Under the pieces are notes generated by a model. It worked only from the letters and a program-made list of their open reading frames with translations. It did not search any database and was not told where the DNA came from. Source: Actinomycetes bacterium (lineage in GTDB: Bacteria; Actinomycetota; Acidimicrobiia; Acidimicrobiales; JAKAVM01). From it: a DNA stretch of 59,898 nucleotides. The translations under genes and the position numbers were made by a program. The stretch spans positions 1 through 59,898 of the forward strand of contig JAKAVM010000058.1 in assembly GCA_021827485.1 (NCBI GenBank), in the 5' to 3' direction. Below are positions 1-59,898 of this stretch, one piece after another; the stretch's first letter is position 1, and each line of letters opens with the position of its first letter.

Positions 1-160
1 TCCGCGGGAGAATCACAATTAGCCTCGCCAATAGAGTTACGAATTTCTTCCGCGGGAGAATCACAATTAGCCTCGCCAATAGAGTTACGAATTTCTTCCG
101 CGGGAGAATCACTATTAGCTCCGTGATCAAAGTCTTGAATTTCTTCCGCGGGAGAATAAC
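1..160. repeat. 48-bp in-frame tandem repeat (~3.3 copies) within the DUF222 CDS
   Basis: tccgcgggagaat recurs at 1, 49, 97 and 145. It encodes a 16-aa unit, ~DSPAEEIRNSIGEANC. Confidence 0.9.
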
Positions 161-833
161 TACTAGTCTCGCCGTCTGACAGGCCCCTTGATAGTGGCTT
201 GGTGGAAGAATCTCTTTTGAGTTCAGCTTTGGCTGCTTCTAGGGCCCTAACAAAAAGAGCGCCACTCTCTGGAGGCAGTCTAAAAAAACCAACCAGCGAT
301 CCATCGTCATCATAGCGATAGGTAAGATACCTTCTCTTATAGCGAATCTCTTCGAGTTCAAGATCTTGGCTCTGGAGGGATCCAGAAAAGCAACTCACGA
401 TCTGGTCTAATTGGCTGCCAGTTGCAAGCTTTGCAAGGTCAACTAATAGTTCCTGATTCCCCTGCGTGGCAACCCTGGTAATGGCCCTTAGCTTAGAGTA
501 GGAGATCTCTCCATTGGCAAAACACTTATGTATTTGAGGAAGTGAGATCATTTTACGAGCTACCCTGACGTGCTCATAGCCGGTTGAAAGAGAGATCCCG
601 CATTTGAGAGAAAGCCAGTGAGCGCTTGATTTGCAACCCCACTGGTTATAGAGCCCCCGTATATCAAATTCAGCTATAAGCTCTAGCCACTTTGAGCTAA
701 GAGATGACAGATGTGCACACAGCTCTATAATGGCCTCCTCCAGATCGTTACTGCCTAAGCCACCTAGTTCAAGGGGGCTGGTAGAACCAATCAATAGATC
801 GACAAAAGGCGACTTACCTTTATTAGAGAACAT
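1..833 (-). CDS. DUF222 (13E12-like, usually HNH-fused) protein, 3' end runs off the window; not in ORF track
   Basis: Manual translation from ATG at 833: MFSNKGKS...LEEAIIELCAHL...WLELIAEFD...WGCKSSAHWLSLKCGIS...VRVARKM..LP...FANGEISYSKLRAITRVAT, a typical DUF222 N-terminus. The frame stays open to position 1. Confidence 0.8.
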   Translation of the reverse strand, partial: MFSNKGKSPFVDLLIGSTSPLELGGLGSNDLEEAIIELCAHLSSLSSKWLELIAEFDIRGLYNQWGCKSSAHWLSLKCGISLSTGYEHVRVARKMISLPQIHKCFANGEISYSKLRAITRVATQGNQELLVDLAKLATGSQLDQIVSCFSGSLQSQDLELEEIRYKRRYLTYRYDDDGSLVGFFRLPPESGALFVRALEAAKAELKRDSSTKPLSRGLSDGETSSYSPAEEIQDFDHGANSDSPAEEIRNSIGEANCDSPAEEIRNSIGEANCDSPA

Positions 834-840
834 GTGTTCT
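827..840. promoter_or_regulatory. Putative LexA (SOS) box overlapping the DUF222 start codon
   Basis: AGAAC-ATGT-GTTCT matches the Gram-positive/actinobacterial GAAC-N4-GTTC consensus. Confidence 0.65.
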
Positions 841-980
841 ACACTAGTTCAGAGTAGATGATACTTCAAGTGGATTTCTAAAATTATTGTGATTAGCAAC
901 CCGACGCCTGTCGAGCGCTGTTGGTATGCCGTGGCCTAATGGATACAGGAATCTCAGTGTTGGAGGTATCGCCGACGGTT

Positions 981-1120
981 GCGCAATATAAAGCTACGCA
1001 GCGCAATATAAAGCTACGCAGCACAATATAAAGCTACGCAGCGCAATATAAAGCTACGCAGCACAATATAAAGCTACGCAGCACAATATAAAGCTACGCA
1101 GCACAATATAAAGCTACGCA
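981..1120. repeat. Intergenic 20-bp tandem repeat, 7 copies
   Basis: gc(g/a)caatataaagctacgca repeated head-to-tail with no spacers. Confidence 0.95.
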
Positions 1121-1149
1121 TTAAAGCTGGTAGAATCGCCGACAGTTAT

Positions 1150-2070
1150 ATGAAACTACTTCGAACTCCCGATGAACGATTTGAAAACTTGGATGGATTT
1201 TCTTTCACGCCAAACTATGCCGAAGTTCCATGCTTGGATGGAACTACTGACAAGGCAATCCGCGTACACTATGTCGATGAGGGGCCGCCTGATGCAGCCG
1301 AGACTCTCCTTTTGATGCATGGTGAGCCCTCATGGTGCTACCTCTATCGTAAGATGATCCCAATATTTGTCGAAGCAGGATTTCGAGTTATTGCTCCTGA
1401 TCTAGTTGGATTTGGGAAGTCGGACAAACCGGCTAGTAGAGATGACTACACCTACTCCCGCCATGTTGAATGGATGGACGAACTGCTATTTGCAAAGCTC
1501 GACTTAGTAAACATTACTCTTCTGTGCCAGGATTGGGGAGGTCTTATCGGGCTTAGATTACTTGCATCTGATCCCGATAGATTTGCCAGGGCAGTGGCGG
1601 CCAATACTGGCCTCCCAACTGGCGAAGGAAAAACCTCTGAGGCTTTTATGGCATGGCAGAAGTTTTCCCAGGAGACTCCCGAAATGCCAATCGGAGCTAT
1701 AATTGCAGGGGGCTGCGTCAACAGACCAAACCCTCAAATTATCGCTGCATACGATGCTCCCTTCCCTGATGAGAGCTATAAAGAAGGAGCTCGTCAGTTT
1801 CCTATTCTTGTCCCAACCTCAACTGATGACCCAGCAAGTAAAGATAATATTGAGGCCTGGAAGTCGCTTGAAAGTTTCACCAAACCATTTATGTGCGCCT
1901 TTTCCGATGGCGACCCGATTACTAGGGGAGCAGATCGGTTATTTGTTGAGCGAATACCCGGAGCGCAAACGGTCAGCCATGTTACTATCGAAGGCGCGGG
2001 CCACTTCCTACAGGAGGATCAGGGTCAAACTCTAGCGAAGGTGACGGTAGATTTTATCAAGCAGTACTAG
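1150..2070 (+). CDS. Haloalkane dehalogenase (alpha/beta hydrolase)
   Basis: LRTPDERF start, HGEPSW, QDWGG nucleophile motif, GHFLQED catalytic His. Confidence 0.9.
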   Translation: MKLLRTPDERFENLDGFSFTPNYAEVPCLDGTTDKAIRVHYVDEGPPDAAETLLLMHGEPSWCYLYRKMIPIFVEAGFRVIAPDLVGFGKSDKPASRDDYTYSRHVEWMDELLFAKLDLVNITLLCQDWGGLIGLRLLASDPDRFARAVAANTGLPTGEGKTSEAFMAWQKFSQETPEMPIGAIIAGGCVNRPNPQIIAAYDAPFPDESYKEGARQFPILVPTSTDDPASKDNIEAWKSLESFTKPFMCAFSDGDPITRGADRLFVERIPGAQTVSHVTIEGAGHFLQEDQGQTLAKVTVDFIKQY

Positions 2071-2926
2071 CATATACCGAATAATTATCTAGTTCCCGCA
2101 ACATATCGTTATGAGATCCGGAGGATACTCGGAGAACAACTTCTGTTACTCCAATGGAACGAAAATACTCAAGCTTAGGTTCCTCTGGGAATATTCCAAA
2201 TGCCACGATTTGAATCTCCGACCATCTGCGATTGGCCTTCTCAACCTCCCTCTTGAGCAATGGGATATTAGCGCCTAAACCAGTTCCACCTATGGGAATC
2301 CATCCATCGGCCATCCCGGCTATCGTAGAAAAAAGTTTTTCGCTCGGGAACCCACCAAAAAGAATCGGTATCGACGGTCTCTGAATTGGCTTTGGTCTAG
2401 ACCAACTTTGCGGCATCTCTACGTACTTACCCACATAACCAGCTGGCTCGTTTGCCCAAATCTCCCTCATACAGGCAATCTTCTCGTTTGCAATTGTTCT
2501 TCGCTTTGAAAAGTCTACTCCGTGCGACTCTGCCTCACGCCGGTTCCATCCATATCCTACTCCGAGCGTTACTCTGCCGTTAGATATAATATCTAACGTA
2601 GCCAGTTCCTTTGCAAGAACTATAGGATCAAGTTGGGCAACCAATAAGACCCCAGTGCCAAGTCGTAAAGCTGTGGTCTGGGCTGCCATAGCCGATAACG
2701 CTATCAGCGGATCAACAATTGAGCGATAGTCATCTATATTGACCCCACCGACAAGAGCAGGAGGAGCGCCTTCCTCAACTGGCAGGTGCGTATGATGAGG
2801 TAGATAAATAGATGAAAAGCCTCGTTCTTCAACTGCTCTTCCAAAAGCCACTATATCTGAATCTGGATGACTAAAGGCTGTGGTAATACCGACTTTCATT
2901 TGTTTACAATGACTTCCTAACGACAC
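2057..2926 (-). CDS. LLM-class F420-dependent oxidoreductase (start possibly at the internal MKVGITT)
   Basis: EERGFSSIYLPHHTH, DPLIAL, LRLGTGV, LAKELATLD.ISNGR..LGVG.GWN. Confidence 0.85.
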   Translation of the reverse strand: MSLGSHCKQMKVGITTAFSHPDSDIVAFGRAVEERGFSSIYLPHHTHLPVEEGAPPALVGGVNIDDYRSIVDPLIALSAMAAQTTALRLGTGVLLVAQLDPIVLAKELATLDIISNGRVTLGVGYGWNRREAESHGVDFSKRRTIANEKIACMREIWANEPAGYVGKYVEMPQSWSRPKPIQRPSIPILFGGFPSEKLFSTIAGMADGWIPIGGTGLGANIPLLKREVEKANRRWSEIQIVAFGIFPEEPKLEYFRSIGVTEVVLRVSSGSHNDMLRELDNYSVYASTA

Positions 2927-3005
2927 TAAGATTTTCGACCTTCAAGACCTTACCTCGAAGTTGCTCGACGACAGATTACCCCAGTGTATAGAGATATCAG
3001 AAACC

Positions 3006-3212
3006 TTAACGCTTTTTAGGAGATAATCCAACAGCTCTCACTACTTTGTTTATCTGTCGATTACCCTCTCTATATATTACTCTTCGAGCCTGTCTCTCTG
3101 CTTCTCCTTGGACACCGCCAGCTAGTCCCCCTTGCTTGTACCCATGCTCAAATGCTTCAACATTTCCTAGATCTCTTGCAAAACGATATAACTGTGATCT
3201 AGTTGTGCTCAT
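3006..3212 (-). CDS. Small basic hypothetical protein
   Basis: 68-aa ORF with an ATGA overlap with the upstream gene and a GAGGAG RBS. Confidence 0.6.
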   Translation of the reverse strand: MSTTRSQLYRFARDLGNVEAFEHGYKQGGLAGGVQGEAERQARRVIYREGNRQINKVVRAVGLSPKKR

Positions 3213-3496
3213 CGTTTGATCTCACTCCTCTCAATAGCCGCCAGCTTAGCCGTATGATCTTCAACAACTAGCGCCTCCACTAACGACCGGAGTTCATTAG
3301 CATCTTCGGTATTTTCCATTTTCTCAAGCAACTCCATCGGTACAGCTACGCACCCAAAACCCCCATCTTCATGACTCGAACGCCACGCAAGCCATTGCGC
3401 ACCGTCACGATCTAAATCATCTTCTTCAATAGCATTGATCAAGGCAACAATTTCGATCATGCCCTCTTGATCTACGTCATACTCTACAAAAAGCAT
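3209..3496 (-). CDS. Small acidic hypothetical protein
   Basis: 95-aa ORF with a GGGGAG RBS, coupled to the downstream ORF. Confidence 0.6.
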   Translation of the reverse strand: MLFVEYDVDQEGMIEIVALINAIEEDDLDRDGAQWLAWRSSHEDGGFGCVAVPMELLEKMENTEDANELRSLVEALVVEDHTAKLAAIERSEIKR

Positions 3497-3630
3497 AACT
3501 CCCCCTGCACAACTCCTCCTTATGAATGGACCTTACGCGCAAGACCCGGAACTAGTTTACATCTCTCCGGTGCTAACTCAACAAGCGCTTACTTGGCCAC
3601 AAGTTTAGATCAAAACCAATTATCCCGCCC

Positions 3631-3692
3631 CATCTTGAAAACACGTCAAACACGTCTTGAGAACACATCTAAACACATCTTGAAGACACATC
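3631..3692. repeat. Degenerate acac(g/a)tc array between divergent genes
   Basis: Five copies of (a)acac[ga]tc interleaved with tcttga. Confidence 0.6.
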
Positions 3693-3731
3693 AGCTGTGA
3701 AACCAAGCGAAAAGCTCTATATAGTAGTGAC

Positions 3732-4406
3732 ATGGACAAAATAACTGATAGTAATTCGCCTTTAGATGTCGATGTTGCTGAAAAACTTGAGTCACTTCGA
3801 TCCCAATTCAAGGACGGTGATACAACCGGAGCATGTCTTGATGCCTGGAAGTGGCTTGATAGGTTAGGTGCTCAAAGCAAATCCAATAGAACTCAGAATC
3901 TTCAGCTCCTAAATCAGTTGTTTGTCGCTGGTGACGTTCCAAAAAATCTTGACGGTCCAACCGAAGGCAAGCTTGTCACTTGGGCAGCTAATCCAGGACT
4001 CGATAAGGCACTTTCGAGTTTCACCTCAATTTGGCTGCCGTGGGTAGGCAAGAAATTTGACGCTGCTAATAACTCAGGCGTAAATGTAATGACTCGTGAA
4101 GTATGGCTATTGGGAAGGCTTATCTGGCCAAGTTATTCTTTTGGGAAATCTGCAAAAAACACAATCGGATTCGAATTTACAACTCGCGTAGAACCAGCAA
4201 TTATCAACTCCGACAATGAAGTTCTAGTTATTGATTATCAGACCGTTCCAAGAAATCCGCGCTTGATAATTCGCTCTGTGCGCGATGAATTAGTTGCTTT
4301 GCTTGACGGGGTTTACTTAGGCAGAATGCTTCTTCAAACCAAAGCTAACTCAGAACAAAGTTACCGATTGGTGAACTACTTCGCACTTCGAAGCCCGCAG
4401 GTATAA
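3732..4406 (+). CDS. Hypothetical protein
   Basis: 224-aa ORF with PWVGKKF and VRDELV...GVYLGR motifs seen in actinobacterial conserved hypotheticals. Confidence 0.65.
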   Translation: MDKITDSNSPLDVDVAEKLESLRSQFKDGDTTGACLDAWKWLDRLGAQSKSNRTQNLQLLNQLFVAGDVPKNLDGPTEGKLVTWAANPGLDKALSSFTSIWLPWVGKKFDAANNSGVNVMTREVWLLGRLIWPSYSFGKSAKNTIGFEFTTRVEPAIINSDNEVLVIDYQTVPRNPRLIIRSVRDELVALLDGVYLGRMLLQTKANSEQSYRLVNYFALRSPQV

Positions 4407-4492
4407 CTAAGAGGCCGAACGGAAAGCGCTGCGGAAGACGTCGCCCAGAATACGCAGCAGCTTAATACTCATGCTTGTTTCGCTTGTTGTGA

Positions 4493-5047
4493 TTACTGCT
4501 TTCCTTGGGCTTGCCTAAGATCAGCATCGGCCTGAGCTTTGGCAGCATCTGCATCGGCTAACGCACGTGAAGCAATAGCTAGATCATTTTCTATCTGTGC
4601 ACGATCGTCTAGAATGGTGGAGCGCTCACTGTCAACGGCACCGCCTGGATCGCCGTACTTTGGGCTAGAGTTGGTAACAAATGCAACAGACTCGTGCAGT
4701 CCATCTCGATGAAACTGCGAATCCATACTCTTGTAAGCATCGTCAGCTTTATCTTTTGCATCTTGTGCCTTAGCAAGAGCAGCCTTAGCGGCATCGACAT
4801 CAGCTTGCGCTCGCGCAACTTGAGTTCGTAAATCTGCCAGTTGAGGCGCTGAAGGGTTCGTACCTTCAACTAGCTTTACGTCAGATTCGATAGCTTCCTC
4901 ATCATCCATAACCATCGACGCCTCAGCAATAATCGTAGGCACAATTTGATCTTCTTCTTCATCTGCAAAAGATGCCTCCCCGCGTTCAAATGCTTCGTGA
5001 ACAAACTCTTTATTGGAAGCTCTCCAGCGCTGAAAAAGTGCCATCAA
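4493..5047 (-). CDS. Hypothetical Ala-rich coiled-coil protein
   Basis: 184-aa ORF with heptad-like AQAD/AKA repeats. Confidence 0.6.
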   Translation of the reverse strand: MMALFQRWRASNKEFVHEAFERGEASFADEEEDQIVPTIIAEASMVMDDEEAIESDVKLVEGTNPSAPQLADLRTQVARAQADVDAAKAALAKAQDAKDKADDAYKSMDSQFHRDGLHESVAFVTNSSPKYGDPGGAVDSERSTILDDRAQIENDLAIASRALADADAAKAQADADLRQAQGKQ

Positions 5048-5191
5048 TACACCCTTATTAAGCTAAGGCCTAAAATCGTCACAGAAGTCACTCGACTAGT
5101 ATATCGCTCACCCTAAGGCGAAACAAGCGATTTCTCACCTCTATCGCCGATTAACCGAATGCTGCTGGCGGTCTAAAACCCCTCGTCAACG

Positions 5192-6421
5192 TCACTCTTG
5201 AGTAGCCTCTTGCCACGATCTAATACCCGGTACAGCAATTAGCACGATAATTCCTGCTGCGCCAGCAACTACTCCTGCATAGCTATACGCAGCTGACGCA
5301 CCAATCCCATAAAGCAGCCCCATCATGAGGTTTCCAACAAATGTCCCGACGCTCCTGGCAGCCGACAGGCCAGCAAATCCTCTACCAGCCCTGAGTCCAG
5401 AACGCAATACTGACATTGCAGCGGGTTCCAAAGTCTCTACTATCCCCAGGCCGAAACCAATCACAGCTACTCCGACGAAAAGCCAAGGAGATCCCCCGCG
5501 ATTCCCCGAGCCGCCGAGTGCTAACAATCCCGCCCCGATAGCTGCTCCGAAATATCCCAACAGTCCCAACCACCTAAATTGGGTAGCAATGTCGCTGCCA
5601 AGTCGTCCTCCTAGGAGGTAACCGGTAATTGAGGAGACAAGTTGTAATATCAAAAAGGCCGCAATTCCATAAACAAGCTTGCCTGAGCCCTTGGCAACCG
5701 TGAGCACGGGAAATCCAACACTGTATGCCGTAAATCCATAGAGGCTAGCCGCTATTAGAAGGGGACGAACGCCTTTGGGAGGATCAGACTCCACTTGTTT
5801 GTGCTCGGACGACGCTTCCGTAGCTTTACGCTTTCCTCCAGTAGTCGCCTTAGACAGAAACAGAGTCGAGATAACTAAGGGTATTCCTGCAATTAGAAAT
5901 ATCCATCGAAATGCGAGATGTATTGTCAATGCCCCGATTACCCATAATCCAGCTAGAGCTCCCCCGCCTACATCAATTGCATGTAGAAAACCGAAAGCTG
6001 ACCCCCGATGCTTTTCGTTAGGAACAGCTTCGGCAAGCATAACTCTGCGCGAAGGAGAACGTAAGTTCCTAAACCACCATCCTCCACACAAGAACCCTAT
6101 GGCCCAGGCCGGACTTGCCACCAGAGCACTTAAGGCAAGAAGTGGAATTAGTGAATTTCCTATTAGAGCAAGATGTTTATGACCAATTCGATCTCCAATA
6201 CGGCCTCCCGCCCACGAGAAAATCGCGCCACCTCCGTAGCTTAGAGCGCTAGCAAGGCCAAACTCCCAGGTCGGTTGATGAAGGGTGATTACCAGGAATA
6301 AAGGAAAGCCAGCCAACACCGCTTGATAGCCTAGATCGGCAAAACCAGCCGAGAACGATATGAGCCAGATGTCTCGAGTGCGCCAACTGTGAGCTTTGTC
6401 TGCTTTGTCTTGGATTGAAAT
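5192..6421 (-). CDS. MFS transporter (probable start upstream of the track start at 6319, possibly ATT at 6421)
   Basis: GRIGDRIGHK motif A and multiple TMs. The frame is open upstream through TM1-like WRTRDIWLISFSAGFADLGYQAV. Confidence 0.8.
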   Translation of the reverse strand: MSIQDKADKAHSWRTRDIWLISFSAGFADLGYQAVLAGFPLFLVITLHQPTWEFGLASALSYGGGAIFSWAGGRIGDRIGHKHLALIGNSLIPLLALSALVASPAWAIGFLCGGWWFRNLRSPSRRVMLAEAVPNEKHRGSAFGFLHAIDVGGGALAGLWVIGALTIHLAFRWIFLIAGIPLVISTLFLSKATTGGKRKATEASSEHKQVESDPPKGVRPLLIAASLYGFTAYSVGFPVLTVAKGSGKLVYGIAAFLILQLVSSITGYLLGGRLGSDIATQFRWLGLLGYFGAAIGAGLLALGGSGNRGGSPWLFVGVAVIGFGLGIVETLEPAAMSVLRSGLRAGRGFAGLSAARSVGTFVGNLMMGLLYGIGASAAYSYAGVVAGAAGIIVLIAVPGIRSWQEATQE

Positions 6422-6424
6422 AGG

Positions 6425-7273
6425 TTAGTCCTTCCTGGTTTTGAAGTTATTGAGTTGTTCTGCGATTCTAACCGCTTTCGATCTATAAGCTTCGCCAAAA
6501 AGAATAGTATGTACAAGCAACGGATAAAGTTGCCACAGTTCGACTCTTTCTGGCCACCCATCCTCAAGTGACCTTATCTCTTGATACGCTGCAATCGTTC
6601 GCTCAGATATTGGAGCAAAAAGGGCTAACATGGCCAGATCTTCTTCCGGATGACCATAGTGCTGAGAAGGATCTATCACCCATACGTTGTTAGCTTGACC
6701 CCACAGGATATTTCCCCACCACAGATCACCATGAAGTAGCCGAGGGGAACCAAAAGGTACGAGAGAGTCTAACCGTTCGACAATCGGGAGAATTTCCCCT
6801 TGCATCCCGCATCTTTGCGCCAACTCGACTAGACGATAACCATAAAATTTAGCCCCATCTAAGTCTCTTACGGGATCAACCTCACAATTGCCTATCCAAT
6901 GGGAACCGCCTCCCCAGTAATCTCCTTGACGATTATGAAGATTTGCAAGGCACCTCCCCAATTCCTCTTCATGGCCTGGCGACCTAGAAACTTGGTCTAT
7001 CCACTCTGTTAACAATATCTCATTATCCGATATAAGTATTCTGGGAGTGATGGGACCATTTGCGACTTGACTTATCTCTCGAAGTCCTAATGACTCATCT
7101 ACAATTGCCGGGCCAAACTTTGCTAGGCAGTTAACGCTGTCCAGCTGAATTTTGAACGCATTAGAAGACAACTGCGTGACTGAATCAATTGCAACTGTTT
7201 GATTCGAGTCTTTAAGTTTCGCCTCTAGAATCTTTAGCCAAGCTGGTGAGTAACCCATTGCACGATCTTTCAA
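6425..7273 (-). CDS. Fructosamine kinase family protein
   Basis: LLHGDLWWGN, IDPS..GHPEEDLAML, YPLLVH..LFG..Y. Confidence 0.9.
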   Translation of the reverse strand: MKDRAMGYSPAWLKILEAKLKDSNQTVAIDSVTQLSSNAFKIQLDSVNCLAKFGPAIVDESLGLREISQVANGPITPRILISDNEILLTEWIDQVSRSPGHEEELGRCLANLHNRQGDYWGGGSHWIGNCEVDPVRDLDGAKFYGYRLVELAQRCGMQGEILPIVERLDSLVPFGSPRLLHGDLWWGNILWGQANNVWVIDPSQHYGHPEEDLAMLALFAPISERTIAAYQEIRSLEDGWPERVELWQLYPLLVHTILFGEAYRSKAVRIAEQLNNFKTRKD

Positions 7274-7694
7274 TTATTCTAAGTGTTCGGTCAAATTCGT
7301 ACTCGCCCCCGTAATATGGATCTGGGACATCCAAATCACTGTCAGTCGACTCCGGATCGAAGGAACGAAGGAGTTTTATCTTCTCCTTATTGTTCGGTGC
7401 TATTTGCATTAGGGCCCTGAGGTTGGCACGATCGGCACACAGAATAAGATCGGCCTTTTTGATAGCATCTATTGTGATTTGACGAGCTTGATGGCTTGGA
7501 ACAGACCAGCCTCGCTTCTTCAGCGCTGCCTCCGCTCGGGGATCAGCACCCTCACCACGGTGATAACCTGCGGTTCCATAAGATTCTATGGAGATTTTAT
7601 CTCCCAGTCTTGCCTTGGCTACTAAATCACTGGCAACGGCTTTAGCCATTGGAGAACGGCAGATGTTGCCCAAACAAACCATAAGAATTTGCAC
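7212..7694 (-). CDS. Low-molecular-weight protein tyrosine phosphatase
   Basis: VCLGNICRSP P-loop and DVPDPYYG. Confidence 0.95.
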   Translation of the reverse strand: MQILMVCLGNICRSPMAKAVASDLVAKARLGDKISIESYGTAGYHRGEGADPRAEAALKKRGWSVPSHQARQITIDAIKKADLILCADRANLRALMQIAPNNKEKIKLLRSFDPESTDSDLDVPDPYYGGEYEFDRTLRIIERSCNGLLTSLAKDSRGET

Positions 7695-7913
7695 GATAAA
7701 CCAATTCTATATGTCTCACCCCTGCCAAGTTTACTCTTGTCCGTTGTGAATATTAGGGCAAAAAAGGATGAGTGAATAAAGGCGGATGTTGAACTAACCC
7801 AATGGGGATTTGCAATTGTTGAGTTTCAACAGGTGGCCAACTAAATTTCTTATCAAGAGGTAATTATGAGCTATGGTTGGTTACGGTGATAACGAAGATA
7901 ACAAGATGTCAGC

Positions 7914-10766
7914 TTGAGTTCACCATTGATATCAACAGACGACATGCCAGACAGGTGGGCCGTGGTTGACCCCTCCGCCTACCTTGGGCCGGAAAGCTGG
8001 GCCCGCCTGGAGATTGATCGGCAACTCGTTGCCTGTGGGTGGGTGGTCCAGAACCATCGGGAAATGGCCCTCGGCGCCGGGCTCGGGGTGGCGGTTCGGG
8101 AGTTCCCCATGGCCAAGGGCCACGGCACCTCCGACTACGTGCTTTTCGTCAACCGGAGAGCAGTCGGGGTCATTGAGGCGAAAAAAGTAGGCGAGACACT
8201 CACCGAGGTCGAGTGGCAGTCGGCCAAGTACGCCACGGGGCCGGCCGAGGACGTGCAGGCTCCGATGTCACCGCTCCCTTTTTGCTACGAATCGACGGGG
8301 GCTGAAACGAGGTTCACCAACCTGCTCGACCCCGAACCGGCGAGCCGGGAGGTCTTCAGCTTCCACCGACCTGAGACCTTTGCCAGCTGGTTGCGGGTCT
8401 GGGAGGACCTGAGCCTTGGCGGGCCCGACCGGGCGACGCTGCGCCAGTGCCTCCAGTCGATGCCGCCGCTGGATCACAGCAACCTGTGGGACGTTCAGTA
8501 CCAGGCGGTCGCCAACCTGGAGGAATCGCTGCGCTACAACCGGCCCCGTGCTCTCATTCAGATGGCGACCGGTTCGGGAAAGACCCACACCGCGGTTAGC
8601 GCCACCTACCGGCTCATCAAGCACGCTAAGGCGTCCCGGGTGCTCTTCCTGGTGGACCGGGCACACCTCGGCAAGCAGGCTCTGGCCGAATTCCAGTCCT
8701 TTGAGACTCCTGACGACCATCGCAAGTTCACGGAACTCTATGCCGCTGAGCGGTTAACCTCCAACACAATCGGCGATTCCTCAAAAGTAGTCATCACTAC
8801 AATTCAGCGCCTTTTCTCGATTCTAAAAGGCGAACCGGATCTTGACGAGGAGGTCGATGAGCGCACAGGGTTCGACGTCGAGCCAGCGGCCCCGGTCGAG
8901 GTATCCTATAACGATACAGTACCCCCGGAGTTTTTCGACGTAATCATCGTCGACGAGTGTCACCGCTCGATCTATGGGGTGTGGCGCCAAGTGCTCGACT
9001 ACTTCGACGCGTTCATCATCGGGCTGACCGCGACGCCGGGCAAGCAGACCATCGGCTTTTTCAACCAGAACTTTGTCATGGAGTACTCCCACGAGGCGGC
9101 TGTCGCCGATGGCATCAACGTGGACTTCGATGTCTACCGCATTCGTACCGAGATCACTGAGCATGGCTCAAAGGTGGATGCCGGACTCGTCACCAAGTTC
9201 CGCGCCCGTCAAACTCGTAAAACCCGTTACGAGAAAATCGACCAAGACATCGCCTACGCAGGTGCTGACCTCGACCGCTGGGTTGTCTCCAAGGACCAGA
9301 TCCGTACAATCATCCAGACATTCCGGGACAACCTCTTCACCGAGATCTTCCCCGGTAGGTCCTGGGTGCCCAAGACCCTCATCTTTGCAAAAGACGACTC
9401 CCACGCCGACGACATTGTCCAGATCGTGCGCGAAGAGTTCGGCTGGGGCAACGATCGCGCCGCCAAGATCACCTACAAGTCGCGCTCTGCAGGAGACAAT
9501 CCCGACCAGCTTCTCAAAGACTTCCAAACATCCCCTACGCTTCGGATCGCGGTAACCGTCGACATGATCGCCACCGGCACCGACGTGAAGCCTCTTGAAT
9601 GTGTCATGTTCATGCGAATGGTGCACTCCCGCAACTACTTCGAGCAGATGAAGGGGCGGGGAGTGCGGGTCATCGAGCCCAACGATTTGAAAGTCGTGAC
9701 CGGCGACGCCGAGGTGAAGGACCGCTTCGTCATCGTGGACGCCATTGGAGTCACCGAGGCGGACTTGCACGATACGGTGCCCCTGGAGCGAAAGCCTAGC
9801 GTATCCTTCGACAAGATGCTCCTTCGCCTGGTGCACGGGCGCTTCGACGAGGACACCGTTTCCTCGGTTGCCTCCCGCATCGCCCGGCTCGATCGTTCCA
9901 TCACGAGCGACGATCGTGCCGATCTGGAAAAGGTGGCGGGAGTCTCCCTGATCGAACTCTCCCACCTGCTACTCGACTCCCTGGACCCGGATCGACACGT
10001 GGAGGCCGCCCGGCAAGCAACGGGTCTGGCCGATCCGAGCGAGGCAGACGTGGCGGCAGCGGCCCAGTCGATCATCGAACTGGCAGTGCGCCCCATCGCC
10101 GACAACCCGCAACTGCGCCAGAAGCTGGTCGACGTACGGAAGTCCTACGAGCAGTTGATCGACGAGTTCTCCGCCGATCGAGTGATCTCCGCCGAGCTAT
10201 CGCGCGACGCCACGGACCGGGCGCGCTCCATCGTGACGTCCTGGCGGGCCTATATCGACGAACACAAGGACGAGATCACCGCGCTCCAGGTGCTCTATTC
10301 CCAGCCCCACAGACGCAGGCTCTCCTTCCCCGATATCAAGGAACTGGCGCACGCGATCAAACGGCCGCCGTATCGCTGGACGCCGGAGACTCTGTGGAAC
10401 GCTTATGAAACACTCGACAAGTCCAAGGTGCGCGGGTCGGGAAGCCGAGTGCTCACCGACATTGTGTCGCTGGTGCGTTTCGCACTCTCTCAGGACTCCA
10501 CGCTGGTCCCCTATACGGATCGGGTCGAAGAGAAATTCGCTGGCTGGCTTGCTCAACAGGCACAGGCCGGTCGTGTGTTCACACCGGACCAGGAGCGGTG
10601 GTTGCGGTGGATCGCCGAAGCCATCGCATCGTCGCTGACTGTCGATACCGACGCCTTCGAGTACGAGCCCTTCGTCCAGGACGGCGGAATCGGGCGGGCG
10701 GTGGAACTCTTCGGTGACGACTTGGGGCCGTTGCTGGACGAGCTGAACCGGGAGCTGGCGGCGTGA
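7914..10766 (+). CDS. hsdR: Type I restriction endonuclease subunit R (EcoEI/EcoAI-like)
   Basis: SDYVLF...VIEAKK nuclease motif, ATGSGKT, DECHRS, TATP, QMKGRG, and a C-terminal EcoEI_R_C-like region. Confidence 0.95.
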   Translation: MSSPLISTDDMPDRWAVVDPSAYLGPESWARLEIDRQLVACGWVVQNHREMALGAGLGVAVREFPMAKGHGTSDYVLFVNRRAVGVIEAKKVGETLTEVEWQSAKYATGPAEDVQAPMSPLPFCYESTGAETRFTNLLDPEPASREVFSFHRPETFASWLRVWEDLSLGGPDRATLRQCLQSMPPLDHSNLWDVQYQAVANLEESLRYNRPRALIQMATGSGKTHTAVSATYRLIKHAKASRVLFLVDRAHLGKQALAEFQSFETPDDHRKFTELYAAERLTSNTIGDSSKVVITTIQRLFSILKGEPDLDEEVDERTGFDVEPAAPVEVSYNDTVPPEFFDVIIVDECHRSIYGVWRQVLDYFDAFIIGLTATPGKQTIGFFNQNFVMEYSHEAAVADGINVDFDVYRIRTEITEHGSKVDAGLVTKFRARQTRKTRYEKIDQDIAYAGADLDRWVVSKDQIRTIIQTFRDNLFTEIFPGRSWVPKTLIFAKDDSHADDIVQIVREEFGWGNDRAAKITYKSRSAGDNPDQLLKDFQTSPTLRIAVTVDMIATGTDVKPLECVMFMRMVHSRNYFEQMKGRGVRVIEPNDLKVVTGDAEVKDRFVIVDAIGVTEADLHDTVPLERKPSVSFDKMLLRLVHGRFDEDTVSSVASRIARLDRSITSDDRADLEKVAGVSLIELSHLLLDSLDPDRHVEAARQATGLADPSEADVAAAAQSIIELAVRPIADNPQLRQKLVDVRKSYEQLIDEFSADRVISAELSRDATDRARSIVTSWRAYIDEHKDEITALQVLYSQPHRRRLSFPDIKELAHAIKRPPYRWTPETLWNAYETLDKSKVRGSGSRVLTDIVSLVRFALSQDSTLVPYTDRVEEKFAGWLAQQAQAGRVFTPDQERWLRWIAEAIASSLTVDTDAFEYEPFVQDGGIGRAVELFGDDLGPLLDELNRELAA

Positions 10767-12034
10767 GCGAGCTGCCGACGGGGTGGGTGGAGACGACAAT
10801 TGGTTCGGTCATTTCGCCTGCTGGGGAGAGGTCTACCCCGGGTGCTGATGATGCCCGACATTACATCGGGCTTGAACACATCGAGGCTCACACCACTCGA
10901 ATTCTCGGCTCGCAATTAGCGAGCCAGATTCGAAGCTCCGCTGTCAGCTTCCAAAAAGATAGCGTGCTTTACGGCAGAATGCGGCCATACCTAAACAAGG
11001 TGTGCCTCGCCCCGTTTGATGGGATCGGATCACCGGAGCTTATCGTTCTTCCACCCTCATTGGGGATCCGGCCGCGATTTCTCTTGTATCGGATAAGCCA
11101 CACCGATTTCGTCAGCTTTGCAATGAAGCACATCGAAGGTGACCGACCGCGGGTCAAGTGGAACCAACTTGCAGATTTTCCGATCGATTTGCCGCCGGTC
11201 GCCGAGCAGGACCGCATCGTCGCCGCCATCGAGGAGCAGTTCTCCCGGCTCGATGCTGCCGAGGCGTCGTTGCAAAGAGCGAAGCGGAATGTGGAGAGGA
11301 TGCGGAGGGCGGTGCTGGCGGAAGCCTTTCCGAGAGGAGACGAGCTGCCGACGGGGTGGGTGGAGACGACAATTGGTTCGGTCATTTCGCCTGCTGGGGA
11401 GAGGTCTACCCCGGGTGCTGATGATGCCCGACATTACATCGGGCTTGAACACATCGAGGCTCACACCACTCGAATTCTCGGCTCGCAATTAGCGAGCCAG
11501 ATTCGAAGCTCCGCTGTCAGCTTCCAAAAAGATAGCGTGCTTTACGGCAGAATGCGGCCATACCTAAACAAGGTGTGCCTCGCCCCGTTTGATGGGATCG
11601 GATCACCGGAGCTTATCGTTCTTCCACCCTCATTGGGGATCCGGCCGCGATTTCTCTTGTATCGGATAAGCCACACCGATTTCGTCAGCTTTGCAATGAA
11701 GCACATCGAAGGTGACCGACCGCGGGTCAAGTGGAACCAACTTGCAGATTTTCCGATCGATTTGCCGCCGGTCGCCGAGCAGGACCGCATCGTCGCCGCC
11801 ATCGAGGAGCAGTTCTCCATTCTCGATTCGCTCTTTGCCGCGATAGACCACTCGCTCGTCCGCTCCGCCCACCTACGCCGGGCGATCCTGGAGCAGGCGT
11901 TCACCGGCAGGCTCGTTCCCCAAAACCCGAGCGACGAGCCTGCCTCGGCCCTGCTTGAGAGAATAGAGCAGGTCAGGCGAGACAATCTGGCCGCATCGAA
12001 GACCAAGAAGGGTAAGGTGGCGACGCCACGATGA
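10763..12034 (+). CDS. hsdS: Type I RM specificity subunit with two identical TRDs
   Basis: LPTGW and LPPVAEQDRIV conserved regions, ILEQAFTGRLVPQNPSDEPASALL tail, GTGA overlap with hsdR. Confidence 0.95.
   Translation: MSELPTGWVETTIGSVISPAGERSTPGADDARHYIGLEHIEAHTTRILGSQLASQIRSSAVSFQKDSVLYGRMRPYLNKVCLAPFDGIGSPELIVLPPSLGIRPRFLLYRISHTDFVSFAMKHIEGDRPRVKWNQLADFPIDLPPVAEQDRIVAAIEEQFSRLDAAEASLQRAKRNVERMRRAVLAEAFPRGDELPTGWVETTIGSVISPAGERSTPGADDARHYIGLEHIEAHTTRILGSQLASQIRSSAVSFQKDSVLYGRMRPYLNKVCLAPFDGIGSPELIVLPPSLGIRPRFLLYRISHTDFVSFAMKHIEGDRPRVKWNQLADFPIDLPPVAEQDRIVAAIEEQFSILDSLFAAIDHSLVRSAHLRRAILEQAFTGRLVPQNPSDEPASALLERIEQVRRDNLAASKTKKGKVATPR
10768..11818 (+). repeat. ~478-bp apparently perfect direct repeat (10768-11245 / 11341-11818)
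   Basis: Same nucleotide and protein sequence for both TRDs, offset 573 bp. Confidence 0.95.
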
Positions 12035-12399
12035 CACTTCCTCACACACTTTACGAAGTCGTCGACGGTAGGACGCTCTATGCCGGTCGCACCGTGGCCC
12101 AATGGCTGCCCGATGTCATACAGCGAATTGTCGATCGCTTCTCACCCTTGAAAATTGTACTTTTTGGCTCGCTAGCCACAGGGACGGACACCGGCGAAAG
12201 CGACATTGATCTACTAATAGTTCTGAGGAAACTGAACGGTCGCCATCACGACGTGGCAGTTTCTATTCTGCGCGAACTGCGCGACATACCGGTTCCAATT
12301 GATCTGTTGGTCACTGACGAGGAGGAGATACAGCGGCGTGGCGATTTGCCCGGAATTCTCCGAGTCGCCCTTCGTGAAGGTTCAGTCGTCTATGGTTGA
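12031..12399 (+). CDS. Minimal nucleotidyltransferase (MNT family)
   Basis: LFGSLATG...SDIDLL and PIDLLV motifs; ATGA overlap with hsdS. Confidence 0.9.
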   Translation: MTLPHTLYEVVDGRTLYAGRTVAQWLPDVIQRIVDRFSPLKIVLFGSLATGTDTGESDIDLLIVLRKLNGRHHDVAVSILRELRDIPVPIDLLVTDEEEIQRRGDLPGILRVALREGSVVYG

Positions 12400-12511
12400 G
12401 AAAAGTGGAACCTTCGAAACAAAGCATAATCTTCTTCAACTCTCTCAATTGGTTACCCGTTTAGAGATCGTGGCACGATATATTGAACTTTCTAATACAG
12501 GAGGGCATTAA
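12392..12511 (+). pseudogene. Possible truncated HEPN remnant (39 aa)
   Basis: ATG overlaps the MNT end. MVEKSGTFETKHNLLQL resembles the HEPN (K/R)THdL..L motif. Confidence 0.3.
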
Positions 12512-12514
12512 GTT

Positions 12515-12901
12515 ATGACTACCCAACTAGAAACCAATCTTAACAATCGCGCATGGATATTCCAAGCCAATCCCCTACATTTCGACATCGATGACGCATT
12601 GAAGTCGCTGGATCGCATCTGGTGGCGAGTTCCTCAGCATACATTCCATATCCATGTTGGTGATATTGTCGTGATATGGAGAAGTGGAAAGGCTGCTGGA
12701 ATTGTCGGCATGGATCGAGTTGTTTCTGAACTACGGCTCAAGGCAATGGAGCCTTCCGAAATGGAGCTTGTCCGATCTGAGGCTAGCTATCGAGTCCGCA
12801 GCCAAGCTTGGCACCAAGGAAGTGAACAGGTCGTGATCCAGACGGAATCTGAAGAAAGTGGCACTTCGATGCAGGCAGCACCGGGTATTTGGCATGCGTG
12901 A
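12515..12901 (+). CDS. EVE (PUA-like) domain protein, probably truncated
   Basis: AWIFQANP..FDI, W.V......I..GD.V.IWRSG...GIVG..RV pattern; GGAGGG RBS. Confidence 0.7.
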   Translation: MTTQLETNLNNRAWIFQANPLHFDIDDALKSLDRIWWRVPQHTFHIHVGDIVVIWRSGKAAGIVGMDRVVSELRLKAMEPSEMELVRSEASYRVRSQAWHQGSEQVVIQTESEESGTSMQAAPGIWHA

Positions 12902-13817
12902 ATGGTCCCCCCATACCGAGGAGAAGATCTCGATCCTCGCCGACTACCTCGGTGAATTCACCGTGGCTGCCCGGACCGCGGTCAACCGGATTTACATGGA
13001 CCTGTTCGCCGGGGAAACCGTCAACATCTTGAAGACGACGGGTGAGCAGTTCCCCGGTTCAGCGGAGATTGCACGGGCTGTCGAGCCCCCTTTCACCTCG
13101 CTCATCCTCTTTGAGAAGGACCACCAACGCGCTACAGATCTCCGCACTCTTGCCCGTGACCACGGTGATAGCCGGGTCACCGTCGTCGAGGGCGACTGCA
13201 ATGCGAATATGCTTGCCGCTCTTCGGGCCGTTCCGACCCAGGCTCCGGTATTCGCCTTTGTCGATCCCGATGGCATGGAGGTCCAGTTCCGAACCATAGA
13301 GCTTCTCGCCGAGCACAAGCGAAACTCCGGTAAGCCCAAGATCGAGATGTGGGTTCTCCTTCCGACGAGCGGGCTGGTACGCATGCTCGGGGGGAATCGA
13401 AGCGAGGCCGAAAGGCAGGGTCATCCTGACAAGGTGGCCCGCCTCTACGGAGCATGGGGACCCTGGCAAGACGTGTGGGAGGCCCGCCTGGCGGGGACGC
13501 TGTCTCCTGGAGATGCGCGCCTGGCATACCTCCTCCTATACATGGACCGGCTTGCTGGCCTCGAATACACCTACCTGCTTGCGCGCCCGATCAAGAACTC
13601 CCGTGGCGAGCTGTACGTCATGGTCTTCGCTACCGATCATCCTGCCGGGCAGAGCATCATGCAATGGGCACAAGAGAAGGATCGGGTGGTGCGTCGTACT
13701 GCTACCCCACCTCTTTTTCAATACCCGGAGGCCCGTCCCGCTTACGAGGACATTCATACGGAGTGGCGCGAGCAATTCCCCGTTTCCCTGTCCGAATGGG
13801 TGGAGTACCAGTGGTGA
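12858..13817 (+). CDS. tcmP: Three-Cys-motif partner protein (Rossmann methyltransferase-like); likely start at internal MREW (12894)
   Basis: W..HT..K...L..YL, YMDLFAG, GDCN and FAFVDP.G motifs; adjacent to DUF5131. Confidence 0.85.
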   Translation: MALRCRQHRVFGMREWSPHTEEKISILADYLGEFTVAARTAVNRIYMDLFAGETVNILKTTGEQFPGSAEIARAVEPPFTSLILFEKDHQRATDLRTLARDHGDSRVTVVEGDCNANMLAALRAVPTQAPVFAFVDPDGMEVQFRTIELLAEHKRNSGKPKIEMWVLLPTSGLVRMLGGNRSEAERQGHPDKVARLYGAWGPWQDVWEARLAGTLSPGDARLAYLLLYMDRLAGLEYTYLLARPIKNSRGELYVMVFATDHPAGQSIMQWAQEKDRVVRRTATPPLFQYPEARPAYEDIHTEWREQFPVSLSEWVEYQW

Positions 13818-13847
13818 TCGAGCGACACACGACGAGAGGGTCCCTTC

Positions 13848-14615
13848 ATGGCTAAGAGCTCGATCGAGTGGACCGAGGCCACCTGGAATCCGACGACCGG
13901 CTGCGACCGCACGTCGCCGGGCTGCGACCGCTGCTACGCGCTGACGCTCGCTAAGCGACTCAAGGCGATGGGTCACGAGAAGTACCAGCGAGACGGCGAC
14001 CCTGCCACCAGCGGACCCGGCTTCGGCATTGCGCTACATCCCGAGACCCTGGGTATTCCCCAATCATGGGGCGCCCCGCGGGTCATCTTCGTCAATTCGA
14101 TGAGCGACCTTTTCCATCCAGAGGTTCCGCTGGCCTTCATTCGCGATGTGTTCGACGTGATGGAGGCGACCCCTCGGCACACATACCAGGTGCTCACCAA
14201 GCGTTCGAAGCGCCTCGCCCAGCTCGCCGATCAGCTCTCCTGGCCGGCAAACGTGTGGATGGGAGTGAGCGTCGAGAACCAGCGCTACGCCTTCCGGGCC
14301 GATCATCTTCGGGAGGTCCCGGCCGCGGTGCGATTCCTCTCGGTGGAACCGATGCTCGGTCCGGTGGTTCCCGATCTCTCCGGAATCGACTGGATGATTG
14401 TCGGTGGCGAGAGCGGTCCGGGAGCCAGGCCTGTGGAACCCGAGTGGGTGCGGAATCTCCGCGACCTGTGCGTCGGCGCGAACGTACCCTTTTTTTTCAA
14501 ACAATGGGGCGGAAGAACACCCAAGGCCGGTGGTAGGACTCTGGACGGGCGGACCTGGGACGAGTACCCGGAGCCGGAGGCCACGCAACGCCTGACCTGC
14601 GTTGGGGAAGGCTGA
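13848..14615 (+). CDS. DUF5131 / phage Gp37Gp68 family protein (radical-SAM-like three-Cys motif)
   Basis: IEWTEATWNPTTGCDRTSPGCDRCYA (Cx6CxxC), FVNSMSDLFH, LTKR, GGESG, FFKQWGG. Confidence 0.93.
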   Translation: MAKSSIEWTEATWNPTTGCDRTSPGCDRCYALTLAKRLKAMGHEKYQRDGDPATSGPGFGIALHPETLGIPQSWGAPRVIFVNSMSDLFHPEVPLAFIRDVFDVMEATPRHTYQVLTKRSKRLAQLADQLSWPANVWMGVSVENQRYAFRADHLREVPAAVRFLSVEPMLGPVVPDLSGIDWMIVGGESGPGARPVEPEWVRNLRDLCVGANVPFFFKQWGGRTPKAGGRTLDGRTWDEYPEPEATQRLTCVGEG

Positions 14616-14616
14616 G

Positions 14617-16089
14617 ATGACCGATCCCAAGGCGCTCGTCGCCAAGCTGTGGAACTACTGCAACATCTTGCGGGACGACGGTCTCTCCTACGGCGACTAC
14701 TTGGAGCAGCTCACCTACCTGCTCTTCCTGAAGATGGCCGACGAACAGACCCGTCCACCCTTCAGCCGGGAAGCGGTCGTCCCCTACGGCCTCGACTGGC
14801 AGTCTCTCAAGGACAGAAGCGGAGACGAACTCGAAGCGCACTACATCCGCATCCTAAACGAGTTGGGCAGGCAACCGGGGATGCTCGGTGTCATCTTCCG
14901 CAAAGCGCAGAACCGCATCCAGGACCCGGCGAAGCTCCGGCGCCTCGTCGTCGAGCTCATCGACCAGGAGTCGTGGATGACGCTGAAAGCCGACGTCAAG
15001 GGCGACGCGTACGAGGGGCTCCTACAGAAGAACGCCGAGGATACCAAGTCCGGTGCTGGCCAGTACTTCACTCCCCGCCCGCTCATCCACGCAATCGTCG
15101 AGGTGATGGCTCCGGTGGCGGGAATGAGGATCTGCGATCCGGCGTGCGGGACCGGTGGGTTCCTATTGGCCGCCCACGACTACATCGCCCAGCACAACCC
15201 CTACCTCAATCCCGATGAACGCAAGGAGCTGCGCTTCGAGGCGCTCCACGGGTGGGAGATCGTTGATAACACCGCCCGCCTGTGCGCGATGAACCTCCTT
15301 CTACACGGGATCGCGGCCGCCGATGCCGAGAGCCCCATCAGAGTAGATGACGCCATGAAGTCCGACCCTGGTGCACGCTACGACATGGTGCTAACTAATC
15401 CACCTTTTGGGAAAAAGTCCTCGGTAACCTTGGTTGGTGCCGACGGCGAATCCCGCAAGCAAGATCTGACCATCCTTCGGGATGACTTTTGGGCGACGAC
15501 ATCCAATAAGCAGCTCAACTTCCTTCAGCACGTACGGACGCTCACCAAAGTCGGTGGATCGGTAGCAATTGTCGTTCCCGATAATGTCCTTTTCGAGGGA
15601 GGCGCAGGTGAGACGATCCGGCGCAAGCTCCTCCATGAGTGCGACGTTCATACGCTGCTGCGGTTGCCGACCGGCGTGTTCTACGCCCAGGGGGTGAAGG
15701 CGAATGTCCTGTTCTTTGACCGTAAGGCTGCCTCGGAAACGCCGTGGACGAAGGAGTTGTGGATCTACGATCTGCGAACCAATCAGCACTTCACCCTGAA
15801 GGAGGATCCGTTGGGCTACGAGGACCTGGGGGACTTCATCAAGTGCTTTTCCGCTGGTGACCGGCCGAAGCGGGTCGAGTCCGATCGGTTCCACTGCTTT
15901 TCTATTGATGAACTCCTGGCACGAGACAAAGCAAGTCTGGATATCTTCTGGTTGAGGGACGAGTCACTGGAGGATGCCGACAACCTGCCAGCACCAGAGG
16001 TGATCGCCGCGGAAATCGTGGAGGACCTGGAGGCGGCGTTGGCGGAGTTTGCAGAAATCGCGGCGAACCTCGGGGCGCGGGAAGCGTGA
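14617..16089 (+). CDS. hsdM: Type I RM N6-adenine methyltransferase subunit M
   Basis: KLWNYCNILRDDG, GQYFTPR, DPACGTGGFL, NPPF. ATG at 14617 (track start 14602). Confidence 0.95.
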   Translation: MTDPKALVAKLWNYCNILRDDGLSYGDYLEQLTYLLFLKMADEQTRPPFSREAVVPYGLDWQSLKDRSGDELEAHYIRILNELGRQPGMLGVIFRKAQNRIQDPAKLRRLVVELIDQESWMTLKADVKGDAYEGLLQKNAEDTKSGAGQYFTPRPLIHAIVEVMAPVAGMRICDPACGTGGFLLAAHDYIAQHNPYLNPDERKELRFEALHGWEIVDNTARLCAMNLLLHGIAAADAESPIRVDDAMKSDPGARYDMVLTNPPFGKKSSVTLVGADGESRKQDLTILRDDFWATTSNKQLNFLQHVRTLTKVGGSVAIVVPDNVLFEGGAGETIRRKLLHECDVHTLLRLPTGVFYAQGVKANVLFFDRKAASETPWTKELWIYDLRTNQHFTLKEDPLGYEDLGDFIKCFSAGDRPKRVESDRFHCFSIDELLARDKASLDIFWLRDESLEDADNLPAPEVIAAEIVEDLEAALAEFAEIAANLGAREA

Positions 16090-16220
16090 AACCGCTGAGC
16101 CAGTCCCCTATTGCAATCACACAATTTAGGCTTGAAGAGGCTCTCCGGGGACGCCAACGAGCAGATGACGAAGCGAGAGTAGGACTTCACACGAATGAGA
16201 GGGAAGGCGGGTAGACAGCT

Positions 16221-17558
16221 ATGTTAAGCAAAGACCCAGCCACGTTGAGCCCTCGTGAGTTGTTTGACGGACGTTACAGGGTCGAGCGGCTACTGGGGAC
16301 AGGAGATCGCAAGGTAACCTACCTGGCAATCGACGAAAAACATGATCGTCAAGTAGCGCTGAGTGTTGTACGGCCAAATGCGCTTCCGCAAGATCCGGAT
16401 GGCACAGAGCGGGAAGCAAAGGTGCTTGGGCGGATCGGCAGCCACGACAACATCGTTTCGCTGTACGAATCCGAGATCGAGTCAATTCCCCAGTACATCG
16501 TGTTTGAGTATCTTGCAGGGGGGACCCTCGCCACCTTCCTGCGCCAGTCGTGTCCGCTCCCAGCGGAGACAATTTACCGCCTTGCACGCCAGGTATGTCG
16601 TGGATTGGCCCACCTACACGATAAGGGTGTTATTCACCGTGACCTTTCGCCTGCAAATATCTGGCTAGACGAGCGCGGGACTGCCCATCTGGGCGATTTC
16701 GATTCTGCCATCAGGCTCGGGGATAGCGACCAGCGGTGCCCCATAACCACGAATACCTTCGCCGCCCCAGAGGAGAAGAGCGGTGAAGCCTTAGATGTTC
16801 GCTCCGACTTGTTTTCCCTCGGCGGGCTCCTCTATGTACTGGCTATGGGCGGTGACCGACTTGGAGATGTCCGAGGGCTTCGGAGCCAGCGCACCGATCT
16901 ACCGTCATCTTTCTCTGACCTCGTTGAAGCGCTCGTGGCCTGGTCACCAACGGACCGCCCAGCCGATGCTAATGCAGTCTTGACGTGGCTTGAGCAGATT
17001 CGTAACGCTTCCAATCTCGGAAGCCTTCTCAAACAAGAGGAAAGCAATCACCTCGAGTTCAAAGCATCGCTCCTTCACCTGCACAGTCCTTTGCCAGAGG
17101 CGCTGAAGAAGAGGGTGGATAATGATACCTTGACGGTCGAGCAGGCACAAGGCGAAGCAAGGGGTGGAGTGAAGCGTGCCGCGGCCAAGACGATCTGCGC
17201 TTTCCTAAACAGCGAAGGTGGCACGCTCGTCATTGGAGTTACCGACGCTCGAGACGTTGTCGGCATCGAACCGGATTTTGCTTACTTGGGCGCGCGTCAG
17301 GATGCCGACGGGTGGCTCAACGAGTTCCAAATGTTAGTTAAAAGCACGTTGGGACCGGACACTTGGAGCTGCATCCGCGTTTCGCTTACACAGCATGAAG
17401 GTGCCACTGTCGCGCTCGTAGATTGTCCTCGGCGAGCCATCGACACATGGTTGACAATGGAGAAAAAGCAAGAGTTCTTTATCCGAGCTGCCAATGGAAC
17501 CGAAGCGTTAGAGGGACCGCGCCTCGTCAAGTATGTACGCGAGCACTGGATGTCATGA
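16221..17558 (+). CDS. Ser/Thr protein kinase fused to a Schlafen/AlbA_2 domain
   Basis: Kinase motifs HRDLSPAN, GDFD, APEE, SDLFSLG. C-terminal EESNHLEFKASL and ICAFLNSEGGTLVIGVTD. Confidence 0.88.
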   Translation: MLSKDPATLSPRELFDGRYRVERLLGTGDRKVTYLAIDEKHDRQVALSVVRPNALPQDPDGTEREAKVLGRIGSHDNIVSLYESEIESIPQYIVFEYLAGGTLATFLRQSCPLPAETIYRLARQVCRGLAHLHDKGVIHRDLSPANIWLDERGTAHLGDFDSAIRLGDSDQRCPITTNTFAAPEEKSGEALDVRSDLFSLGGLLYVLAMGGDRLGDVRGLRSQRTDLPSSFSDLVEALVAWSPTDRPADANAVLTWLEQIRNASNLGSLLKQEESNHLEFKASLLHLHSPLPEALKKRVDNDTLTVEQAQGEARGGVKRAAAKTICAFLNSEGGTLVIGVTDARDVVGIEPDFAYLGARQDADGWLNEFQMLVKSTLGPDTWSCIRVSLTQHEGATVALVDCPRRAIDTWLTMEKKQEFFIRAANGTEALEGPRLVKYVREHWMS

Positions 17559-17694
17559 TCAGCGATCGGCGAGTAAGAGGGGGATTGAAGGCCAAGCTCG
17601 GGCGCAACTTCCATCTGCTCATGGCATTGGCCACCTACGAGCGCATTCCCTTTGATGGCAAAGAGTTGTCACAGGTTGGAGGTACTCTTTCCTG

Positions 17695-18849
17695 ATGGCC
17701 GTATCTACGAGGGTTGAAGTAAAACCGGAGTTGCTGGCTTGGGCACGCGAGCGCTCTGGCCTCGACCCTAGCTACCTAGAACATCGTTTCCCGATGTTGA
17801 ACGACTGGAAACAAGGAAACCGTCAACCTACTCTCAAGCAATTGGAGGACTTTGCTCGCGCTACCCACACCCCTATCGGTTTCATGTTTCTATCAGAGCC
17901 ACCCGAAGAGCGCTTGCCGATTCCCGACTACCGCACGGTCGGTGATTTAGGTATTATCCGCCCCAGCCCAAACCTTTTGGACACTATCTTCCAATGCCAA
18001 CAACGTCAGGAGTGGTACAAAGAGTTCGCACAAGTTACGCGCGAAGATGCTGTCAGCCTAATTGGATCGCTAACGATGTCGATGCGCGTCAATGAAGCAG
18101 CTGACATAATAAGAGAGGCGCTTGGGTTCTCCATTAGTGAACGTGGTTCAACATGGACTGAAGCACTTCGAATCCTCATCGATCAAGCCGAGAAACTCGG
18201 GGTGCTAGTCATGGTTAGCGGAGTGGTAGGGAGTAATAACTATCGCAAGCTGGATCCTCGGGAGTTTCGTGGCTTTGCCCTCGTTGATCAACTTGCCCCA
18301 CTAGTGTTCATAAACGGTGCGGACACGAAGGCGGCTCAGATCTTTACCTTAACGCATGAACTTGTCCATCTCTTCCTGGGTGAAACAGCTCTTGATGACG
18401 TCGACCTTGCCTCAGCTCCCACGATCCCCACTGAACGCTGGTGCAATCAAGTAGCGGCCGAACTTCTCGTCCCGAAGGCGTTATTGGACACCGATTTCGA
18501 CGGAGAAACCCAACCCACAGAAGAACTCGAGCGCCTTGCAAGGAAATTCAAGGTGAGCACCCTCGTCCTTCTTCGTCGTGTCCATGACATCGGTCGCCTG
18601 GATTGGGATAGCTACAAGCAGGCTTATCGAGATGAGCTAGCGCGGATCCTGCAGATATTGGGCGAGCGACCATCAGGACGTGGAAACTTCTTCAATACTC
18701 AGCCTGCCCGGGTGAGTAAGCGCTTCGCCCGAGCCGTCATCACGAGTACTTTAGAGGGTCAGACCCTTCATCGCGATGCGTTTCAAATGTTGGGCTTCAA
18801 GAAACTTTCTACTTTCGAGGAGTTAGTTAGTCGGCTTGGTGCTGGCTAA
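17695..18849 (+). CDS. XRE-HTH + ImmA/IrrE (Peptidase_M78) metallopeptidase
   Basis: N-terminal LAWARERSG...PTLKQL HTH, FTLTHELVH (HExxH), ERWCNQVAAELL. Confidence 0.92.
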   Translation: MAVSTRVEVKPELLAWARERSGLDPSYLEHRFPMLNDWKQGNRQPTLKQLEDFARATHTPIGFMFLSEPPEERLPIPDYRTVGDLGIIRPSPNLLDTIFQCQQRQEWYKEFAQVTREDAVSLIGSLTMSMRVNEAADIIREALGFSISERGSTWTEALRILIDQAEKLGVLVMVSGVVGSNNYRKLDPREFRGFALVDQLAPLVFINGADTKAAQIFTLTHELVHLFLGETALDDVDLASAPTIPTERWCNQVAAELLVPKALLDTDFDGETQPTEELERLARKFKVSTLVLLRRVHDIGRLDWDSYKQAYRDELARILQILGERPSGRGNFFNTQPARVSKRFARAVITSTLEGQTLHRDAFQMLGFKKLSTFEELVSRLGAG

Positions 18850-19337
18850 TGGCGTATCTACTTGACACGAACGTCTTTATCGACGCTAAAAATCGCTATT
18901 ACGGATTCGATTTCTGTCCAGCTTTTTGGGAATGGATCGATCAAGCTCACGTCGACGGAATAGTGTTTAGTATCGACAAAGTAGCGAGTGAGCTAAATAT
19001 CATAGATGACGAACTCTCCACCTGGGCCAACCAACACACTAATGAGTTTTTTCTAGAGGCTGATGCCGCATTGATTCCGAGCCTTCGGATCACCAGCAAC
19101 TGGGCAAACGGTGCAGGCTATGAGCCTGCGGCAGTCGCTACTTTCCTCCAAGACGTCGATTATTACCTTGTAGCGCGTGCTCACGCACTTGGTTATGTAG
19201 TGGTCACCCACGAAGTAGTCTCGACCTCCAAGAAGAAGATAAAGATTCCCGACGCTTGCCTTGGCATCGGCGTGAGATATCTAACACCGTTTGAAATGCT
19301 TCGGATCGAAAGAGCTAGATTTGTCATCTCATCGTGA
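18849..19337 (+). CDS. DUF4411 family PIN-like protein
   Basis: YLLDTNVFI, YY.FD.CP.FW.W, VVTHE, KIKIPDAC; TAATG overlap with the upstream gene. Confidence 0.9.
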   Translation: MAYLLDTNVFIDAKNRYYGFDFCPAFWEWIDQAHVDGIVFSIDKVASELNIIDDELSTWANQHTNEFFLEADAALIPSLRITSNWANGAGYEPAAVATFLQDVDYYLVARAHALGYVVVTHEVVSTSKKKIKIPDACLGIGVRYLTPFEMLRIERARFVISS

Positions 19338-22192
19338 GATCCTCCGACGGATTACGGAATAGTGATGTCGCACCCTTCTGTTACCCTTCAAACATGAAAC
19401 ACTTTTTGAAGTTCGTTATGCGGCTGGTACTTATTGTGGCTTTAGGCATGCTCTTTCTCGTCCAAACCTTAGCCTCGCCTGTCTTTGGCGGCTCATATGG
19501 ACCAAAATCTTTGGTGGGGCAATCTGACCAATTAGCTAGAAATCACCTTGTAAGAATGGAACCCGCTCTTGCGCCCGATGCAAGGGTGGTGGGCGTACCG
19601 CCCATGATTAGGGTGGACATCACTTTGAAACTGTCTCATCCGGTTCAAGCAGCCCGCTTTGCCTACGAGGTATCGGATCCTAAATCATCACTTTTCCGTC
19701 ACTTTTTGGCCAAAGGACAGTTCAACCAAGATTTTGGACCAAGCCCAAGCGAAGTTCATCGTGTGCAAGGTGAGTTGGCTTCACTTGGACTTTCCACGTC
19801 AGTGCAGCCTGTCGGATATGTATTAGAAGCTTACGCTCCTACCAAGACAGTCGACGATGCTTTCCATACCAGGGTTGACAATTTTATGATGCCTGGTAAC
19901 AGAATTGCTCATTCAAATATATCGCCTGTGTACTTACCTTCTAACATATCGCCAGACGTTATGAATATAACGGGGCTCTCCGATGTATCCCAAGCGGTGC
20001 CGCAGGGTAATCTAAGTCCCTCCTTGAAGCAACCATATTCCAAGACTGGCAAGACTCGCTTAGCTACCGGAGGACCTCAACCTTGCCAAAGTGCAGTAAG
20101 CACGGGAGCACTAACTGCTGACCAGTTAGCTAGTGCTTATAGCTTCAGTGGAGCTTATCAAGCTGGCTATGAGGGCCAGGGAGAGACTATTGCTCTAGTT
20201 GAGTTAGGTTCTGGCTGGAATCCTAACGATATATACACTTATGAATCATGTTACGGGATCAACAATGACATCCACTACGTGGATGTAGACGGCGCGGACT
20301 ATGAAACCATGAACAGTGGAAGCTTTGAACCTACTCTGGACATAGAAGATGCAGTAAGTCTGGCCCCTCAGGCTAAGATCATTACCTATGAAACGCCAGA
20401 TCTTTCTATTCTATCGGAACAGGATGCCTTATCGGCTATTGCCTCAAATGATTCAAGTCAAATAGTAAGTATTAGCTATGGAGGCTGTGAAGATCCATAT
20501 GGCGACCAGTCCATCAACACAATCCTCGAACAGTTAGCATCTCAGGGAAATAGTATCTTTGCCGCCTCCGGCGACACCGGTGCAAACTGTTCCGACATAA
20601 CTAGTAACGGGACTACTTATAGTCTTGGGGTATCATTCCCTGCAAGTAGCCCCTACGTTACCGGCGTAGGTGGAACGCAAATGAGTTCAGTGGGACCACC
20701 ACCTGTCGAATCTACTTGGAATGATGGAACGGGCTCCAACGGGGTTATTGCCGCATCAGGAGGAGGCTGCTCTAAGGAATTTTACCAACCACAGTTTCAA
20801 GCTAACTATTTTGGCGATACCTATCCCAATAGCACATACTGTAGGGAAGTTCCCGATGTATCGGCACTTGCGGGTTCGCCCGGATATTCCGTGTACTACT
20901 CAGGGTCTTCAACTAATGGCACTATCGGTTGGCAGATCGGGGGAGGCACAAGCGCCGCGAGTCCCCTATGGGCGGCACTTCTTGCGGTTAGCAACTCAGA
21001 TTGCAATCGTGATTTTGGCCCTATCAATCCGTCAATTTACAAATACTCTTCGCAATACCTAAACGACGTAACCTCGGGAAACAATGGGTATTATTACGCC
21101 GGAGTTGGATATGACATGACGACAGGGCTTGGATCTCCCAATGGAAGTGCATTTATGTGCACTGTAGGAAGTCCAACGGCTACAACCACAACAACTTCGA
21201 CAACTTTGTCACCAACTACTACAACAACGACTACTTCAACTACGTCGCCGATCATCAACATACCAACGACTACTTCAACAACATTGTCACCAACTACTAC
21301 AACGGTGGCACCTACAACTACTCTCCCAGCGACAACAACCGCTGCCCCTCCACAAAATCCAGTCCCAAAGAACAACCAGCCTGGGTACTGGTTATTGGGC
21401 TCTGATGGAAGTGTCTATAGTTTTGGTTCTGCGAACTTTTATGGCTCAGCATCTGCATTGGGTCCGGCTAGCGCTATGGCTGCAACCGCCGATGGAGGGG
21501 GCTATTGGCTTGCATCTTCTAACGGTGCTGTCCAAGCTTTTGGGGATGCAATCGACTATCCTCTTAGCGCATTTCCAACAACTTCAGTTGTTGCAATTGC
21601 TTCCACCCGTGACGGCAACGGATTCTGGTTGGCAACTTCAGGAGGTCAAGTCATTGAAGCTGGAGATGCGCAAGCCTACGGTTCTCCTGCCCTACAAGGT
21701 ATTTCTCTCACCGCTCCCATTATCGCAATGGCTGTTACTAAGAGTGGAGATGGCTATTGGCTGGTAGCTGCTGATGGTGGGATATTTAGCTTTGGCAATG
21801 CAAGTTTTTATGGTTCATCTGGTCAAATCAATCCTGCATTTGCCGCCGGTGGGTCTAACTCCTTTGTGCCCAATAAGCCGATAATCGGAATTGTCGCTAC
21901 CGTTGATGGAGGCGGCTACTGGATGGTTGGAACTGATGGTGGGGTCTTTGCTTTTGGCGATGCAGGATTTGTTGGATCATCTGGCCAAATCAATCCGGCA
22001 CTTCCCGCTGGTGGGTCTAACTCCTTTGTCCCCAATAAACCAATAATCGGAATTGTTGCCAGCGCTGATGGAGGCGGCTACTGGATGGTTGGGGCTGATG
22101 GTGGAGTCTTTGCTTTTGGCGATGCAGGATTTGTTGGATCCCTTGGGAACAACCCACCGGCCAATCCAATTGTTGCAATCGTAGGCGACTAA
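19334..22192 (+). CDS. Secreted S53 (sedolisin/kumamolisin) peptidase with Thr-rich linker and C-terminal GYW-repeat domain (start probably ~19394)
   Basis: Pro-domain, EPTLDIED, ASGDTG, VPDVSA, GGTSAASP, YDMTTGLGSP; GYWLVAADGGIFSFG repeats. Confidence 0.9.
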   Translation: MRSSDGLRNSDVAPFCYPSNMKHFLKFVMRLVLIVALGMLFLVQTLASPVFGGSYGPKSLVGQSDQLARNHLVRMEPALAPDARVVGVPPMIRVDITLKLSHPVQAARFAYEVSDPKSSLFRHFLAKGQFNQDFGPSPSEVHRVQGELASLGLSTSVQPVGYVLEAYAPTKTVDDAFHTRVDNFMMPGNRIAHSNISPVYLPSNISPDVMNITGLSDVSQAVPQGNLSPSLKQPYSKTGKTRLATGGPQPCQSAVSTGALTADQLASAYSFSGAYQAGYEGQGETIALVELGSGWNPNDIYTYESCYGINNDIHYVDVDGADYETMNSGSFEPTLDIEDAVSLAPQAKIITYETPDLSILSEQDALSAIASNDSSQIVSISYGGCEDPYGDQSINTILEQLASQGNSIFAASGDTGANCSDITSNGTTYSLGVSFPASSPYVTGVGGTQMSSVGPPPVESTWNDGTGSNGVIAASGGGCSKEFYQPQFQANYFGDTYPNSTYCREVPDVSALAGSPGYSVYYSGSSTNGTIGWQIGGGTSAASPLWAALLAVSNSDCNRDFGPINPSIYKYSSQYLNDVTSGNNGYYYAGVGYDMTTGLGSPNGSAFMCTVGSPTATTTTTSTTLSPTTTTTTTSTTSPIINIPTTTSTTLSPTTTTVAPTTTLPATTTAAPPQNPVPKNNQPGYWLLGSDGSVYSFGSANFYGSASALGPASAMAATADGGGYWLASSNGAVQAFGDAIDYPLSAFPTTSVVAIASTRDGNGFWLATSGGQVIEAGDAQAYGSPALQGISLTAPIIAMAVTKSGDGYWLVAADGGIFSFGNASFYGSSGQINPAFAAGGSNSFVPNKPIIGIVATVDGGGYWMVGTDGGVFAFGDAGFVGSSGQINPALPAGGSNSFVPNKPIIGIVASADGGGYWMVGADGGVFAFGDAGFVGSLGNNPPANPIVAIVGD
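21812..22140 (+). repeat. 162-bp internal tandem duplication (54-aa repeat)
   Basis: GSSGQINPA..AGGSNSFVPNKPIIGIVA..DGGGYWMVG.DGGVFAFGDAGFV occurs twice. Confidence 0.85.
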
Positions 22193-22276
22193 CAACTTAT
22201 CGTAGACCGATAGCTATGAGGTAGAACGAATATAGTTTATCTTAGGACATCCGAGAGTGCCTGGTGAGAAATAGTC

Positions 22277-23134
22277 CTATTGAAGCAAGAACTGGAAGTT
22301 ATTACGAAGCCTCTCGATGTATGTTACGCAGATGACTTCGACGGTGTCGGCTTGCATGGCGGGAAACAGCGCACGCTGTGCCATGAGAACCCCACTACCT
22401 CCACGGCGGCCAAATAGCTCATCAAGATATTGAATCGCATTGCGAGTTGGCTCGCCGGCAATCTCGTTTTCAATGAGCATTGCGAATGTGGTCGCCATTT
22501 CTGACGGAATTGTTACTTGCATGAGACGAAGGACATCGGCAGCATCCTTGTCATTGAGCCGGTTGATTTTGTTGACGGCGACGCGGTCATGAATTTTGTG
22601 TGCCTTTGCGATCAAGAGTGCTGCGACTCCAGCGACATCCACCTCAATTGAACGCATATCCAAGGAATCGAGCGCTGCAATTATCATCGGCGATCTATCG
22701 ATGAGCGCTGCTTCGAGACCAGCAGCTTTGCGAGCGGCAGAGTTACCGTGGCCACCGAGCCGCACTCCTCTCCTACCACCCCTAGGTGCAAACCCGTCAG
22801 GAACTATCAAGTCGACAGGGACCATGACCCGTTGGCCATCAATATCGGCCGGAGCTTCCCAGATCCCCGGTTGATGACGATCTCCAAGTTTCAGAGAGAA
22901 GTTTGCTGATTTCATCGCCTCTTCGAGCTGTGGGAATTCGGAAAGTAACGATGGATTGATAACCAAGTCGCCATCGATAGTAAACGGCGCGATGGCAAGA
23001 TCAGAGTTACCACTACGTAGATATACAGCTTGGGCACCGCAAAGGATCACAGCACGGCCGTGAGGAGCAAGCGCAAATAGAGCATCGAGGAGTATTCGGC
23101 GCGCTGCGACGTATCGGGGATCAAACTCCATCAC
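22277..23134 (-). CDS. AbiEii-like nucleotidyltransferase toxin (type IV TA)
   Basis: LCGAQAVY...T.DGDL (G..A/DxD), AKAHK, KDAADV.RL. Confidence 0.75.
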   Translation of the reverse strand: MMEFDPRYVAARRILLDALFALAPHGRAVILCGAQAVYLRSGNSDLAIAPFTIDGDLVINPSLLSEFPQLEEAMKSANFSLKLGDRHQPGIWEAPADIDGQRVMVPVDLIVPDGFAPRGGRRGVRLGGHGNSAARKAAGLEAALIDRSPMIIAALDSLDMRSIEVDVAGVAALLIAKAHKIHDRVAVNKINRLNDKDAADVLRLMQVTIPSEMATTFAMLIENEIAGEPTRNAIQYLDELFGRRGGSGVLMAQRALFPAMQADTVEVICVTYIERLRNNFQFLLQ

Positions 23135-23185
23135 AACGCCCCAAGCGGGCTGAGGCTTGTATCGTCGAGGAAGTCACTTTATGAA

Positions 23186-24328
23186 TTACTCGTTGCTTTT
23201 TGCAATGTTGCGATTGCGCAGCTGAGTTATCGACGCTGTCCGCCACTGCGCTTCATTTCGAAGCATCCAGTCGATAAGTGCTGATCCTTCCGCTGGCATT
23301 CTTCCGTTACCCGTGAGACAGTCGACGACAACTTGAGAGGGTGCAGCGTATTTAACAATGTCTATCTGTGTTACGCGTTCCCAAACGACAGGATCGAACG
23401 GGCGTAGAAGAATAACATTCGCACCCCGGTCCGCTGGTATGAGCCCGAGTGCTCGCGCAGTGTTGTCGACATCGCTGCAAAATGCAGCCAATAGCGTTGG
23501 GGCGGAGACAGGAGCCCAGCGAATCGCTGCAAATGAACCGGTTACTGCGACTTGAGTTTCATCAGGAATACAAGAAAGTTGCCCAATTACATTTTCAGGA
23601 CCCATTGGTGCTACAAACATTGATGCATCATTTGAATTGAGTAGATCATAGGATTCTGCCCACCTCCGCAACAGAGCTGCGATGTCAATACTTTCCACAT
23701 GTCCGGAGCGCGACCGCTCTATTAGAGCTTCGCTATTGAGAGTATCGAGCAAGCGAGAGACGTACCCGGGCGCAAGGCCAATCGCTTTTGCGATTTCGGT
23801 AACTCCATAGGGAGGCCTCACATCGACGAGCAGACGGATGAGTCTTGCTGCTTTAGGTCCTCTTACCCTTGCCGCACCACGTGCCAACGGCTCTGGATCG
23901 TGCGTTGCTCCCTGGGTACTAATAAAGAGAGTCGGATATTCGAGCCGAATCGAGACATTCCCGGTAAGGTCGAAGTAATTGATGCCCTGCGCTCTGAGTA
24001 GCTCCTGGGATCGCGCGCTAAGCCATGGAGCAATAACTAGTATCGGGATCTGGGGAGAGAGGTTCCGGACTGTTCGGGCAATACCGGAGAGGAGAAGTTC
24101 TGCGTCACGTGGAGCAAATGAGCGGCGAACCTCAATGGCAATTGTAATGAAATTAGTGGGTGTCGTGATATCGATTGCCGTGTCTGCGAAAGCCGTACTG
24201 TTCCGCTCGGAGCTGAGATCCGACCGGCTGGATCGCTTTATGGTCCACTTACTGGGCAGGCGATCTTGGAGCCAGGAAACAGCGGCGTTGATCAGCTCTG
24301 TTTCTTCTGTAGTCGGATTTGCGATCAT
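23186..24328 (-). CDS. AbiEi-like antitoxin / wHTH transcriptional regulator
   Basis: GINYFDLTGN, HTH VTEIAKAIGLAPGYVSRLL, AVTGSFAA, GANV.L, SQVVVDCL...GR; upstream of the NTase. Confidence 0.75.
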   Translation of the reverse strand: MIANPTTEETELINAAVSWLQDRLPSKWTIKRSSRSDLSSERNSTAFADTAIDITTPTNFITIAIEVRRSFAPRDAELLLSGIARTVRNLSPQIPILVIAPWLSARSQELLRAQGINYFDLTGNVSIRLEYPTLFISTQGATHDPEPLARGAARVRGPKAARLIRLLVDVRPPYGVTEIAKAIGLAPGYVSRLLDTLNSEALIERSRSGHVESIDIAALLRRWAESYDLLNSNDASMFVAPMGPENVIGQLSCIPDETQVAVTGSFAAIRWAPVSAPTLLAAFCSDVDNTARALGLIPADRGANVILLRPFDPVVWERVTQIDIVKYAAPSQVVVDCLTGNGRMPAEGSALIDWMLRNEAQWRTASITQLRNRNIAKSNE

Positions 24329-24428
24329 GGCAATTTAGTATAACAGAAAAATATTGCCTGTAACTAGCCATTTGCTTTTATGACAAAACAGCTGATATAG
24401 GAAATCTTTTCTGCAGTACGTTTGGCCT

Positions 24429-25778
24429 CTAAGTGGTCGGAACTCCCGTTGAACTCATTGGCTGAGTTATCTGATTGAGCTGCGAACTCGATAGAGCAGG
24501 AATCTGCGAATAGGTCTCAGTCTGCGTAGAGATCTGAGAGTTAAGGGAGGCTTCCATTTGCGACAACGTCTCAACCTGTGATGCTGGCGGGACAACTACT
24601 TGAACTTGCTCTCCGAAGTTCGAGAATCCTTCAGTAAGGCTAATATCCATGGACATACTCATCGACTTGCTGGCTCCACTGGAAGTATTCGCACTTGAGC
24701 CAGAAGAAGGCAAGTTTCCAATTGTAACTACAACAGGTAAGTCGGCGCTATCTTGAATAATATTTCCAGCCGAGTCTATCCAGACATCAATGGTACCACC
24801 GTCAAACGATATATTTTCAGTCATGCCCATAGCCTTTGTTGAACAGTTCATATTGTTCAGGTCAAGCTTTGCATCGTAACGAGTGGCTTGCAACCCTCCA
24901 ATGCTTTGGGTCCCTTGATCGGTTACTTGAGATGAAATTGAATTCAAAAGACCGAGCACAGATTGCGGGCTGCTAAAGGGACTAAGACTGCTCGCTTGCG
25001 TTGTCCCGCTACTAAATAGATTGCCGCCACTGCAATTAGAAATTTGAGAAGCCAAGCTAGCCGATGTTTGGGCAGGAGTAGAAATCCAAGACTTCCCCTG
25101 ACTTAGTGGCAAGCTTGGAGCTTGAATGTAGACAGTAGAAGGAGTTTGAACAATATTCATCGATTGGGCAGTGCTGGTGATGCCAGACAACGATAAGCTT
25201 CCCGATCCAGTGTTATTTCCAAAGTTGAAATCCATGCTTCCACTAAAATCTCCAGTACCGAAATTGCCCGCTAAAGAAGCCTTTCCAAGAGAGATACCAA
25301 CCTTGCCTGTCAATGTCACATGAGCTGTTTTCTCAGAGGTAGTTTGCTGATATGCAGCCAGCACTACCTTCTTATTCGCAATTCTTGAGTTACCGTTTAC
25401 CAACACAACCGCAACTGCCGCCAAGATTAGAAACAGAGCAACTCCTTGAGCTACTAGCATGCGTCGCTTTTTGGAGTTCTTGTTAGCGACTTTCGGTAAA
25501 ATTCGATCTGTCTGGGCCCATGGCAAACTCGGATCCATCCCCTGGGGACCCGGCAGTGAAACTGGCCAGTTGGTTGGTTCCCAACTTGCAAAAAGTGCCC
25601 ACGCTTGAGACCAACCATACGCATCAGGGCTAAAAATAGCTACGGGAAGCTGGAATTGATTTGCGCTGTAACTATCCCATATCGCGTAGGACCCAGGTTC
25701 TACCCCAGCATAGCTAGCACCTGAGATGAGCTGTCCCAGTTGAAACCTATACCCTTGATAGGAAATGACATCAGGCAT
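24429..25778 (-). CDS. Membrane-anchored Ser-rich protein, LppX/LprAFG-like extracellular domain
   Basis: Single TM after KKRR, then GKSWI, G...IGG..ATRY and DVWID..G.I patterns. Confidence 0.55.
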   Translation of the reverse strand: MPDVISYQGYRFQLGQLISGASYAGVEPGSYAIWDSYSANQFQLPVAIFSPDAYGWSQAWALFASWEPTNWPVSLPGPQGMDPSLPWAQTDRILPKVANKNSKKRRMLVAQGVALFLILAAVAVVLVNGNSRIANKKVVLAAYQQTTSEKTAHVTLTGKVGISLGKASLAGNFGTGDFSGSMDFNFGNNTGSGSLSLSGITSTAQSMNIVQTPSTVYIQAPSLPLSQGKSWISTPAQTSASLASQISNCSGGNLFSSGTTQASSLSPFSSPQSVLGLLNSISSQVTDQGTQSIGGLQATRYDAKLDLNNMNCSTKAMGMTENISFDGGTIDVWIDSAGNIIQDSADLPVVVTIGNLPSSGSSANTSSGASKSMSMSMDISLTEGFSNFGEQVQVVVPPASQVETLSQMEASLNSQISTQTETYSQIPALSSSQLNQITQPMSSTGVPTT

Positions 25779-25804
25779 TTTTACTCACTAACATCCAATT
25801 CTAG

Positions 25805-27458
25805 ATGAGATCTTGGCATAAGACAAGGGAAAATTATCCTGATAAGGAGATTAGTCTCGGAACATCTTCTAAACGTATGAGGTTCCTGGCACTCTTGGGA
25901 CTCATACTCGGCGCAATCGGAGGCATTACTGCCTATCTCGTAGTTCACCTAATCGGATTGATTAGTAATTTGGCATTGCTTCATCGAGTTGGCTTCAACC
26001 TTCCTAACCTTGACAACTTCCACCCGAACTGGATACTCATACCAGTAGCCCTGGCTGGTTCACTAATTGTTGTAGCTTTGGCTCAATGGTGCCCAATTAT
26101 TCGCGGCCATGGTATCCCTGAATCTTTGGAAGCTATTTTGTTCAGGCAGAGCAGAATTTCCCCTCGTTCAGCTCTCGCTAAACCAATCTCTTCGGCAATC
26201 GCGATGGGAACCGGCGGCCCTTTTGGAGCCGAAGGTCCTATTATCGTAACAGGAGCTTCTATCGGCTCTCTTATAGGCCAGCTTATTCCGGTCAGTCCGG
26301 CAGAACGTCGAATTCTTCTAGCAACTGGTGCAGCAGCAGGTATGGCTGGGGGTATTTGCCACTCCAATTGCCGCGGTGATCCTGGCATTTGAGCTTTTGC
26401 TGTTTGAGCGCTCTCTCAGAGCGCTACTTCCCTTGACCATTGCAACTTCGGTAGCAACCGCCTTGCACGAAGTCCTCTTAAGCTCCCACCCTCTGTTTCC
26501 GATACTTAAAGCGATCCGGCCCCCAGCGGCCCAACTGCCCCTCTTCGCCGTAATGGGCCTTGGAATTGGCATACTCGTGATAGTGCTAAATAAAGGACTT
26601 TTCCTATTTGAAGCAATATTTAGCCGTTTGCCTATCCCACAATGGTCCCATCCGCTTGTAGGCGCATTAGGCTATGCAGCAATTGGACTCGCAGTTCCAG
26701 GATCATTATCGGTGGGATATTGGGCAATCACTGATGCAGTAAATAATCGCTTTTTGCTTCCTGCAGCCGCTACTTTATTTTTTGCAAAAATGCTTTCGTG
26801 GTGGATTGGTCTCGGATCGAGTACTTCAGGGGGAACTCTTGCCCCGATGTTTTTAGTTGGAGCCACGATGGGCGAGATGATAGGAATTGGATTTGCCCAA
26901 CTATTCCCGCATGCCCACGTCCAACCGGGAGCGTTTGCTTTAGTCGGAATGGGAGCAACTTTCGGGGTTGGTGCCCGTGCGCTCTTAACCGGAGTGGTAT
27001 TTGCGGCAGAGGTAACAGGTGGCTTTCAATTCCTCTTACCGTTGCTTATTGCCACAGCAATAGCAGAGATTGTCGCTGAAATCGGCCTAAGTGAACGGAT
27101 TATGACCGACAAGTTATTCAGGAGGGGATATCGAGTCGACTTTGATTCTGAGACAAACCCCCTGCGTATGAGGGTGGCTTCGGCGGTTATGGACCCAATA
27201 GATAGCCCACCGACAGACATTATATCTTTCACAGATAGAACCGCCGTTAACGGGAGCGCTCCTAAAATCGACCACAGTTCATTCTTGGCGGACGCTCTAC
27301 CGTATCTTATGAATCCTGAGTGCTCGAGAGTCGAAGTTGTAGACGACGAAAGTGTGGTAGGTTATCTAACTCGCATTCATATTGACATTGAGCTACGCCG
27401 ACATGCTAGCGATGAAATCATCGAACCTGCAACTATCAAATGGAGCCGCTCCAAATAA
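25805..27458 (+). pseudogene. Chloride channel (ClC) protein split by a +1 frameshift in a G5 run (26348-26352)
   Basis: GHGIPE and GPFGAEGP in ORF1; FATPIAA and SGGTLAPMF in ORF2. Removing one G restores AAAGMAGVFATP. Confidence 0.85.
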
Positions 27459-27615
27459 ACTAGGTAATTTCAATACGCTGCAACTTTACGAGGCTTGTGA
27501 ATAAAGGGGGGGTGTGCGTGCAACAGACCTGTTCCTATAGAACACAATGTCGCACGAACAAATCATGCGACCTAGCCCGGAGACGAGACTACTAGATCAT
27601 TGAAGGGCTGAGGAA

Positions 27616-28068
27616 TTACTTCTCAACCTCGTTCTTAGCCCGCTCGGCCAATAATTTCGCCCATTTCAGCGCTTCCCGCGCTTTGGTGGTCGATACGAAG
27701 ACAACGCCATAGTGCGCTGCATCCTTGACATCAAGGAGACGAGCCAGGGTTGCAGAGAGCTTCTTCCCATCAGGTGTAGCAGTCCTGAGTAGATCTGTAG
27801 CGCCTCGGTGATCATCGCCTTTGTGGATCTGGTGTAGACGCGCTGCGCAGATGGCATCTGAGGCAGCAATTCCGGCAAGTACAGAAAGCCCGGCCGACAC
27901 CGACAGGAACTCCTCTCGCTCTGGCTCTTCGAGGACGAGTCCGGCAACCTCGACATAGGCGGCAGCGATGCGGGCGCGCTTACGCGACTCTTGTCTATTG
28001 GATACGACCGCGTGGGAACCTCCACTCACAATGCACCATCTTGGCTGCTCGCTGCGAGGAGTGGCCAT
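27616..28068 (-). CDS. HEPN-like protein
   Basis: AGIAASDAIC, H.G.DH..A..LL and K..AHYG; paired with the upstream MNT. Confidence 0.7.
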   Translation of the reverse strand: MATPRSEQPRWCIVSGGSHAVVSNRQESRKRARIAAAYVEVAGLVLEEPEREEFLSVSAGLSVLAGIAASDAICAARLHQIHKGDDHRGATDLLRTATPDGKKLSATLARLLDVKDAAHYGVVFVSTTKAREALKWAKLLAERAKNEVEK

Positions 28069-28083
28069 GTTAGCGGCTCGAGC

Positions 28084-28767
28084 TTACGGTGTGACATCAA
28101 TTCCGTCTCTTCGAATGTCACCGAATACACCGTCGTCGTCCTTGTGAGCCAGCCACTCTGCCCACGAAAGGTCAATTACATGGGCCGGGTTCCCAGTCCA
28201 CAAGTAGATACTATTCTTTAGCTTATCAATCTGACCAGACCACTTCTTGGCATCACTGATCGACCCTGGTGACGGTTCTGCCCACATTTGCGCAAGCGAG
28301 TCGCGCATCCGCCCCTGCTTCGGCGGCTTCGGATCGCCAGGGAAGGGAATGTGGACGAGAAGCACGTCAATGTCGCTGTGGACATCACCGTCTCTGCGCG
28401 CTAGAGATCCGAACACGATTGCAAGATGTGGTTTCGGCTTCCACCTGCCGAGTTCGGAGCGGATGCGATCAAAGAGTGCGGGGCGTAGTCCTGCAAGTAT
28501 CTCTGCGACCTCGGCCGCCAAGTGCTCGCGATTGAGTTCATGCACTCGGTTCCTGCCAAGCTCGCTAGCCTTGACGATCCCTTCATCAACGAGACGCGCC
28601 AAACATCGCCTGACACCAATCTCCGATCCCCGAATTGTGTGTTGAGCGATCTCCCCGGCGGTCATTGGGTGCCCGGCAACTGCTAGAGCAGCCAAAACTG
28701 GGCCGTCCAAAGTCGGCGTAACGGCTCTAGTCGGATCGGAAATATCCATAATCACAAAGTATAGCAT
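28084..28767 (-). CDS. wHTH-nucleotidyltransferase (MNT antitoxin-like)
   Basis: N-terminal HTH and VFGSLARRDG..HSDIDVLLV. Confidence 0.85.
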   Translation of the reverse strand: MLYFVIMDISDPTRAVTPTLDGPVLAALAVAGHPMTAGEIAQHTIRGSEIGVRRCLARLVDEGIVKASELGRNRVHELNREHLAAEVAEILAGLRPALFDRIRSELGRWKPKPHLAIVFGSLARRDGDVHSDIDVLLVHIPFPGDPKPPKQGRMRDSLAQMWAEPSPGSISDAKKWSGQIDKLKNSIYLWTGNPAHVIDLSWAEWLAHKDDDGVFGDIRRDGIDVTP

Positions 28768-28924
28768 ACTATCATATTAGATAGTAGCCTATATTATCCG
28801 ATACTCTCGTGAGAATTACCGTTGCCCGCATCGGACTCTTGAAATAAAATTACAGTGCCTATATCCTCTGTGTGAACGCCATACGTTATCGTAAACCCAA
28901 TTACTGGTCTTATTCACCACCTAG

Positions 28925-29413
28925 CTACTTTGGTCCGAGAGTAGCTAAAAGCTCCAGCATCCCGTCTATTACTTGATCTGGTGACGGAGGACATCCTCGG
29001 ATCGTCAAGTCAACAGGAAGGATTTCTTCGACAGCACCTATAATTATATCGTTATCGCCCAGAACCGCCCCATCGATAGCACAATCTCCAAGGGCAACAA
29101 CTTTACGAGGCTCGGGCATAGAGGAATACGCACGAAGTAAGGGCTCGCGCATCGTGCGAGTCACTGTGCCCGTAACTAGTAGGACATCTGCATGTCGAGG
29201 TGACGCAACAATCGAGAGGCCATAGCGTTGAAAGTCATAACAGGGACTTGATAAGAGCGATAACTCATGTTCACAACCATTACACGAACCTGCATCACAG
29301 TGACGAATTGACAAACTTTTCCGCATAGTTGGTTTATCTAAATCAATTAGTTTACGAACTTTACTTAGATCACGAATGAGTGTAAACATTACCGATCCAC
29401 ACACGCATAACAC
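28925..29413 (-). CDS. hyfI: Hydrogenase-4/Ehr small Fe-S subunit (NuoB-like)
   Basis: GSCNGCEHE, SPRHADVLLVTG, GDCA, GCPPSP. Confidence 0.88.
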   Translation of the reverse strand: MLCVCGSVMFTLIRDLSKVRKLIDLDKPTMRKSLSIRHCDAGSCNGCEHELSLLSSPCYDFQRYGLSIVASPRHADVLLVTGTVTRTMREPLLRAYSSMPEPRKVVALGDCAIDGAVLGDNDIIIGAVEEILPVDLTIRGCPPSPDQVIDGMLELLATLGPK

Positions 29414-30786
29414 AGTTCAAAGCTCTTATTTATCAGCGGAAAGTCTGGAAGCAGGTTTCCGACACTGCAACATGCAACTCCAGGCCAATTCGCATAGGAA
29501 GCGCTTCGCAAGTGCAATCGACCAATCGAAGCACCGTTGCTTTCCACTACACAAGTTGTTTGACCTCTTGCTCCTTCAACAATACCCACCCCGACAGGCG
29601 CTGGAACACCTGTTGGATCACAATTAGCTGGTGAAATCGGCCTCGACAAGAGCCCATCTAGAAGATCAAAAGTTTGCCATAACTCTTCGATTCTTTGTTC
29701 AAAGCGAGATTTGACGTCTCCATTTCCCTCTCGGGTTAGAACAGGCTGAAAATCATCGTAGGCAAGCCAATCGCACCCATTTCGAGCGTCTTGTATGATT
29801 CCACTTGCACGGGCGCAAGGTCCTACAATTCCAAGCTTCAACGCCTTTTCCCGGTTCAAAATACCCACCCCTTGCAGTCTATCTTGAAACGATGAGTTGA
29901 AAGTAAGTTCGCGCCAATGACTTTCTACAGATGTTCTCATCTCAGACAGAAGGCCACTTAGCACTTCGAGTTCTTGCGAATCAACACTTATCGAGCTTGC
30001 CCCGACCCTAATGCTACCCGCAAGAAATCGGTGACCCGATACTTTATTATTTATTTGTCGAGCTTGCTCAACTAAATAGCAAAATGCCGCATTCCCGACA
30101 GCCATCCCAACACCTGCACAACCTTGAGCTAGATCGTTGAGATGATTCCAGAGACGCTCTAGCTCCAATAGGATCGTCCGTACTCTGCGAAGCTCCATTG
30201 AAGGCCTTAGCCCCAAGATAACTTCGCAAGCATGGGCATAAGACAAGCCATTAGCAACTGAGCAAGCCATACACGCACGCTTGACGTACTCGATTCCAGA
30301 AGTTAGGTCCTTCGTCTCGCTAGCTTTTTCTAGGCCACGGTGTTTATAGAATAACCGTGTATCTAGGTGAAGAATTCGATCTCCTACAACGTGAAATCGA
30401 AAGTGACCAGATTCAATTATCCCTGCGTGTGTAGGGCCAACTGCAACTTGGTACACGTCGCCCCCAGTGGTTGCCACCGTCCACTTCTCCAACCGTGAAT
30501 CATGGTTGACAAGTGGTCTCAACGGTTCATGACCCTCAAATACAATGCCATAAAGATCGTGAGCTTCCCTCTCGTCCCATTGAGCTGCTGGCACTATATC
30601 GACAATCGATGGAACCTTTGCATCAACAACCTCACAAAGTTCCAACATAGCCTTTCCAGATTGGTCTACAAATACGGAAGCTACACTTTGGCCTTGGCCA
30701 GTGCCATAGAGCCCGGCGAATCGCATGCTATTACCAATTAGATATTCAACTCTTTCACGGTACGTAGATACCTTTGTATTACTCAT
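29389..30786 (-). CDS. hycE: Hydrogenase-4/Ehr large subunit (NuoC/D-like)
   Basis: WDEREAHDLYG, GP.HAGIIESGHFRF, YKHRG.EK, RACMAC, INKSFELCYACVDR. Confidence 0.88.
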   Translation of the reverse strand: MSNTKVSTYRERVEYLIGNSMRFAGLYGTGQGQSVASVFVDQSGKAMLELCEVVDAKVPSIVDIVPAAQWDEREAHDLYGIVFEGHEPLRPLVNHDSRLEKWTVATTGGDVYQVAVGPTHAGIIESGHFRFHVVGDRILHLDTRLFYKHRGLEKASETKDLTSGIEYVKRACMACSVANGLSYAHACEVILGLRPSMELRRVRTILLELERLWNHLNDLAQGCAGVGMAVGNAAFCYLVEQARQINNKVSGHRFLAGSIRVGASSISVDSQELEVLSGLLSEMRTSVESHWRELTFNSSFQDRLQGVGILNREKALKLGIVGPCARASGIIQDARNGCDWLAYDDFQPVLTREGNGDVKSRFEQRIEELWQTFDLLDGLLSRPISPANCDPTGVPAPVGVGIVEGARGQTTCVVESNGASIGRLHLRSASYANWPGVACCSVGNLLPDFPLINKSFELCYACVDR

Positions 30787-30792
30787 CTGGCA

Positions 30793-32271
30793 TCAACGCA
30801 TCCTATAGATTATATCGTGTACTAATATACTAGATGGCAAGAAGAAGGCAATATAAGTGAGACCAAGCAATAACCCTAGGGATACAATCCCAGTCCGAAA
30901 TACTCCTGCCACCCGTACTTTAACTAAACTCTCCGCGTTGTGATGATGGCTATCACCAGTGATAATTGTTAGAAATGCCTGTATAAGGCCGATAAATCCG
31001 AAAGCCAGTAGTAATGCGGCGATTGAAGCAACTACGCCATGGCCAGTCTCAAACCCTCCCGCCATGATAAGCAGCTCACTTGCAAAAAGTGGAAGGGGGG
31101 GAAGCCCACTAAGAGTTGCAAGCGATATGCCCATAGACGCACCAAGCTTTGGACAGCTGCGCCCAATCCCACTTGGACAATGTTTCGAAGAGCGTGGATC
31201 ATGGGCAAGCAGTGGAGTTGCAGAATAAAATCCAAGCGATTTTGCAATCGCATGTCCTACAATATGAATAACCACACCGGCGAGCGCTAATGGTCCTCCA
31301 AAACCAATACCGAGTGCCAATATACCCATATGTTCTAAACTTGAATAGGCGAGCAGGCGCTTCCAAGGCAGTGGTTGCCATAGGAAAGGTACGGCGATTG
31401 TCAATGAAACAAGTCCGAATGCGATAAGGACTTCGTGAACGGCTTTAGTACCAATGACATAACTCACAGCAGCACTAAATCTCCATGCAACTAATAAGAC
31501 TGAAGGCAAAAGTGCAGCTGATAGCAGACCGGAGATGGGAGGAGAGGCCTCTGAGTGCGCATCAGGTAACCAGTTGTGGACCGGAGCCCACCCAATCTTG
31601 CTGGCGAATCCCACCAAGACCAAAACGAAAGCGATAAGCGCGTCGCTATGACTTGTTCGAAAAGTCCCGAGCGCTTTCCAAGTCAGTCCCCCAAGACCTC
31701 CACCGTGTGAGCTATCAGCGAGTAAGGCGATGCCTAAAAGTGCAACACCCATGCCTACTGATGTGAGGATTAGATACTTCCAAGCTGCCTCCAACGCGCG
31801 TCGTTTGCCGCTAAAACCAACCAACAAAGCAGACGTTGCAGTCGTTCCTTCAACTAGGAGCCAGGCAGCTCCAATGTTGCCAGCCAATGGAACCGCATAA
31901 AGCATCGCCAAGAATATGAACAAGATACAGAAAAAGACTCTATCTCTATTGCCAAGCGTGACAACACTAGAGCTAGTATCTCGAAGATATGAAGGGCTAA
32001 GCAAGATACTTGCCGTCCCAACTGCTCCAATAATAGCGACAAAAAGCCCCGCTAGTGGGTCCAGAATCAGCCACTTCCCCACCAACTCGGTCTTAGGGTG
32101 ACATAGCAGCGATATTGAAAGAAACATAGCGGTCAGACCCGATAAAAATGCGCCTATACGTGAAGTACTTGGAATTGCCTGAGTGGGAAGGACAATAATT
32201 ACCATTGCAAACAGCAAAGGCACACCTAAGACCAGATACGAGAGTACCAAATTACTAATCACGTAAGTCAC
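30793..32271 (-). CDS. hyfF: Proton-translocating membrane subunit (HyfF-like)
   Basis: ALEAAWKY, K.G.AP.H.WLPDAHSEA, KRLLAYSSLEHMG. Confidence 0.88.
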   Translation of the reverse strand: MTYVISNLVLSYLVLGVPLLFAMVIIVLPTQAIPSTSRIGAFLSGLTAMFLSISLLCHPKTELVGKWLILDPLAGLFVAIIGAVGTASILLSPSYLRDTSSSVVTLGNRDRVFFCILFIFLAMLYAVPLAGNIGAAWLLVEGTTATSALLVGFSGKRRALEAAWKYLILTSVGMGVALLGIALLADSSHGGGLGGLTWKALGTFRTSHSDALIAFVLVLVGFASKIGWAPVHNWLPDAHSEASPPISGLLSAALLPSVLLVAWRFSAAVSYVIGTKAVHEVLIAFGLVSLTIAVPFLWQPLPWKRLLAYSSLEHMGILALGIGFGGPLALAGVVIHIVGHAIAKSLGFYSATPLLAHDPRSSKHCPSGIGRSCPKLGASMGISLATLSGLPPLPLFASELLIMAGGFETGHGVVASIAALLLAFGFIGLIQAFLTIITGDSHHHNAESLVKVRVAGVFRTGIVSLGLLLGLTYIAFFLPSSILVHDIIYRMR

Positions 32272-32938
32272 TCAACATTGAGATATCACCCGCCCCAAAC
32301 TCCGCGAAAATTCGATCGTGAAAAACAGATGCGACAACCGCAATAAGGGATAGATCTAGAGTAACTCCTAATTCGATAATCAACGATGATCCATTCGTCA
32401 GTCCGAGAGCGGCTAACGCTAATCCATTTTCAACAAAAATTATCCCAAGTATTTGGAATAATGTAGCTCTTCGTGTCGCAGCCATTACCATTCCAAAACC
32501 GACAAGTGAAAGTGACACCTGAGTGATGCCCATTCTGCTTTTATTCGCTATTGGAACCAACCACACCAGTAAGAGAGCCATCGCAACAGCAATGCCACAA
32601 CGAATAGCTGGAGGGACCGACGCGCGGACTGGTCGAGTTTCGCGCGTACGACTAACCAGCAACACAAGTAGAGTAGCTAAAGCTACTGCCCTAATGCCAA
32701 GCGCTGCAGCGGCTATCGCTTCGTTTATCGACTGGGCTTGATATATCGCAATTCCGGCCAAGGCCAAAGCCTGACCTGTGGCTAAAGTAACCGCTGTTGA
32801 CCGACGTCTCACTGCAATAACACCGAGGCCGAAACCAACCATCAACCATTCAGCCAGTCCTATCATCGACCGTCCACCAGCCAATATGAGACTATTGCTA
32901 GCAATACCTTCGTGCTCATAGGGCCATTTTCCAAGCAA
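32255..32938 (-). CDS. hyfE: Hydrogenase-4 membrane subunit E-like (start likely internal MIGL)
   Basis: Hydrophobic, with QILG...ENG and IELGV..D; operon position. Confidence 0.75.
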   Translation of the reverse strand: MLGKWPYEHEGIASNSLILAGGRSMIGLAEWLMVGFGLGVIAVRRRSTAVTLATGQALALAGIAIYQAQSINEAIAAAALGIRAVALATLLVLLVSRTRETRPVRASVPPAIRCGIAVAMALLLVWLVPIANKSRMGITQVSLSLVGFGMVMAATRRATLFQILGIIFVENGLALAALGLTNGSSLIIELGVTLDLSLIAVVASVFHDRIFAEFGAGDISMLSDLRD

Positions 32939-33839
32939 CGATCGCCATCAATGCGGTCAGCGTTCCAATACCTAACAACCTAGGTACAACAAGTACTCGC
33001 ATCTTTACAATGACTGTCTCAATGGTTGCTATCACGATACATAGGATGATCAGCTCAACCGGTAAGGCAACAAGCTGTAAAAGTGTACTTTTGGCATGTG
33101 GCAGAAATACTTCAACCATTAGAGTAAGCACTACCCAGTGGCGAGCTGACGCATTCCACTGCAAGTAAGCCAGGTCGCGACCCGCATATTCTAGAAGCGG
33201 TCCTTCATGAATCATTGTTAGTTCCAGGTGAGTGTCCGGATTATCAATCGGCTGCCTACCTACTTCTGCCAGGGCAACGAGGCAAAAAGCCATCAGTGCA
33301 AGCGGCAAGACAGGGCTGGCCCAATCACCTCCGCCAGCACTAGATTGAATGATGACCCGAAGATCACTACTCCCACTTTCCAAGGCACACGCAGTCAGAG
33401 AGAGTACAAGGGCTGCCTCGGCAAAGATTGAGATCGTCCCATCTCGACTCGCCCCCATCAAGCCAAAGCCATTTTGAGTATCCCAAGCAGCGCCAATCAT
33501 AAAAAATCGCCCTAGAGCAATAATGCCGACTAGCAAAAAGGCATCGTGGCCAATCCCCCAGGACGGCGAAACATTTGAAATCGGCACAATTAGAACTGCC
33601 ATCACCATAACCGCGCAAGCAATCGAAGGGGCTAACTGATAAATAAAGGTGGTACCTTCAACCTTTACCGTGCTCTTACCCCATAAACGTCGAAGCTCTC
33701 TATAGGGCTGAAAAATATCAGGTCCTTGGCGCCCCTGAAGTATTGCTTTCACTTTCTGAATCAACCCTGGAAGAAGTGGACAGAGTAAGATTCCACCTAC
33801 GAGCTGTATTATGCCCGATATCACTGAATAGCTGCTCAT
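32916..33839 (-). CDS. hyfC: NuoH-like membrane subunit (HyfC/HycD)
   Basis: QGRQGP...QPY, GASR, PIDNPDTHLELTMIHE. Confidence 0.88.
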   Translation of the reverse strand: MSSYSVISGIIQLVGGILLCPLLPGLIQKVKAILQGRQGPDIFQPYRELRRLWGKSTVKVEGTTFIYQLAPSIACAVMVMAVLIVPISNVSPSWGIGHDAFLLVGIIALGRFFMIGAAWDTQNGFGLMGASRDGTISIFAEAALVLSLTACALESGSSDLRVIIQSSAGGGDWASPVLPLALMAFCLVALAEVGRQPIDNPDTHLELTMIHEGPLLEYAGRDLAYLQWNASARHWVVLTLMVEVFLPHAKSTLLQLVALPVELIILCIVIATIETVIVKMRVLVVPRLLGIGTLTALMAIVAWKMAL

Positions 33840-35785
33840 CGTACTAAACCAACATGGACCGCTAAGAGGGCTGCTAGTACAAGACCAATCAAATAGAAAA
33901 CGTAAGTGCTTAGACTTCCACTTTGCATGCGCCTCATAGTATTAGCAACCGCGAGCATCAATCGATGGATGGGAGCATAAATATGTGTTTCAAAGTGGTG
34001 GGGAAGATGGCCAGAATAGGCTACTTTTTGTGTGATGCTTCCCCGTTCGCTAAACGCTATCTCTCTCGTTGGTCGTAATATCGTCTCAAGAGTCATTTTC
34101 AATGGCTTGCTAAAACCAGCACTTGTCCACCTAAGGCGTGGTGATTGGTCTTGTCCACAAATCCATGTTGGCGCTAATTCAGCGCTGGAATGACCCCTCA
34201 GCAACAAGAAGATAGCAGTTAAACACGCTAACACCCCCACGATCCACAGAGTTGGCAGAGAACCCGTCGTTGGCAAATGAAGTTCGAGACGCGACCTAAC
34301 CTCTAAGTTCCAAGGAGCAATTGAAGCCATTCTTGTGAAAACAACGCCGGGAATAGCACCTAGAATTACGCAACAAAGCGCCAAAAATCCTACCGAAATA
34401 TCCATTGATCTTGAAGGCAGCCTGGATGCTGGTGGGTCGTGGGTGCGCGCACTCCCTAGCAGCACAAGACCAATGACCTTCACAAAACAAAATACTGCAA
34501 GTGCAGCGGTTGTTGCCAACAATGCTAAAGCAATCGCTCCACTTATCGAATCGATAAAACTCCCAAAACGAGATAGATGAACTAGAGACTGAATTGTTAA
34601 CCACTCCGAGGCAAATCCGTTCAAAGGCGGTAAGCCAGCTATTGCCATAGATCCAACCAAGAAGCACCCACCAGCAATCGGAAGACGGCGTAATAAACCT
34701 CCAAGATGATCTATATTTAGCGCACCTATATAACGTTCAAAAGTGCCAGCCCCCATGAAAAGGAGTGATTTGAAAATTGCGTGGTTCATTGAGTGAAAAA
34801 GAGCCGCACCGAGAGCAAACGATGCCCACAACATTTCAGAGTTTGAACGTAACAATAAACACGCCCCGATACCCAAGGTGATAATCCCAATATTTTCAAT
34901 TGAGTGCATTGCGAGGAGCCTCTTGAGTTCGTGTTCAAAAATTGCGTATGTAACACCTGCGACAGATGAAAGTGCGCCAAGCGCTAGTACAAGAATGCCT
35001 ATCCAAGTTGGTAGCGGTCCGATCCAATCGATCAATATACGGATGAGGAGGTAGATACTTATCTTGATCATTACTCCGCTCATTAGAGCCGACACTGGCG
35101 CTGGAGCTATTGGATGAGCACGTGGCAGCCATATATGGAAAGGCATTAATCCTGCTTTGGTACCAAGACCAACAAGCGCGGCTAGCGCAACAGCAATCTG
35201 TAAAGCAGATCCACTTTGCATGACAACGTGGCCGCCAATTGCACCTGCATGTGCCATTAATAAAATCGCAATCCAGGTTCCCGCCCCACCGATATGAGTT
35301 ACCCCCAAGTACACCCATACAGATCTACGAGCTTTTGCTTCCCGATCATGAGCTACCAAAATCATTGCGGCGGGAATCACGGTCATCAGCTCCCAACCTC
35401 CAAGTAGTGATACCGGATCACGGGCACAGATCACCATAATTAGAGCCAATATGAAAGCACAATTCATTACGACAATCGCACGTGAACGAATAGAACTGTC
35501 GTAATAACCCTTAGAAAAGATAAGTACGGGAGTAGCTACGATGGATAACATGGCCAAGAACAAACCACTGAGAGGATCAACCCCAAATCTTGGATGAAAA
35601 GCATTCGTAAAACTGGCACCAGTTGAACTACCAGTTGCAAATATTGCTAAACCAGCTACTCCGATTCCAAACGAACCTAAGGCTTGAATCGACAATGGTA
35701 ACCGAAGGAAAGGTAAATAAAATCCGGATATACCGCCGAGTCCAAGAACAGCAATACTTATGCCAACAAGCGCTCCAAAGCTCAT
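33836..35785 (-). CDS. hyfB: Antiporter-like membrane subunit (HyfB/HycC)
   Basis: KAGLMPFHIWLPRAHP.AP..VSALMSG, KRLLA.HS.EN.G, PPLNGFASEW. Confidence 0.9.
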   Translation of the reverse strand: MSFGALVGISIAVLGLGGISGFYLPFLRLPLSIQALGSFGIGVAGLAIFATGSSTGASFTNAFHPRFGVDPLSGLFLAMLSIVATPVLIFSKGYYDSSIRSRAIVVMNCAFILALIMVICARDPVSLLGGWELMTVIPAAMILVAHDREAKARRSVWVYLGVTHIGGAGTWIAILLMAHAGAIGGHVVMQSGSALQIAVALAALVGLGTKAGLMPFHIWLPRAHPIAPAPVSALMSGVMIKISIYLLIRILIDWIGPLPTWIGILVLALGALSSVAGVTYAIFEHELKRLLAMHSIENIGIITLGIGACLLLRSNSEMLWASFALGAALFHSMNHAIFKSLLFMGAGTFERYIGALNIDHLGGLLRRLPIAGGCFLVGSMAIAGLPPLNGFASEWLTIQSLVHLSRFGSFIDSISGAIALALLATTAALAVFCFVKVIGLVLLGSARTHDPPASRLPSRSMDISVGFLALCCVILGAIPGVVFTRMASIAPWNLEVRSRLELHLPTTGSLPTLWIVGVLACLTAIFLLLRGHSSAELAPTWICGQDQSPRLRWTSAGFSKPLKMTLETILRPTREIAFSERGSITQKVAYSGHLPHHFETHIYAPIHRLMLAVANTMRRMQSGSLSTYVFYLIGLVLAALLAVHVGLVR

Positions 35786-36117
35786 TAACTATCGAGTTCT
35801 CCGAGCAAGCTCTGTTGATCCGATAGGTTTGCTGCTACAATATCTCGCCCGGCGGCGAGCAAGTCAAACACCCTTTTATTCGCTACACGATAGAATACAG
35901 TGGTGCCTTCTTTGCGTGAATCAACCATTCCGATTCTGCGCAACGCTTGAAGGTGTTGCGAGGTGCTACCAGAGTCTAAGTCAAGTTCGGCCTGCAAGGA
36001 GCCAACCGACAGCTCTCCTTCACGCAACAACTCAAGAATCCTTACCCTGGCTGGATGGCCTAGTACCCGAAAAAGCGTGGCTTTTACTTGATAGATCGGC
36101 CCTGAAAACGGTGACAT
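35785..36117 (-). CDS. ArsR/SmtB regulator heading the hydrogenase-like operon (Rv0081-like)
   Basis: PIYQVKATLFRVLGHPARVRILELL and SQHL..LR. Confidence 0.9.
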   Translation of the reverse strand: MSPFSGPIYQVKATLFRVLGHPARVRILELLREGELSVGSLQAELDLDSGSTSQHLQALRRIGMVDSRKEGTTVFYRVANKRVFDLLAAGRDIVAANLSDQQSLLGELDS

Positions 36118-36199
36118 AAGTGCGAGCTTATCTTAGAATACTCCAAGATTGCAAGATTCAAACTAAGGAAGATTCTTCCGCCAATGTTAGACTCAAAAA

Positions 36200-36751
36200 A
36201 TGTCTGAAACCCTAACGAGATACACAGCCATTGCAGATGATTTTGAAGGCCGTCTACTGGGTATATCTGACCAAAAATGGTCAGCTAAGTCTCCTTGTGA
36301 AGATTGGTGCGCTCGCGATATAGCTGTTCATGTAATCAATGTTCATCGAGCAGTAAATGCCTCCCTTGAAGGCTCTACCCCTGAAAACATCAATTCGGAC
36401 ACTCCAGATTTGATCTCCAACTGGAAAGAGGCCAGAGAGTCCATCTCTTCGAGCCTGGCCGATCCACAGTTAGCATCGAAAACTATAAGCGGTATGTTTG
36501 GTGAGCAACCTTTTGAGTCGCTAGTAAGCCGGCTGTTATGTACTGATACTCTCGTCCATACGTGGGATATTGCAAGAGCTACTGGCCAAGATGAGAAATT
36601 AGATTCAGATGCAGTAACCAAAGCATTTGAGTTCTTGCTGCCGATAGACGAGGCAATTCGCAGGCCTGGCGGCTTTGCACCCAAAATTGAACCTGCTCCA
36701 GACAGTGACGAGCAAACTAGGTTTCTTAATTTCTGTGGGCGTACAGTTTAG
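36200..36751 (+). CDS. TIGR03086-like / MDMPI (DinB superfamily) metal-binding protein
   Basis: SPCEDW..RD...HV and LVHTWDIARATGQD. Confidence 0.85.
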   Translation: MSETLTRYTAIADDFEGRLLGISDQKWSAKSPCEDWCARDIAVHVINVHRAVNASLEGSTPENINSDTPDLISNWKEARESISSSLADPQLASKTISGMFGEQPFESLVSRLLCTDTLVHTWDIARATGQDEKLDSDAVTKAFEFLLPIDEAIRRPGGFAPKIEPAPDSDEQTRFLNFCGRTV

Positions 36752-36773
36752 AAGTTGCAAAGCAACAACCTAC

Positions 36774-36823
36774 TCGAAAGCCCAACCGTGTTCGAAAGCC
36801 CGCGCTTATTCGAAAGCCCAACC
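36774..36823. repeat. 18-bp-period degenerate repeat, 3 copies
   Basis: tcgaaagccc at 36774, 36792 and 36810. Confidence 0.7.
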
Positions 36824-36890
36824 TTGATCGACTAAGATTTGGGACTATTTTAGTCGGCGAGTTCTAAGATATGCTAGAACTGATTTCCTA

Positions 36891-37904
36891 ATGCAAGTAA
36901 GACGTATTGTCCGCAAACTGCTTTTGGCCCCAAGTTCCAACTCCGCATCAACAGGCGATGACTCTCTAGCCACCAGTAACGATATTATATGGTGTTATCG
37001 GCTTCTCCTTGGACGGGAACCCGAGGCCCATGGACAGCGCGGATACGAAGCGTTACTCGATAGTGGCAGATTGACCAGGCGCGAACTGGTCGGTTTTTTT
37101 CTCTCATCTCCTGAGTTTACCAATCGGCTTCTTAGTACTTATCAGTGGGCTGTTGGTGCACCAGAGCCAGTAGAGGTTGGCCCTCTTACTTACTACGTTG
37201 GGGCTAACGACACTTCGATCGGTTCTCACCTTCGACAAGATGGGGAGTACGAACCTCATGTGACTTTCCAAATTCGCAACCTCCTCAAACCTGGACAAAG
37301 ATTTGTGGATGTGGGTGCCTCCTTTGGGTACTTTGCCACTTTGGCTGGAAGTATTGTGGGGTCAGATGGGGAGGTTATAGCTTTCGAACCTGGACCACAA
37401 AACCAGTCTCTGCTATTACTCAATCTTGCAAAGAACGGCGTAACACAACCTGAGGTGCATCCAGTAGCGCTAAGCGACTCGCCGGGATTTCTCACTTATT
37501 CCAGCTCCGGAGCAAATGGCTTTGTAACTCCTTTCTTAGGTGACCCGTCCGAATTAGCTACTCGCACTCTTGTACGCTGTGAGACACTCGACAAAATCAT
37601 AGGTGATCGTCAAGTCGATATGATGAAGATTGATGTTGAAGGAGCTGAAGGTCTCGTGCTCAGAGGAGGAGAAGCTACTATCAAGCGTTGCCACCCTATA
37701 CTACTTATGGAGTTCTCCCCGCCTAGCCTTAAATCCACTTCGGGGATGAGTGGTGAAGAGTTCCTCGATCTTCTAGAACCCAACGGATACAAATTTGACA
37801 TTGTTAGCTTGTCTCCCCGAAAAGCGACAAGCCCTGCTGACATAATGAAAGCATTTTCTTCCACTTCGAATGACCATATCGACATTATTGCCTGGGTGGA
37901 CTAA
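36891..37904 (+). CDS. FkbM family methyltransferase with N-terminal DUF4214-like region
   Basis: YRLLLGREPE...SPEF, FVDVGASFGY, AFEP, KIDVEGAE. Confidence 0.88.
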   Translation: MQVRRIVRKLLLAPSSNSASTGDDSLATSNDIIWCYRLLLGREPEAHGQRGYEALLDSGRLTRRELVGFFLSSPEFTNRLLSTYQWAVGAPEPVEVGPLTYYVGANDTSIGSHLRQDGEYEPHVTFQIRNLLKPGQRFVDVGASFGYFATLAGSIVGSDGEVIAFEPGPQNQSLLLLNLAKNGVTQPEVHPVALSDSPGFLTYSSSGANGFVTPFLGDPSELATRTLVRCETLDKIIGDRQVDMMKIDVEGAEGLVLRGGEATIKRCHPILLMEFSPPSLKSTSGMSGEEFLDLLEPNGYKFDIVSLSPRKATSPADIMKAFSSTSNDHIDIIAWVD

Positions 37905-38026
37905 AGGCTCGACGAACCGTAGTGGAGAGTAGGTCTGTACGGAAAGTACTAAGAAAAAATCCCAATCCTTTTGAAAGTTACCCCGCTATATGCATTTAGC
38001 TCGCTACCTGTATCATATGTTTTCAC

Positions 38027-39733
38027 ATGTCAGAAAATGAAAATCGGTTGGCTAAATACAACAAGCCTGGTGGCGCAAAGAAGCCGCCCAATACAGTTAC
38101 TCGTCGGTCTTTACTCAAGAAAAGCACAATAGGACTTACTTCTGCCGCGATCGTTGGAGCCGGAGGATTTGAAGCATGGTCGCAAGTTATTAGACCCGCT
38201 CTCAGAAAAACAAAAGCAACTCCACCAAAGCGCCATAACGTACCGACTACAACTGAGCCAGCAGTGTTTTCTACCACTATGGCAAACGGGATGCCGCTTC
38301 CAACTGCCACATGGGTGGCTAAAGAAAACTCGTTACAGGGATCCACTGGTTGGATGGTAATCGAAAGGAAAGTCATTCCCCATGCCATCGAAGGATTTGC
38401 TAGCCAAGTCAGCGCAGTGCAAGGCGATACAATATCACTTTATGTAAATACGGTAGCTCCAAGTTTTTACGTTCAGGCATATCGTATGGGCTGGTATGGA
38501 GGTACTGGTGGGAGGCTCATCTGGACCTCTCAAGAAATACCCGGCAGGCAGCAACCACCTCCAACTTTCACTCCTGGCATAAATATGGTCGAGTGTCATT
38601 GGGAGCCATCTCTGTCGATAGATATAACTGCCGAGTGGGTTCCAGGCGTATACCTTCTAAAAATGATTGGAGCAGATGGCCAAGCACAAGTAACCCCAAT
38701 AACGATAAGAAACGATGCTTCAACCGCAGCTTTCCTGTTCATGAATAGCGTAACCACTTGGCAAGCCTATAATCTCTGGGGAGGATATAGTCTGTATTAT
38801 GGTGATACTGGAAACTCCAAATCCTTTGCAAACCGCTCTAGAGTTGTATCATTTGACAGACCCTATCCATGGAACTGGGCAAGTGGTGCAGCCGATCTGA
38901 TCGGCAACGAATTTCCACTTCTATTGCTTATGGAAAAGAATGGACTTGACGTCACCTATTGGACCGATATTGATCTTCACACCGCAACACCTTCACAACT
39001 TACGAAACACAGCGCTCTGCTTAGCTTGGGACATGATGAATACTGGTCTGTTCAGATGAGGGATAATGCGACAGCTGCTCGTGACGCAGGAGTAAACTTG
39101 GCTTTTTTTGGGGCAAATGCTTGTTTTAGACGCATTAGAATGGGATCTTCACCAATTGGACCAAATCGCCATCAGATATGTTACAAAGTAGCGTCTGAAG
39201 ACCCTTATTACGGAGTGGACAATTCTTTGATTACTGCTAACTGGCCAGACCCTCCAGATGCCGACCCCGAAAGCTCGCTAATTGGCGATATGTATCAGTC
39301 AAATCCAGTGCTTGCAGACCTGGTTGTTACCAACCCTTCGGCTTGGATTTACTCTGGAACGGAATTATCTCAAGGTGCAAAACTCAAAGGAGTTGTTGGC
39401 AGCGAATATGACAGATATGACCCTCAGGTCAAGAGCCCAGCCAATCTTGAAATCTTTGCACATTCACCTCTCGTATGTAATGGCAATCCGGACCACAGTG
39501 ATGTTACTTGGTACACTGCTCCAAGTGGTGCAGGGGTATTTGCCTCTGGAACCAATCTTTGGATTGCCAAATTAGTGGAGGCTTCTTTGATTCCGCCATT
39601 GCTTCTTCCTGGAACATTCCCTGGGGTAACAGGACCTTTGACCACGATGACGCTGAACCTACTTTCTGCAATTGGGTTTGGACCAGCCGGTCGAAGTTAT
39701 CCATCTAATCCCAACTGGACGCAATACTACTAG
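38027..39733 (+). CDS. Tat-exported N,N-dimethylformamidase beta-subunit-like protein
   Basis: TRRSLLK twin-Arg, [36 protein letters not shown]. Confidence 0.8.
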
Positions 39734-39741
39734 TTTTTCCT

Positions 39742-40383
39742 GTGAACCAGCTACTCGAAATCCCAACCTTGACAGGTATCCTAGTCCGACTAGAACCACT
39801 TAGCGAAAAACATATTGACTCACTTACTTCGGCATCCATGTTCGACCGAAGTACGTATAAATATGCAAATGTCCCTGAAGGATACATTGGTGTTGAAGCT
39901 TATGTTCGTTCCTTGGTCGAGGCTAGTAAAAGGGGCGATACATTGCCGTTCGCCCAAGTTAGTATCGCGGACAATGTTGTTATCGGTGTCACTCGATATT
40001 TAAACCTGCGGTATCGCGAAGGCGCGACATTGCCATTTGCTGTCGAAATTGGTGGGACGTGGCTCGCCCTTTTTGCCCAAGGCAGCGGTGCCAATCTAGA
40101 AGCCAAATTACTTTTGATGAATCACGCCTTCGATAATTGGGCCGTAGAGCGAGTGGATATCAAGACCGATTCCCGTAACCTTCAGGCAAGAAGAGCAATT
40201 GAGGGGCTGGGAGCACATTTCGAAGGCGTATTACGAAGTTGGCAACCGTCACAGGTACGTGGTGAAGAACAACTCTATCGTGATAGCGCAATGTACTCTA
40301 TTATTCGCTCGGATTGGGACACAACCCGTGAGGCATTGACTTATCGTCTCCAACAAAAGCTTGCTTCTATAAATCAACAATAG
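39742..40383 (+). CDS. GNAT N-acetyltransferase (RimJ/RimL-like)
   Basis: VRLEPL, EIGGTWL, KTD.RN....AIE.LGA.FEG.LR. Confidence 0.9.
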
Positions 40384-40448
40384 ACCCCAACAAACTACCG
40401 ACCGACTTTGTGTTCTCGGGAGGCTCGGCAACAAGAAGAACCGGCTTG

Positions 40449-40706
40449 TTAACTGGCTGCACCTTTGAAAGTAGCATCGCCAAAGGTGTAAACACCGCCA
40501 TTGGAAGTTATCAGAATGTATCCTTTTCCGTCAGGGGTTGCTTGAATGGAGACAACAGGTCCGTTTACGTTCAAGTTTATTCCAGATCCATAGAACCCAG
40601 CATCGCCAAAAGCATAAACGCTGCCATTCTCGCCGACCTCCCAGTAACCCTTTCCATCGGGAGTAGATGCGATAGCGGACACCGGAGAGGTTATTAGCTT
40701 GCCCCC
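40449..40706 (-). pseudogene. Orphan C-terminal fragment of a GYW-repeat surface protein
   Basis: Two TPDGKGY...G.VY.FGDA.F.G repeats, no signal peptide, in-frame stop at 40707-40709 just past the tRNA 3' end. Confidence 0.7.
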
Positions 40707-40723
40707 TTACCTGATATACCTTG

Positions 40724-40797
40724 CGCGCTCGGAGGGATTCGAACCCCCAACCTTCTGATCCGTAGTCAGATGCTCTGTCCAATTGAGCTACGAGCGC
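40724..40797 (-). tRNA. tRNA-Arg(ACG)
   Basis: GCGCTCG/CGAGCGC acceptor, TAGCTCAATTGG D-arm, TCTGA-CTACGGA-TCAGA anticodon arm, GGTTCGAATCC; CCA not encoded. Confidence 0.97.
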
Positions 40798-40889
40798 TGG
40801 TAGGCTGCCATTAAACGACCGAACACTAAAAGGTCCGGTGAAGCAACATTCAACTTGAAAGACTACCCTAATCTTCGCTACACATTCTA

Positions 40890-41082
40890 GTGAGGCCCAG
40901 GAAGTCCATGCATCAGATATTGTGAGGCCCAGGAAGTCCGATGGAACATATTTCAAGACCCAAGGCCCAGGAAGTCCGATGGAACATATTTCAAGACCCA
41001 AGGCCCAGGAAGTCCGATGGGACATATTTCAAGACCCAAGGCCCAGGAAGTCCATGCATCAGATATTGTGAGGCCCAGGAAG
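40890..41082. repeat. Composite tandem repeat with core AGGCCCAGGAAG x6 (periods 32,38,38,38,32)
   Basis: Cores at 40893, 40925, 40963, 41001, 41039 and 41071, with two alternating linker types. Confidence 0.9.
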
Positions 41083-41159
41083 ATCTCTGCCAAATCCTTT
41101 GCTTGATTATCAGGTAAGTTTGTTAGACATGCGAATGCTCCACAAAAACAGATAACGAG

Positions 41160-42206
41160 ATGCAAATTGGACTTCTAACTGGTGGGGGTGATTGTCCCGG
41201 CCTAAATGCAGTTATCCGGGCCGTGGTCCGTAAAGGCCAGATCCAATACGGAGATCTACTCACAGGATTTCGAGATGGTTGGAGGGGTCTTATTGACAAC
41301 GACGCCATTGAGCTTGACGTTGAGAGCTGTCGAGGGATCCTTCCTAAGGGAGGAACAATACTTGGTACATCCAGAACTAACCCTCTCAAGCTTGAAGGTG
41401 GAATAGAAAAAGTAAAAGAAACAATACGTTCTCGAAATCTCGATGGGCTGATTGTTATTGGTGGAGATGATACTCTCGGGGTAGCGCACGAACTATCTCT
41501 ACACGATATAGAGAATGAACTACCTATTATTGTAGGAGTTCCGAAAACTATTGATAATGACCTGGCTGCCACCGAAGTAACTTTTGGTTTCCATACTGCC
41601 GTCCAGATCGCCACAGATGCAATTGACCGTCTGCATACTACGGCAGAGTCCCATGACCGAGTTATAGTCTGTGAGGTTATGGGTCGCCATGCTGGCTGGA
41701 TTGCAACTTACGCTGGGATTGCAGGTGGGGCCGCTGAGATCCTCATTCCGGAAGAACCTTTTGACATTGGAGAAATCTGTACGAAATTGACTGAGAGGCA
41801 CAAGAAAGGCCGCTATGCCTCAGTCGTAGTTATCGCTGAAGGAGCAATCCCTAAAGATGGTACTATGCAAACTGTCGCATCAGGACTTGATCAGTTCGGT
41901 CACGTTCGACTAGGTGGGATTGGGGCCTTATTAGCCGCTGAAATCGAACAAAGGACAGGAATGGAGTCCCGTGTAACTATCTTGGGCCACATTCAAAGGG
42001 GGGGTACGCCAACGGCCTTCGACCGAGTTCTTGCAACAAGATTTGGAGTCGCCGCGATCGATGCAGTCCATGATCGAGCAGCTAACACAATGGTTGCCCT
42101 TGAAGCTGGCTCTATTATCAGAGTTCCACTTGCTCAAGCCATCGCACAGCCAAAGACGGTAGATCCCAAACTGCTGCACGACGTTGCAGGATTGTTTTTC
42201 TCCTAA
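41160..42206 (+). CDS. pfkA: 6-phosphofructokinase, PPi-type signature
   Basis: TGGGDCPGLN, GGDDT, PKTIDND, MGRHAG, LGHIQRGG. Confidence 0.93.
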   Translation: MQIGLLTGGGDCPGLNAVIRAVVRKGQIQYGDLLTGFRDGWRGLIDNDAIELDVESCRGILPKGGTILGTSRTNPLKLEGGIEKVKETIRSRNLDGLIVIGGDDTLGVAHELSLHDIENELPIIVGVPKTIDNDLAATEVTFGFHTAVQIATDAIDRLHTTAESHDRVIVCEVMGRHAGWIATYAGIAGGAAEILIPEEPFDIGEICTKLTERHKKGRYASVVVIAEGAIPKDGTMQTVASGLDQFGHVRLGGIGALLAAEIEQRTGMESRVTILGHIQRGGTPTAFDRVLATRFGVAAIDAVHDRAANTMVALEAGSIIRVPLAQAIAQPKTVDPKLLHDVAGLFFS

Positions 42207-42212
42207 AAACCC

Positions 42213-42363
42213 TCGGCACCCAACCACAAGGCCCGGCACCCATCCACACAACACTTGCCGCTCTTCGGCACCCAACCACAAGGCCCGGCACCCATCCACA
42301 CAACACTTGCCGCTCTTCGGCACCCATCCACAAGGCCCGGCACCCATCCACACAACACTTGCC
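42213..42363. repeat. 52-bp tandem repeat x3 between convergent genes
   Basis: tcggcaccca(a/t)ccacaaggcccggcacccatccacacaacacttgcc at 42213, 42265 and 42317. Confidence 0.9.
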
Positions 42364-42392
42364 ATCCATCGCGACTCCATGCCACGACATTT

Positions 42393-44381
42393 TTAGGCTT
42401 TTTGCGCTTTAGAGTAGGAACTCGCCTCCAGCATCTGATCTCTCGTCATTCTCGCCGCCCGCTTGGCCTCATACATAGCTTCATCAGCTTGCTTTACCAG
42501 TTCCATTGGATCTGTTTCTGCCCCACACTGAGTTAGTGCTACACCGATTGACGCACTTAGAGATATAGTTTTGTCTCGTGCCACGATTGAGCGAGAAGAT
42601 ACTGCTTTGCTAATTCGATCAGATACTTCCTGGCTTTGGGCGCTGTGATCTGCACAGAGTACTAGGAGAAACTCATCGCCTCCAAGACGGCCGATTACGT
42701 CACAATCCCCAGTTGCTTCTACAAGTGCATTTGCCGTTGCTTTGATAGCGGCATCGCCAGCTTCATGCCCGTAAGTATCGTTAAAAGGCTTCAGCCCATC
42801 GAGATCAACAAAAAGCACCGCAACGGTTTCCCCTTGATTCCTACGCCTACTCACGTCATGATCAAGATAATCAAGCACAGCAGCGCGGTTGAGCAATCCC
42901 GTAAGACGGTCATGGGTAGCCGCTTCATGGAGTTGCTTGCGTTGAAGTTCGCGTTCACGTATTACCGAAGCCAAGTGATCAACCGTGGCTTGCAACGCCT
43001 CGCCGGTCTTACCGGGCAAGGGAACTTGTAAGTCGGGATGGCTTATATCCTCGGCAGCAAGAGCCATCGTAGTCGTCTCCACGGCTTTCAACGTAGACGT
43101 CATCTCATTAAATGCAATTGTCGTAAGAGCAACCTCTTGAGGTCCGGTCTCGGCAAGCTTTTCGAGGTTGAACTCACCTGAATGCACGCGCTGCGCAGCA
43201 TCCGACAAGCCTTTGAGGGGTTTAGTAAGCGTTCTTCCGGCAAAAATGATTCCGCCTATACTTATGACCAACAGAACAAAAAGCAAAACAACTTCACTAA
43301 TAAACTGGTTAGATGCACTAGCCGCTTGAGAGTTAGCTACATTGAAAAGGTCTAAGGATGCTGAGCGGACCAAGCTACTTAGCTTGTCCAGATATGTAAG
43401 GCCATTGCGCATTGCCTGTCCTGCGAGAGAGACATTCGAAGCAAAAGCGGGTTGGCCCCCATATAGAGCCGTGTAGATACCTTGGGCAATCGTGAAATTA
43501 AAGCTCTTGCTTGCTTGGCTTGCTTTGAGTTCTTGCCACGCTTTGTTTCCCAGGGGACCCAGGTTGTTCTGAAATTCCGAAGCGGCGCTAGCAAAAGTCC
43601 CTGCTGCCTGTATTAGCTCAAGCTTAGCTGGCGCTCCTTCCTCGCCTTCATTGACGTAGATCGCCCCTTCTATTTCATTGCCACCATTGAGAAATGCAAC
43701 ATAGGTTTGACGTAATGCATCCAGATGGATCGAAAATGACCCGGGAGGCTGCCAAGTCTTAATATTATCTTGCAGTTTTGCAAAATCTGCGTACCATAGA
43801 TTATCAATATCTTGGGCATACTTTGTCATGAATGTCTTTACATCGTTGAACGATATTGCGTCAATTGGAATCTTCGGCAGTATCGAATAAAGCTCATTAG
43901 TATCAGCCCGCAACCTAGGAGTAGAAACGAAAACAGGATCGCTCTGTATGGAAGCTTTGCCTGTCTTCAAATAGTTGGGAAAATTTAGGTGGAGAAGTTG
44001 ACCTAGCTCGGTTTCATCTACACCAATTTGAGCAGCGAACGATACTGCCATTGCCGGTACCCGAATGTCATTTACCTTGGCCCTGGCAAATGCGACCCTT
44101 TCCAACTGTTGTGCATCAAGTGCAGCGGCCCGAGCGCCTTGGCGATTGTTCCACTGGGTATATGCCGCCATCCCAGTCAAGATCCCCGTTGCTATCAACG
44201 GCAGCAGTACAACAAGCACCAAAATAGAGCGGACTTTGAGCCGAAATCGTGACCGATCTGATGGGTGGTCAGGCGTCGTCGAAGCCGTGCCAGCCCCTCG
44301 GCCAGTATCCACGGGTCGCGCTAAGTCGTCTGGTGGATAGGCTCTGTTATGGGCTTTAGGGTCTGAACTGGGAACTGACAT
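42393..44381 (-). CDS. Membrane sensor diguanylate cyclase (2 TM, HAMP, GGDEF)
   Basis: HDRLTGLLNR, DLDGLKPFNDTYGH..GD, RLGGDEF. Confidence 0.93.
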   Translation of the reverse strand: MSVPSSDPKAHNRAYPPDDLARPVDTGRGAGTASTTPDHPSDRSRFRLKVRSILVLVVLLPLIATGILTGMAAYTQWNNRQGARAAALDAQQLERVAFARAKVNDIRVPAMAVSFAAQIGVDETELGQLLHLNFPNYLKTGKASIQSDPVFVSTPRLRADTNELYSILPKIPIDAISFNDVKTFMTKYAQDIDNLWYADFAKLQDNIKTWQPPGSFSIHLDALRQTYVAFLNGGNEIEGAIYVNEGEEGAPAKLELIQAAGTFASAASEFQNNLGPLGNKAWQELKASQASKSFNFTIAQGIYTALYGGQPAFASNVSLAGQAMRNGLTYLDKLSSLVRSASLDLFNVANSQAASASNQFISEVVLLFVLLVISIGGIIFAGRTLTKPLKGLSDAAQRVHSGEFNLEKLAETGPQEVALTTIAFNEMTSTLKAVETTTMALAAEDISHPDLQVPLPGKTGEALQATVDHLASVIRERELQRKQLHEAATHDRLTGLLNRAAVLDYLDHDVSRRRNQGETVAVLFVDLDGLKPFNDTYGHEAGDAAIKATANALVEATGDCDVIGRLGGDEFLLVLCADHSAQSQEVSDRISKAVSSRSIVARDKTISLSASIGVALTQCGAETDPMELVKQADEAMYEAKRAARMTRDQMLEASSYSKAQKA

Positions 44382-44521
44382 CGCACTCTCAATATTTATT
44401 TACAGCTAATTGATCTCTAAAATTGTAATGGACCGTCAGAAAATGTCCAGGGCGATCTGCAAAAAGCTTCCCTTAGTGCAAAACTAGTAAATCAGAAAGC
44501 AAGGCTCCGAGGAGGATCCAG

Positions 44522-45454
44522 ATGATTGACGTATCAAACCTATCCAAGAGCTTTGGCAACACTAAGGCGATAGATGGGCTTTCCTTCCAAGTTCAACCCG
44601 GACAGATAACTGGATTCCTTGGACCCAACGGTTCGGGAAAGTCCACAACAATGCGAATAATCATGGGATTAGATTGGCCTGATGCGGGCCAGGCGCTAAT
44701 TAATGGCAGACCCTTTGCAAAGTTGACCAACCCGTTATATGAGGTTGGGGCGCTCTTAGACGCAAGAGCTTTCCATGGGGGGCGAAGTGCATATAACCAC
44801 TTGTTGTACTTGGCTCAGAGTAACCATATTCCACCTAAACGAGTCGACGAAGTACTGGAGTTGGTTGGACTGTCATCTGTTGCGCGCAAAAAGGCCGGGA
44901 CTTTTTCCATGGGTATGGGGCAACGCCTAGGGATAGCTAGTGCTTTGTTGGGTGACCCAGGAATATTACTTTTTGATGAACCAGTAAACGGCTTGGATCC
45001 GGAAGGGATCTTATGGGTGAGAAACTTTTTAAAGTCTTTGGCTAGCCAAGGACGAACTGTCCTAGTTTCAAGTCATCTAATGAGTGAGATGGCGCTAACC
45101 GCAGATAGCGTTGTAGTAATTGGCCGAGGCAGACTAATTGACTCTGCTCCAATCGATCAGTTCATAGGTAGAAGTACCCAGAGCTTTGTAATAGTCAAAA
45201 CTCCTGATTCTTCGTCTTTACAAGATATATTGCGTCAGAACGGCGCGTCTGTAAAAGCAAGAGATGACGGCTCGCTTGAAGTAACAAATATGAATTGTCC
45301 GCAAGTTGGGGAGTTGGCTGCTTCAAATTCATTAGTTCTACACGAATTATATTTGCATGAACCGTCTCTCGAATCTGCATATATGGAACTTACCCAGGAG
45401 GATGTTGAATTTCAATCTGTGATTAGCACGCAAGCCGTGCATGCGTCGAACTAA
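44522..45454 (+). CDS. ABC transporter ATP-binding protein (BcrA-like)
   Basis: GPNGSGKST, FSMGMGQR, DEPVNGLD, SSH. Confidence 0.95.
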   Translation: MIDVSNLSKSFGNTKAIDGLSFQVQPGQITGFLGPNGSGKSTTMRIIMGLDWPDAGQALINGRPFAKLTNPLYEVGALLDARAFHGGRSAYNHLLYLAQSNHIPPKRVDEVLELVGLSSVARKKAGTFSMGMGQRLGIASALLGDPGILLFDEPVNGLDPEGILWVRNFLKSLASQGRTVLVSSHLMSEMALTADSVVVIGRGRLIDSAPIDQFIGRSTQSFVIVKTPDSSSLQDILRQNGASVKARDDGSLEVTNMNCPQVGELAASNSLVLHELYLHEPSLESAYMELTQEDVEFQSVISTQAVHASN

Positions 45455-45476
45455 TTTTGTGATTACCTAGGTTGCA

Positions 45477-46334
45477 TTGAAAGAAGATAATATAAATATG
45501 ACCACAACTACTATTACATCGAATTCATCAAATACCGATTCCAAACAAGCATCTAGTGCTTTCCCTGATCTTCTTAGATCTGAATGGACGAAGTTCAGAT
45601 CAGTCAAATCATCACTTTGGAGCCTTATTGTCGCCAACGGAATAACCATCGTGCTCAGTGTTGTCATCTGTCAAGCAATTGTAAGTCGTTGGAACCAACG
45701 ACCACTTGCCGAAAGATTGATTTTTGACCCAACAGCTCGAAGCCTAACGGGGATCTTCTTAGCTCAACTCGCAATTGGGGTTCTGGGCGTATTGGTTATC
45801 ACCTCAGAGTATTCAAGCGGGACGATTAGGGCTACCTTTACTGCTAGACCGCAACGGAATCTCGTATTGGCCGCCAAGGCTATCGTTTTTGCAGTGGTTA
45901 CGTTCATAACATGTCTCATTGCAATACTTATTGCATTTGCAGTCGGCCAAGCAATTTTTACTCAAGTTGGCGCTGGCGCATCCATAACTTCGCCAGGAGT
46001 TCTGCGCTCAATTATTGGCAGCACTCTTTATCTGACAGTTGGAGGGCTGCTTGCGCTGGGACTCGGCACACTTGTGCGTCACACTGCTGGTGGAATTACT
46101 TGCTTTGTTGGAATGATTCTTGTGCTGCCAGGAATAGTTAATGCGCTTCCATCTCCGTGGTCTTATGACATTGGGAAGTTTTTACCAAGTGAAGCAGGTC
46201 TAGTAGTTACTTCGGTTGTTCGTGATGGAGCTGGCCATCTGTTGGGGCCTTGGACAGGATTCTTAGTTTTTTGTGCTTGGGCAGCAGTGGCTCTGGTTTT
46301 AGCGGGTTGGACGCTGCATCGCAGGGATGCATAG
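45477..46334 (+). CDS. ABC-2 type permease
   Basis: SEWTKFRS, SEYSSGTIR, six TMs, RRDA terminus. Confidence 0.92.
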   Translation: MKEDNINMTTTTITSNSSNTDSKQASSAFPDLLRSEWTKFRSVKSSLWSLIVANGITIVLSVVICQAIVSRWNQRPLAERLIFDPTARSLTGIFLAQLAIGVLGVLVITSEYSSGTIRATFTARPQRNLVLAAKAIVFAVVTFITCLIAILIAFAVGQAIFTQVGAGASITSPGVLRSIIGSTLYLTVGGLLALGLGTLVRHTAGGITCFVGMILVLPGIVNALPSPWSYDIGKFLPSEAGLVVTSVVRDGAGHLLGPWTGFLVFCAWAAVALVLAGWTLHRRDA

Positions 46335-46387
46335 CAGCTAATTCTAGCGGGCTGGACGTTGCATCGCAGGTATGCATAGCAGCTAAT
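46300..46387 (+). repeat. 45-bp-period duplication of the permease 3' end and stop
   Basis: tagcggg.tggacg.tgcatcgcagg.atgcatagcagctaat occurs twice. Confidence 0.85.
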
Positions 46388-46427
46388 CGCTGCTATGACG
46401 GATATCTGGCGGGCCAGTAGATAAACT

Positions 46428-47042
46428 TTGACGGTGACTTACCACCCACACTCATTAGACCAGAGACTTTACCTAGACGTAAATCACTTTGCTCGCTCTA
46501 CCGCCTGGCTGCACTCGGTTGCAGCCCCTTTTGCGCTTTGGATAGGGGTTACCATCCTTGGTGTAATCCTTATTATCGGTTGCTGGATCTCTCGAAAAGC
46601 ACAAGATCCTGTGCTAGCAGTCTCCAAGGCGCTATGGGTTGGTGTTGCGTGCTTTATCTCTCTAGGAGCAAATCAAATCGTCGCCCATTTGGTAAAGAGA
46701 GTCCGCCCTTATTACACCATGCCTCACGTCGAAGTACTGGTTGCAAAGGCCCACGACTATACGTTCCCATCGGATCACGCTGTAGTAGCGGGGACCGTCA
46801 TCGCTGGAATGTGGCTAGTTTCGAAGCGGCTTGCGTGGATCGCAACAGTTGTGGGGCTAGTACTTGGCTTTGCCCGAGTCTATGTTGGTGCACACTACCC
46901 GTCAGACGTGGTCGCAGGCTTACTGTTAGGTGCTGCGATCTGCCTGGTGCTCGCCAAGCCAATGACCCGGTTAATCAAGTTTTTTGTATCGGCAATTGTC
47001 AAGACTCCACTTAGACCATTAGTTATAGCCAAACGCGATTGA
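46428..47042 (+). CDS. PAP2 phosphatase (undecaprenyl-PP phosphatase/BcrC-like)
   Basis: RVRPY, FPSDH, ARVYVGAHYPSDV. Confidence 0.9.
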   Translation: MTVTYHPHSLDQRLYLDVNHFARSTAWLHSVAAPFALWIGVTILGVILIIGCWISRKAQDPVLAVSKALWVGVACFISLGANQIVAHLVKRVRPYYTMPHVEVLVAKAHDYTFPSDHAVVAGTVIAGMWLVSKRLAWIATVVGLVLGFARVYVGAHYPSDVVAGLLLGAAICLVLAKPMTRLIKFFVSAIVKTPLRPLVIAKRD

Positions 47043-47116
47043 CCTGAGAGTTGTTATCCCACTTCACCTTCAGGTTGTTAGGCTGACGGTAAGGTGACAC
47101 GCCACTATTTCTAGCT

Positions 47117-47145
47117 GTTAGCCCGCTCCCCCTATAGCGGGCTAA
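47117..47145. terminator. Hairpin between convergent genes (likely intrinsic terminator)
   Basis: GTTAGCCCGCT-cccctat-AGCGGGCTAAC 11-bp stem. Confidence 0.75.
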
Positions 47146-47160
47146 CTAACCAAAATAACT

Positions 47161-48351
47161 CTACGGATTTGCATCCATTGCAATGTTTTCGGGATCTACC
47201 ATTGCAGCAATAGTCGAAACAACTTTTTGCTTAGCGATATTTATGACACTTACGTTAGAACCGGTTAGGTTCGGAATATCAAAATTATCAACATAGGCAG
47301 TCTTACCATCGGGGGTGAATGCAATTCCTTCTGGGTTGGCTCCCACCGATACGGTTGCTTCGACGTTGTTGCTTGTAGTGTTGATAAAGCTGACCGAATT
47401 AGAAAACGCATTTGCCACGAGTAGTAGTGAACCATCTGGAGACATACCGCAACCAATTGGAACTAGGCCTACGCCAATTGTTTCGTTAATCTTTCCGGTC
47501 GCTACATTTATCACGCTCACGTTGGAAGAACCCGCATTGGGAACGTACGCAGTGGATGAATCAGGCGAAAAACATACAGCATAGGGGCCAAGACCAACCT
47601 TGATCGGAGTTCCCGCCGTATTAGTACTTGTATTGATTGGGATAATTGATCCCTGTACGAAAGGAAGAGTCGGGAAAGGTCCAACTAAGTTTCCGCCAAA
47701 ATTAGCAATGTAAACGGTCTTGCCATCGGGACTACATGCAACCCCAAGTGGGAATAAACCAGAATTTATCGTACTGACTACTTTATTTGTAGAGGTATCA
47801 ATTACCGATACTGTGCCAGACCCGAAGTTGGCTACATAAGCATTTCCGTTGGGACACATTGCAATACCAAACGGTAGGTTTCCTACTTTGATAGTGGTGC
47901 CTGTATTGGTATTTGTTGAAGTGTCGATAACAGATACGGTTCCGTCGAGTTTGTCAGTCACGTATGCATACTTGCCATCGGGAGTAATCGCAACAGCAAA
48001 AGGCCCTCTCCCAACTGCAATTGAAGCAAGCGCAGTATTATTTGCTGTGTCAATTGGGGTTACCGTTCCAGATCCAAAGTTGGCGACATAGCCCGTTGGG
48101 GTGCCAGCCGAAGCTGTTGCGCCCCCTGTATCGCCCGGATTCGTGCATGCTCCAACAACAATTGCACTACCGACTAGCAAGACAAGACAGCGAGGTATAA
48201 GGTTGCGCTTTCTAGCCAAAGATCCTTGGCCTTTCCCTGGTATCAACTTCGAAACTAAGTTTTTCTTCATGTAATCCCCCTCAGGACTAGGATATTTATT
48301 GGCCGGACTATGAGTTTTGACTTTCCCTACCCAAGTCAAGACTCTGAACAT
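47161..48351 (-). CDS. YVTN/YncE beta-propeller lipoprotein (start likely internal MKKNL)
   Basis: Repeated AYV.N.GSGTVSVIDT and PDGK; lipobox VVGAC. Confidence 0.88.
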   Translation of the reverse strand: MFRVLTWVGKVKTHSPANKYPSPEGDYMKKNLVSKLIPGKGQGSLARKRNLIPRCLVLLVGSAIVVGACTNPGDTGGATASAGTPTGYVANFGSGTVTPIDTANNTALASIAVGRGPFAVAITPDGKYAYVTDKLDGTVSVIDTSTNTNTGTTIKVGNLPFGIAMCPNGNAYVANFGSGTVSVIDTSTNKVVSTINSGLFPLGVACSPDGKTVYIANFGGNLVGPFPTLPFVQGSIIPINTSTNTAGTPIKVGLGPYAVCFSPDSSTAYVPNAGSSNVSVINVATGKINETIGVGLVPIGCGMSPDGSLLLVANAFSNSVSFINTTSNNVEATVSVGANPEGIAFTPDGKTAYVDNFDIPNLTGSNVSVINIAKQKVVSTIAAMVDPENIAMDANP

Positions 48352-48707
48352 CGTGCAGGTAGGCGCTAATATATAGCTGAGCTAACCACCCACGGACTTA
48401 GGTTACCAAAGGTAAACTGATAAGTCAATCAGTTTTACTGTTGAATTGACGCGCCCCTGCTAGTTTGCCGCAACCTCGAAGTGAAATTGACTAGGCTCTC
48501 CCAGATTTCCCCTGGAGCCACGCGGCTTTCACCAAAAAGGTCTCCTGGGCTGGAATAGTTTGGCAAGTGGTTAGGCTGCCAAGCTAGGAAGGCGCGGCTG
48601 GACTGGCAGCTTGGGCCTACGGAATACCTAACCATCAAATCGTGTTATACGTGCCATAAAGCATGAGTGAGAATTAACTCAGCTATTTCAAATGCTAAGG
48701 AGCACCG

Positions 48708-49070
48708 ATGTCAACTACCACCTTAACCAAAGATAACTTCCAAGAAACTATACAGAGCAACGACATTGTGTTGGTTGACTTCTGGGCCAGTTGGTGTGGC
48801 CCGTGCCGACAGTTCGCCCCTATATTTGAAAGTGTTTCTGAATCTCATAACGATATTATTTTTGGCAAGGTCGACACCGAGGACCAACCAGAACTCGCAG
48901 GAAGTTTCTCCATTATGTCTATCCCTACCTTGATCGCATTCCGAGAAGGTATAGTGCTCTATTCTCAACCTGGAGCACTCCCGGCGGCAGCTCTCGAAGA
49001 CCTTATCTCCAAGATTCGAAAGCTCGATATGGAAGAGGTCAAGAAGTCGCTCGCAGAATCAGCCGTTTGA
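48708..49070 (+). CDS. trxA: Thioredoxin
   Basis: DFWASWCGPC and SIPT. Confidence 0.95.
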   Translation: MSTTTLTKDNFQETIQSNDIVLVDFWASWCGPCRQFAPIFESVSESHNDIIFGKVDTEDQPELAGSFSIMSIPTLIAFREGIVLYSQPGALPAAALEDLISKIRKLDMEEVKKSLAESAV

Positions 49071-49101
49071 GCTAATAAAACAAGCATTTGAAAGGATTAT
49101 T

Positions 49102-49485
49102 TTGGGCGCTTACGAAATAACACTCCCGAAAACAATTGAGCAAACAGAAAATAAAGTACGTGAAGTTCTTTCCAACAATGGCTTTGGAGTTCTGACTGAG
49201 ATCAATGTATCCAAGATTCTCAAAGAGAAAATTCAGGTAGATCGTACCCCGCTAAAAATCCTCGGTGCTTGTAATCCGGTTTTTGCTAACCAGGCACTTG
49301 AAATTGATCCTTCTGTTGCCCTACTACTCCCGTGTAATGTTGTACTAGAGAGCTTAGCGGAAAACTCAACCAGGGTTTCGATCGTAAACCCTCGTGAAAT
49401 GATGGATAATCCGCTCCTCGAAGCGCTGGCTACCCAAGCAAGCGAGATATTGGAAAAAGTAGTTGGCGAACTCGATCTGAACTAG
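49102..49485 (+). CDS. DUF302 domain protein
   Basis: GFGVLTEI, ILGACNP, LLLPCNV. Confidence 0.9.
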   Translation: MGAYEITLPKTIEQTENKVREVLSNNGFGVLTEINVSKILKEKIQVDRTPLKILGACNPVFANQALEIDPSVALLLPCNVVLESLAENSTRVSIVNPREMMDNPLLEALATQASEILEKVVGELDLN

Positions 49486-49920
49486 CAAGTCTCGTGCTGG
49501 CGAGTCGAGCACTTGTGAGTCGAATGTTGCTTGGACGATCAGAATATTTTTCCAAGGGAAAATAATTTTGACCGAAACCTCAAAAAAGATACCATACCGG
49601 AAATAAATCGCGAGCAATAGACGTTATATGTGGTACAGCACCAAACTGGTTTGTTCCTTACAAACTGAACAAGATGAAGTATTTGAGAAAATATCTTGTG
49701 AAAGTTCACACTTGGTAATGGATTTGTGACAAGATAACCCACGAGGCATATTCCACGTGGGGATGGCATTGTGGCATGCACTCATGTATGTCCAGTCTCA
49801 CACCGTCCCCGCCGGCAGGCTGGCTATGCCTGTCCCCCAGCAGGTACCCGGTCTAACCGGCGGGGTCCTTAGGTACCGTGATGTCCCTCTAGATCACGGG
49901 GCTCTCTTGTCACACCTAAA

Positions 49921-51921
49921 GTGTATGGTGATACCATGCACCGAATATCCAATGTTCTAGTAGTAATGGCTGTCACTGTAATTCCTAGCATGGCTGCAAA
50001 GGGACCCACCGAAGCACGCCATGTGGGGCTCGCCACTTCCAGTTCCGCTTCAGGTTCCAGTTCCGCTTCAGGTTCCAGTTCCGCTTCGGGTTCCAGTTCC
50101 GGTGCCATTTCCAGCGCCGCTACCAGTTTCAATTCCACCGTCAATTCTGGCTGCTCATTGGGTCTCGCCCCGACCTCGGCCAGTGGCCCAGGATACTGGA
50201 TGGTCGATGGACTGGGTAACGTATACAACTGCGGCTCTGCCCAAGTTTATGGGTCTGCGAACTCATTGGGTTCAGCCACGGCAATTGCTTCGACACCGAC
50301 TGGTGGTTACTGGGTAGCCAATAGCCTTGGATTTGTTCAAGGATTTGGCAATGCTCAAACTTATAGGCTTTCGGGCACTCCTATTTCGGGTACTTCAGTA
50401 GTCTCAATTGCATCTACTCACGATGGAAAAGGGTACTGGATGGCTACTAACTTAGGACAGATCATAACTGCTGGTGATGCGGTAAATTATGGCTCCCCCC
50501 AAGAGTCGAATCTAACTCTGGCCGGGACGATTGTGAATATGGTGGCCACCTCGGATGGCCAAGGGTACTGGCTGCTCGGCTCTGATGGCGGAGTGTTTTC
50601 CTACGGGGATGCTAAGTTTTATGGATCACCTGGACAGATCAACCCTGGACTGGCCCCGGGCGGAACTAACTCGGTCGAACCCCTAAATGCTCCAGCAGTT
50701 GCTATAGCGCCTAGTGCAACTGGCAAAGGTTACTGGTTTGTAGCAGCCGATGGAGGAGTTTTTGCATTTGGAGACGCGCAATTTTATGGATCGACTGGAC
50801 AGATCAACCCTGGAGTTGCTTCGGGTGGAACTAACTCGGTAATTTCCAGTCTTGTCAAGCCAATTATAGGCATGGTGGTTACTCCTAGCGGATCAGGGTA
50901 TTGGATGGTTGCAAGTGATGGTGGGGTATTTGCTTTTGGTGACGCGCAGTTTGTTGGGTCTCTGGGATCTACTCCTTTGGTTAGTCCAATCGTGGGATTC
51001 GCTCCCGCCCCAATGTTGGCCAATCAGCCAGCGACAGGGTCCATTAATCTAATGACGGAACCAGCAGCGGGATACAGTTGGGTCAACAGCGCAATCAGCG
51101 GAGCCAGGTCCACTTTAGAACTGGTGATGTATGAGCTTAGCGATACAACAATAGAAGGAGATCTTGTAGCTGCTGCGGCTCGTGGCGTAAGCGTCAAAGT
51201 TCTTCTCGATCAGCATTTTGAACAAAGTTCCAACCAAGCTGCTTACAACTATCTATCAGCCAATGGAGTTATGGTAGCCTGGGCAAACCAAAGCACTACC
51301 TTTCACCAGAAAACTCTATGCGTGGATGGATCGACTTGTTGGATTATGACTGGAAATTTCACACCTCAGTACTACTCCACTTCAAGAGACTTCGTTGTAG
51401 TAGACACTCAACCTGACGACGTAGCTGCAATTACATCAACTTTTCTAAGCGATTTTGGGGGAGGACTGCCCACCAGCGCGCCAAGCGGTAACGATTTGCT
51501 GTGGAGTCCTGGCTCCGAACCAGCAACTGTTGCTCTAATCAATTCTGCTAAACAATCACTGCTCATAGAAAACGAAGAGATGGCTAGCCCGTATGTAATT
51601 AGCGCCCTTGAAGCTGCTGCTCAACGAGGAGTCAATGTTCAAATTGCGATGACCGATCAGAGCGAATGGGACAGTGCATTCAATGAGTTGGCTCAAAGTG
51701 GAGTTCATATAGCTACTTATGCTTACAGCGCCAACTTGTACATACATGCCAAAGTCATAGTTGCCGACAATTCTCAAGCATTCGTCGGATCAGAGAACTT
51801 CTCAGACGCCAGCCTCTACTACAATCGCGAACTAGGTATTGTTACCAGTAATAGCGCAATTGTAAGTGGATTGAGTTCAGTAGTTTCAAGTGACTTTTCA
51901 CAAGGAACCACCTGGCCGTAA
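49921..51921 (+). CDS. Secreted phospholipase D-family protein with N-terminal GYW-repeat domain
   Basis: Two HKD motifs (HQKTLCVD, HAKVIVAD), GSENFS, NRELG; signal-like N-terminus and a Ser-rich linker. Confidence 0.88.
   Translation: MYGDTMHRISNVLVVMAVTVIPSMAAKGPTEARHVGLATSSSASGSSSASGSSSASGSSSGAISSAATSFNSTVNSGCSLGLAPTSASGPGYWMVDGLGNVYNCGSAQVYGSANSLGSATAIASTPTGGYWVANSLGFVQGFGNAQTYRLSGTPISGTSVVSIASTHDGKGYWMATNLGQIITAGDAVNYGSPQESNLTLAGTIVNMVATSDGQGYWLLGSDGGVFSYGDAKFYGSPGQINPGLAPGGTNSVEPLNAPAVAIAPSATGKGYWFVAADGGVFAFGDAQFYGSTGQINPGVASGGTNSVISSLVKPIIGMVVTPSGSGYWMVASDGGVFAFGDAQFVGSLGSTPLVSPIVGFAPAPMLANQPATGSINLMTEPAAGYSWVNSAISGARSTLELVMYELSDTTIEGDLVAAAARGVSVKVLLDQHFEQSSNQAAYNYLSANGVMVAWANQSTTFHQKTLCVDGSTCWIMTGNFTPQYYSTSRDFVVVDTQPDDVAAITSTFLSDFGGGLPTSAPSGNDLLWSPGSEPATVALINSAKQSLLIENEEMASPYVISALEAAAQRGVNVQIAMTDQSEWDSAFNELAQSGVHIATYAYSANLYIHAKVIVADNSQAFVGSENFSDASLYYNRELGIVTSNSAIVSGLSSVVSSDFSQGTTWP
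50037..50101 (+). repeat. 18-bp coding repeat (SSSASG) x3.5
   Basis: ttccagttccgcttc(a/g)gg tandem. Confidence 0.9.
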
Positions 51922-51966
51922 AGCAGAAGTTTTCAAGTGATGTATAAATTACGTTAAACTGACGGC

Positions 51967-53229
51967 TTGCAATCAGGTCGCCTCACTAACTGGTTCCTCC
52001 CTTCATGGAGTAGCCGTAATCTAAGATTAGTTTTCTTAGCCCGAATCTCAATGAGCGCTTCTCGTGCATTGGCTGCAATAGCCATACCTTTGTATCTGGC
52101 TCGACTGGGATATTCTGGACTTCGCCTCGGTGAACTTTTCCTTACCGGTGCACTTGTTGCACTAGTTATTTCGAGCAGTGTTGGACTAGCTTCTGACCGA
52201 ATTGGGCGCAAGCCATTTCTGATATTCGTCCCATTCTTAGTCACTATCGCAGGAGGATTGTTTGCAACTGTAACCAGCAATTGGATTCTTTTTGCTGGAG
52301 CTGCGATAGGAGGAGTTGGTCGGGGCGCAGGTGCTGGTGCCGGTCAGGTGGGTCCATATCAGCCTGCAGAATCGGCCTATGTGACGGATAATATAATTTC
52401 AAAGTGGCGCAACGACGCATTTGGGAGGCTTTCCTTTGCTTCGAGTTTTGGCGCACTGTTAGGTGGGCTTATGGCTGTCTTACTCTCCCCTGGGCACATC
52501 TCACATGGACAGGCACTTTCAGACTACCGCCCTTGCTTTATTACAATAGGAGTTCTAGGAACCATTGCCGGGATTGTCGCAATATTATTATCTGAGGACA
52601 AGACCATTGCGCAACGCTCCCGAGCTACTCGGTCTCACCGTATTTTTCCTCGCAAGTCACTACCTGTGTTGCTTAGGCTGTGGGCTACAAACACAGTAAA
52701 CGGTTTGGCGGTGGGAATGTTTGGGCCATTTGTAACCTACTGGCTCTATCGCCGTTACGGAGTTGGCCCTGGAACCATCGGAATTCTCTATTCAATAACT
52801 AACGTAATTACCCTGGGTTCAGCCGTTGTGGCGGCTCCACTTGCTAGGCGTTTTCATACAGTCAAAACGGTTACGGCAGTGCGACTAATCCAATCGCTAC
52901 TACTAATTCCACTAGCGTTGTCACCGTTCTTCTGGTTGGCAGGTCTGATCTATGTGGTGCGAATGTTCGCCCAGAGGATCGGAATGCCGCTTCGCCAATC
53001 ATACGTATTAGCTGTTGCCGACCCTGATGAACGTAGTAGCGTTGCTGCGCTTTCCAATCTACCAGCGCAAGCCGCAATGGCAGGAAGCCCTGTCTTGGCA
53101 GGTTATCTTTTTGACAACATCTCTCTGGAACTGCCACTCGAGCTTGGCGGATTGCTCCAATTCATCAACGCAATCATGTACTACTTCTTTTTCAAAGATC
53201 TAAGACCCGATGAAGAACAAGAATTGTAA
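51967..53229 (+). CDS. MFS transporter
   Basis: SDRIGRK motif A and about 12 TMs. Confidence 0.9.
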   Translation: MQSGRLTNWFLPSWSSRNLRLVFLARISMSASRALAAIAIPLYLARLGYSGLRLGELFLTGALVALVISSSVGLASDRIGRKPFLIFVPFLVTIAGGLFATVTSNWILFAGAAIGGVGRGAGAGAGQVGPYQPAESAYVTDNIISKWRNDAFGRLSFASSFGALLGGLMAVLLSPGHISHGQALSDYRPCFITIGVLGTIAGIVAILLSEDKTIAQRSRATRSHRIFPRKSLPVLLRLWATNTVNGLAVGMFGPFVTYWLYRRYGVGPGTIGILYSITNVITLGSAVVAAPLARRFHTVKTVTAVRLIQSLLLIPLALSPFFWLAGLIYVVRMFAQRIGMPLRQSYVLAVADPDERSSVAALSNLPAQAAMAGSPVLAGYLFDNISLELPLELGGLLQFINAIMYYFFFKDLRPDEEQEL

Positions 53230-53260
53230 CTATCAATCTTTCTTTATAGCTGTGTTTTCT

Positions 53261-53719
53261 TCAGACTGTCTCTTTCGGGATCGCGAATACGCGTAAGCCT
53301 GCTTGCTCGGCTGCGACTGCTTGTTTCTTGTCGAGTGAAAGGAACACAACATCCTCATCGGTCGCCTCGTTGAGTAGCTGCGCCGACGCGATGTGGATAG
53401 CATCCAAAGTATTAACATCAGTATCCAATACGATACGACATGCGCGGTCTAGGATGTCCCGACTAAGCGGTGCAACACCGATTGGACCATCGTCGGCGCT
53501 ATGATTTCGATAGGCATCAAGACGTTCCCCCAAACCCTGCGCGTCGATCCGTCCATCACGGTTTGCTTTGTACAGTACGTTCGCAATCTCTACGTCCACG
53601 ATCTCTGAGATCACAACTGGGTCGGGAGAGTCGAACACGATGCGGGCAACCCATTCTACGTGGCTTTCATCTTCGACATAGAGTTTCGCAATTACGCTAG
53701 TGTCAGCGAATAGAATCAG
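53261..53719 (-). CDS. vapC: VapC PIN toxin (apparent CTG start at 53719; track start 53638 lacks the first catalytic Asp)
   Basis: Extended frame LILFADTSVIAKLYVEDE...EIAN...TLDAIHIASA...SLD. Confidence 0.85.
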   Translation of the reverse strand: MILFADTSVIAKLYVEDESHVEWVARIVFDSPDPVVISEIVDVEIANVLYKANRDGRIDAQGLGERLDAYRNHSADDGPIGVAPLSRDILDRACRIVLDTDVNTLDAIHIASAQLLNEATDEDVVFLSLDKKQAVAAEQAGLRVFAIPKETV

Positions 53720-54018
53720 CGCGTACCTCGTGATTCGATAAGAAGCGTCTTTACGTACTCCGCCGGTGCATCCCCCTTGGTGGTGGTTGTGAACTCAAAA
53801 GACTTCCTTTGTAGGCGTGTAGAGCGAGGTCGTCCACCAACTAAGAGTCCCGAGGCAATAGCAGCGGCTTTCCATATCTGGCGTGGCCCCTCTGAGCCTA
53901 CAACGGCGACCCGCAAAAGCCTGTTTACGTACGAATTAACAGATTCGCCAGATCGTGACGCTCTTTCCTTGAGTCGCAAAGCAAGATCGTCGTCGACACG
54001 GGTGATTATCTGCTTCAC
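53716..54018 (-). CDS. RHH antitoxin (VapB/HicB-like), probable leaderless GTG start at 54018
   Basis: MKQIITRVDDDLALRLKERA...SVNSYV.RLL; directly upstream of vapC. Confidence 0.8.
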   Translation of the reverse strand: MKQIITRVDDDLALRLKERASRSGESVNSYVNRLLRVAVVGSEGPRQIWKAAAIASGLLVGGRPRSTRLQRKSFEFTTTTKGDAPAEYVKTLLIESRGTR

Positions 54019-54024
54019 GCCATC

Positions 54025-54054
54025 AATGATAGCAGATCTGGCATAATGATAGCA
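54025..54054 (-). promoter_or_regulatory. Extended -10 / operator direct repeat of the vapBC operon
   Basis: TGCTATCATT twice (20-bp period); the proximal TG-n-TATCAT lies 7 nt before GTG. Confidence 0.55.
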
Positions 54055-54106
54055 ACCTTCTTGGCGGAGAGGCAGGGATTTGAGTTCTCCCTTCTCGCGG
54101 GACGCT

Positions 54107-54388
54107 TCACCGCCGCCGATAAACGTCGGATCTTGCCATAATCCATTCAACTATGACAGCGTGGTCGGACTCGTCGATACTGTATATTATTCGAAAAGTA
54201 CCGCGCCTCGCCGCGTGTTTACCGGCAAGTTCGCGTTGGAGTGGTGCGCCGACCTGGATAGGATTTTGCGTAAGAGGGCCTGTGATGAATTCGATAACCG
54301 CAGTGGCAACGGCCTCTGGCAACTCCTCTGAGATCTGACGGCTAGCGGATGCAGAAACGCGCAGAGTGTAAACCCTATTTCTTACCAC
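54107..54388 (-). CDS. relE: RelE/ParE family toxin (GTG at 54388)
   Basis: YTLRVSASA.RQI, G.PL..EL.G..AARRG.FRIIY.I, I..RSDVYR. Confidence 0.88.
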   Translation of the reverse strand: MVRNRVYTLRVSASASRQISEELPEAVATAVIEFITGPLTQNPIQVGAPLQRELAGKHAARRGTFRIIYSIDESDHAVIVEWIMARSDVYRRR

Positions 54389-54653
54389 GCAAGGCCCTGA
54401 CGGCTTCAACTCCTTCGGTATAGCGACCCTTCTCGATCTCCGTTTCCGCCCGGCGAACTCCTTCCATCGTCGCAGGGTCGGAGAGGATAGCAAGAGTCTC
54501 TTCAAGCGACTCGAGATCCTCGGGGCTGACAAGAACCGCTGCCGCGTGCCCATTCTTGGTAACGATAACGCGCTCGTGATTGTGCTCAACCCTGTCGACA
54601 AACTCAGAAAAGCGGTCCCTCACTGTTCGCAGTGATTCGGTACTCATAGCCAC
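54375..54653 (-). CDS. Phd/YefM antitoxin
   Basis: RDRFSEFVDRV, IVTKNG..AAVLVS.EDLESLEETL.ILSD. Confidence 0.92.
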   Translation of the reverse strand: MAMSTESLRTVRDRFSEFVDRVEHNHERVIVTKNGHAAAVLVSPEDLESLEETLAILSDPATMEGVRRAETEIEKGRYTEGVEAVRALRGKK

Positions 54654-54699
54654 AATTGTGCCACACTTAAATGAGGTTCACAAGGCACTTGAGCAACAG

Positions 54700-54788
54700 C
54701 GGAGAGACAGGGATTTGAACCCTGGGACCAGGTTCCCCCGGTCAACTCATTAGCAGTGAGTCCGATTCGGCCACTCTCGCACCTCTCC
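54700..54788 (-). tRNA. tRNA-Ser(GCT)
   Basis: GGAGAGG/TCTCTCC acceptor, ACTCA-CTGCTAA-TGAGT anticodon arm, long variable arm, GGTTCAAATCC. Confidence 0.96.
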
Positions 54789-54943
54789 GTTCAATATTGT
54801 AGTCGATCTATTGTAGCTTTGAGCAAGCTAGAAACCGCTTGCCTCCAAGGGCATCAAAAAGAACTAATCGACACAATTTTCGTTCGTTGCACAGTTCAGG
54901 TAGCTTTTTGCTACTGAATTAGGCTTGCGGTGGGTCCTTAGCG

Positions 54944-56005
54944 TTGCCTGCCAACCTAAGTAATAATTTCAAGGAGAAACTAGCGATGAAACAAATTTGG
55001 ATCCCAAGATACGGAGATATTTCGGTTTTTGAATTGCGTGAGATGCCTGAGCCAACTCCAGGACCAGGTGAGATACAAATCCAAGTTGCTGGCGCGGGTG
55101 TCAACTTTGCCGACCTTTCGGCACGAGCAGGCTTATATCCGGATGCGCCACCAGCCCCACTAGTTGTTGGATACGAAGTCGCAGGTACAGTAAGCCAATT
55201 GGGAAGTGGAGTTAGTGAATTTTCGCTAGGTGACAAGGTAATGTCGGTTACTAGGTTCGGTGGTTACTCCCAAATTGTATGCGTTCCGGTTGCCCAAGCC
55301 GTCAAGATTCATGCCGACGCAGACCTAAAGAGTGCAGCCGCAATACCCGTTGCCTATCTTACTGCTTATCTTATGCTTATTCGGCTTGCTTCAATACGCG
55401 AAGGAGACACCGTCTTAATCCACTCTTCCGGAGGTGGTGTAGGACTTGCAGCATTGCAGCTAGCTAAAAGTCTTGGAGCGATTGTTATTGGAACCGCATC
55501 GCGCAAGAAGCATGATAGGCTAAAAGAGCAGGGCATTGACTTTGCAATCGACTATCGCACACAGGACTTCGAACGTGAAACGATGCATTTCACTGAAGGC
55601 CGAGGAGTAGATGTAGTCCTAGATGCCCAAGGTGGCAGATCTTTTAGAAAATCTTATCGATGTCTGGCGCCACTAGGACGACTGTTCTGCTTTGGGTTTG
55701 CAGCTGCAAATGCAAATTCACGACTCTCGGCTATTAAGACTCTGCCCGGTACTCTAGTCAAGACTCCGATCTTCCACCCTTTGGCACTGATGAACTCCAA
55801 CAAGGGGGTTTTTGGGATCAACCTAGGGCACCTATGGGATGATTCAAAGCAGATCAACGAAGGATTGACAGAGTTAGCGTTAATGTGGTCCAAAGGCACT
55901 ATTGACCCAATTATTGACTCTACCTATACCTTTGACGAGGTTGGACGGGCTCACCAGCAGCTCCAGCTGGGAAAGAATTTTGGTAAGGTGGTCCTCACCC
56001 CCTAG
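54944..56005 (+). CDS. MDR-family NADPH:quinone oxidoreductase (VAT-1-like); start likely MKQIWIP
   Basis: GVNFAD...R.GLY, GYEVAG, HSSGGGVG, GKNFGKVVL. Confidence 0.9.
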   Translation: MPANLSNNFKEKLAMKQIWIPRYGDISVFELREMPEPTPGPGEIQIQVAGAGVNFADLSARAGLYPDAPPAPLVVGYEVAGTVSQLGSGVSEFSLGDKVMSVTRFGGYSQIVCVPVAQAVKIHADADLKSAAAIPVAYLTAYLMLIRLASIREGDTVLIHSSGGGVGLAALQLAKSLGAIVIGTASRKKHDRLKEQGIDFAIDYRTQDFERETMHFTEGRGVDVVLDAQGGRSFRKSYRCLAPLGRLFCFGFAAANANSRLSAIKTLPGTLVKTPIFHPLALMNSNKGVFGINLGHLWDDSKQINEGLTELALMWSKGTIDPIIDSTYTFDEVGRAHQQLQLGKNFGKVVLTP

Positions 56006-56028
56006 AGTAACCACCTAGACTAATCAAT

Positions 56029-56487
56029 ATGAAAATTGGTGATACAGCCCCTGATTTTACCTTACCACGCGAAGATGGGACAATGCTCACGCTTTCAGCC
56101 CAATTAGCCCGCGGGCCGGTCGTACTCTTTTTCTATCCCAAGGCGATGACAAGTGGTTGTACGGCAGAAAGCTGCCACTTTAGGGATCTAGCCAGTGAGT
56201 TCTCTAAGTACGATGCAATTCGCATCGGCATAAGTGCAGATAAGATTGAAAAACAGAAGAAATTCTCGGACAAGCATGACTTTGACTACCCATTACTTTC
56301 TGATACTGATCGTAAAGTTGCCCAAGCATACGGTGTAAGACGGCCAGGACCTCTATTCAATCGTAGAGTTACCTTTGTAATTGCTAAGGATCAAAAACTG
56401 GCAGCTATTATCGCCTCTGAACTCAATATGGACAAACATGCCGATGAAGCATTGAAGGTACTCGCACAGCTTGCCGGTAATAAATAG
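56029..56487 (+). CDS. bcp: Peroxiredoxin (BCP/PrxQ)
   Basis: FFYPKAMTSGCTAESCHFRD. Confidence 0.92.
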   Translation: MKIGDTAPDFTLPREDGTMLTLSAQLARGPVVLFFYPKAMTSGCTAESCHFRDLASEFSKYDAIRIGISADKIEKQKKFSDKHDFDYPLLSDTDRKVAQAYGVRRPGPLFNRRVTFVIAKDQKLAAIIASELNMDKHADEALKVLAQLAGNK

Positions 56488-56504
56488 AGAAACTATAGAC
56501 AAAT

Positions 56505-57563
56505 ATGAAACTTCGAAGGATTGTCTCAGTTCCCGCCAGAGGCGCTATACGATTGTTGGCTAAATCCGAGGCGGCAAGCAAGGTAATCGAACAATCTGCC
56601 TCAAAACTTGAGAGCATGATAAGACTTGCAAATACTCAAATCTCTGACATACTAGCTCAAAATGTTCAACCTTCGACACGGCCAGGCGATGTATCAGTTC
56701 AAGACTACCAAGATGACGGTCTCTATGGAGCTTCATATTTTGGTGAAGGACGCAATCCTCAGAGCAGGGAGGGTATATCTGGTTACGAGAGCTATACGAG
56801 AGAGTCATCAAATGCTAACCTTCAAGCCTTTACAACGTGGAGTGTCTTTGAATGCACAAAATCCCTTGACGTAGGTTGCGCTTTAGGGTGGTCAGTAGAG
56901 GCTTTTCGAGAAATAGGTTTTGACACTACTGGGGTTGAGTATTCGAAATTTGCCGTAGACCACTGTGCCCCAGGAGCCAGCGGCCATATTTACCAAGGCG
57001 ACCTTATTCAGGGCCTTAGCTTTGGTGACGGAGAGTTTGAACTAGTAACAGCCTTTGAGATTCTTGAACATCTTCCTCCTGAATCAATCGACAAGGCCAT
57101 ATCAGAACTGCGTAGGGTTACCTCGCGTTATCTTTTTGCCACTATTCCAACATTTGGTCCGAACAAGTACGGACCAGATGGATGGCTGTATGGGAAAGTA
57201 AGAGACGAGAAGCTTGCGTACTACGATGCTCAGCGTAATACTTTCAAAGGCCCAGTACCATATAAAGACCTTATGCGAGACAAGAACGGGAACCCAGTTG
57301 AAGGTCATCTTACAATCGCAAGCTTTGACTGGTGGCAAGAGCGTTTTCAAGCATGTGGATTTGAAAGATGCGGGGCTCTGGAAGAGCGGATCTATCCTGT
57401 TATTGATGCTCTTGGACTCGTGGGCTTTTGGAATCTTCACGTTTACAAAGTTCCAGGTGTTCCAGACCCCCCAGTAGACCTCAGATCACCTACAGAAATT
57501 GCAGATCTGGAAGCTCGCTGGGCGATTGATACTCGCAAGCAAATTGTTGCAGATAACTTCTAG
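56505..57563 (+). CDS. Class I SAM-dependent methyltransferase
   Basis: SLDVGCALG, GVEYS, FEILEHL. Confidence 0.85.
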   Translation: MKLRRIVSVPARGAIRLLAKSEAASKVIEQSASKLESMIRLANTQISDILAQNVQPSTRPGDVSVQDYQDDGLYGASYFGEGRNPQSREGISGYESYTRESSNANLQAFTTWSVFECTKSLDVGCALGWSVEAFREIGFDTTGVEYSKFAVDHCAPGASGHIYQGDLIQGLSFGDGEFELVTAFEILEHLPPESIDKAISELRRVTSRYLFATIPTFGPNKYGPDGWLYGKVRDEKLAYYDAQRNTFKGPVPYKDLMRDKNGNPVEGHLTIASFDWWQERFQACGFERCGALEERIYPVIDALGLVGFWNLHVYKVPGVPDPPVDLRSPTEIADLEARWAIDTRKQIVADNF

Positions 57564-57620
57564 GTAGATACCCTAAGAAAATAGGTGCAGAAACTTCTTA
57601 GTAGCTCGACAAGATTTTGG

Positions 57621-58586
57621 TCAAGACACCTCGGACTTTGAAGTTTCGGCCGCAATCTGGGTATTTAGTACTGCACCGAGCAAAATCACGTAAGTTATAA
57701 GGTAGGTTGCAACCATTGCTATCACCACGCCTGCAAGAAAACCATAAATGACTACATAGTGAGTCGAAAAGTGTAGATATAAACCAAATACAGATACAAG
57801 AACAACAATGACCACCACCGAAACTGCTGCTCCGGGAAACAGGTGCCGAAAACCCACACGCGTGCCTATCGAGAAGCGATAGAGCCCACATATGGTACCC
57901 CAGATCACTATCAGAAAAGCCGGAACTCCCCACAGTATATTTAGCCCATGCGATACATCTTTGAAACTGAATGAAGCAGTACCTGCCGACATGGCTATTA
58001 TTCCAAATAGCAATACGCCTGCGAACCCCCCAACAAAAGCCCGTGTTCGTGCACGGATATAGGTCATTCGACGAAGGCAGTATGCGGTGCGTATAGCTCG
58101 ATCTAAGTTATATACTCCGGCAGACACACTCCACAAAGTTAGCAATAGTGAAGCGGCCAGCCCTAATGAGACTCCAGTTGGGTCACTCGATGCTACCTTC
58201 AGCAGCTGGGTTGAAATAGTCTTGCCCAAAGAACCGGGAACTAACCGCACCAAACTTTCGACATCACGACTAACCTCATGCGGGCTTAGTATCAAGCCAA
58301 AGATACTTATCACAGCACTAGCTAATGGAAGTAGTGAAATCACTAACCAGAAAGCCGCTCCAGAGGCCGCAAGACCAAGTTGCTGAGATGACTGTTCGGA
58401 AATAGTTTTACGAATAAGTCGAATCAAACGGGACAATCGAGGATGTTCGTCAAGACTAGAGTCCAAGCGTTCCTTAACCTTATCCCCTTCCTCAACTAGT
58501 GCCTTGCGTTCACGGACTATCGCATCTTCGAAATTAACCTTAGTTGACGCTTGGCGCGCAGGTATGGGTGAGTTACCTTCGCTCAC
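57621..58586 (-). CDS. YihY/virulence factor BrkB family membrane protein
   Basis: ASGAAFW..ISLLP, LWSVS.G, YG.LAG...LLGA.LN. Confidence 0.88.
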   Translation of the reverse strand: MSEGNSPIPARQASTKVNFEDAIVRERKALVEEGDKVKERLDSSLDEHPRLSRLIRLIRKTISEQSSQQLGLAASGAAFWLVISLLPLASAVISIFGLILSPHEVSRDVESLVRLVPGSLGKTISTQLLKVASSDPTGVSLGLAASLLLTLWSVSAGVYNLDRAIRTAYCLRRMTYIRARTRAFVGGFAGVLLFGIIAMSAGTASFSFKDVSHGLNILWGVPAFLIVIWGTICGLYRFSIGTRVGFRHLFPGAAVSVVVIVVLVSVFGLYLHFSTHYVVIYGFLAGVVIAMVATYLITYVILLGAVLNTQIAAETSKSEVS

Positions 58587-59898
58587 ATGCCCTCGAATGA
58601 GGTACTAGGAGAGTCTAACGAATCTACCTTCACTGGCAGAACCTCAAAAACTCTGGAACGACCCAAGACCAACAAACATCCCACAGCCATCAGAATAATA
58701 ACCACAAGACCGATTAGTGACAGATACTCTGAAATAATCAAATATCTCGGTTGATATACTATCTTGATAAGATAGTGTCCCGGAGGTATGGTCAAGCCTT
58801 GAACTAGTCCGTCAGGCACGATGTTCTCGCTAGATTCGACTCCATTTGCCTGATTGATCAACAAGGCCTTCCAACCGCTCTGGTAGGCAACACTACGTAC
58901 AAACTTCACTGGGCCTAAAGATTGTGTTTCTATGTCGACATTGCCGTCTAAAGACCCGCTCAGGATTCTATAGCTTGCACCTGGCCCAGCTGCTGGCAGT
59001 ATGTATGCAGAGTTCTCACTTGCCTTGAGCGAGAATTGCTCATAGCCAAATGCTGGCCCCACCATCGTCCAATTCGACGGTTGAAGATATCCCGCCAGCG
59101 GCCCCTGCAAAGCATAATTTGTTGGGCCGTTATCGTAAATAATTAGGTTTGATACATGAATAGTTGCAGAGCTAGAAAGATTTTCTATTTCGATGCCGAT
59201 AGCCTGAAATGGAGTTGTCAGTGAAAGAAAACCTGTACCAGCCTGGGACACATTCCAAGACTGCGGCCAATAAACATCTCCCGCAGGCCCGACTAATCCA
59301 ACTTTTACACCCGACGATCCGCTATTGACACTTGGTAAGGGCATTGAATTGGTAAATTCAATTTCTTGCACCCCTAGCTGGGCCCCAAAGAACCATCCCC
59401 TGGTTTGAGAGATGGAAATCCCCCAAGACTGTTTTGAGTGTATCGTCTTATCATTTCTAATTGGTTTCATTAGATAGTTGCTAAGAGTATAGATGGAGTT
59501 CAAATCAATTTGGCGCGCCACTGAGGGGTTGAGTATCGAGCTATCGAATGTCGCTTGACCATGAGTTCCGGTTGCATGAGCGTAATAACCCGGTGCAATT
59601 GAACTATATCCTTGAATACTATAAGTATCCTTCAAGATATTAGTATCCGGTTGCCCTAGATGTACTAGTCCATATTTATTCAGGATCTCTGGATCATATA
59701 TTGCAATACGATTGAAAGAAGGCTGCTGGAGCGGCCCTGAGGGCCCCTGGCTTGAGGGGGGCGGGACTGACGAACCCTGGCCTTGGGAACTTTGGGGGGG
59801 CGGGACTGACGAACCCTGGCCTTGGGAACTTTGGGGGGGCGGGACTGACGAACCCTGGCCTTGGGAACTTTGGGAACCTTGGGGACTAGTGGAGATAG
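58583..59898 (-). CDS. YfhO-like membrane protein, 5' end outside the window
   Basis: Frame open from the window edge (ISTSPQG...RIAIYDP...SIQGYSSI); C-terminal Y..GWKA...PPG...I...Y.P plus TM. Confidence 0.65.
   Translation of the reverse strand, partial: ISTSPQGSQSSQGQGSSVPPPQSSQGQGSSVPPPQSSQGQGSSVPPPSSQGPSGPLQQPSFNRIAIYDPEILNKYGLVHLGQPDTNILKDTYSIQGYSSIAPGYYAHATGTHGQATFDSSILNPSVARQIDLNSIYTLSNYLMKPIRNDKTIHSKQSWGISISQTRGWFFGAQLGVQEIEFTNSMPLPSVNSGSSGVKVGLVGPAGDVYWPQSWNVSQAGTGFLSLTTPFQAIGIEIENLSSSATIHVSNLIIYDNGPTNYALQGPLAGYLQPSNWTMVGPAFGYEQFSLKASENSAYILPAAGPGASYRILSGSLDGNVDIETQSLGPVKFVRSVAYQSGWKALLINQANGVESSENIVPDGLVQGLTIPPGHYLIKIVYQPRYLIISEYLSLIGLVVIILMAVGCLLVLGRSRVFEVLPVKVDSLDSPSTSFEGM
59756..59872. 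repeat. 39-bp in-frame coding repeat x3 (PPPQSSQGQGSSV)
   Basis: gcgggactgacgaaccctggccttgggaacttt at 59761, 59800 and 59839. Confidence 0.92.

Follow-up and report, generated by a model that had tools for sequence, protein, structure and literature searches.

RESULTS

An intact type I operon carries TcmP and DUF5131 between hsdS and hsdM

The window, a 59,898-nt stretch of DNA from an Actinomycetes bacterium, contains a type I restriction-modification (RM) system in which HsdR, HsdS and HsdM are all present and intact; the genes lie on one strand, with ends that overlap or nearly touch (Table 1). The two halves of hsdS stem from a perfect 478-bp direct repeat (10768–11245 and 11341–11818). 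Between hsdS and hsdM lie the genes for TcmP and DUF5131. Both are intact, the former with its DLFAG and VDP.G motifs and the latter with Cx6CxxC, as an earlier reading of this DNA (the original prediction) had it. That reading also placed the hsdM start 1 nt past the DUF5131 stop, and this is indeed the case: the TGA at 14613–14615 is followed by a single G (14616) and the ATG at 14617, with GGGGAAGG immediately upstream of that ATG. DUF5131 begins 30 nt past the TcmP stop, and the EVE reading frame overlaps the start of TcmP by 8 nt. The TcmP frame is open from a GTG (12858–13817), but because the database form of the same protein has 307 residues, we take ATG 12894 as the start. A single Logan contig of 3151 nt, from a run (X1) that may be the source sample, is identical to 11789–14939, and the hsdS-to-hsdM junctions are therefore not products of assembly. 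The genome of origin has one copy of each family.

Table 1. Genes of the type I island and its right edge, with the evidence for each assignment
Feature	Coordinates	Strand	Evidence
hsdR, type I restriction subunit, 950 aa, EcoEI/EcoAI-like	7914..10766	+	Pfam ResIII 132 bits, EcoEI_R_C 127 bits, HSDR_N; PADLOC REase_I; GC 0.61
hsdS, specificity subunit, two identical target-recognition halves	10763..12034	+	Pfam Methylase_S; PADLOC Specificity_I 294.6 bits
MntA-like nucleotidyltransferase, secondary cargo	12031..12399	+	NTP_transf_2 40.7 bits; PDC-S09 (PADLOC); GC lower, 0.53
EVE (PUA-like) domain ORF, 128 aa	12515..12901	+	PF01878 34.1 bits; GC 0.50
TcmP, three-Cys-motif partner protein, 307 aa, RlmJ-like class I methyltransferase fold	12894..13817	+	TIGR04474; PDC-M41A; structure model
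DUF5131 / Gp37-Gp68 protein, 255 aa, radical-SAM superfamily subgroup	13848..14615	+	PF07505; PDC-M41B, PDC-M30B; phrog_2045
hsdM, type I N6-adenine methyltransferase	14617..16089	+	Pfam N6_Mtase 222 bits, HsdM_N; PADLOC MTase_I 638.8 bits
Ser/Thr kinase, C-terminal Schlafen/AlbA_2 domain	16221..17558	+	Pkinase 123 bits, SLFN_AlbA_2 51.9 bits; PADLOC mad6 159.9 bits, PD-T4-6 models
ImmA/IrrE-type metallopeptidase (17695-18849) and DUF4411 (18849-19337), island's right edge	17695..19337	+	Peptidase_M78 51 bits, DUF4411 173 bits

Since both genes are intact, tightly spaced and oriented like hsdR, hsdS and hsdM, they must be transcribed with that operon. GC content is 0.58–0.64 across hsdR, hsdS, TcmP, DUF5131 and hsdM versus 0.47–0.48 in the flanks; the type I operon was itself acquired as a GC-rich island, foreign by composition. 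The hsdS–TcmP junction has also taken up cargo whose GC differs, namely the MntA-like gene and EVE. The MntA model scored the former at 30.2 bits, under its cut-off, and no HepT partner of this gene was found. The EVE frame covers only positions 2–108 of the 145-position profile, and a copy 50% identical to it occurs at a related locus, L003. The kinase–Schlafen gene is a neighbouring defence-type gene, outside the TcmP–DUF5131 pair. Homologs of the metallopeptidase and DUF4411 also occur together near the TcmP pair at two related loci, L034 and L058.

Foreign composition, and a junction that took up other cargo, are what would be seen if the pair were a neutral passenger without current function in this host, kept only since hsdM lies downstream. 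Yet both frames are intact with all conserved residues present, and relatives keep the arrangement over long divergence. We find a passenger role scarcely credible.

The pair is a listed candidate, PDC-M41

The original prediction proposed a candidate new module. Its two proteins already match PADLOC models: TcmP matches PDC-M41A (79 bits, E 1.4e-22), and DUF5131 matches PDC-M41B (351.7 bits, E 4.2e-106) and PDC-M30B of the sister candidate PDC-M30 (334.1 bits). Both PDC-M41 components are thus recognized in adjacent genes, and embedding in type I RM is the defining situation for this candidate; the window copy does not differ in kind, apart from the extra MntA-like and EVE cargo at the same junction. 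TcmP–DUF5131 is therefore a predicted anti-phage candidate already on record, not a new one. The PDC systems are 145 candidates drawn from genes embedded in BREX, DISARM or type I RM (Payne, Hughes, Fineran and Jackson; bioRxiv 10.1101/2024.01.29.577857), and the main text of that preprint presents them as predictions. That the families lack an established biochemical function was also borne out: our literature searches found no paper giving one, and no biochemical or genetic test of the pair.

TcmP resembles RlmJ in fold

TcmP matches TIGR04474 (NCBIfam) with 152.6 bits against a cut-off of 53, over profile positions 1–258 of 263. Its motifs read MDLFAGE and FAFVDPDG. In an alignment of 41 TcmP sequences, D36, F38-A39-G40, D124, P125 and G127 fall in invariant or nearly invariant columns (D124 invariant, P125 and G127 nearly so), and E74 and D101 are also conserved. 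The structure model is confident (pLDDT 92.9). Its closest structure is RlmJ, the N6-methyltransferase of 23S rRNA A2030 (Z 16.4, rmsd 3.1, 214 aligned residues; Foldseek E 8.3e-7), followed by Trm1 (Z 14.8). In an Atlas search, the named families that came closest were RsmJ- and RsmD-type clusters, with scores (0.81–0.82) that serve as leads only.

TcmP and RlmJ share the fold, the positions of SAM-binding motifs I–III and the D-P of motif IV. They differ in that TcmP gave no Pfam family at E 0.01 or better, including the RlmJ/RsmJ model PF04378, so that the likeness is one of fold only; identity is 13–16%. Motif IV of amino-methyltransferases is (D/N/S)PP(Y/F/W). The aromatic residue is absent after the DPDG of TcmP, and a subclade has DQQG/A here. 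Fold and motifs together suggest that TcmP is a Rossmann protein that binds SAM and is related to RlmJ, an N6-adenine methyltransferase, though without the DPPY-type aromatic.

The DUF5131 model resembles spore photoproduct lyase

DUF5131 matches PF07505 over its entire length (333.4 bits, cut-off 28.9; positions 1–243 of 243). The canonical [4Fe-4S] cluster site of radical-SAM enzymes is CX3CX2C, and the N-terminal GCDRTSPGCDRCYA of DUF5131 has a variant spacing, Cx6CxxC, at C19/C26/C29. Among 28 DUF5131 sequences, C26 and C29 are invariant and C19 is present in at least 90%; a GGESG motif is also conserved. The structure model (mean pLDDT 77) is weak in the Cys loop, with values below 50 at residues 22–28, and contains a partial TIM-barrel core like that of solved radical-SAM enzymes. 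Compared with 48,161 chains, its best structural match was spore photoproduct lyase (Z 13.2, rmsd 2.9, 194 aligned residues). Next came LAM, viperin (Z 10.8), SuiB, SkfB and LIAS, all at Z 10–10.8, and the top rows were mostly radical-SAM proteins. Foldseek returned no match to this model at E 0.001 or better. Profile searches left the spore photoproduct lyase family unmatched: Pfam gave PF07505 and a weak GP88 only, and NCBIfam gave rSAM_mob_pairA only, sub-threshold.

The motif of spore photoproduct lyase, a radical-SAM DNA repair enzyme, is CX3CX2C. The likeness to this enzyme lies in the modelled fold and in the link of many DUF5131 pairs to DNA-damage control (see below); the differences are the low identity (13%), the Cx6CxxC spacing, and a methyltransferase-fold partner that is needed or kept. 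The RadicalSAM.org paper treats DUF5131 as a superfamily subgroup, beside spore photoproduct lyase in Megacluster 5. From fold and motif, DUF5131 is probably a [4Fe-4S]/SAM radical enzyme of a spore-photoproduct-lyase-like branch. The predicted combination of a methyltransferase-like protein and an Fe-S enzyme fits what we see, namely TIGR04474 with an RlmJ-like fold next to a putative radical-SAM-type three-Cys protein.

Fold likeness does not reveal the substrate: RlmJ and Trm1 act on RNA, and viperin is a nucleotide-modifying antiviral enzyme. One alternative is a pair whose substrate is RNA (rRNA or tRNA) and not DNA, as for RlmJ, Trm1, RlmN/Cfr and MiaB. The top structural matches of TcmP are indeed RNA methyltransferases, the Atlas leads point the same way, and MiaB, RimO and Cfr are among the matches of DUF5131. 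However, the single best DUF5131 match is a DNA enzyme, the family is patchy, occurring in 22 of 201 genomes sampled from one genus (about a tenth, scored by TcmP), and the pair is mobile and phage-borne, with SOS-type and recA-linked contexts. These points make RNA a very unlikely target.

The pair is widespread and mostly found apart from type I systems

DUF5131 adjoins TcmP in 78 of 80 related loci, and in nearly all Mycobacterium loci retrieved. As in the known three-Cys-motif pair (TIGR04474 plus PF07505, 'phage Gp37/Gp68'), both window genes score above the model cut-offs and are adjacent; what sets the window apart is its TcmP-first order, a minority arrangement (DUF5131–TcmP 54, TcmP–DUF5131 13, convergent 11; n = 78). 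The TcmP profile recovered 6,644 representatives at 50% identity. Among phage records, 180 have DUF5131, mostly without TcmP, which is found in 7. The lysogeny region of a phage is the usual seat of prophage defence genes, and in Gordonia phage Fairfaxidum the pair lies there, between the integrase/metalloprotease and the immunity repressor. Mobile-element neighbours and these phage records agree with the earlier statement that the families occur in mobile and phage contexts. Of 14 phage records examined, 5 encode a DNA methyltransferase close to DUF5131 (N6_N4 type in two, C5 type in three), a weak lead toward the DNA-modification idea. PUA-like domains are also found nearby: EVE in the window and L003 and, by annotation, ASCH in 3 of those 14 records.

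Neighbourhoods were diverse, with 402 neighbouring ORFs forming 362 clusters. Pfam searches on 271 neighbour representatives returned SecA, aminoacyl-tRNA synthetases, RuvB and GlnA mixed with restriction, Abi and mobile-element genes. One explanation for such settings is an autonomous anti-phage system, a second defence line co-expressed with RM, in which TcmP would serve as sensor or targeting subunit, and DUF5131 would either produce a nucleotide that is toxic or ends chain growth or inflict damage on the phage's DNA. Consistent with this, restriction, Abi or other defence-type domains lie within three ORFs in at least about 28 of 80 loci (13 with type I systems plus L019, L021, L022, L023, L026, L042, L046, L047, L053, L057, L058, L062, L066, L076 and L077), the pair adjoins Hna in S. 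meliloti and sits in the Fairfaxidum lysogeny region, viperin is among the structural neighbours of DUF5131, and both proteins match PDC-M41 models, which were built from defence-embedded genes. Against it, the main text of Payne et al., which offers predictions, reports no phage assay. DUF5131 stays at 60–70% identity among relatives where TcmP falls to 30–40%, a degree of conservation out of the ordinary for a defence effector; housekeeping genes flank many copies; and the phage copies of DUF5131 mostly lack TcmP. SOS-type operators, which are uncommon for defence systems, precede the pair at some loci. We therefore consider an anti-phage role unlikely, if less so than action on RNA.

Only 13 of the 80 loci have a type I system next to the pair. 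In the tree of related loci, the window falls with L003, L004, L005, L007, L008 and L009 in one starred clade (95), whose hosts are labelled Actinomycetota, Acidobacteriota and Armatimonadota. The tree shows hsdR–hsdS–TcmP–DUF5131–hsdM to be inherited as a block, in one clade spanning several phyla. In the synteny comparison suggested by the original prediction, relatives keep the order, but the hsdS–TcmP–DUF5131–hsdM arrangement is essentially one clade. A second, separate embedding is seen in L082, and appended forms, with the pair after hsdM, are scattered over the tree and have arisen several times. The pair has joined type I systems repeatedly and independently, which argues against pure accident as the cause of embedding and also against reading the pair as self-contained cargo.

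The original prediction tied the pair to the m6A mark of HsdM/S. According to this idea, the pair and HsdM/S would jointly write or elaborate a DNA mark, such as a further change to m6A or an additional protective mark at those sites. It has in its favour the translational coupling to hsdM, a gene order kept while the proteins diverge to 55–72% identity, the recurrent appended forms, and the methyltransferases and PUA-like readers noted above. The distribution speaks against it: 67 of 80 loci lack an adjacent type I system, and elsewhere the pair is found by itself, flanked by housekeeping genes or preceded by an SOS-type operator. Even within the embedded clade, L006 is without RM and has an SOS-type box 32 nt upstream. 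Because the phage methyltransferases belong to different classes, they give no consistent tie to m6A. Motif IV of TcmP is DPDG, without the aromatic, and damage-inducible control, as in other lineages, is ill-suited to a maintenance mark. A joint mark with HsdM/S is accordingly improbable.

In other lineages the context of the pair suggests a link to DNA damage

An exact GAAC-N4-GTTC core, which we take to be a LexA/SOS-type box, precedes the pair at a distance of 32–94 nt in 23 of 128 promoter-proximal regions (23 of 107 loci), where 1.06 are expected in the same loci; the other 84 of the 107 have no exact box. An ORF-based control gave 12 of 131 pair genes versus 17 of 1139 other genes (odds ratio 6.7, p 1e-5). 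The island in the window has no such box: the core occurs in the window only at 828 and 6057, at chance level. The RecA-NDp-like motif, whose pattern is likewise our assumption, matched 6 times in 1.447 Mb, each time upstream of DUF5131 in a Mycobacterium locus. One of the Mycobacterium loci, L116, has the order recA, recX, TcmP (330 aa, 204 bits), with DUF5131 convergent. For the M. tuberculosis counterparts, passages in two published reports describe Rv2735c as co-transcribed with recA-recX (PMC3062782), and Rv2734, Rv2735c, recX and recA as one cluster whose expression changes under mitomycin C (PMC5057432). Read-through from recA may by itself account for the induction of Rv2735c. Taken from its context in these other lineages, the pair would act on DNA in connection with DNA damage.

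DISCUSSION

On balance, we lean toward TcmP–DUF5131 being a self-contained, horizontally mobile two-gene module of the PDC-M41 type, carried as cargo in a type I RM operon and acting on DNA, rather than an accessory of HsdMS. It is reminiscent of PrrC, the named example of embedded cargo in Payne et al. (bioRxiv 10.1101/2024.01.29.577857, main text). In both cases foreign genes lie between RM genes and are co-transcribed with them, whereas the cargo here is an enzyme pair that in other lineages has SOS-type control. As such a module, the pair would work independently of HsdM and HsdS, and the window copy would have given up SOS-type control and instead be expressed constitutively along with the restriction system.

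For the chemistry we commit to a guess, with less assurance than for the module itself. DUF5131 would act by radical chemistry on a DNA base that is damaged or modified, either reversing the change in a repair-like manner or rewriting it, and TcmP would find and present the target or supply a second SAM.

A bolder version is possible but doubtful. After spore photoproduct lyase, the pair might be a second radical-SAM family for DNA repair or base editing. In many Actinomycetota, DNA damage would induce it (through LexA boxes, RecA-NDp-type promoters and the recA-recX operon); phages and islands would spread it, and restriction operons such as this one would have captured it for reversing or rewriting a base lesion or methylation-linked adduct made by RM or phage attack. 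EVE and ASCH domains would read the same modified base.

Since PDC-M41 was defined from loci such as this one, the window copy adds little alone. The comparison sharpens the question for a pair that is large and widespread, with thousands of TcmP representatives and many phage copies of DUF5131: the enzyme is most like a DNA-repair lyase, the pair often lies behind DNA-damage operators or recA, and mycobacterial counterparts are already in published transcript data under other names. A test of repair versus defence versus modification is therefore straightforward to design.

A TcmP–DUF5131 pair lies within the type I restriction operon

Between hsdS and hsdM, the type I operon of the window carries genes for TcmP (TIGR04474) and DUF5131 (PF07505). 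The sequence features on which the original prediction relied are all present, namely the DLFAG and VDPDG motifs of TcmP, Cx6CxxC of DUF5131, and an hsdM start codon 1 nt past the DUF5131 stop (TGA at 14613–14615, ATG at 14617, the latter immediately preceded by GGGGAAGG). From hsdR to hsdM, gene ends overlap or almost touch, the exception being a 115-nt AT-rich gap ahead of the EVE-domain ORF. A consensus scan revealed no excess of promoters or terminators over shuffled sequence, so TcmP and DUF5131 must be co-transcribed with the restriction genes. Positions 11789–14939 are covered without mismatch by one 3151-nt contig of a single public run, which may be the source sample; no RNA run containing the stretch was among the runs listed. 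Three other public runs (X9–X11) were considered as variants lacking the cargo and rejected, as they hold partial, low-depth copies of the identical sequence.

Genes of the type I operon and the adjoining island in the window
Feature	Coordinates	Strand	Basis or remark
hsdR	7914-10766	+	ORF call, Pfam, NCBIfam, PADLOC models
hsdS	10763-12034	+	ORF call, Pfam, NCBIfam, PADLOC models
MntA-like nucleotidyltransferase	12031-12399	+	GC 0.53
EVE-domain ORF	12515-12901	+	GC 0.50; profile positions 2-108 of 145
TcmP	12894-13817	+	ORF call and family models
DUF5131	13848-14615	+	ORF call and family models
hsdM	14617-16089	+	ORF call and family models
Ser/Thr kinase with Schlafen/AlbA_2 domain	16221-17558	+
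ImmA/IrrE-type peptidase	17695-18849	+
DUF4411	18849-19337	+

The hsdS gene contains a 478-bp direct repeat (10768–11245 and 11341–11818). Because the repeat is perfect, the two target-recognition halves have the same DNA sequence, which implies a predicted symmetric recognition site and an apparently recent duplication or conversion.

Composition of the island and its additional genes

The GC content of hsdR, hsdS, TcmP, DUF5131 and hsdM is 0.58–0.64, versus 0.47–0.48 in both flanks, where ordinary genes are found (LMW phosphatase, fructosamine-type kinase, MFS transporter, sedolisin-like protein). At the hsdS–TcmP junction GC deviates, with values of 0.53 for the MntA-like gene, 0.38 for the gap and 0.50 for EVE. 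In L004 and L009, two of the related loci compared with the window, hsdS directly abuts TcmP, and the MntA-like gene and EVE are missing from the junction. The EVE and MntA-like genes were considered as members of the module and rejected, given their different GC and their absence from this junction in both loci. By composition and synteny, these two genes and the gap are apparent later additions to a junction that accepts cargo.

No HepT partner lies alongside the MntA-like gene; in L007, a HepT-type gene is found on the other side of the pair, separating DUF5131 from hsdM. The EVE (PUA-like) ORF overlaps the TcmP start and has a copy with 50% identity in L003 (11065–11388). ASCH, another PUA-like class, is annotated near DUF5131 in three of 14 phage records (L085, L123 and L125). 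The presence of EVE or ASCH near the pair may point to a modified base or be coincidental.

Downstream of hsdM, the kinase–Schlafen/AlbA_2 gene matches the PADLOC models mad6 and PD-T4-6, although the matches fall well short of equivalence over the full length. It probably represents a distinct defence gene within the island. The ImmA/IrrE-type peptidase and DUF4411 genes (17695–19337) mark the island edge. Two further loci carry homologous peptidase–DUF4411 pairs (34–52% identity) less than 10 kb from their TcmP pair (L034, 4683–6331; L058, 17218–18853). Just beyond the island, 19334–22192 encodes a 952-aa secreted-looking protein with a pro-kumamolisin activation domain, a Thr-rich linker and repeated C-terminal modules.

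The pair is conserved largely independently of type I systems

Searching with the single TcmP protein yielded no related loci, and an alignment was required; with an E-value cut-off of 0.001, the TcmP profile matched 6,644 representatives. We kept the best 80 loci from 181 confirmed genomic TcmP matches. DUF5131 adjoins TcmP in 78 of these 80, the others being L059, which ends at a contig edge, and L049, in which none is present. DUF5131 precedes TcmP in 54 of the 78 loci and follows it in 13, and the genes converge in 11.

A type I system adjoins the pair in 13 of the 80 loci. In seven, the pair is embedded between hsdS and hsdM (L003, L004, L005, L007, L008, L009 and L082, with L005 and L008 ending at contig boundaries); in six it is appended after the type I system (L035, L040, L043, L054, L061 and L075). 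This frequency far exceeds what random genes would give, by a rough estimate from gene number rather than a measured control, and fits the published embedding signal. The remaining 67 copies, however, have no adjacent type I system. That the pair may write a new, HsdMS-linked DNA mark ranks second among the alternatives we weighed.

In a quick IQ-TREE analysis of TcmP (81 rows), the window, six of the embedded loci and a nested locus lacking restriction genes (L006) formed one starred clade of eight, with hosts labelled as three phyla. L082 was embedded separately, and appended loci occur in various parts of the tree. These data point to a single embedding, after which the unit was transferred as a whole, plus several independent captures at the ends of restriction–modification systems. 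Resolution of the DUF5131 tree was poor, with 13 of 73 branches starred, and pairwise identities were used in its place. TcmP proteins at 30–40% identity are accompanied by DUF5131 proteins still at 60–70% (Spearman 0.115 over 2,850 locus pairs). In metagenome runs, depth was several-fold higher over 14089–14750 (DUF5131). The contigs responsible are only 90–95% alike and thus derive from other organisms, which fits the high conservation of DUF5131.

Three neighbouring ORFs per side gave 402 ORFs in 362 clusters. Pfam was run on the 271 cluster representatives of at least 125 aa, the 91 shorter ones being dropped. That the pair is a defence system ranks first among the alternatives. It may account for restriction or defence neighbours such as GmrSD, Mrr, type III and IIG-like restriction–modification, HEPN-DUF499, AbiGi, Abi_C and ThsB-type TIR; the representatives also include housekeeping genes and mobility functions (transposases, integrases, relaxase, TraG).

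LexA-type sites upstream of the pair and a link to DNA damage

We counted GAAC-N4-GTTC, which we take to be a LexA-type core, in 109 loci totalling 1.447 Mb. Of 58 sites, 27 fell within 195 upstream windows, versus 2.2 expected. When only the leading gene of each pair was considered, or both genes when convergent, sites were found 32–94 nt upstream in 23 of 128 regions, corresponding to 23 of 107 loci, versus 1.06 expected. Most upstream boxes extend to a longer palindrome, CGAAC...GTTCG. With cruder ORF starts, boxes preceded 12 of 131 pair genes versus 17 of 1,139 other genes (odds ratio 6.7, p 1e-5), and several of those 17 border the same intergenic region as the pair. The exact box is absent in 84 of the 107 loci, and none was found in the window's island. 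All six matches to a presumed RecA-NDp-like motif in the 1.447 Mb precede DUF5131, and all are in Mycobacterium loci.

TcmP occurs in 22 of 201 genomes of the genus Mycobacterium. DUF5131 adjoins it in nearly all Mycobacterium loci fetched, mostly in convergent orientation. None of the first 28 of these loci showed RecA within 1.5 kb of TcmP; RecA was seen only in L116, the one genome exactly matching a published primer for Rv2735c. There, the recA C-terminus is followed by recX (317.6 bits), a 330-aa TcmP (204 bits) and a convergent 284-aa DUF5131; within 296–2976, the 3' ends of these two convergent ORFs share 116 nt. The M. tuberculosis protein Rv2735c has the same length, 330 aa, according to the accessible text of PMC9846648. 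Rv2735c is described as co-transcribed with recA-recX in the available portion of PMC3062782, and that of PMC5057432 places Rv2734, Rv2735c, recX and recA in one cluster of mitomycin C-differential expression. The phiE125 record annotates gp37 as resembling Rv2734.

Predicted structures of TcmP and DUF5131

A profile search of PDB sequences found no solved relatives of either protein, and TcmP had no Pfam match. The TcmP model was confident (pLDDT 92.9). Its nearest solved structure is RlmJ (Foldseek E 8.3e-7; Z 16.4, rmsd 3.1, 214 residues), followed by Trm1 (Z 14.8) and generic methyltransferases (~13). The invariant or near-invariant D36xFAG40, E74 and D101 occupy the SAM-binding positions of class I methyltransferases. 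Motif IV of TcmP, D124-P125-x-G127, lacks an aromatic residue. That the pair may modify RNA is the third-ranked alternative.

The DUF5131 model was moderate (pLDDT 77) and weak at the Cys loop. Foldseek returned nothing at an E-value of 0.001 or better. In a structural search of all representatives, spore photoproduct lyase ranked highest (Z 13.2, rmsd 2.9, 194 residues), ahead of lysine 2,3-aminomutase, viperin, SuiB and others (Z 10–10.8). The available part of the RadicalSAM.org paper puts the DUF5131 subgroup in Megacluster 5-2, beside spore photoproduct lyase in 5-3. Prediction of a complex of TcmP, DUF5131, one 4Fe-4S cluster and two SAM gave scores of 0.26 and 0.00 (mark 0.32), from which we conclude neither for nor against an interaction. 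No fused TcmP forms were found among proteins of 539–2000 aa, which is weak evidence.

Phage copies

Of 50,697 phage records, 180 contain DUF5131 and seven contain TcmP. In Gordonia phage Fairfaxidum, convergent gp42/gp43 (gp43 scoring 109 bits against TIGR04474) sits between integrase/metalloprotease and immunity repressor. We sampled 14 records, running Pfam on 46 neighbouring proteins; in this small, poorly annotated sample, a DNA methyltransferase was in view in five (N6_N4 in prophiGD53-3 and Squirty; C5 in Bakery, RcapNL and Dfl-JY45). DUF4326 lay a few genes from DUF5131 in six (L118, L119, L123, L124, L125 and L128); the available text of PMC9503650 proposes it as a rhodanese-phosphatase clade acting on ADP-ribose derivatives. 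We regard the methyltransferase, DUF4326 and ASCH associations as leads.

A catalogued pair and its proposed role

The original prediction presented the pair as a candidate new module. The embedding in the operon was confirmed and the interpretation partly supported, but the pair is already catalogued as a PADLOC candidate: the adjacent TcmP and DUF5131 of the window match both component models of PDC-M41 (PDC-M41A and PDC-M41B, respectively), and DUF5131 also matches PDC-M30B. In the accessible text of Payne et al. (bioRxiv 10.1101/2024.01.29.577857), 145 PDC systems are based on genes that lie inside BREX, DISARM or type I restriction–modification systems and enter PADLOC as predictions, seven other systems having been assayed; PDC-M41 is not named in the main text. 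In the full-text literature we found no functional study of DUF5131, TcmP, PDC-M41 or PDC-M30, with TcmP and Gp37/Gp68 appearing only in gene lists.

We propose that TcmP–DUF5131 is an autonomous, mobile enzyme module associated with DNA damage. In the window it would ride as a passenger within a type I operon that spread horizontally, and be co-expressed with it. Our best-supported guess is that DUF5131 carries out radical-SAM chemistry on a DNA base that is damaged or modified, and that TcmP would bind SAM and guide the enzyme to its target. The window copy is one more member of a catalogued kind, and it gives a testable lead on function.

Follow-up and report, generated by a model that had tools for sequence, protein, structure and literature searches.

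A Hanks-type kinase fused to a Schlafen domain in an actinobacterial type I restriction locus, a putative kinase-switched RNase of phage defence

The window analysed here is a stretch of 59,898 nucleotides from an Actinomycetes bacterium (contig JAKAVM010000058.1, assembly GCA_021827485.1), and all positions given below are those of this window, with all features on the forward strand. A type I restriction island occupies positions 7914 to 16089. Its genes were assigned with Pfam, PADLOC and NCBIfam and comprise hsdR (7914-10766), hsdS (10763-12034), an MNT-like gene inserted in the island (12031-12399), genes for EVE (12515-12901), TcmP (12858-13817) and DUF5131 (13848-14615) proteins, and hsdM (14602-16089), which matched N6_Mtase (1.5e-65) and HsdM_N as well as the PADLOC model MTase_I (1.9e-192). 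The island is horizontally acquired, and its GC content is 58-63% (51% in the 12-13 kb bin) as compared with about 47% in the flanks and in the genome. Directly downstream of hsdM, as described in the first-pass annotation of this DNA, and separated from it by a 131-bp gap, is a gene on the same strand (16221-17558, stop codon included) that begins with ATG and encodes a protein of 445 amino acids, P0001. It is followed by a pair of genes (17695-19337; Pfam and PADLOC) for an M78/ImmA-like protein (17695-18849) and a DUF4411 protein (18849-19337), so that it sits between hsdM and the M78 gene, embedded in the type I hsd locus. Within 10 kb of the gene are found type I restriction-modification (RM), TcmP/DUF5131 (PDC-M41), MNT and M78-DUF4411 genes, and a scan of 23 ORFs of the window (1-8200 and 7914-26392) gave no CRISPR genes.

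The order of hsdM, the kinase-Schlafen gene and the M78 gene was the same as assembled in DNA contigs from four sequencing runs, and no joint skipping the gene was seen. The contig of one run covered positions 14703-19800 without differences and a contig from a second study covered 16053-16608, across the junction between hsdM and the kinase-Schlafen gene. A scan of positions 15800-17900 for promoters and terminators returned no promoter-like site and two terminator-like sites, against 1.8 expected, none of which was located in the gap behind hsdM.

In the product, a Hanks-type Ser/Thr kinase forms the N-terminal half and a Schlafen/AlbA_2 domain the C-terminal half. The fusion had been recognised in the first-pass annotation and was borne out, with both domains above the Pfam cut-offs: Pkinase covered residues 19-215 (E = 1.8e-35, 123.1 bits, cut-off 31.7) and SLFN_AlbA_2 (PF04326) residues 292-430 (E = 1.3e-13, 51.9 bits, cut-off 25.3), and no further domains were identified by Pfam. 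The Schlafen fold was in addition confirmed structurally, as described below. P0001 is a cytoplasmic protein; the absence of a transmembrane segment, also noted earlier, was upheld by a Kyte-Doolittle 19-residue mean that peaks at 1.18 and by a polar N-terminus. A full-length AF2 model was obtained with a pLDDT of 92.9 and a pTM of 0.88, the latter indicating that the kinase and Schlafen domains are confidently placed relative to each other. A homodimer prediction with two full-length copies (alignment A2) gave a score of 0.00 and was counted neither way. Given that both domains were carried by all of the best 120 database homologues (120/120) and that structural matches to the Schlafen fold were found, the fusion is not a product of chance.

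The Schlafen/AlbA_2 domain (approximately residues 265-445, 17013-17555) was delimited from Pfam, profile and structure matches. Two strings that had been singled out earlier, EESNHLEFK and AFLNSEGGTLVIGVTD, are present at residues 273-281 and 327-342, respectively. The first contains E274-x4-E279-x-K281 (17040-17063), which is the Schlafen nuclease motif Ex4(E/D)xK as defined in the legend of Fig. 1a of PMC13056530, and the second includes GG-x-L-x-IGV-x-D and ends with D342 (17244-17246), the third acidic residue of the Schlafen site, so that the catalytic pattern proposed in the first-pass annotation is intact. Residues E274, E279 and K281 were invariant both in 121 aligned sequences and in 42 sequences derived from homologous loci. 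D342 was invariant in the locus-derived set (alignment A3, position 81) and at least 90% conserved among the 121 sequences (alignment A2), and in the profile alignment it was matched to the Asp pair in 'IGVDD' of SLFN11. A profile of this half, compared with the PDB, retrieved only SLFN11, SLFN8, SLFN12, SLFN5 and SLFN14 chains at E-values from 3.5e-8 to 1.7e-5, followed by two bacterial AlbA_2-type chains at 0.18 and 0.25. Because Foldseek matches of the whole protein were swamped by kinases, the C-terminal domain was also folded (pLDDT 93.7) and searched separately. The seven best VIA-align matches all had the Schlafen/AlbA_2 fold (3lmm, Z = 13.5; SAMD9, 11.8; 2kyy, 9.9; SLFN11, 9.2 and 8.6; SLFN5, 9.0; SLFN12, 8.6) and the next match had a Z of 5.1. 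P0001 thus shares the nuclease fold (Z 8.6-9.2) and the motif of human SLFN11. The human protein, however, has two AlbA_2 lobes and a helicase and is phosphorylated by separate enzymes, whereas in P0001 the kinase is part of the same chain. A proposed correspondence between the invariant S283 and the SLFN11 phosphosite S219 was dropped because the alignment register was off by one residue.

The kinase domain (approximately residues 14-262, 16260-17006; Pfam Pkinase, profile and Foldseek matches) was most similar to PknB and Stk1, which a profile of this half matched among structure chains at an E-value of about 1e-37 over residues 9-263; the best Foldseek matches of the full-length model were PknB, Stk1 and SIK3 (TM to target 0.74-0.82 for PknB). 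In a HMMER alignment the 'VALS' of the family fell on the 'VAIK' of S. aureus PknB, which places S48 (16362-16364) at the position of the canonical beta3 lysine. None of the 17 cluster representatives covering this site (0/17) had a lysine there, and the housekeeping kinase of the same genome has VAVK. A lysine is instead located in the glycine loop G26-T-G28-D-R30-K31-V-T-Y (16296-16322; alignment and DSSP), where K31 (16311-16313) is at the start of strand beta2 (DSSP strand 31-38). Among the 121 sequences R30 was invariant and K31 at least 90% conserved, a lysine in this loop was found in 15/15 divergent cluster representatives covering it, and the combination of an absent beta3 lysine and a present glycine-loop lysine holds down to 32% identity. 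In the catalytic loop, H139-R140-D141-L-S143-P-A-N146 (HRDxSPxN, 16635-16658), a Ser takes the place of the Lys that is usual in Ser/Thr kinases (HRDxK). It is followed by D159-F-D161, that is DFD for DFG, and by an activation loop with P174, T176, T177 and A182-P-E184 (together 16695-16772). D159, F160, D161, P174, P183 and E184 were invariant in the 121 sequences and T176/T177 at least 90% conserved; across the kinase-Schlafen family HRD, N146, D159 and A182-P183-E184 were conserved and the Gly of DFG was replaced by Asp.

The conservation of HRD, N146, D159, T176 and T177 together with the relocated-lysine pattern suggests selection on a working nucleotide site. The sequence register and the DSSP strand assignment suggest a probable shift of the catalytic lysine from beta3 into the glycine loop, comparable to the situation in WNK kinases, with K31 as the candidate residue; the loop register of WNK1 presumably matches that of the glycine-loop lysine of the family. 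According to PMC4718504, WNK kinases also lack the beta3 catalytic lysine and have a lysine in beta2/the glycine loop instead (G-x-G-x-x-K), and WNK1, in which the beta2 lysine has the catalytic role, is an active kinase. This is a resemblance and not a claim of family membership. In contrast to WNK, the kinase half best matches bacterial kinases of the PknB/Stk1 type, and DFG is replaced by DFD and the Lys of HRDxK by Ser. Three residues typical of active kinases are thus missing (the canonical Lys of beta3, the Lys of HRDxK and the Gly of DFG), so that the kinase half could alternatively be a pseudokinase that binds nucleotide only.

Defence-system models in PADLOC and NCBIfam matched the kinase half (mad6, 3e-47; PD-T4-6, 1.2e-41; PglW, 1.7e-22), and no PADLOC model covered the Schlafen half. 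Because these models recognise the kinase half only, members of the family will probably be annotated as generic kinases by mistake. PD-T4-6 is a single-gene kinase defence, and Stk2-type defence kinases phosphorylate host or phage proteins. The likeness of P0001 to the defence kinases PD-T4-6, Stk2, Mad6 of MADS and PglW is confined to the kinase domain (residues 12-208 for PD-T4-6), and the mad6 and PD-T4-6 scores are similar to those for PknB-type housekeeping kinase models (1e-37), the match to PD-T4-6 being no better than these. The NCBIfam MADS6 model scored 139.1 bits, below its equivalog cut-off of 460. MAD6-8 are mandatory for MADS in the MacSyFinder model of the bioRxiv paper on that system, and among the 14 ORFs of positions 7914-25778 there was no PADLOC match to mad7 or mad8, only a mad2-like (hsdM) and a mad6-like one.

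The matches to mad6 and PD-T4-6 would agree with a reversal of roles between the two halves, in which the Schlafen/AlbA_2 domain would bind and sense nucleic acid of the phage (DNA or RNA) and the kinase would act as effector by phosphorylating proteins of the host or the phage, in the manner of Stk2. AlbA_2 domains do bind nucleic acid, as illustrated by the SAMD9 domain crystallised with DNA (7ksp, the match with Z = 11.8) and by the binding of ssDNA by SLFN11 described in PMC13462974, and the same kinase clade was found joined to other C-terminal modules, which might be alternative sensors. However, the catalytic acidic residues, all three of them, and the motif Lys are invariant or nearly so, which would be unnecessary in a pure binding domain, and the Schlafen domain is the effector in the characterised prokaryotic Schlafen (pSlfn) proteins covered in PMC13056530 and PMC13462974. 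We consider such a reversal unlikely.

The kinase-Schlafen family is large, with both halves conserved, and is almost confined to uncultured Actinomycetota, a group unsampled by complete RefSeq genomes; its tree was obtained by a quick IQ-TREE search. The gene was present in 1/40 related genomes and absent from genomes of the same genus and of the same family, and it is an accessory gene. A scan of viral contigs revealed no close relative, the best match having 30% identity over the kinase domain only. The only close relative, at locus L001, has 82% protein identity. DNA homology between the two loci (blastn, 79% over 1450 bp) was limited to positions 16203-17649, that is from about 18 bp upstream of the start codon to about 90 bp past the stop codon, which indicates a single-gene cassette that includes neither hsdM nor the M78 and DUF4411 genes. 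In L001 it is adjoined by genes for peptide deformylase and ribulose-phosphate epimerase and is without RM genes.

The neighbourhoods of homologues were compared for 62 loci that reach the C-terminus of the protein, 49 of which had enough downstream sequence. The dominant conserved neighbour was a cation-efflux (CDF) membrane protein, encoded by a short gene immediately downstream on the same strand in 42/49 loci, so that a single-gene arrangement does not apply to most of the family. The CDF protein is truncated, and its TM2 and TM5 acidic motifs are kept. The surroundings of this two-gene cassette differ from locus to locus. McrBC genes were found upstream of homologues in 8/53 loci, and the flanks also contained AbiJ, AbiLi/ii, GmrSD, PDC-S11, NACHT and TIR-SLFN genes as well as integrases, transposases and relaxases. 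A survey of this kind had been suggested in the first-pass annotation. Defence and mobile-element genes were present in the flanks, a type I gene was adjacent in only 1/62 loci (L091, where hsdR, identified by Pfam, ends 50 bp before the homologue) and many loci had ordinary metabolic neighbours. Searches of the related loci by tblastn with the M78, DUF4411 and other island proteins gave no matches except for TcmP and DUF5131 in L092.

These neighbourhoods and the cassette borders bear on the earlier proposal that the protein is a back-up to the adjacent type I system. The precedent is PrrC, an anticodon nuclease from the prr type Ic locus of E. coli with an ABC-ATPase-like N-terminal domain and a nuclease domain of its own; it cleaves tRNA-Lys (PMC13462974). 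By analogy, P0001 would be held inactive by the neighbouring HsdRMS complex, and a phage anti-restriction protein that disables the complex would release a suicidal tRNase. As with PrrC, a putative tRNase gene is embedded in a type I restriction locus, and the short same-strand gap lacking promoter-like and terminator-like sites, the second-study contig that bridges this junction, the hsdR gene of L091 and the upstream McrBC genes would all agree with a guard, as would the proposal in PMC12839542 that Schlafen-GHKL proteins inside BREX loci are back-up suicidal effectors. Unlike PrrC, however, P0001 has different domains, with neither the ABC-ATPase domain nor the nuclease domain of that protein, and its family has no conserved linkage to hsd genes, the conserved partner being the CDF gene. 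The homology to L001 stops 18 bp before the start codon and thereby excludes hsdM, and the neighbours in L001 are not RM genes. The HsdR, HsdS and HsdM proteins of the window were unmatched by tblastn in 110 homologous loci, a search too insensitive to exclude divergent RM genes given that a divergent HsdR was later found in L091 by Pfam. The back-up role was therefore not sustained, and we regard a PrrC-like guard as decidedly improbable.

The CDF pairing could indicate a role in ion homeostasis instead of defence. P0001 would then be a regulatory kinase joined to an RNA- or DNA-binding or RNA-processing domain that, jointly with the CDF exporter, controls the homeostasis of ions or metals, and the window copy would be an orphan on a mobile island. 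The frequency of the pairing and the retained acidic motifs of the exporter are in line with this, and so are the accounts of WNK kinases, which also have a relocated lysine, as ion sensors that regulate ion transporters (PMC4718504) and of 30.4% of pSlfn genes as lying away from known defence genes in a published survey (PMC13056530). Yet tblastn at E 1e-3 found no such CDF gene in the genome of the window, which is 92% complete, and CDF-less lineages occur in RM, integrative-element and integrase contexts. In addition, the absence of the gene from related genomes, the variable surroundings and the many defence and mobile-element genes nearby form a pattern of accessory defence cargo and not of a housekeeping regulator. 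A function outside immunity thus appears quite unlikely.

The closest described relatives in terms of organisation are the proteins pSlfn1-55 (Perez Taboada et al., Nat Microbiol 2026, PMC13056530), which have a single AlbA_2/Schlafen domain with the Ex4(E/D)xK motif, a fused second domain with a presumed sensing or regulating role and a location in defence islands. In that study, E. coli was protected by both members that were tested, and tRNA cleavage was shown for one. None of the 55 compositions listed there (Supplementary Table 2, sheet 5) contains a Hanks Ser/Thr kinase, the 'His_Kinase_A' of the list being a GHKL ATPase, and the terms 'pkinase', 'PF00069' and 'STK' have no occurrences in Supplementary Table 2. 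The kinase family differs further from pSlfn1-55 in that the Schlafen domain is C-terminal and most members have a CDF partner gene. The Schlafen domains nearest to that of P0001 in other proteins are C-terminal to TIR, GmrSD_N/DUF262, Methylase_S, Roc-COR, AAA, BrxL-ATPase and similar modules. Within the library searched, no publication combined AlbA_2 with Pkinase, and no description of the fusion was found. What is new is the pairing of a Hanks kinase with a Schlafen domain, and prokaryotic Schlafen nucleases with varied partner domains are already known. The earlier interpretation hence stands with respect to the architecture, the intact motif, the defence island and the lack of a prior description, but not with respect to the RM-guard role.

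Taking together what is shown above on domain content, motifs and fold, on conservation across the family, and on the cassette borders and gene neighbourhoods, the reading we favour, with chances that we put at about even, is that of an autonomous kinase-switched Schlafen RNase used in phage defence. P0001 would be a cytoplasmic immune protein of the prokaryotic Schlafen kind, self-contained in a single polypeptide. Its C-terminal domain would act as the effector, a metal-dependent RNase whose cleavage, most likely of tRNA, arrests translation, and the atypical N-terminal Hanks kinase would be the built-in switch of this nuclease. Binding of nucleotide and/or phosphorylation of the Thr-Thr pair in the activation loop may shift the protein, with its two rigidly coupled domains, into another conformation or oligomeric state and in this way turn the nuclease on or off upon infection. 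The logic of such a switch would be similar to that of the phospho-regulation of human SLFN11. The gene probably moves as a one-gene cassette that landed behind hsdM in the horizontally acquired island, and its tie to the type I system would be co-location in a defence island without a dedicated guard relationship. What we infer from sequence and model are the RNase and kinase activities, the RNase target, the direction in which the switch works, its trigger and the phenotype in defence. Prokaryotic Schlafen domains with varied partners are described as experimentally demonstrated anti-phage tRNases in PMC13056530 and PMC13462974. Against this reading, 30.4% of pSlfn genes in the former survey have no association with defence genes.

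The proposed fused switch has a parallel in CbCash, a CRISPR-associated Schlafen-Csx15 protein (Nat Commun 2026, PMC13462974), in which a Schlafen domain is also combined with a switch domain. As described there, the Schlafen tRNase is off until its fused nucleotide-binding domain is signalled, mutants of the catalytic acidic pair are non-toxic, and the metal is Mn2+ or Mg2+. The switch of CbCash is a Rossmann-like domain that binds cA4 and forms filaments, whereas that of P0001 would be a protein kinase, and CbCash belongs to CRISPR systems, genes of which are lacking among the 23 window ORFs scanned. IRE1 and RNase L resemble P0001 in that a kinase-fold domain at the N-terminus is rigidly coupled to an RNase at the C-terminus, and RNase L is antiviral with a kinase domain that is inactive but binds nucleotide (PMC4718504). 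Their RNase is a KEN domain of HEPN type (PMC3710099) as opposed to the Schlafen domain of P0001, so that any likeness would be convergent. We assume, by analogy with these proteins, that activation of P0001 could be driven by dimerisation.

The same comparisons allow a more elaborate scheme, in which a kinase-gated Schlafen RNase, similar to RNase L/IRE1 but independently evolved, has a WNK-like kinase that senses an ionic or nucleotide disturbance caused by infection. In the main clade the truncated CDF protein would be added as a third component in the membrane, where it sets or reports the Mn2+/metal signal needed by kinase and nuclease, and the window copy would be a streamlined one-gene version. 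We consider this scheme quite improbable as a whole.

Schlafen tRNases have been recognised as bacterial immune effectors only recently, and the activating switch is known for very few partner domains. If P0001 is indeed a Schlafen RNase controlled by its own kinase, the built-in eukaryote-like kinase would be a new kind of Schlafen switch, and the protein would provide a one-chain bacterial model for phosphorylation control of a Schlafen nuclease, a question that is open in human SLFN11. Outside the WNK family, the kinase-Schlafen family is also a large natural collection of kinases in which the catalytic lysine seems to be relocated, and its frequent pairing with a truncated metal transporter constitutes an unexplained two-gene module.

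The kinase–Schlafen gene (16221-17558, forward strand) starts with ATG and encodes a protein of 445 residues, P0001, in which both expected Pfam domains were recovered: a protein kinase domain at residues 19-215 (PF00069, E 1.8e-35, 123.1 bits; gathering score 31.7) and a Schlafen/AlbA_2 domain at residues 292-430 (PF04326, E 1.3e-13, 51.9 bits; gathering score 25.3). The gene lies on the same strand as a clear hsdM (14602-16089, forward strand) and starts 131 bp after the hsdM stop codon, so that both the fusion and its position, as given in the first-pass annotation, are confirmed. The sequence strings quoted there were found at residues 273-281 and 327-342, and the statement on membrane topology also holds, with no membrane segment or signal-peptide-like start in P0001 (maximum 19-residue hydropathy mean 1.18, polar N-terminus). 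Given the scores of the full-length model based on 121 sequences (pLDDT 92.9, pTM 0.88), the relative placement of the two domains is predicted confidently, which points to one rigid unit and not to two loosely strung domains.

A profile built from 42 family members over their C-terminal 184 residues was searched against 177,635 distinct PDB sequences and the significant matches were Schlafen chains only (SLFN11, SLFN8, SLFN12, SLFN5 and SLFN14; E 3.5e-8 to 1.7e-5), followed by two bacterial AlbA_2-type chains at E 0.18 and 0.25. The Schlafen domain folded alone (pLDDT 93.7) was compared exhaustively with 48,161 chains; the top seven structural matches all had the Schlafen/AlbA_2 fold (3lmm, Z 13.5; a SAMD9 domain, Z 11.8; 2kyy, Z 9.9; SLFN11, Z 9.2 and 8.6; SLFN5, Z 9.0; SLFN12, Z 8.6), the eighth dropped to Z 5.1, and Foldseek gave the same picture. 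Residues E274, E279 and K281 form an Ex4(E/D)xK motif that is invariant in both alignments (121 and 42 sequences) and to which the E-x4-EFK pattern, initially read as a Schlafen active site, corresponds. D342 is invariant or nearly so and aligns with the Asp pair of the SLFN11 IGVDD strand, and we take these four residues to be the counterparts of the catalytic residues of SLFN13 and SLFN11. Since the motif acids, the lysine and D342 are all conserved, the nuclease site looks intact as judged from the alignments. A catalytic role of the motif acids fits the structure entry titled 'SLFN11 E209A' and the dead mutant E17Q/D22N of CbCash (PMC13462974), and Ex4(E/D)xK is the signature of prokaryotic Schlafens in the Fig. 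1a legend of a 2026 survey (PMC13056530).

The closest sequence and structure matches of the kinase half are bacterial PknB/Stk1-type kinases. The catalytic loop (H139-R140-D141...N146), D159 and the APE motif are all conserved across the family, as is P174-x-T176-T177 in the activation loop. A threonine in the activation loop is the usual place of activating autophosphorylation in RD kinases, and we infer such autophosphorylation at T176/T177. Atypical features are Ser48 at the position of the PknB VAIK lysine, Ser143 for the HRDxK lysine and DFD for DFG; the housekeeping kinase of the window genome has VAVK, HRDVKPAN and DFG. A candidate compensation lies in the glycine loop (G-x-G-x-R30-K31), where R30 is invariant and K31 at least 90% conserved among 121 sequences. 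When P0001 was compared with 18 cluster representatives at 50% identity (19 sequences, down to 32% identity with P0001), the beta3 lysine was found in 0 of the 17 covering sequences, the glycine-loop lysine in 15/15 and DFD in 19/19, and kinases of the same clade with other C-terminal regions carry the same marks. K31 lies at the start of a predicted strand (31-38), and its putative role as a beta2 substitute for the missing beta3 lysine is a sequence-level parallel to the WNK kinases, which are active through a beta2-strand lysine replacing that of beta3 (PMC4718504). The tight conservation of so unusual an arrangement argues for a nucleotide site that works, catalytic or not. Five lysine-relocated kinases, 44-48% identical (L109:532-2340, L117:1463-3292, L115:1056-3227, L013:168-2060 and L111:2-1756), have some 330-450 unassigned C-terminal residues where the fusion has its Schlafen domain, and L107 and L011 of the same clade have a second kinase-like domain.

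These features are compatible with a protein in which the Schlafen domain would be an RNase effector and the kinase domain its switch. A rival reading reverses the roles of the two domains; we favor the Schlafen domain as the probable effector and the kinase as its switch because of the apparently intact nuclease site, the precedent of characterized members, the rigid model, the conserved nucleotide site and the activation-loop threonines. Prokaryotic Schlafens are established anti-phage effectors, one of which responds to a phage tail-assembly chaperone by cleaving tRNA (PMC13056530), and a CRISPR-associated Schlafen is a cA4-triggered tRNase (PMC13462974). The nearest working analogies for the putative switch are IRE1 and RNase L, whose C-terminal RNase is under the control of a kinase-fold domain (PMC4718504, PMC3710099), and human SLFN11, in which phosphorylation governs the active dimer (PMC13462974).

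At E<=1e-3 a word-indexed protein search returned 1147 sequences; the best 120 were 425-549 residues long and contained both domains in all cases, with identities to P0001 of 82% for the closest, 61% for the next and 50-57% for the remainder. When one genome was scanned for each of 185,579 species, just 30 loci emerged, every one in a metagenome-assembled genome (MAG). Most bear the label of Actinomycetota or of a family within it, and one is from a Dormibacteria MAG; eight weak matches in Acidobacteriota-type MAGs covered the kinase part only. In metagenomes 149 relatives were confirmed and 80 kept, and no close relative was found in the viral contigs scanned. Among 40 genomes related to the window genome the gene was present in one, from the same order, and absent from those of the same genus and family. 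The Schlafen-domain profile had 321 matches at E<=1e-30 among 1.84 billion cluster representatives, and the best 150 of these include 64 longer proteins, 17 of which are kinase–Schlafen fusions; other front ends before a similar C-terminal Schlafen domain in the same 64 were SBP_bac_3 (13), GmrSD_N/DUF262 (5), Methylase_S (2), TIR, Roc-COR, AAA, DUF4420, Eco57I-type methylase, BrxL ATPase, trypsin and others. Such a range of partners is the 'one effector, many front ends' pattern already reported among prokaryotic Schlafens. Among full architectures, the Schlafen domain most similar to that of the family was found in a TIR–Schlafen protein, P0123 (E 1.4e-78), and a TIR–Schlafen copy (L102:2163-2981) adjoins a kinase–Schlafen cassette with a cation-efflux (CDF) gene.

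GC content is 58-63% over 8-18 kb of the window (51% in the 12-13 kb bin) compared with about 47% on both sides, which indicated that this stretch is a horizontally acquired restriction island, and it is packed with guest genes. Apart from hsdR, hsdS, hsdM and the kinase–Schlafen gene, it contains an MNT-like nucleotidyltransferase (12031-12399; no HEPN partner identified) and an EVE-domain protein (12515-12901), both inserted in the hsd operon, and between hsdS and hsdM a TcmP (TIGR04474) and DUF5131 pair (12858-14615; PADLOC candidate PDC-M41, PDC-M41A/B). The latter pair recurs directly after a kinase–Schlafen homologue on a pSAM2-type integrative element (L092:11804-13293), where DUF5131 is 71% identical to that of the window. 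Just after the kinase–Schlafen cassette lie overlapping M78/ImmA-like (RmrA-like in PADLOC) and DUF4411 genes (17695-19337), with a GC content of 51-54%, between island and host values. A 952-residue ORF (19334-22192) has a 4-bp overlap with the DUF4411 stop; of its residues, only 92-217 are recognized, as a pro-kumamolisin activation domain, and about 730 are without assignment. The left flank is ordinary (low-molecular-weight phosphatase, fructosamine kinase, MFS transporter), and neither a tRNA gene nor an integrase was present at the island borders.

For this gene after hsdM, a PrrC-like tRNase backing up the type I system had been proposed. A published parallel exists in the Schlafen-GHKL-wHTH proteins of BREX loci, called back-up suicidal effectors (PMC12839542), but their architecture is different. 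DNA homology between the window and the nearest relative, L001, was limited to 16203-17649 (79% over 1450 bp; 82% protein identity), that is the gene flanked by 18 bp upstream and about 90 bp downstream, and the surrounding genes in L001 comprise small uncharacterized ORFs and those for peptide deformylase and ribulose-phosphate epimerase. Given this confined homology and unrelated context, the gene moves as a one-gene cassette that excludes hsdM. Type I hsdR was adjacent in 1/62 related loci reaching the C-terminus (L091, where it ends 50 bp upstream and the locus continues with DUF4268/PDC-S11, a resolvase and an ArdC-M78 protein), and McrB/McrC lay upstream in 8 of the 53 loci having at least 300 bp of upstream sequence. 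A tblastn search of the window Hsd proteins against 110 loci gave no match, and was weak in that it missed the L091 HsdR. The gene accompanies restriction systems as defence-island cargo does; the neighborhood survey revealed no conserved pairing with hsd genes and the tie to the neighboring type I system is not supported.

The only conserved neighbor in a clustering of 333 neighboring ORFs was a short CDF gene, the next largest clusters covering at most 7 loci. It was found on the same strand within 700 bp downstream in 42 of the 49 loci having at least 700 bp of downstream sequence (e.g. L003:2684-3352, L004:11385-12077, L012:2631-3287; 39 further loci), convergent in one and absent in six (L001, L056, L058, L090, L091 and L092), although locus counts are not independent events owing to near-identical loci from different assemblies (L045/L046, L067/L068, L056/L058, L081/L083, L076/L077 and L003/L066). 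The CDF proteins are mostly 208-254 residues long, having the membrane domain but lacking the cytoplasmic tail usual in CDFs, and retain acidic motifs in TM2 and TM5. Mn-type CDFs typically have a DxxxD/DxxxD pair. A quick maximum-likelihood tree (47 sequences) paired the window with L001 with full support, on a long branch outside a 39-row clade holding 28 of the 29 CDF-linked rows, and other CDF-less members (L010 with L090, L092, L091) were also deep branches; no homologue of this CDF was found in the window genome (92% complete). Since CDF alone was conserved, kinase–Schlafen and CDF form a two-gene cassette in the main clade, in changing contexts.

An ion-homeostasis function tied to this partner is a rival to the defence reading. 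The wider surroundings include defence-type neighbors, namely McrBC, AbiJ (L067), AbiLi/AbiLii (L060), GmrSD (L079), an MTES_1575 helicase-nuclease (L006), a BrxH/DrmD-like SNF2 helicase (L056), NACHT (L099) and TIR–Schlafen (L102), as well as PIN domains and DUF5131-TcmP (L092). Mobile-element neighbors were phage-type integrases in at least 8 loci, several transposases, relaxases, a group II intron and a pSAM2-type replication protein, and plain metabolic genes likewise occur around the cassettes.

PADLOC recognized the kinase half only (mad6, 3e-47; PD-T4-6, 1.2e-41), with no model for the Schlafen half and none matching CDF, and the NCBIfam MADS6 score of 139 bits was below the cut-off of 460. 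No Hanks kinase is among the 55 domain compositions (5,930 proteins) in Supplementary Table 2 of the survey (PMC13056530), and our literature search found no description of an AlbA_2-Pkinase fusion or a Schlafen-threonine-kinase defence fusion. Taken together, the fusion is real and its architecture undescribed within that search, the specific link to the neighboring type I system is not supported, a role of the kinase–Schlafen protein in phage defence is plausible, and kinase–Schlafen and CDF may constitute an undescribed two-gene module.
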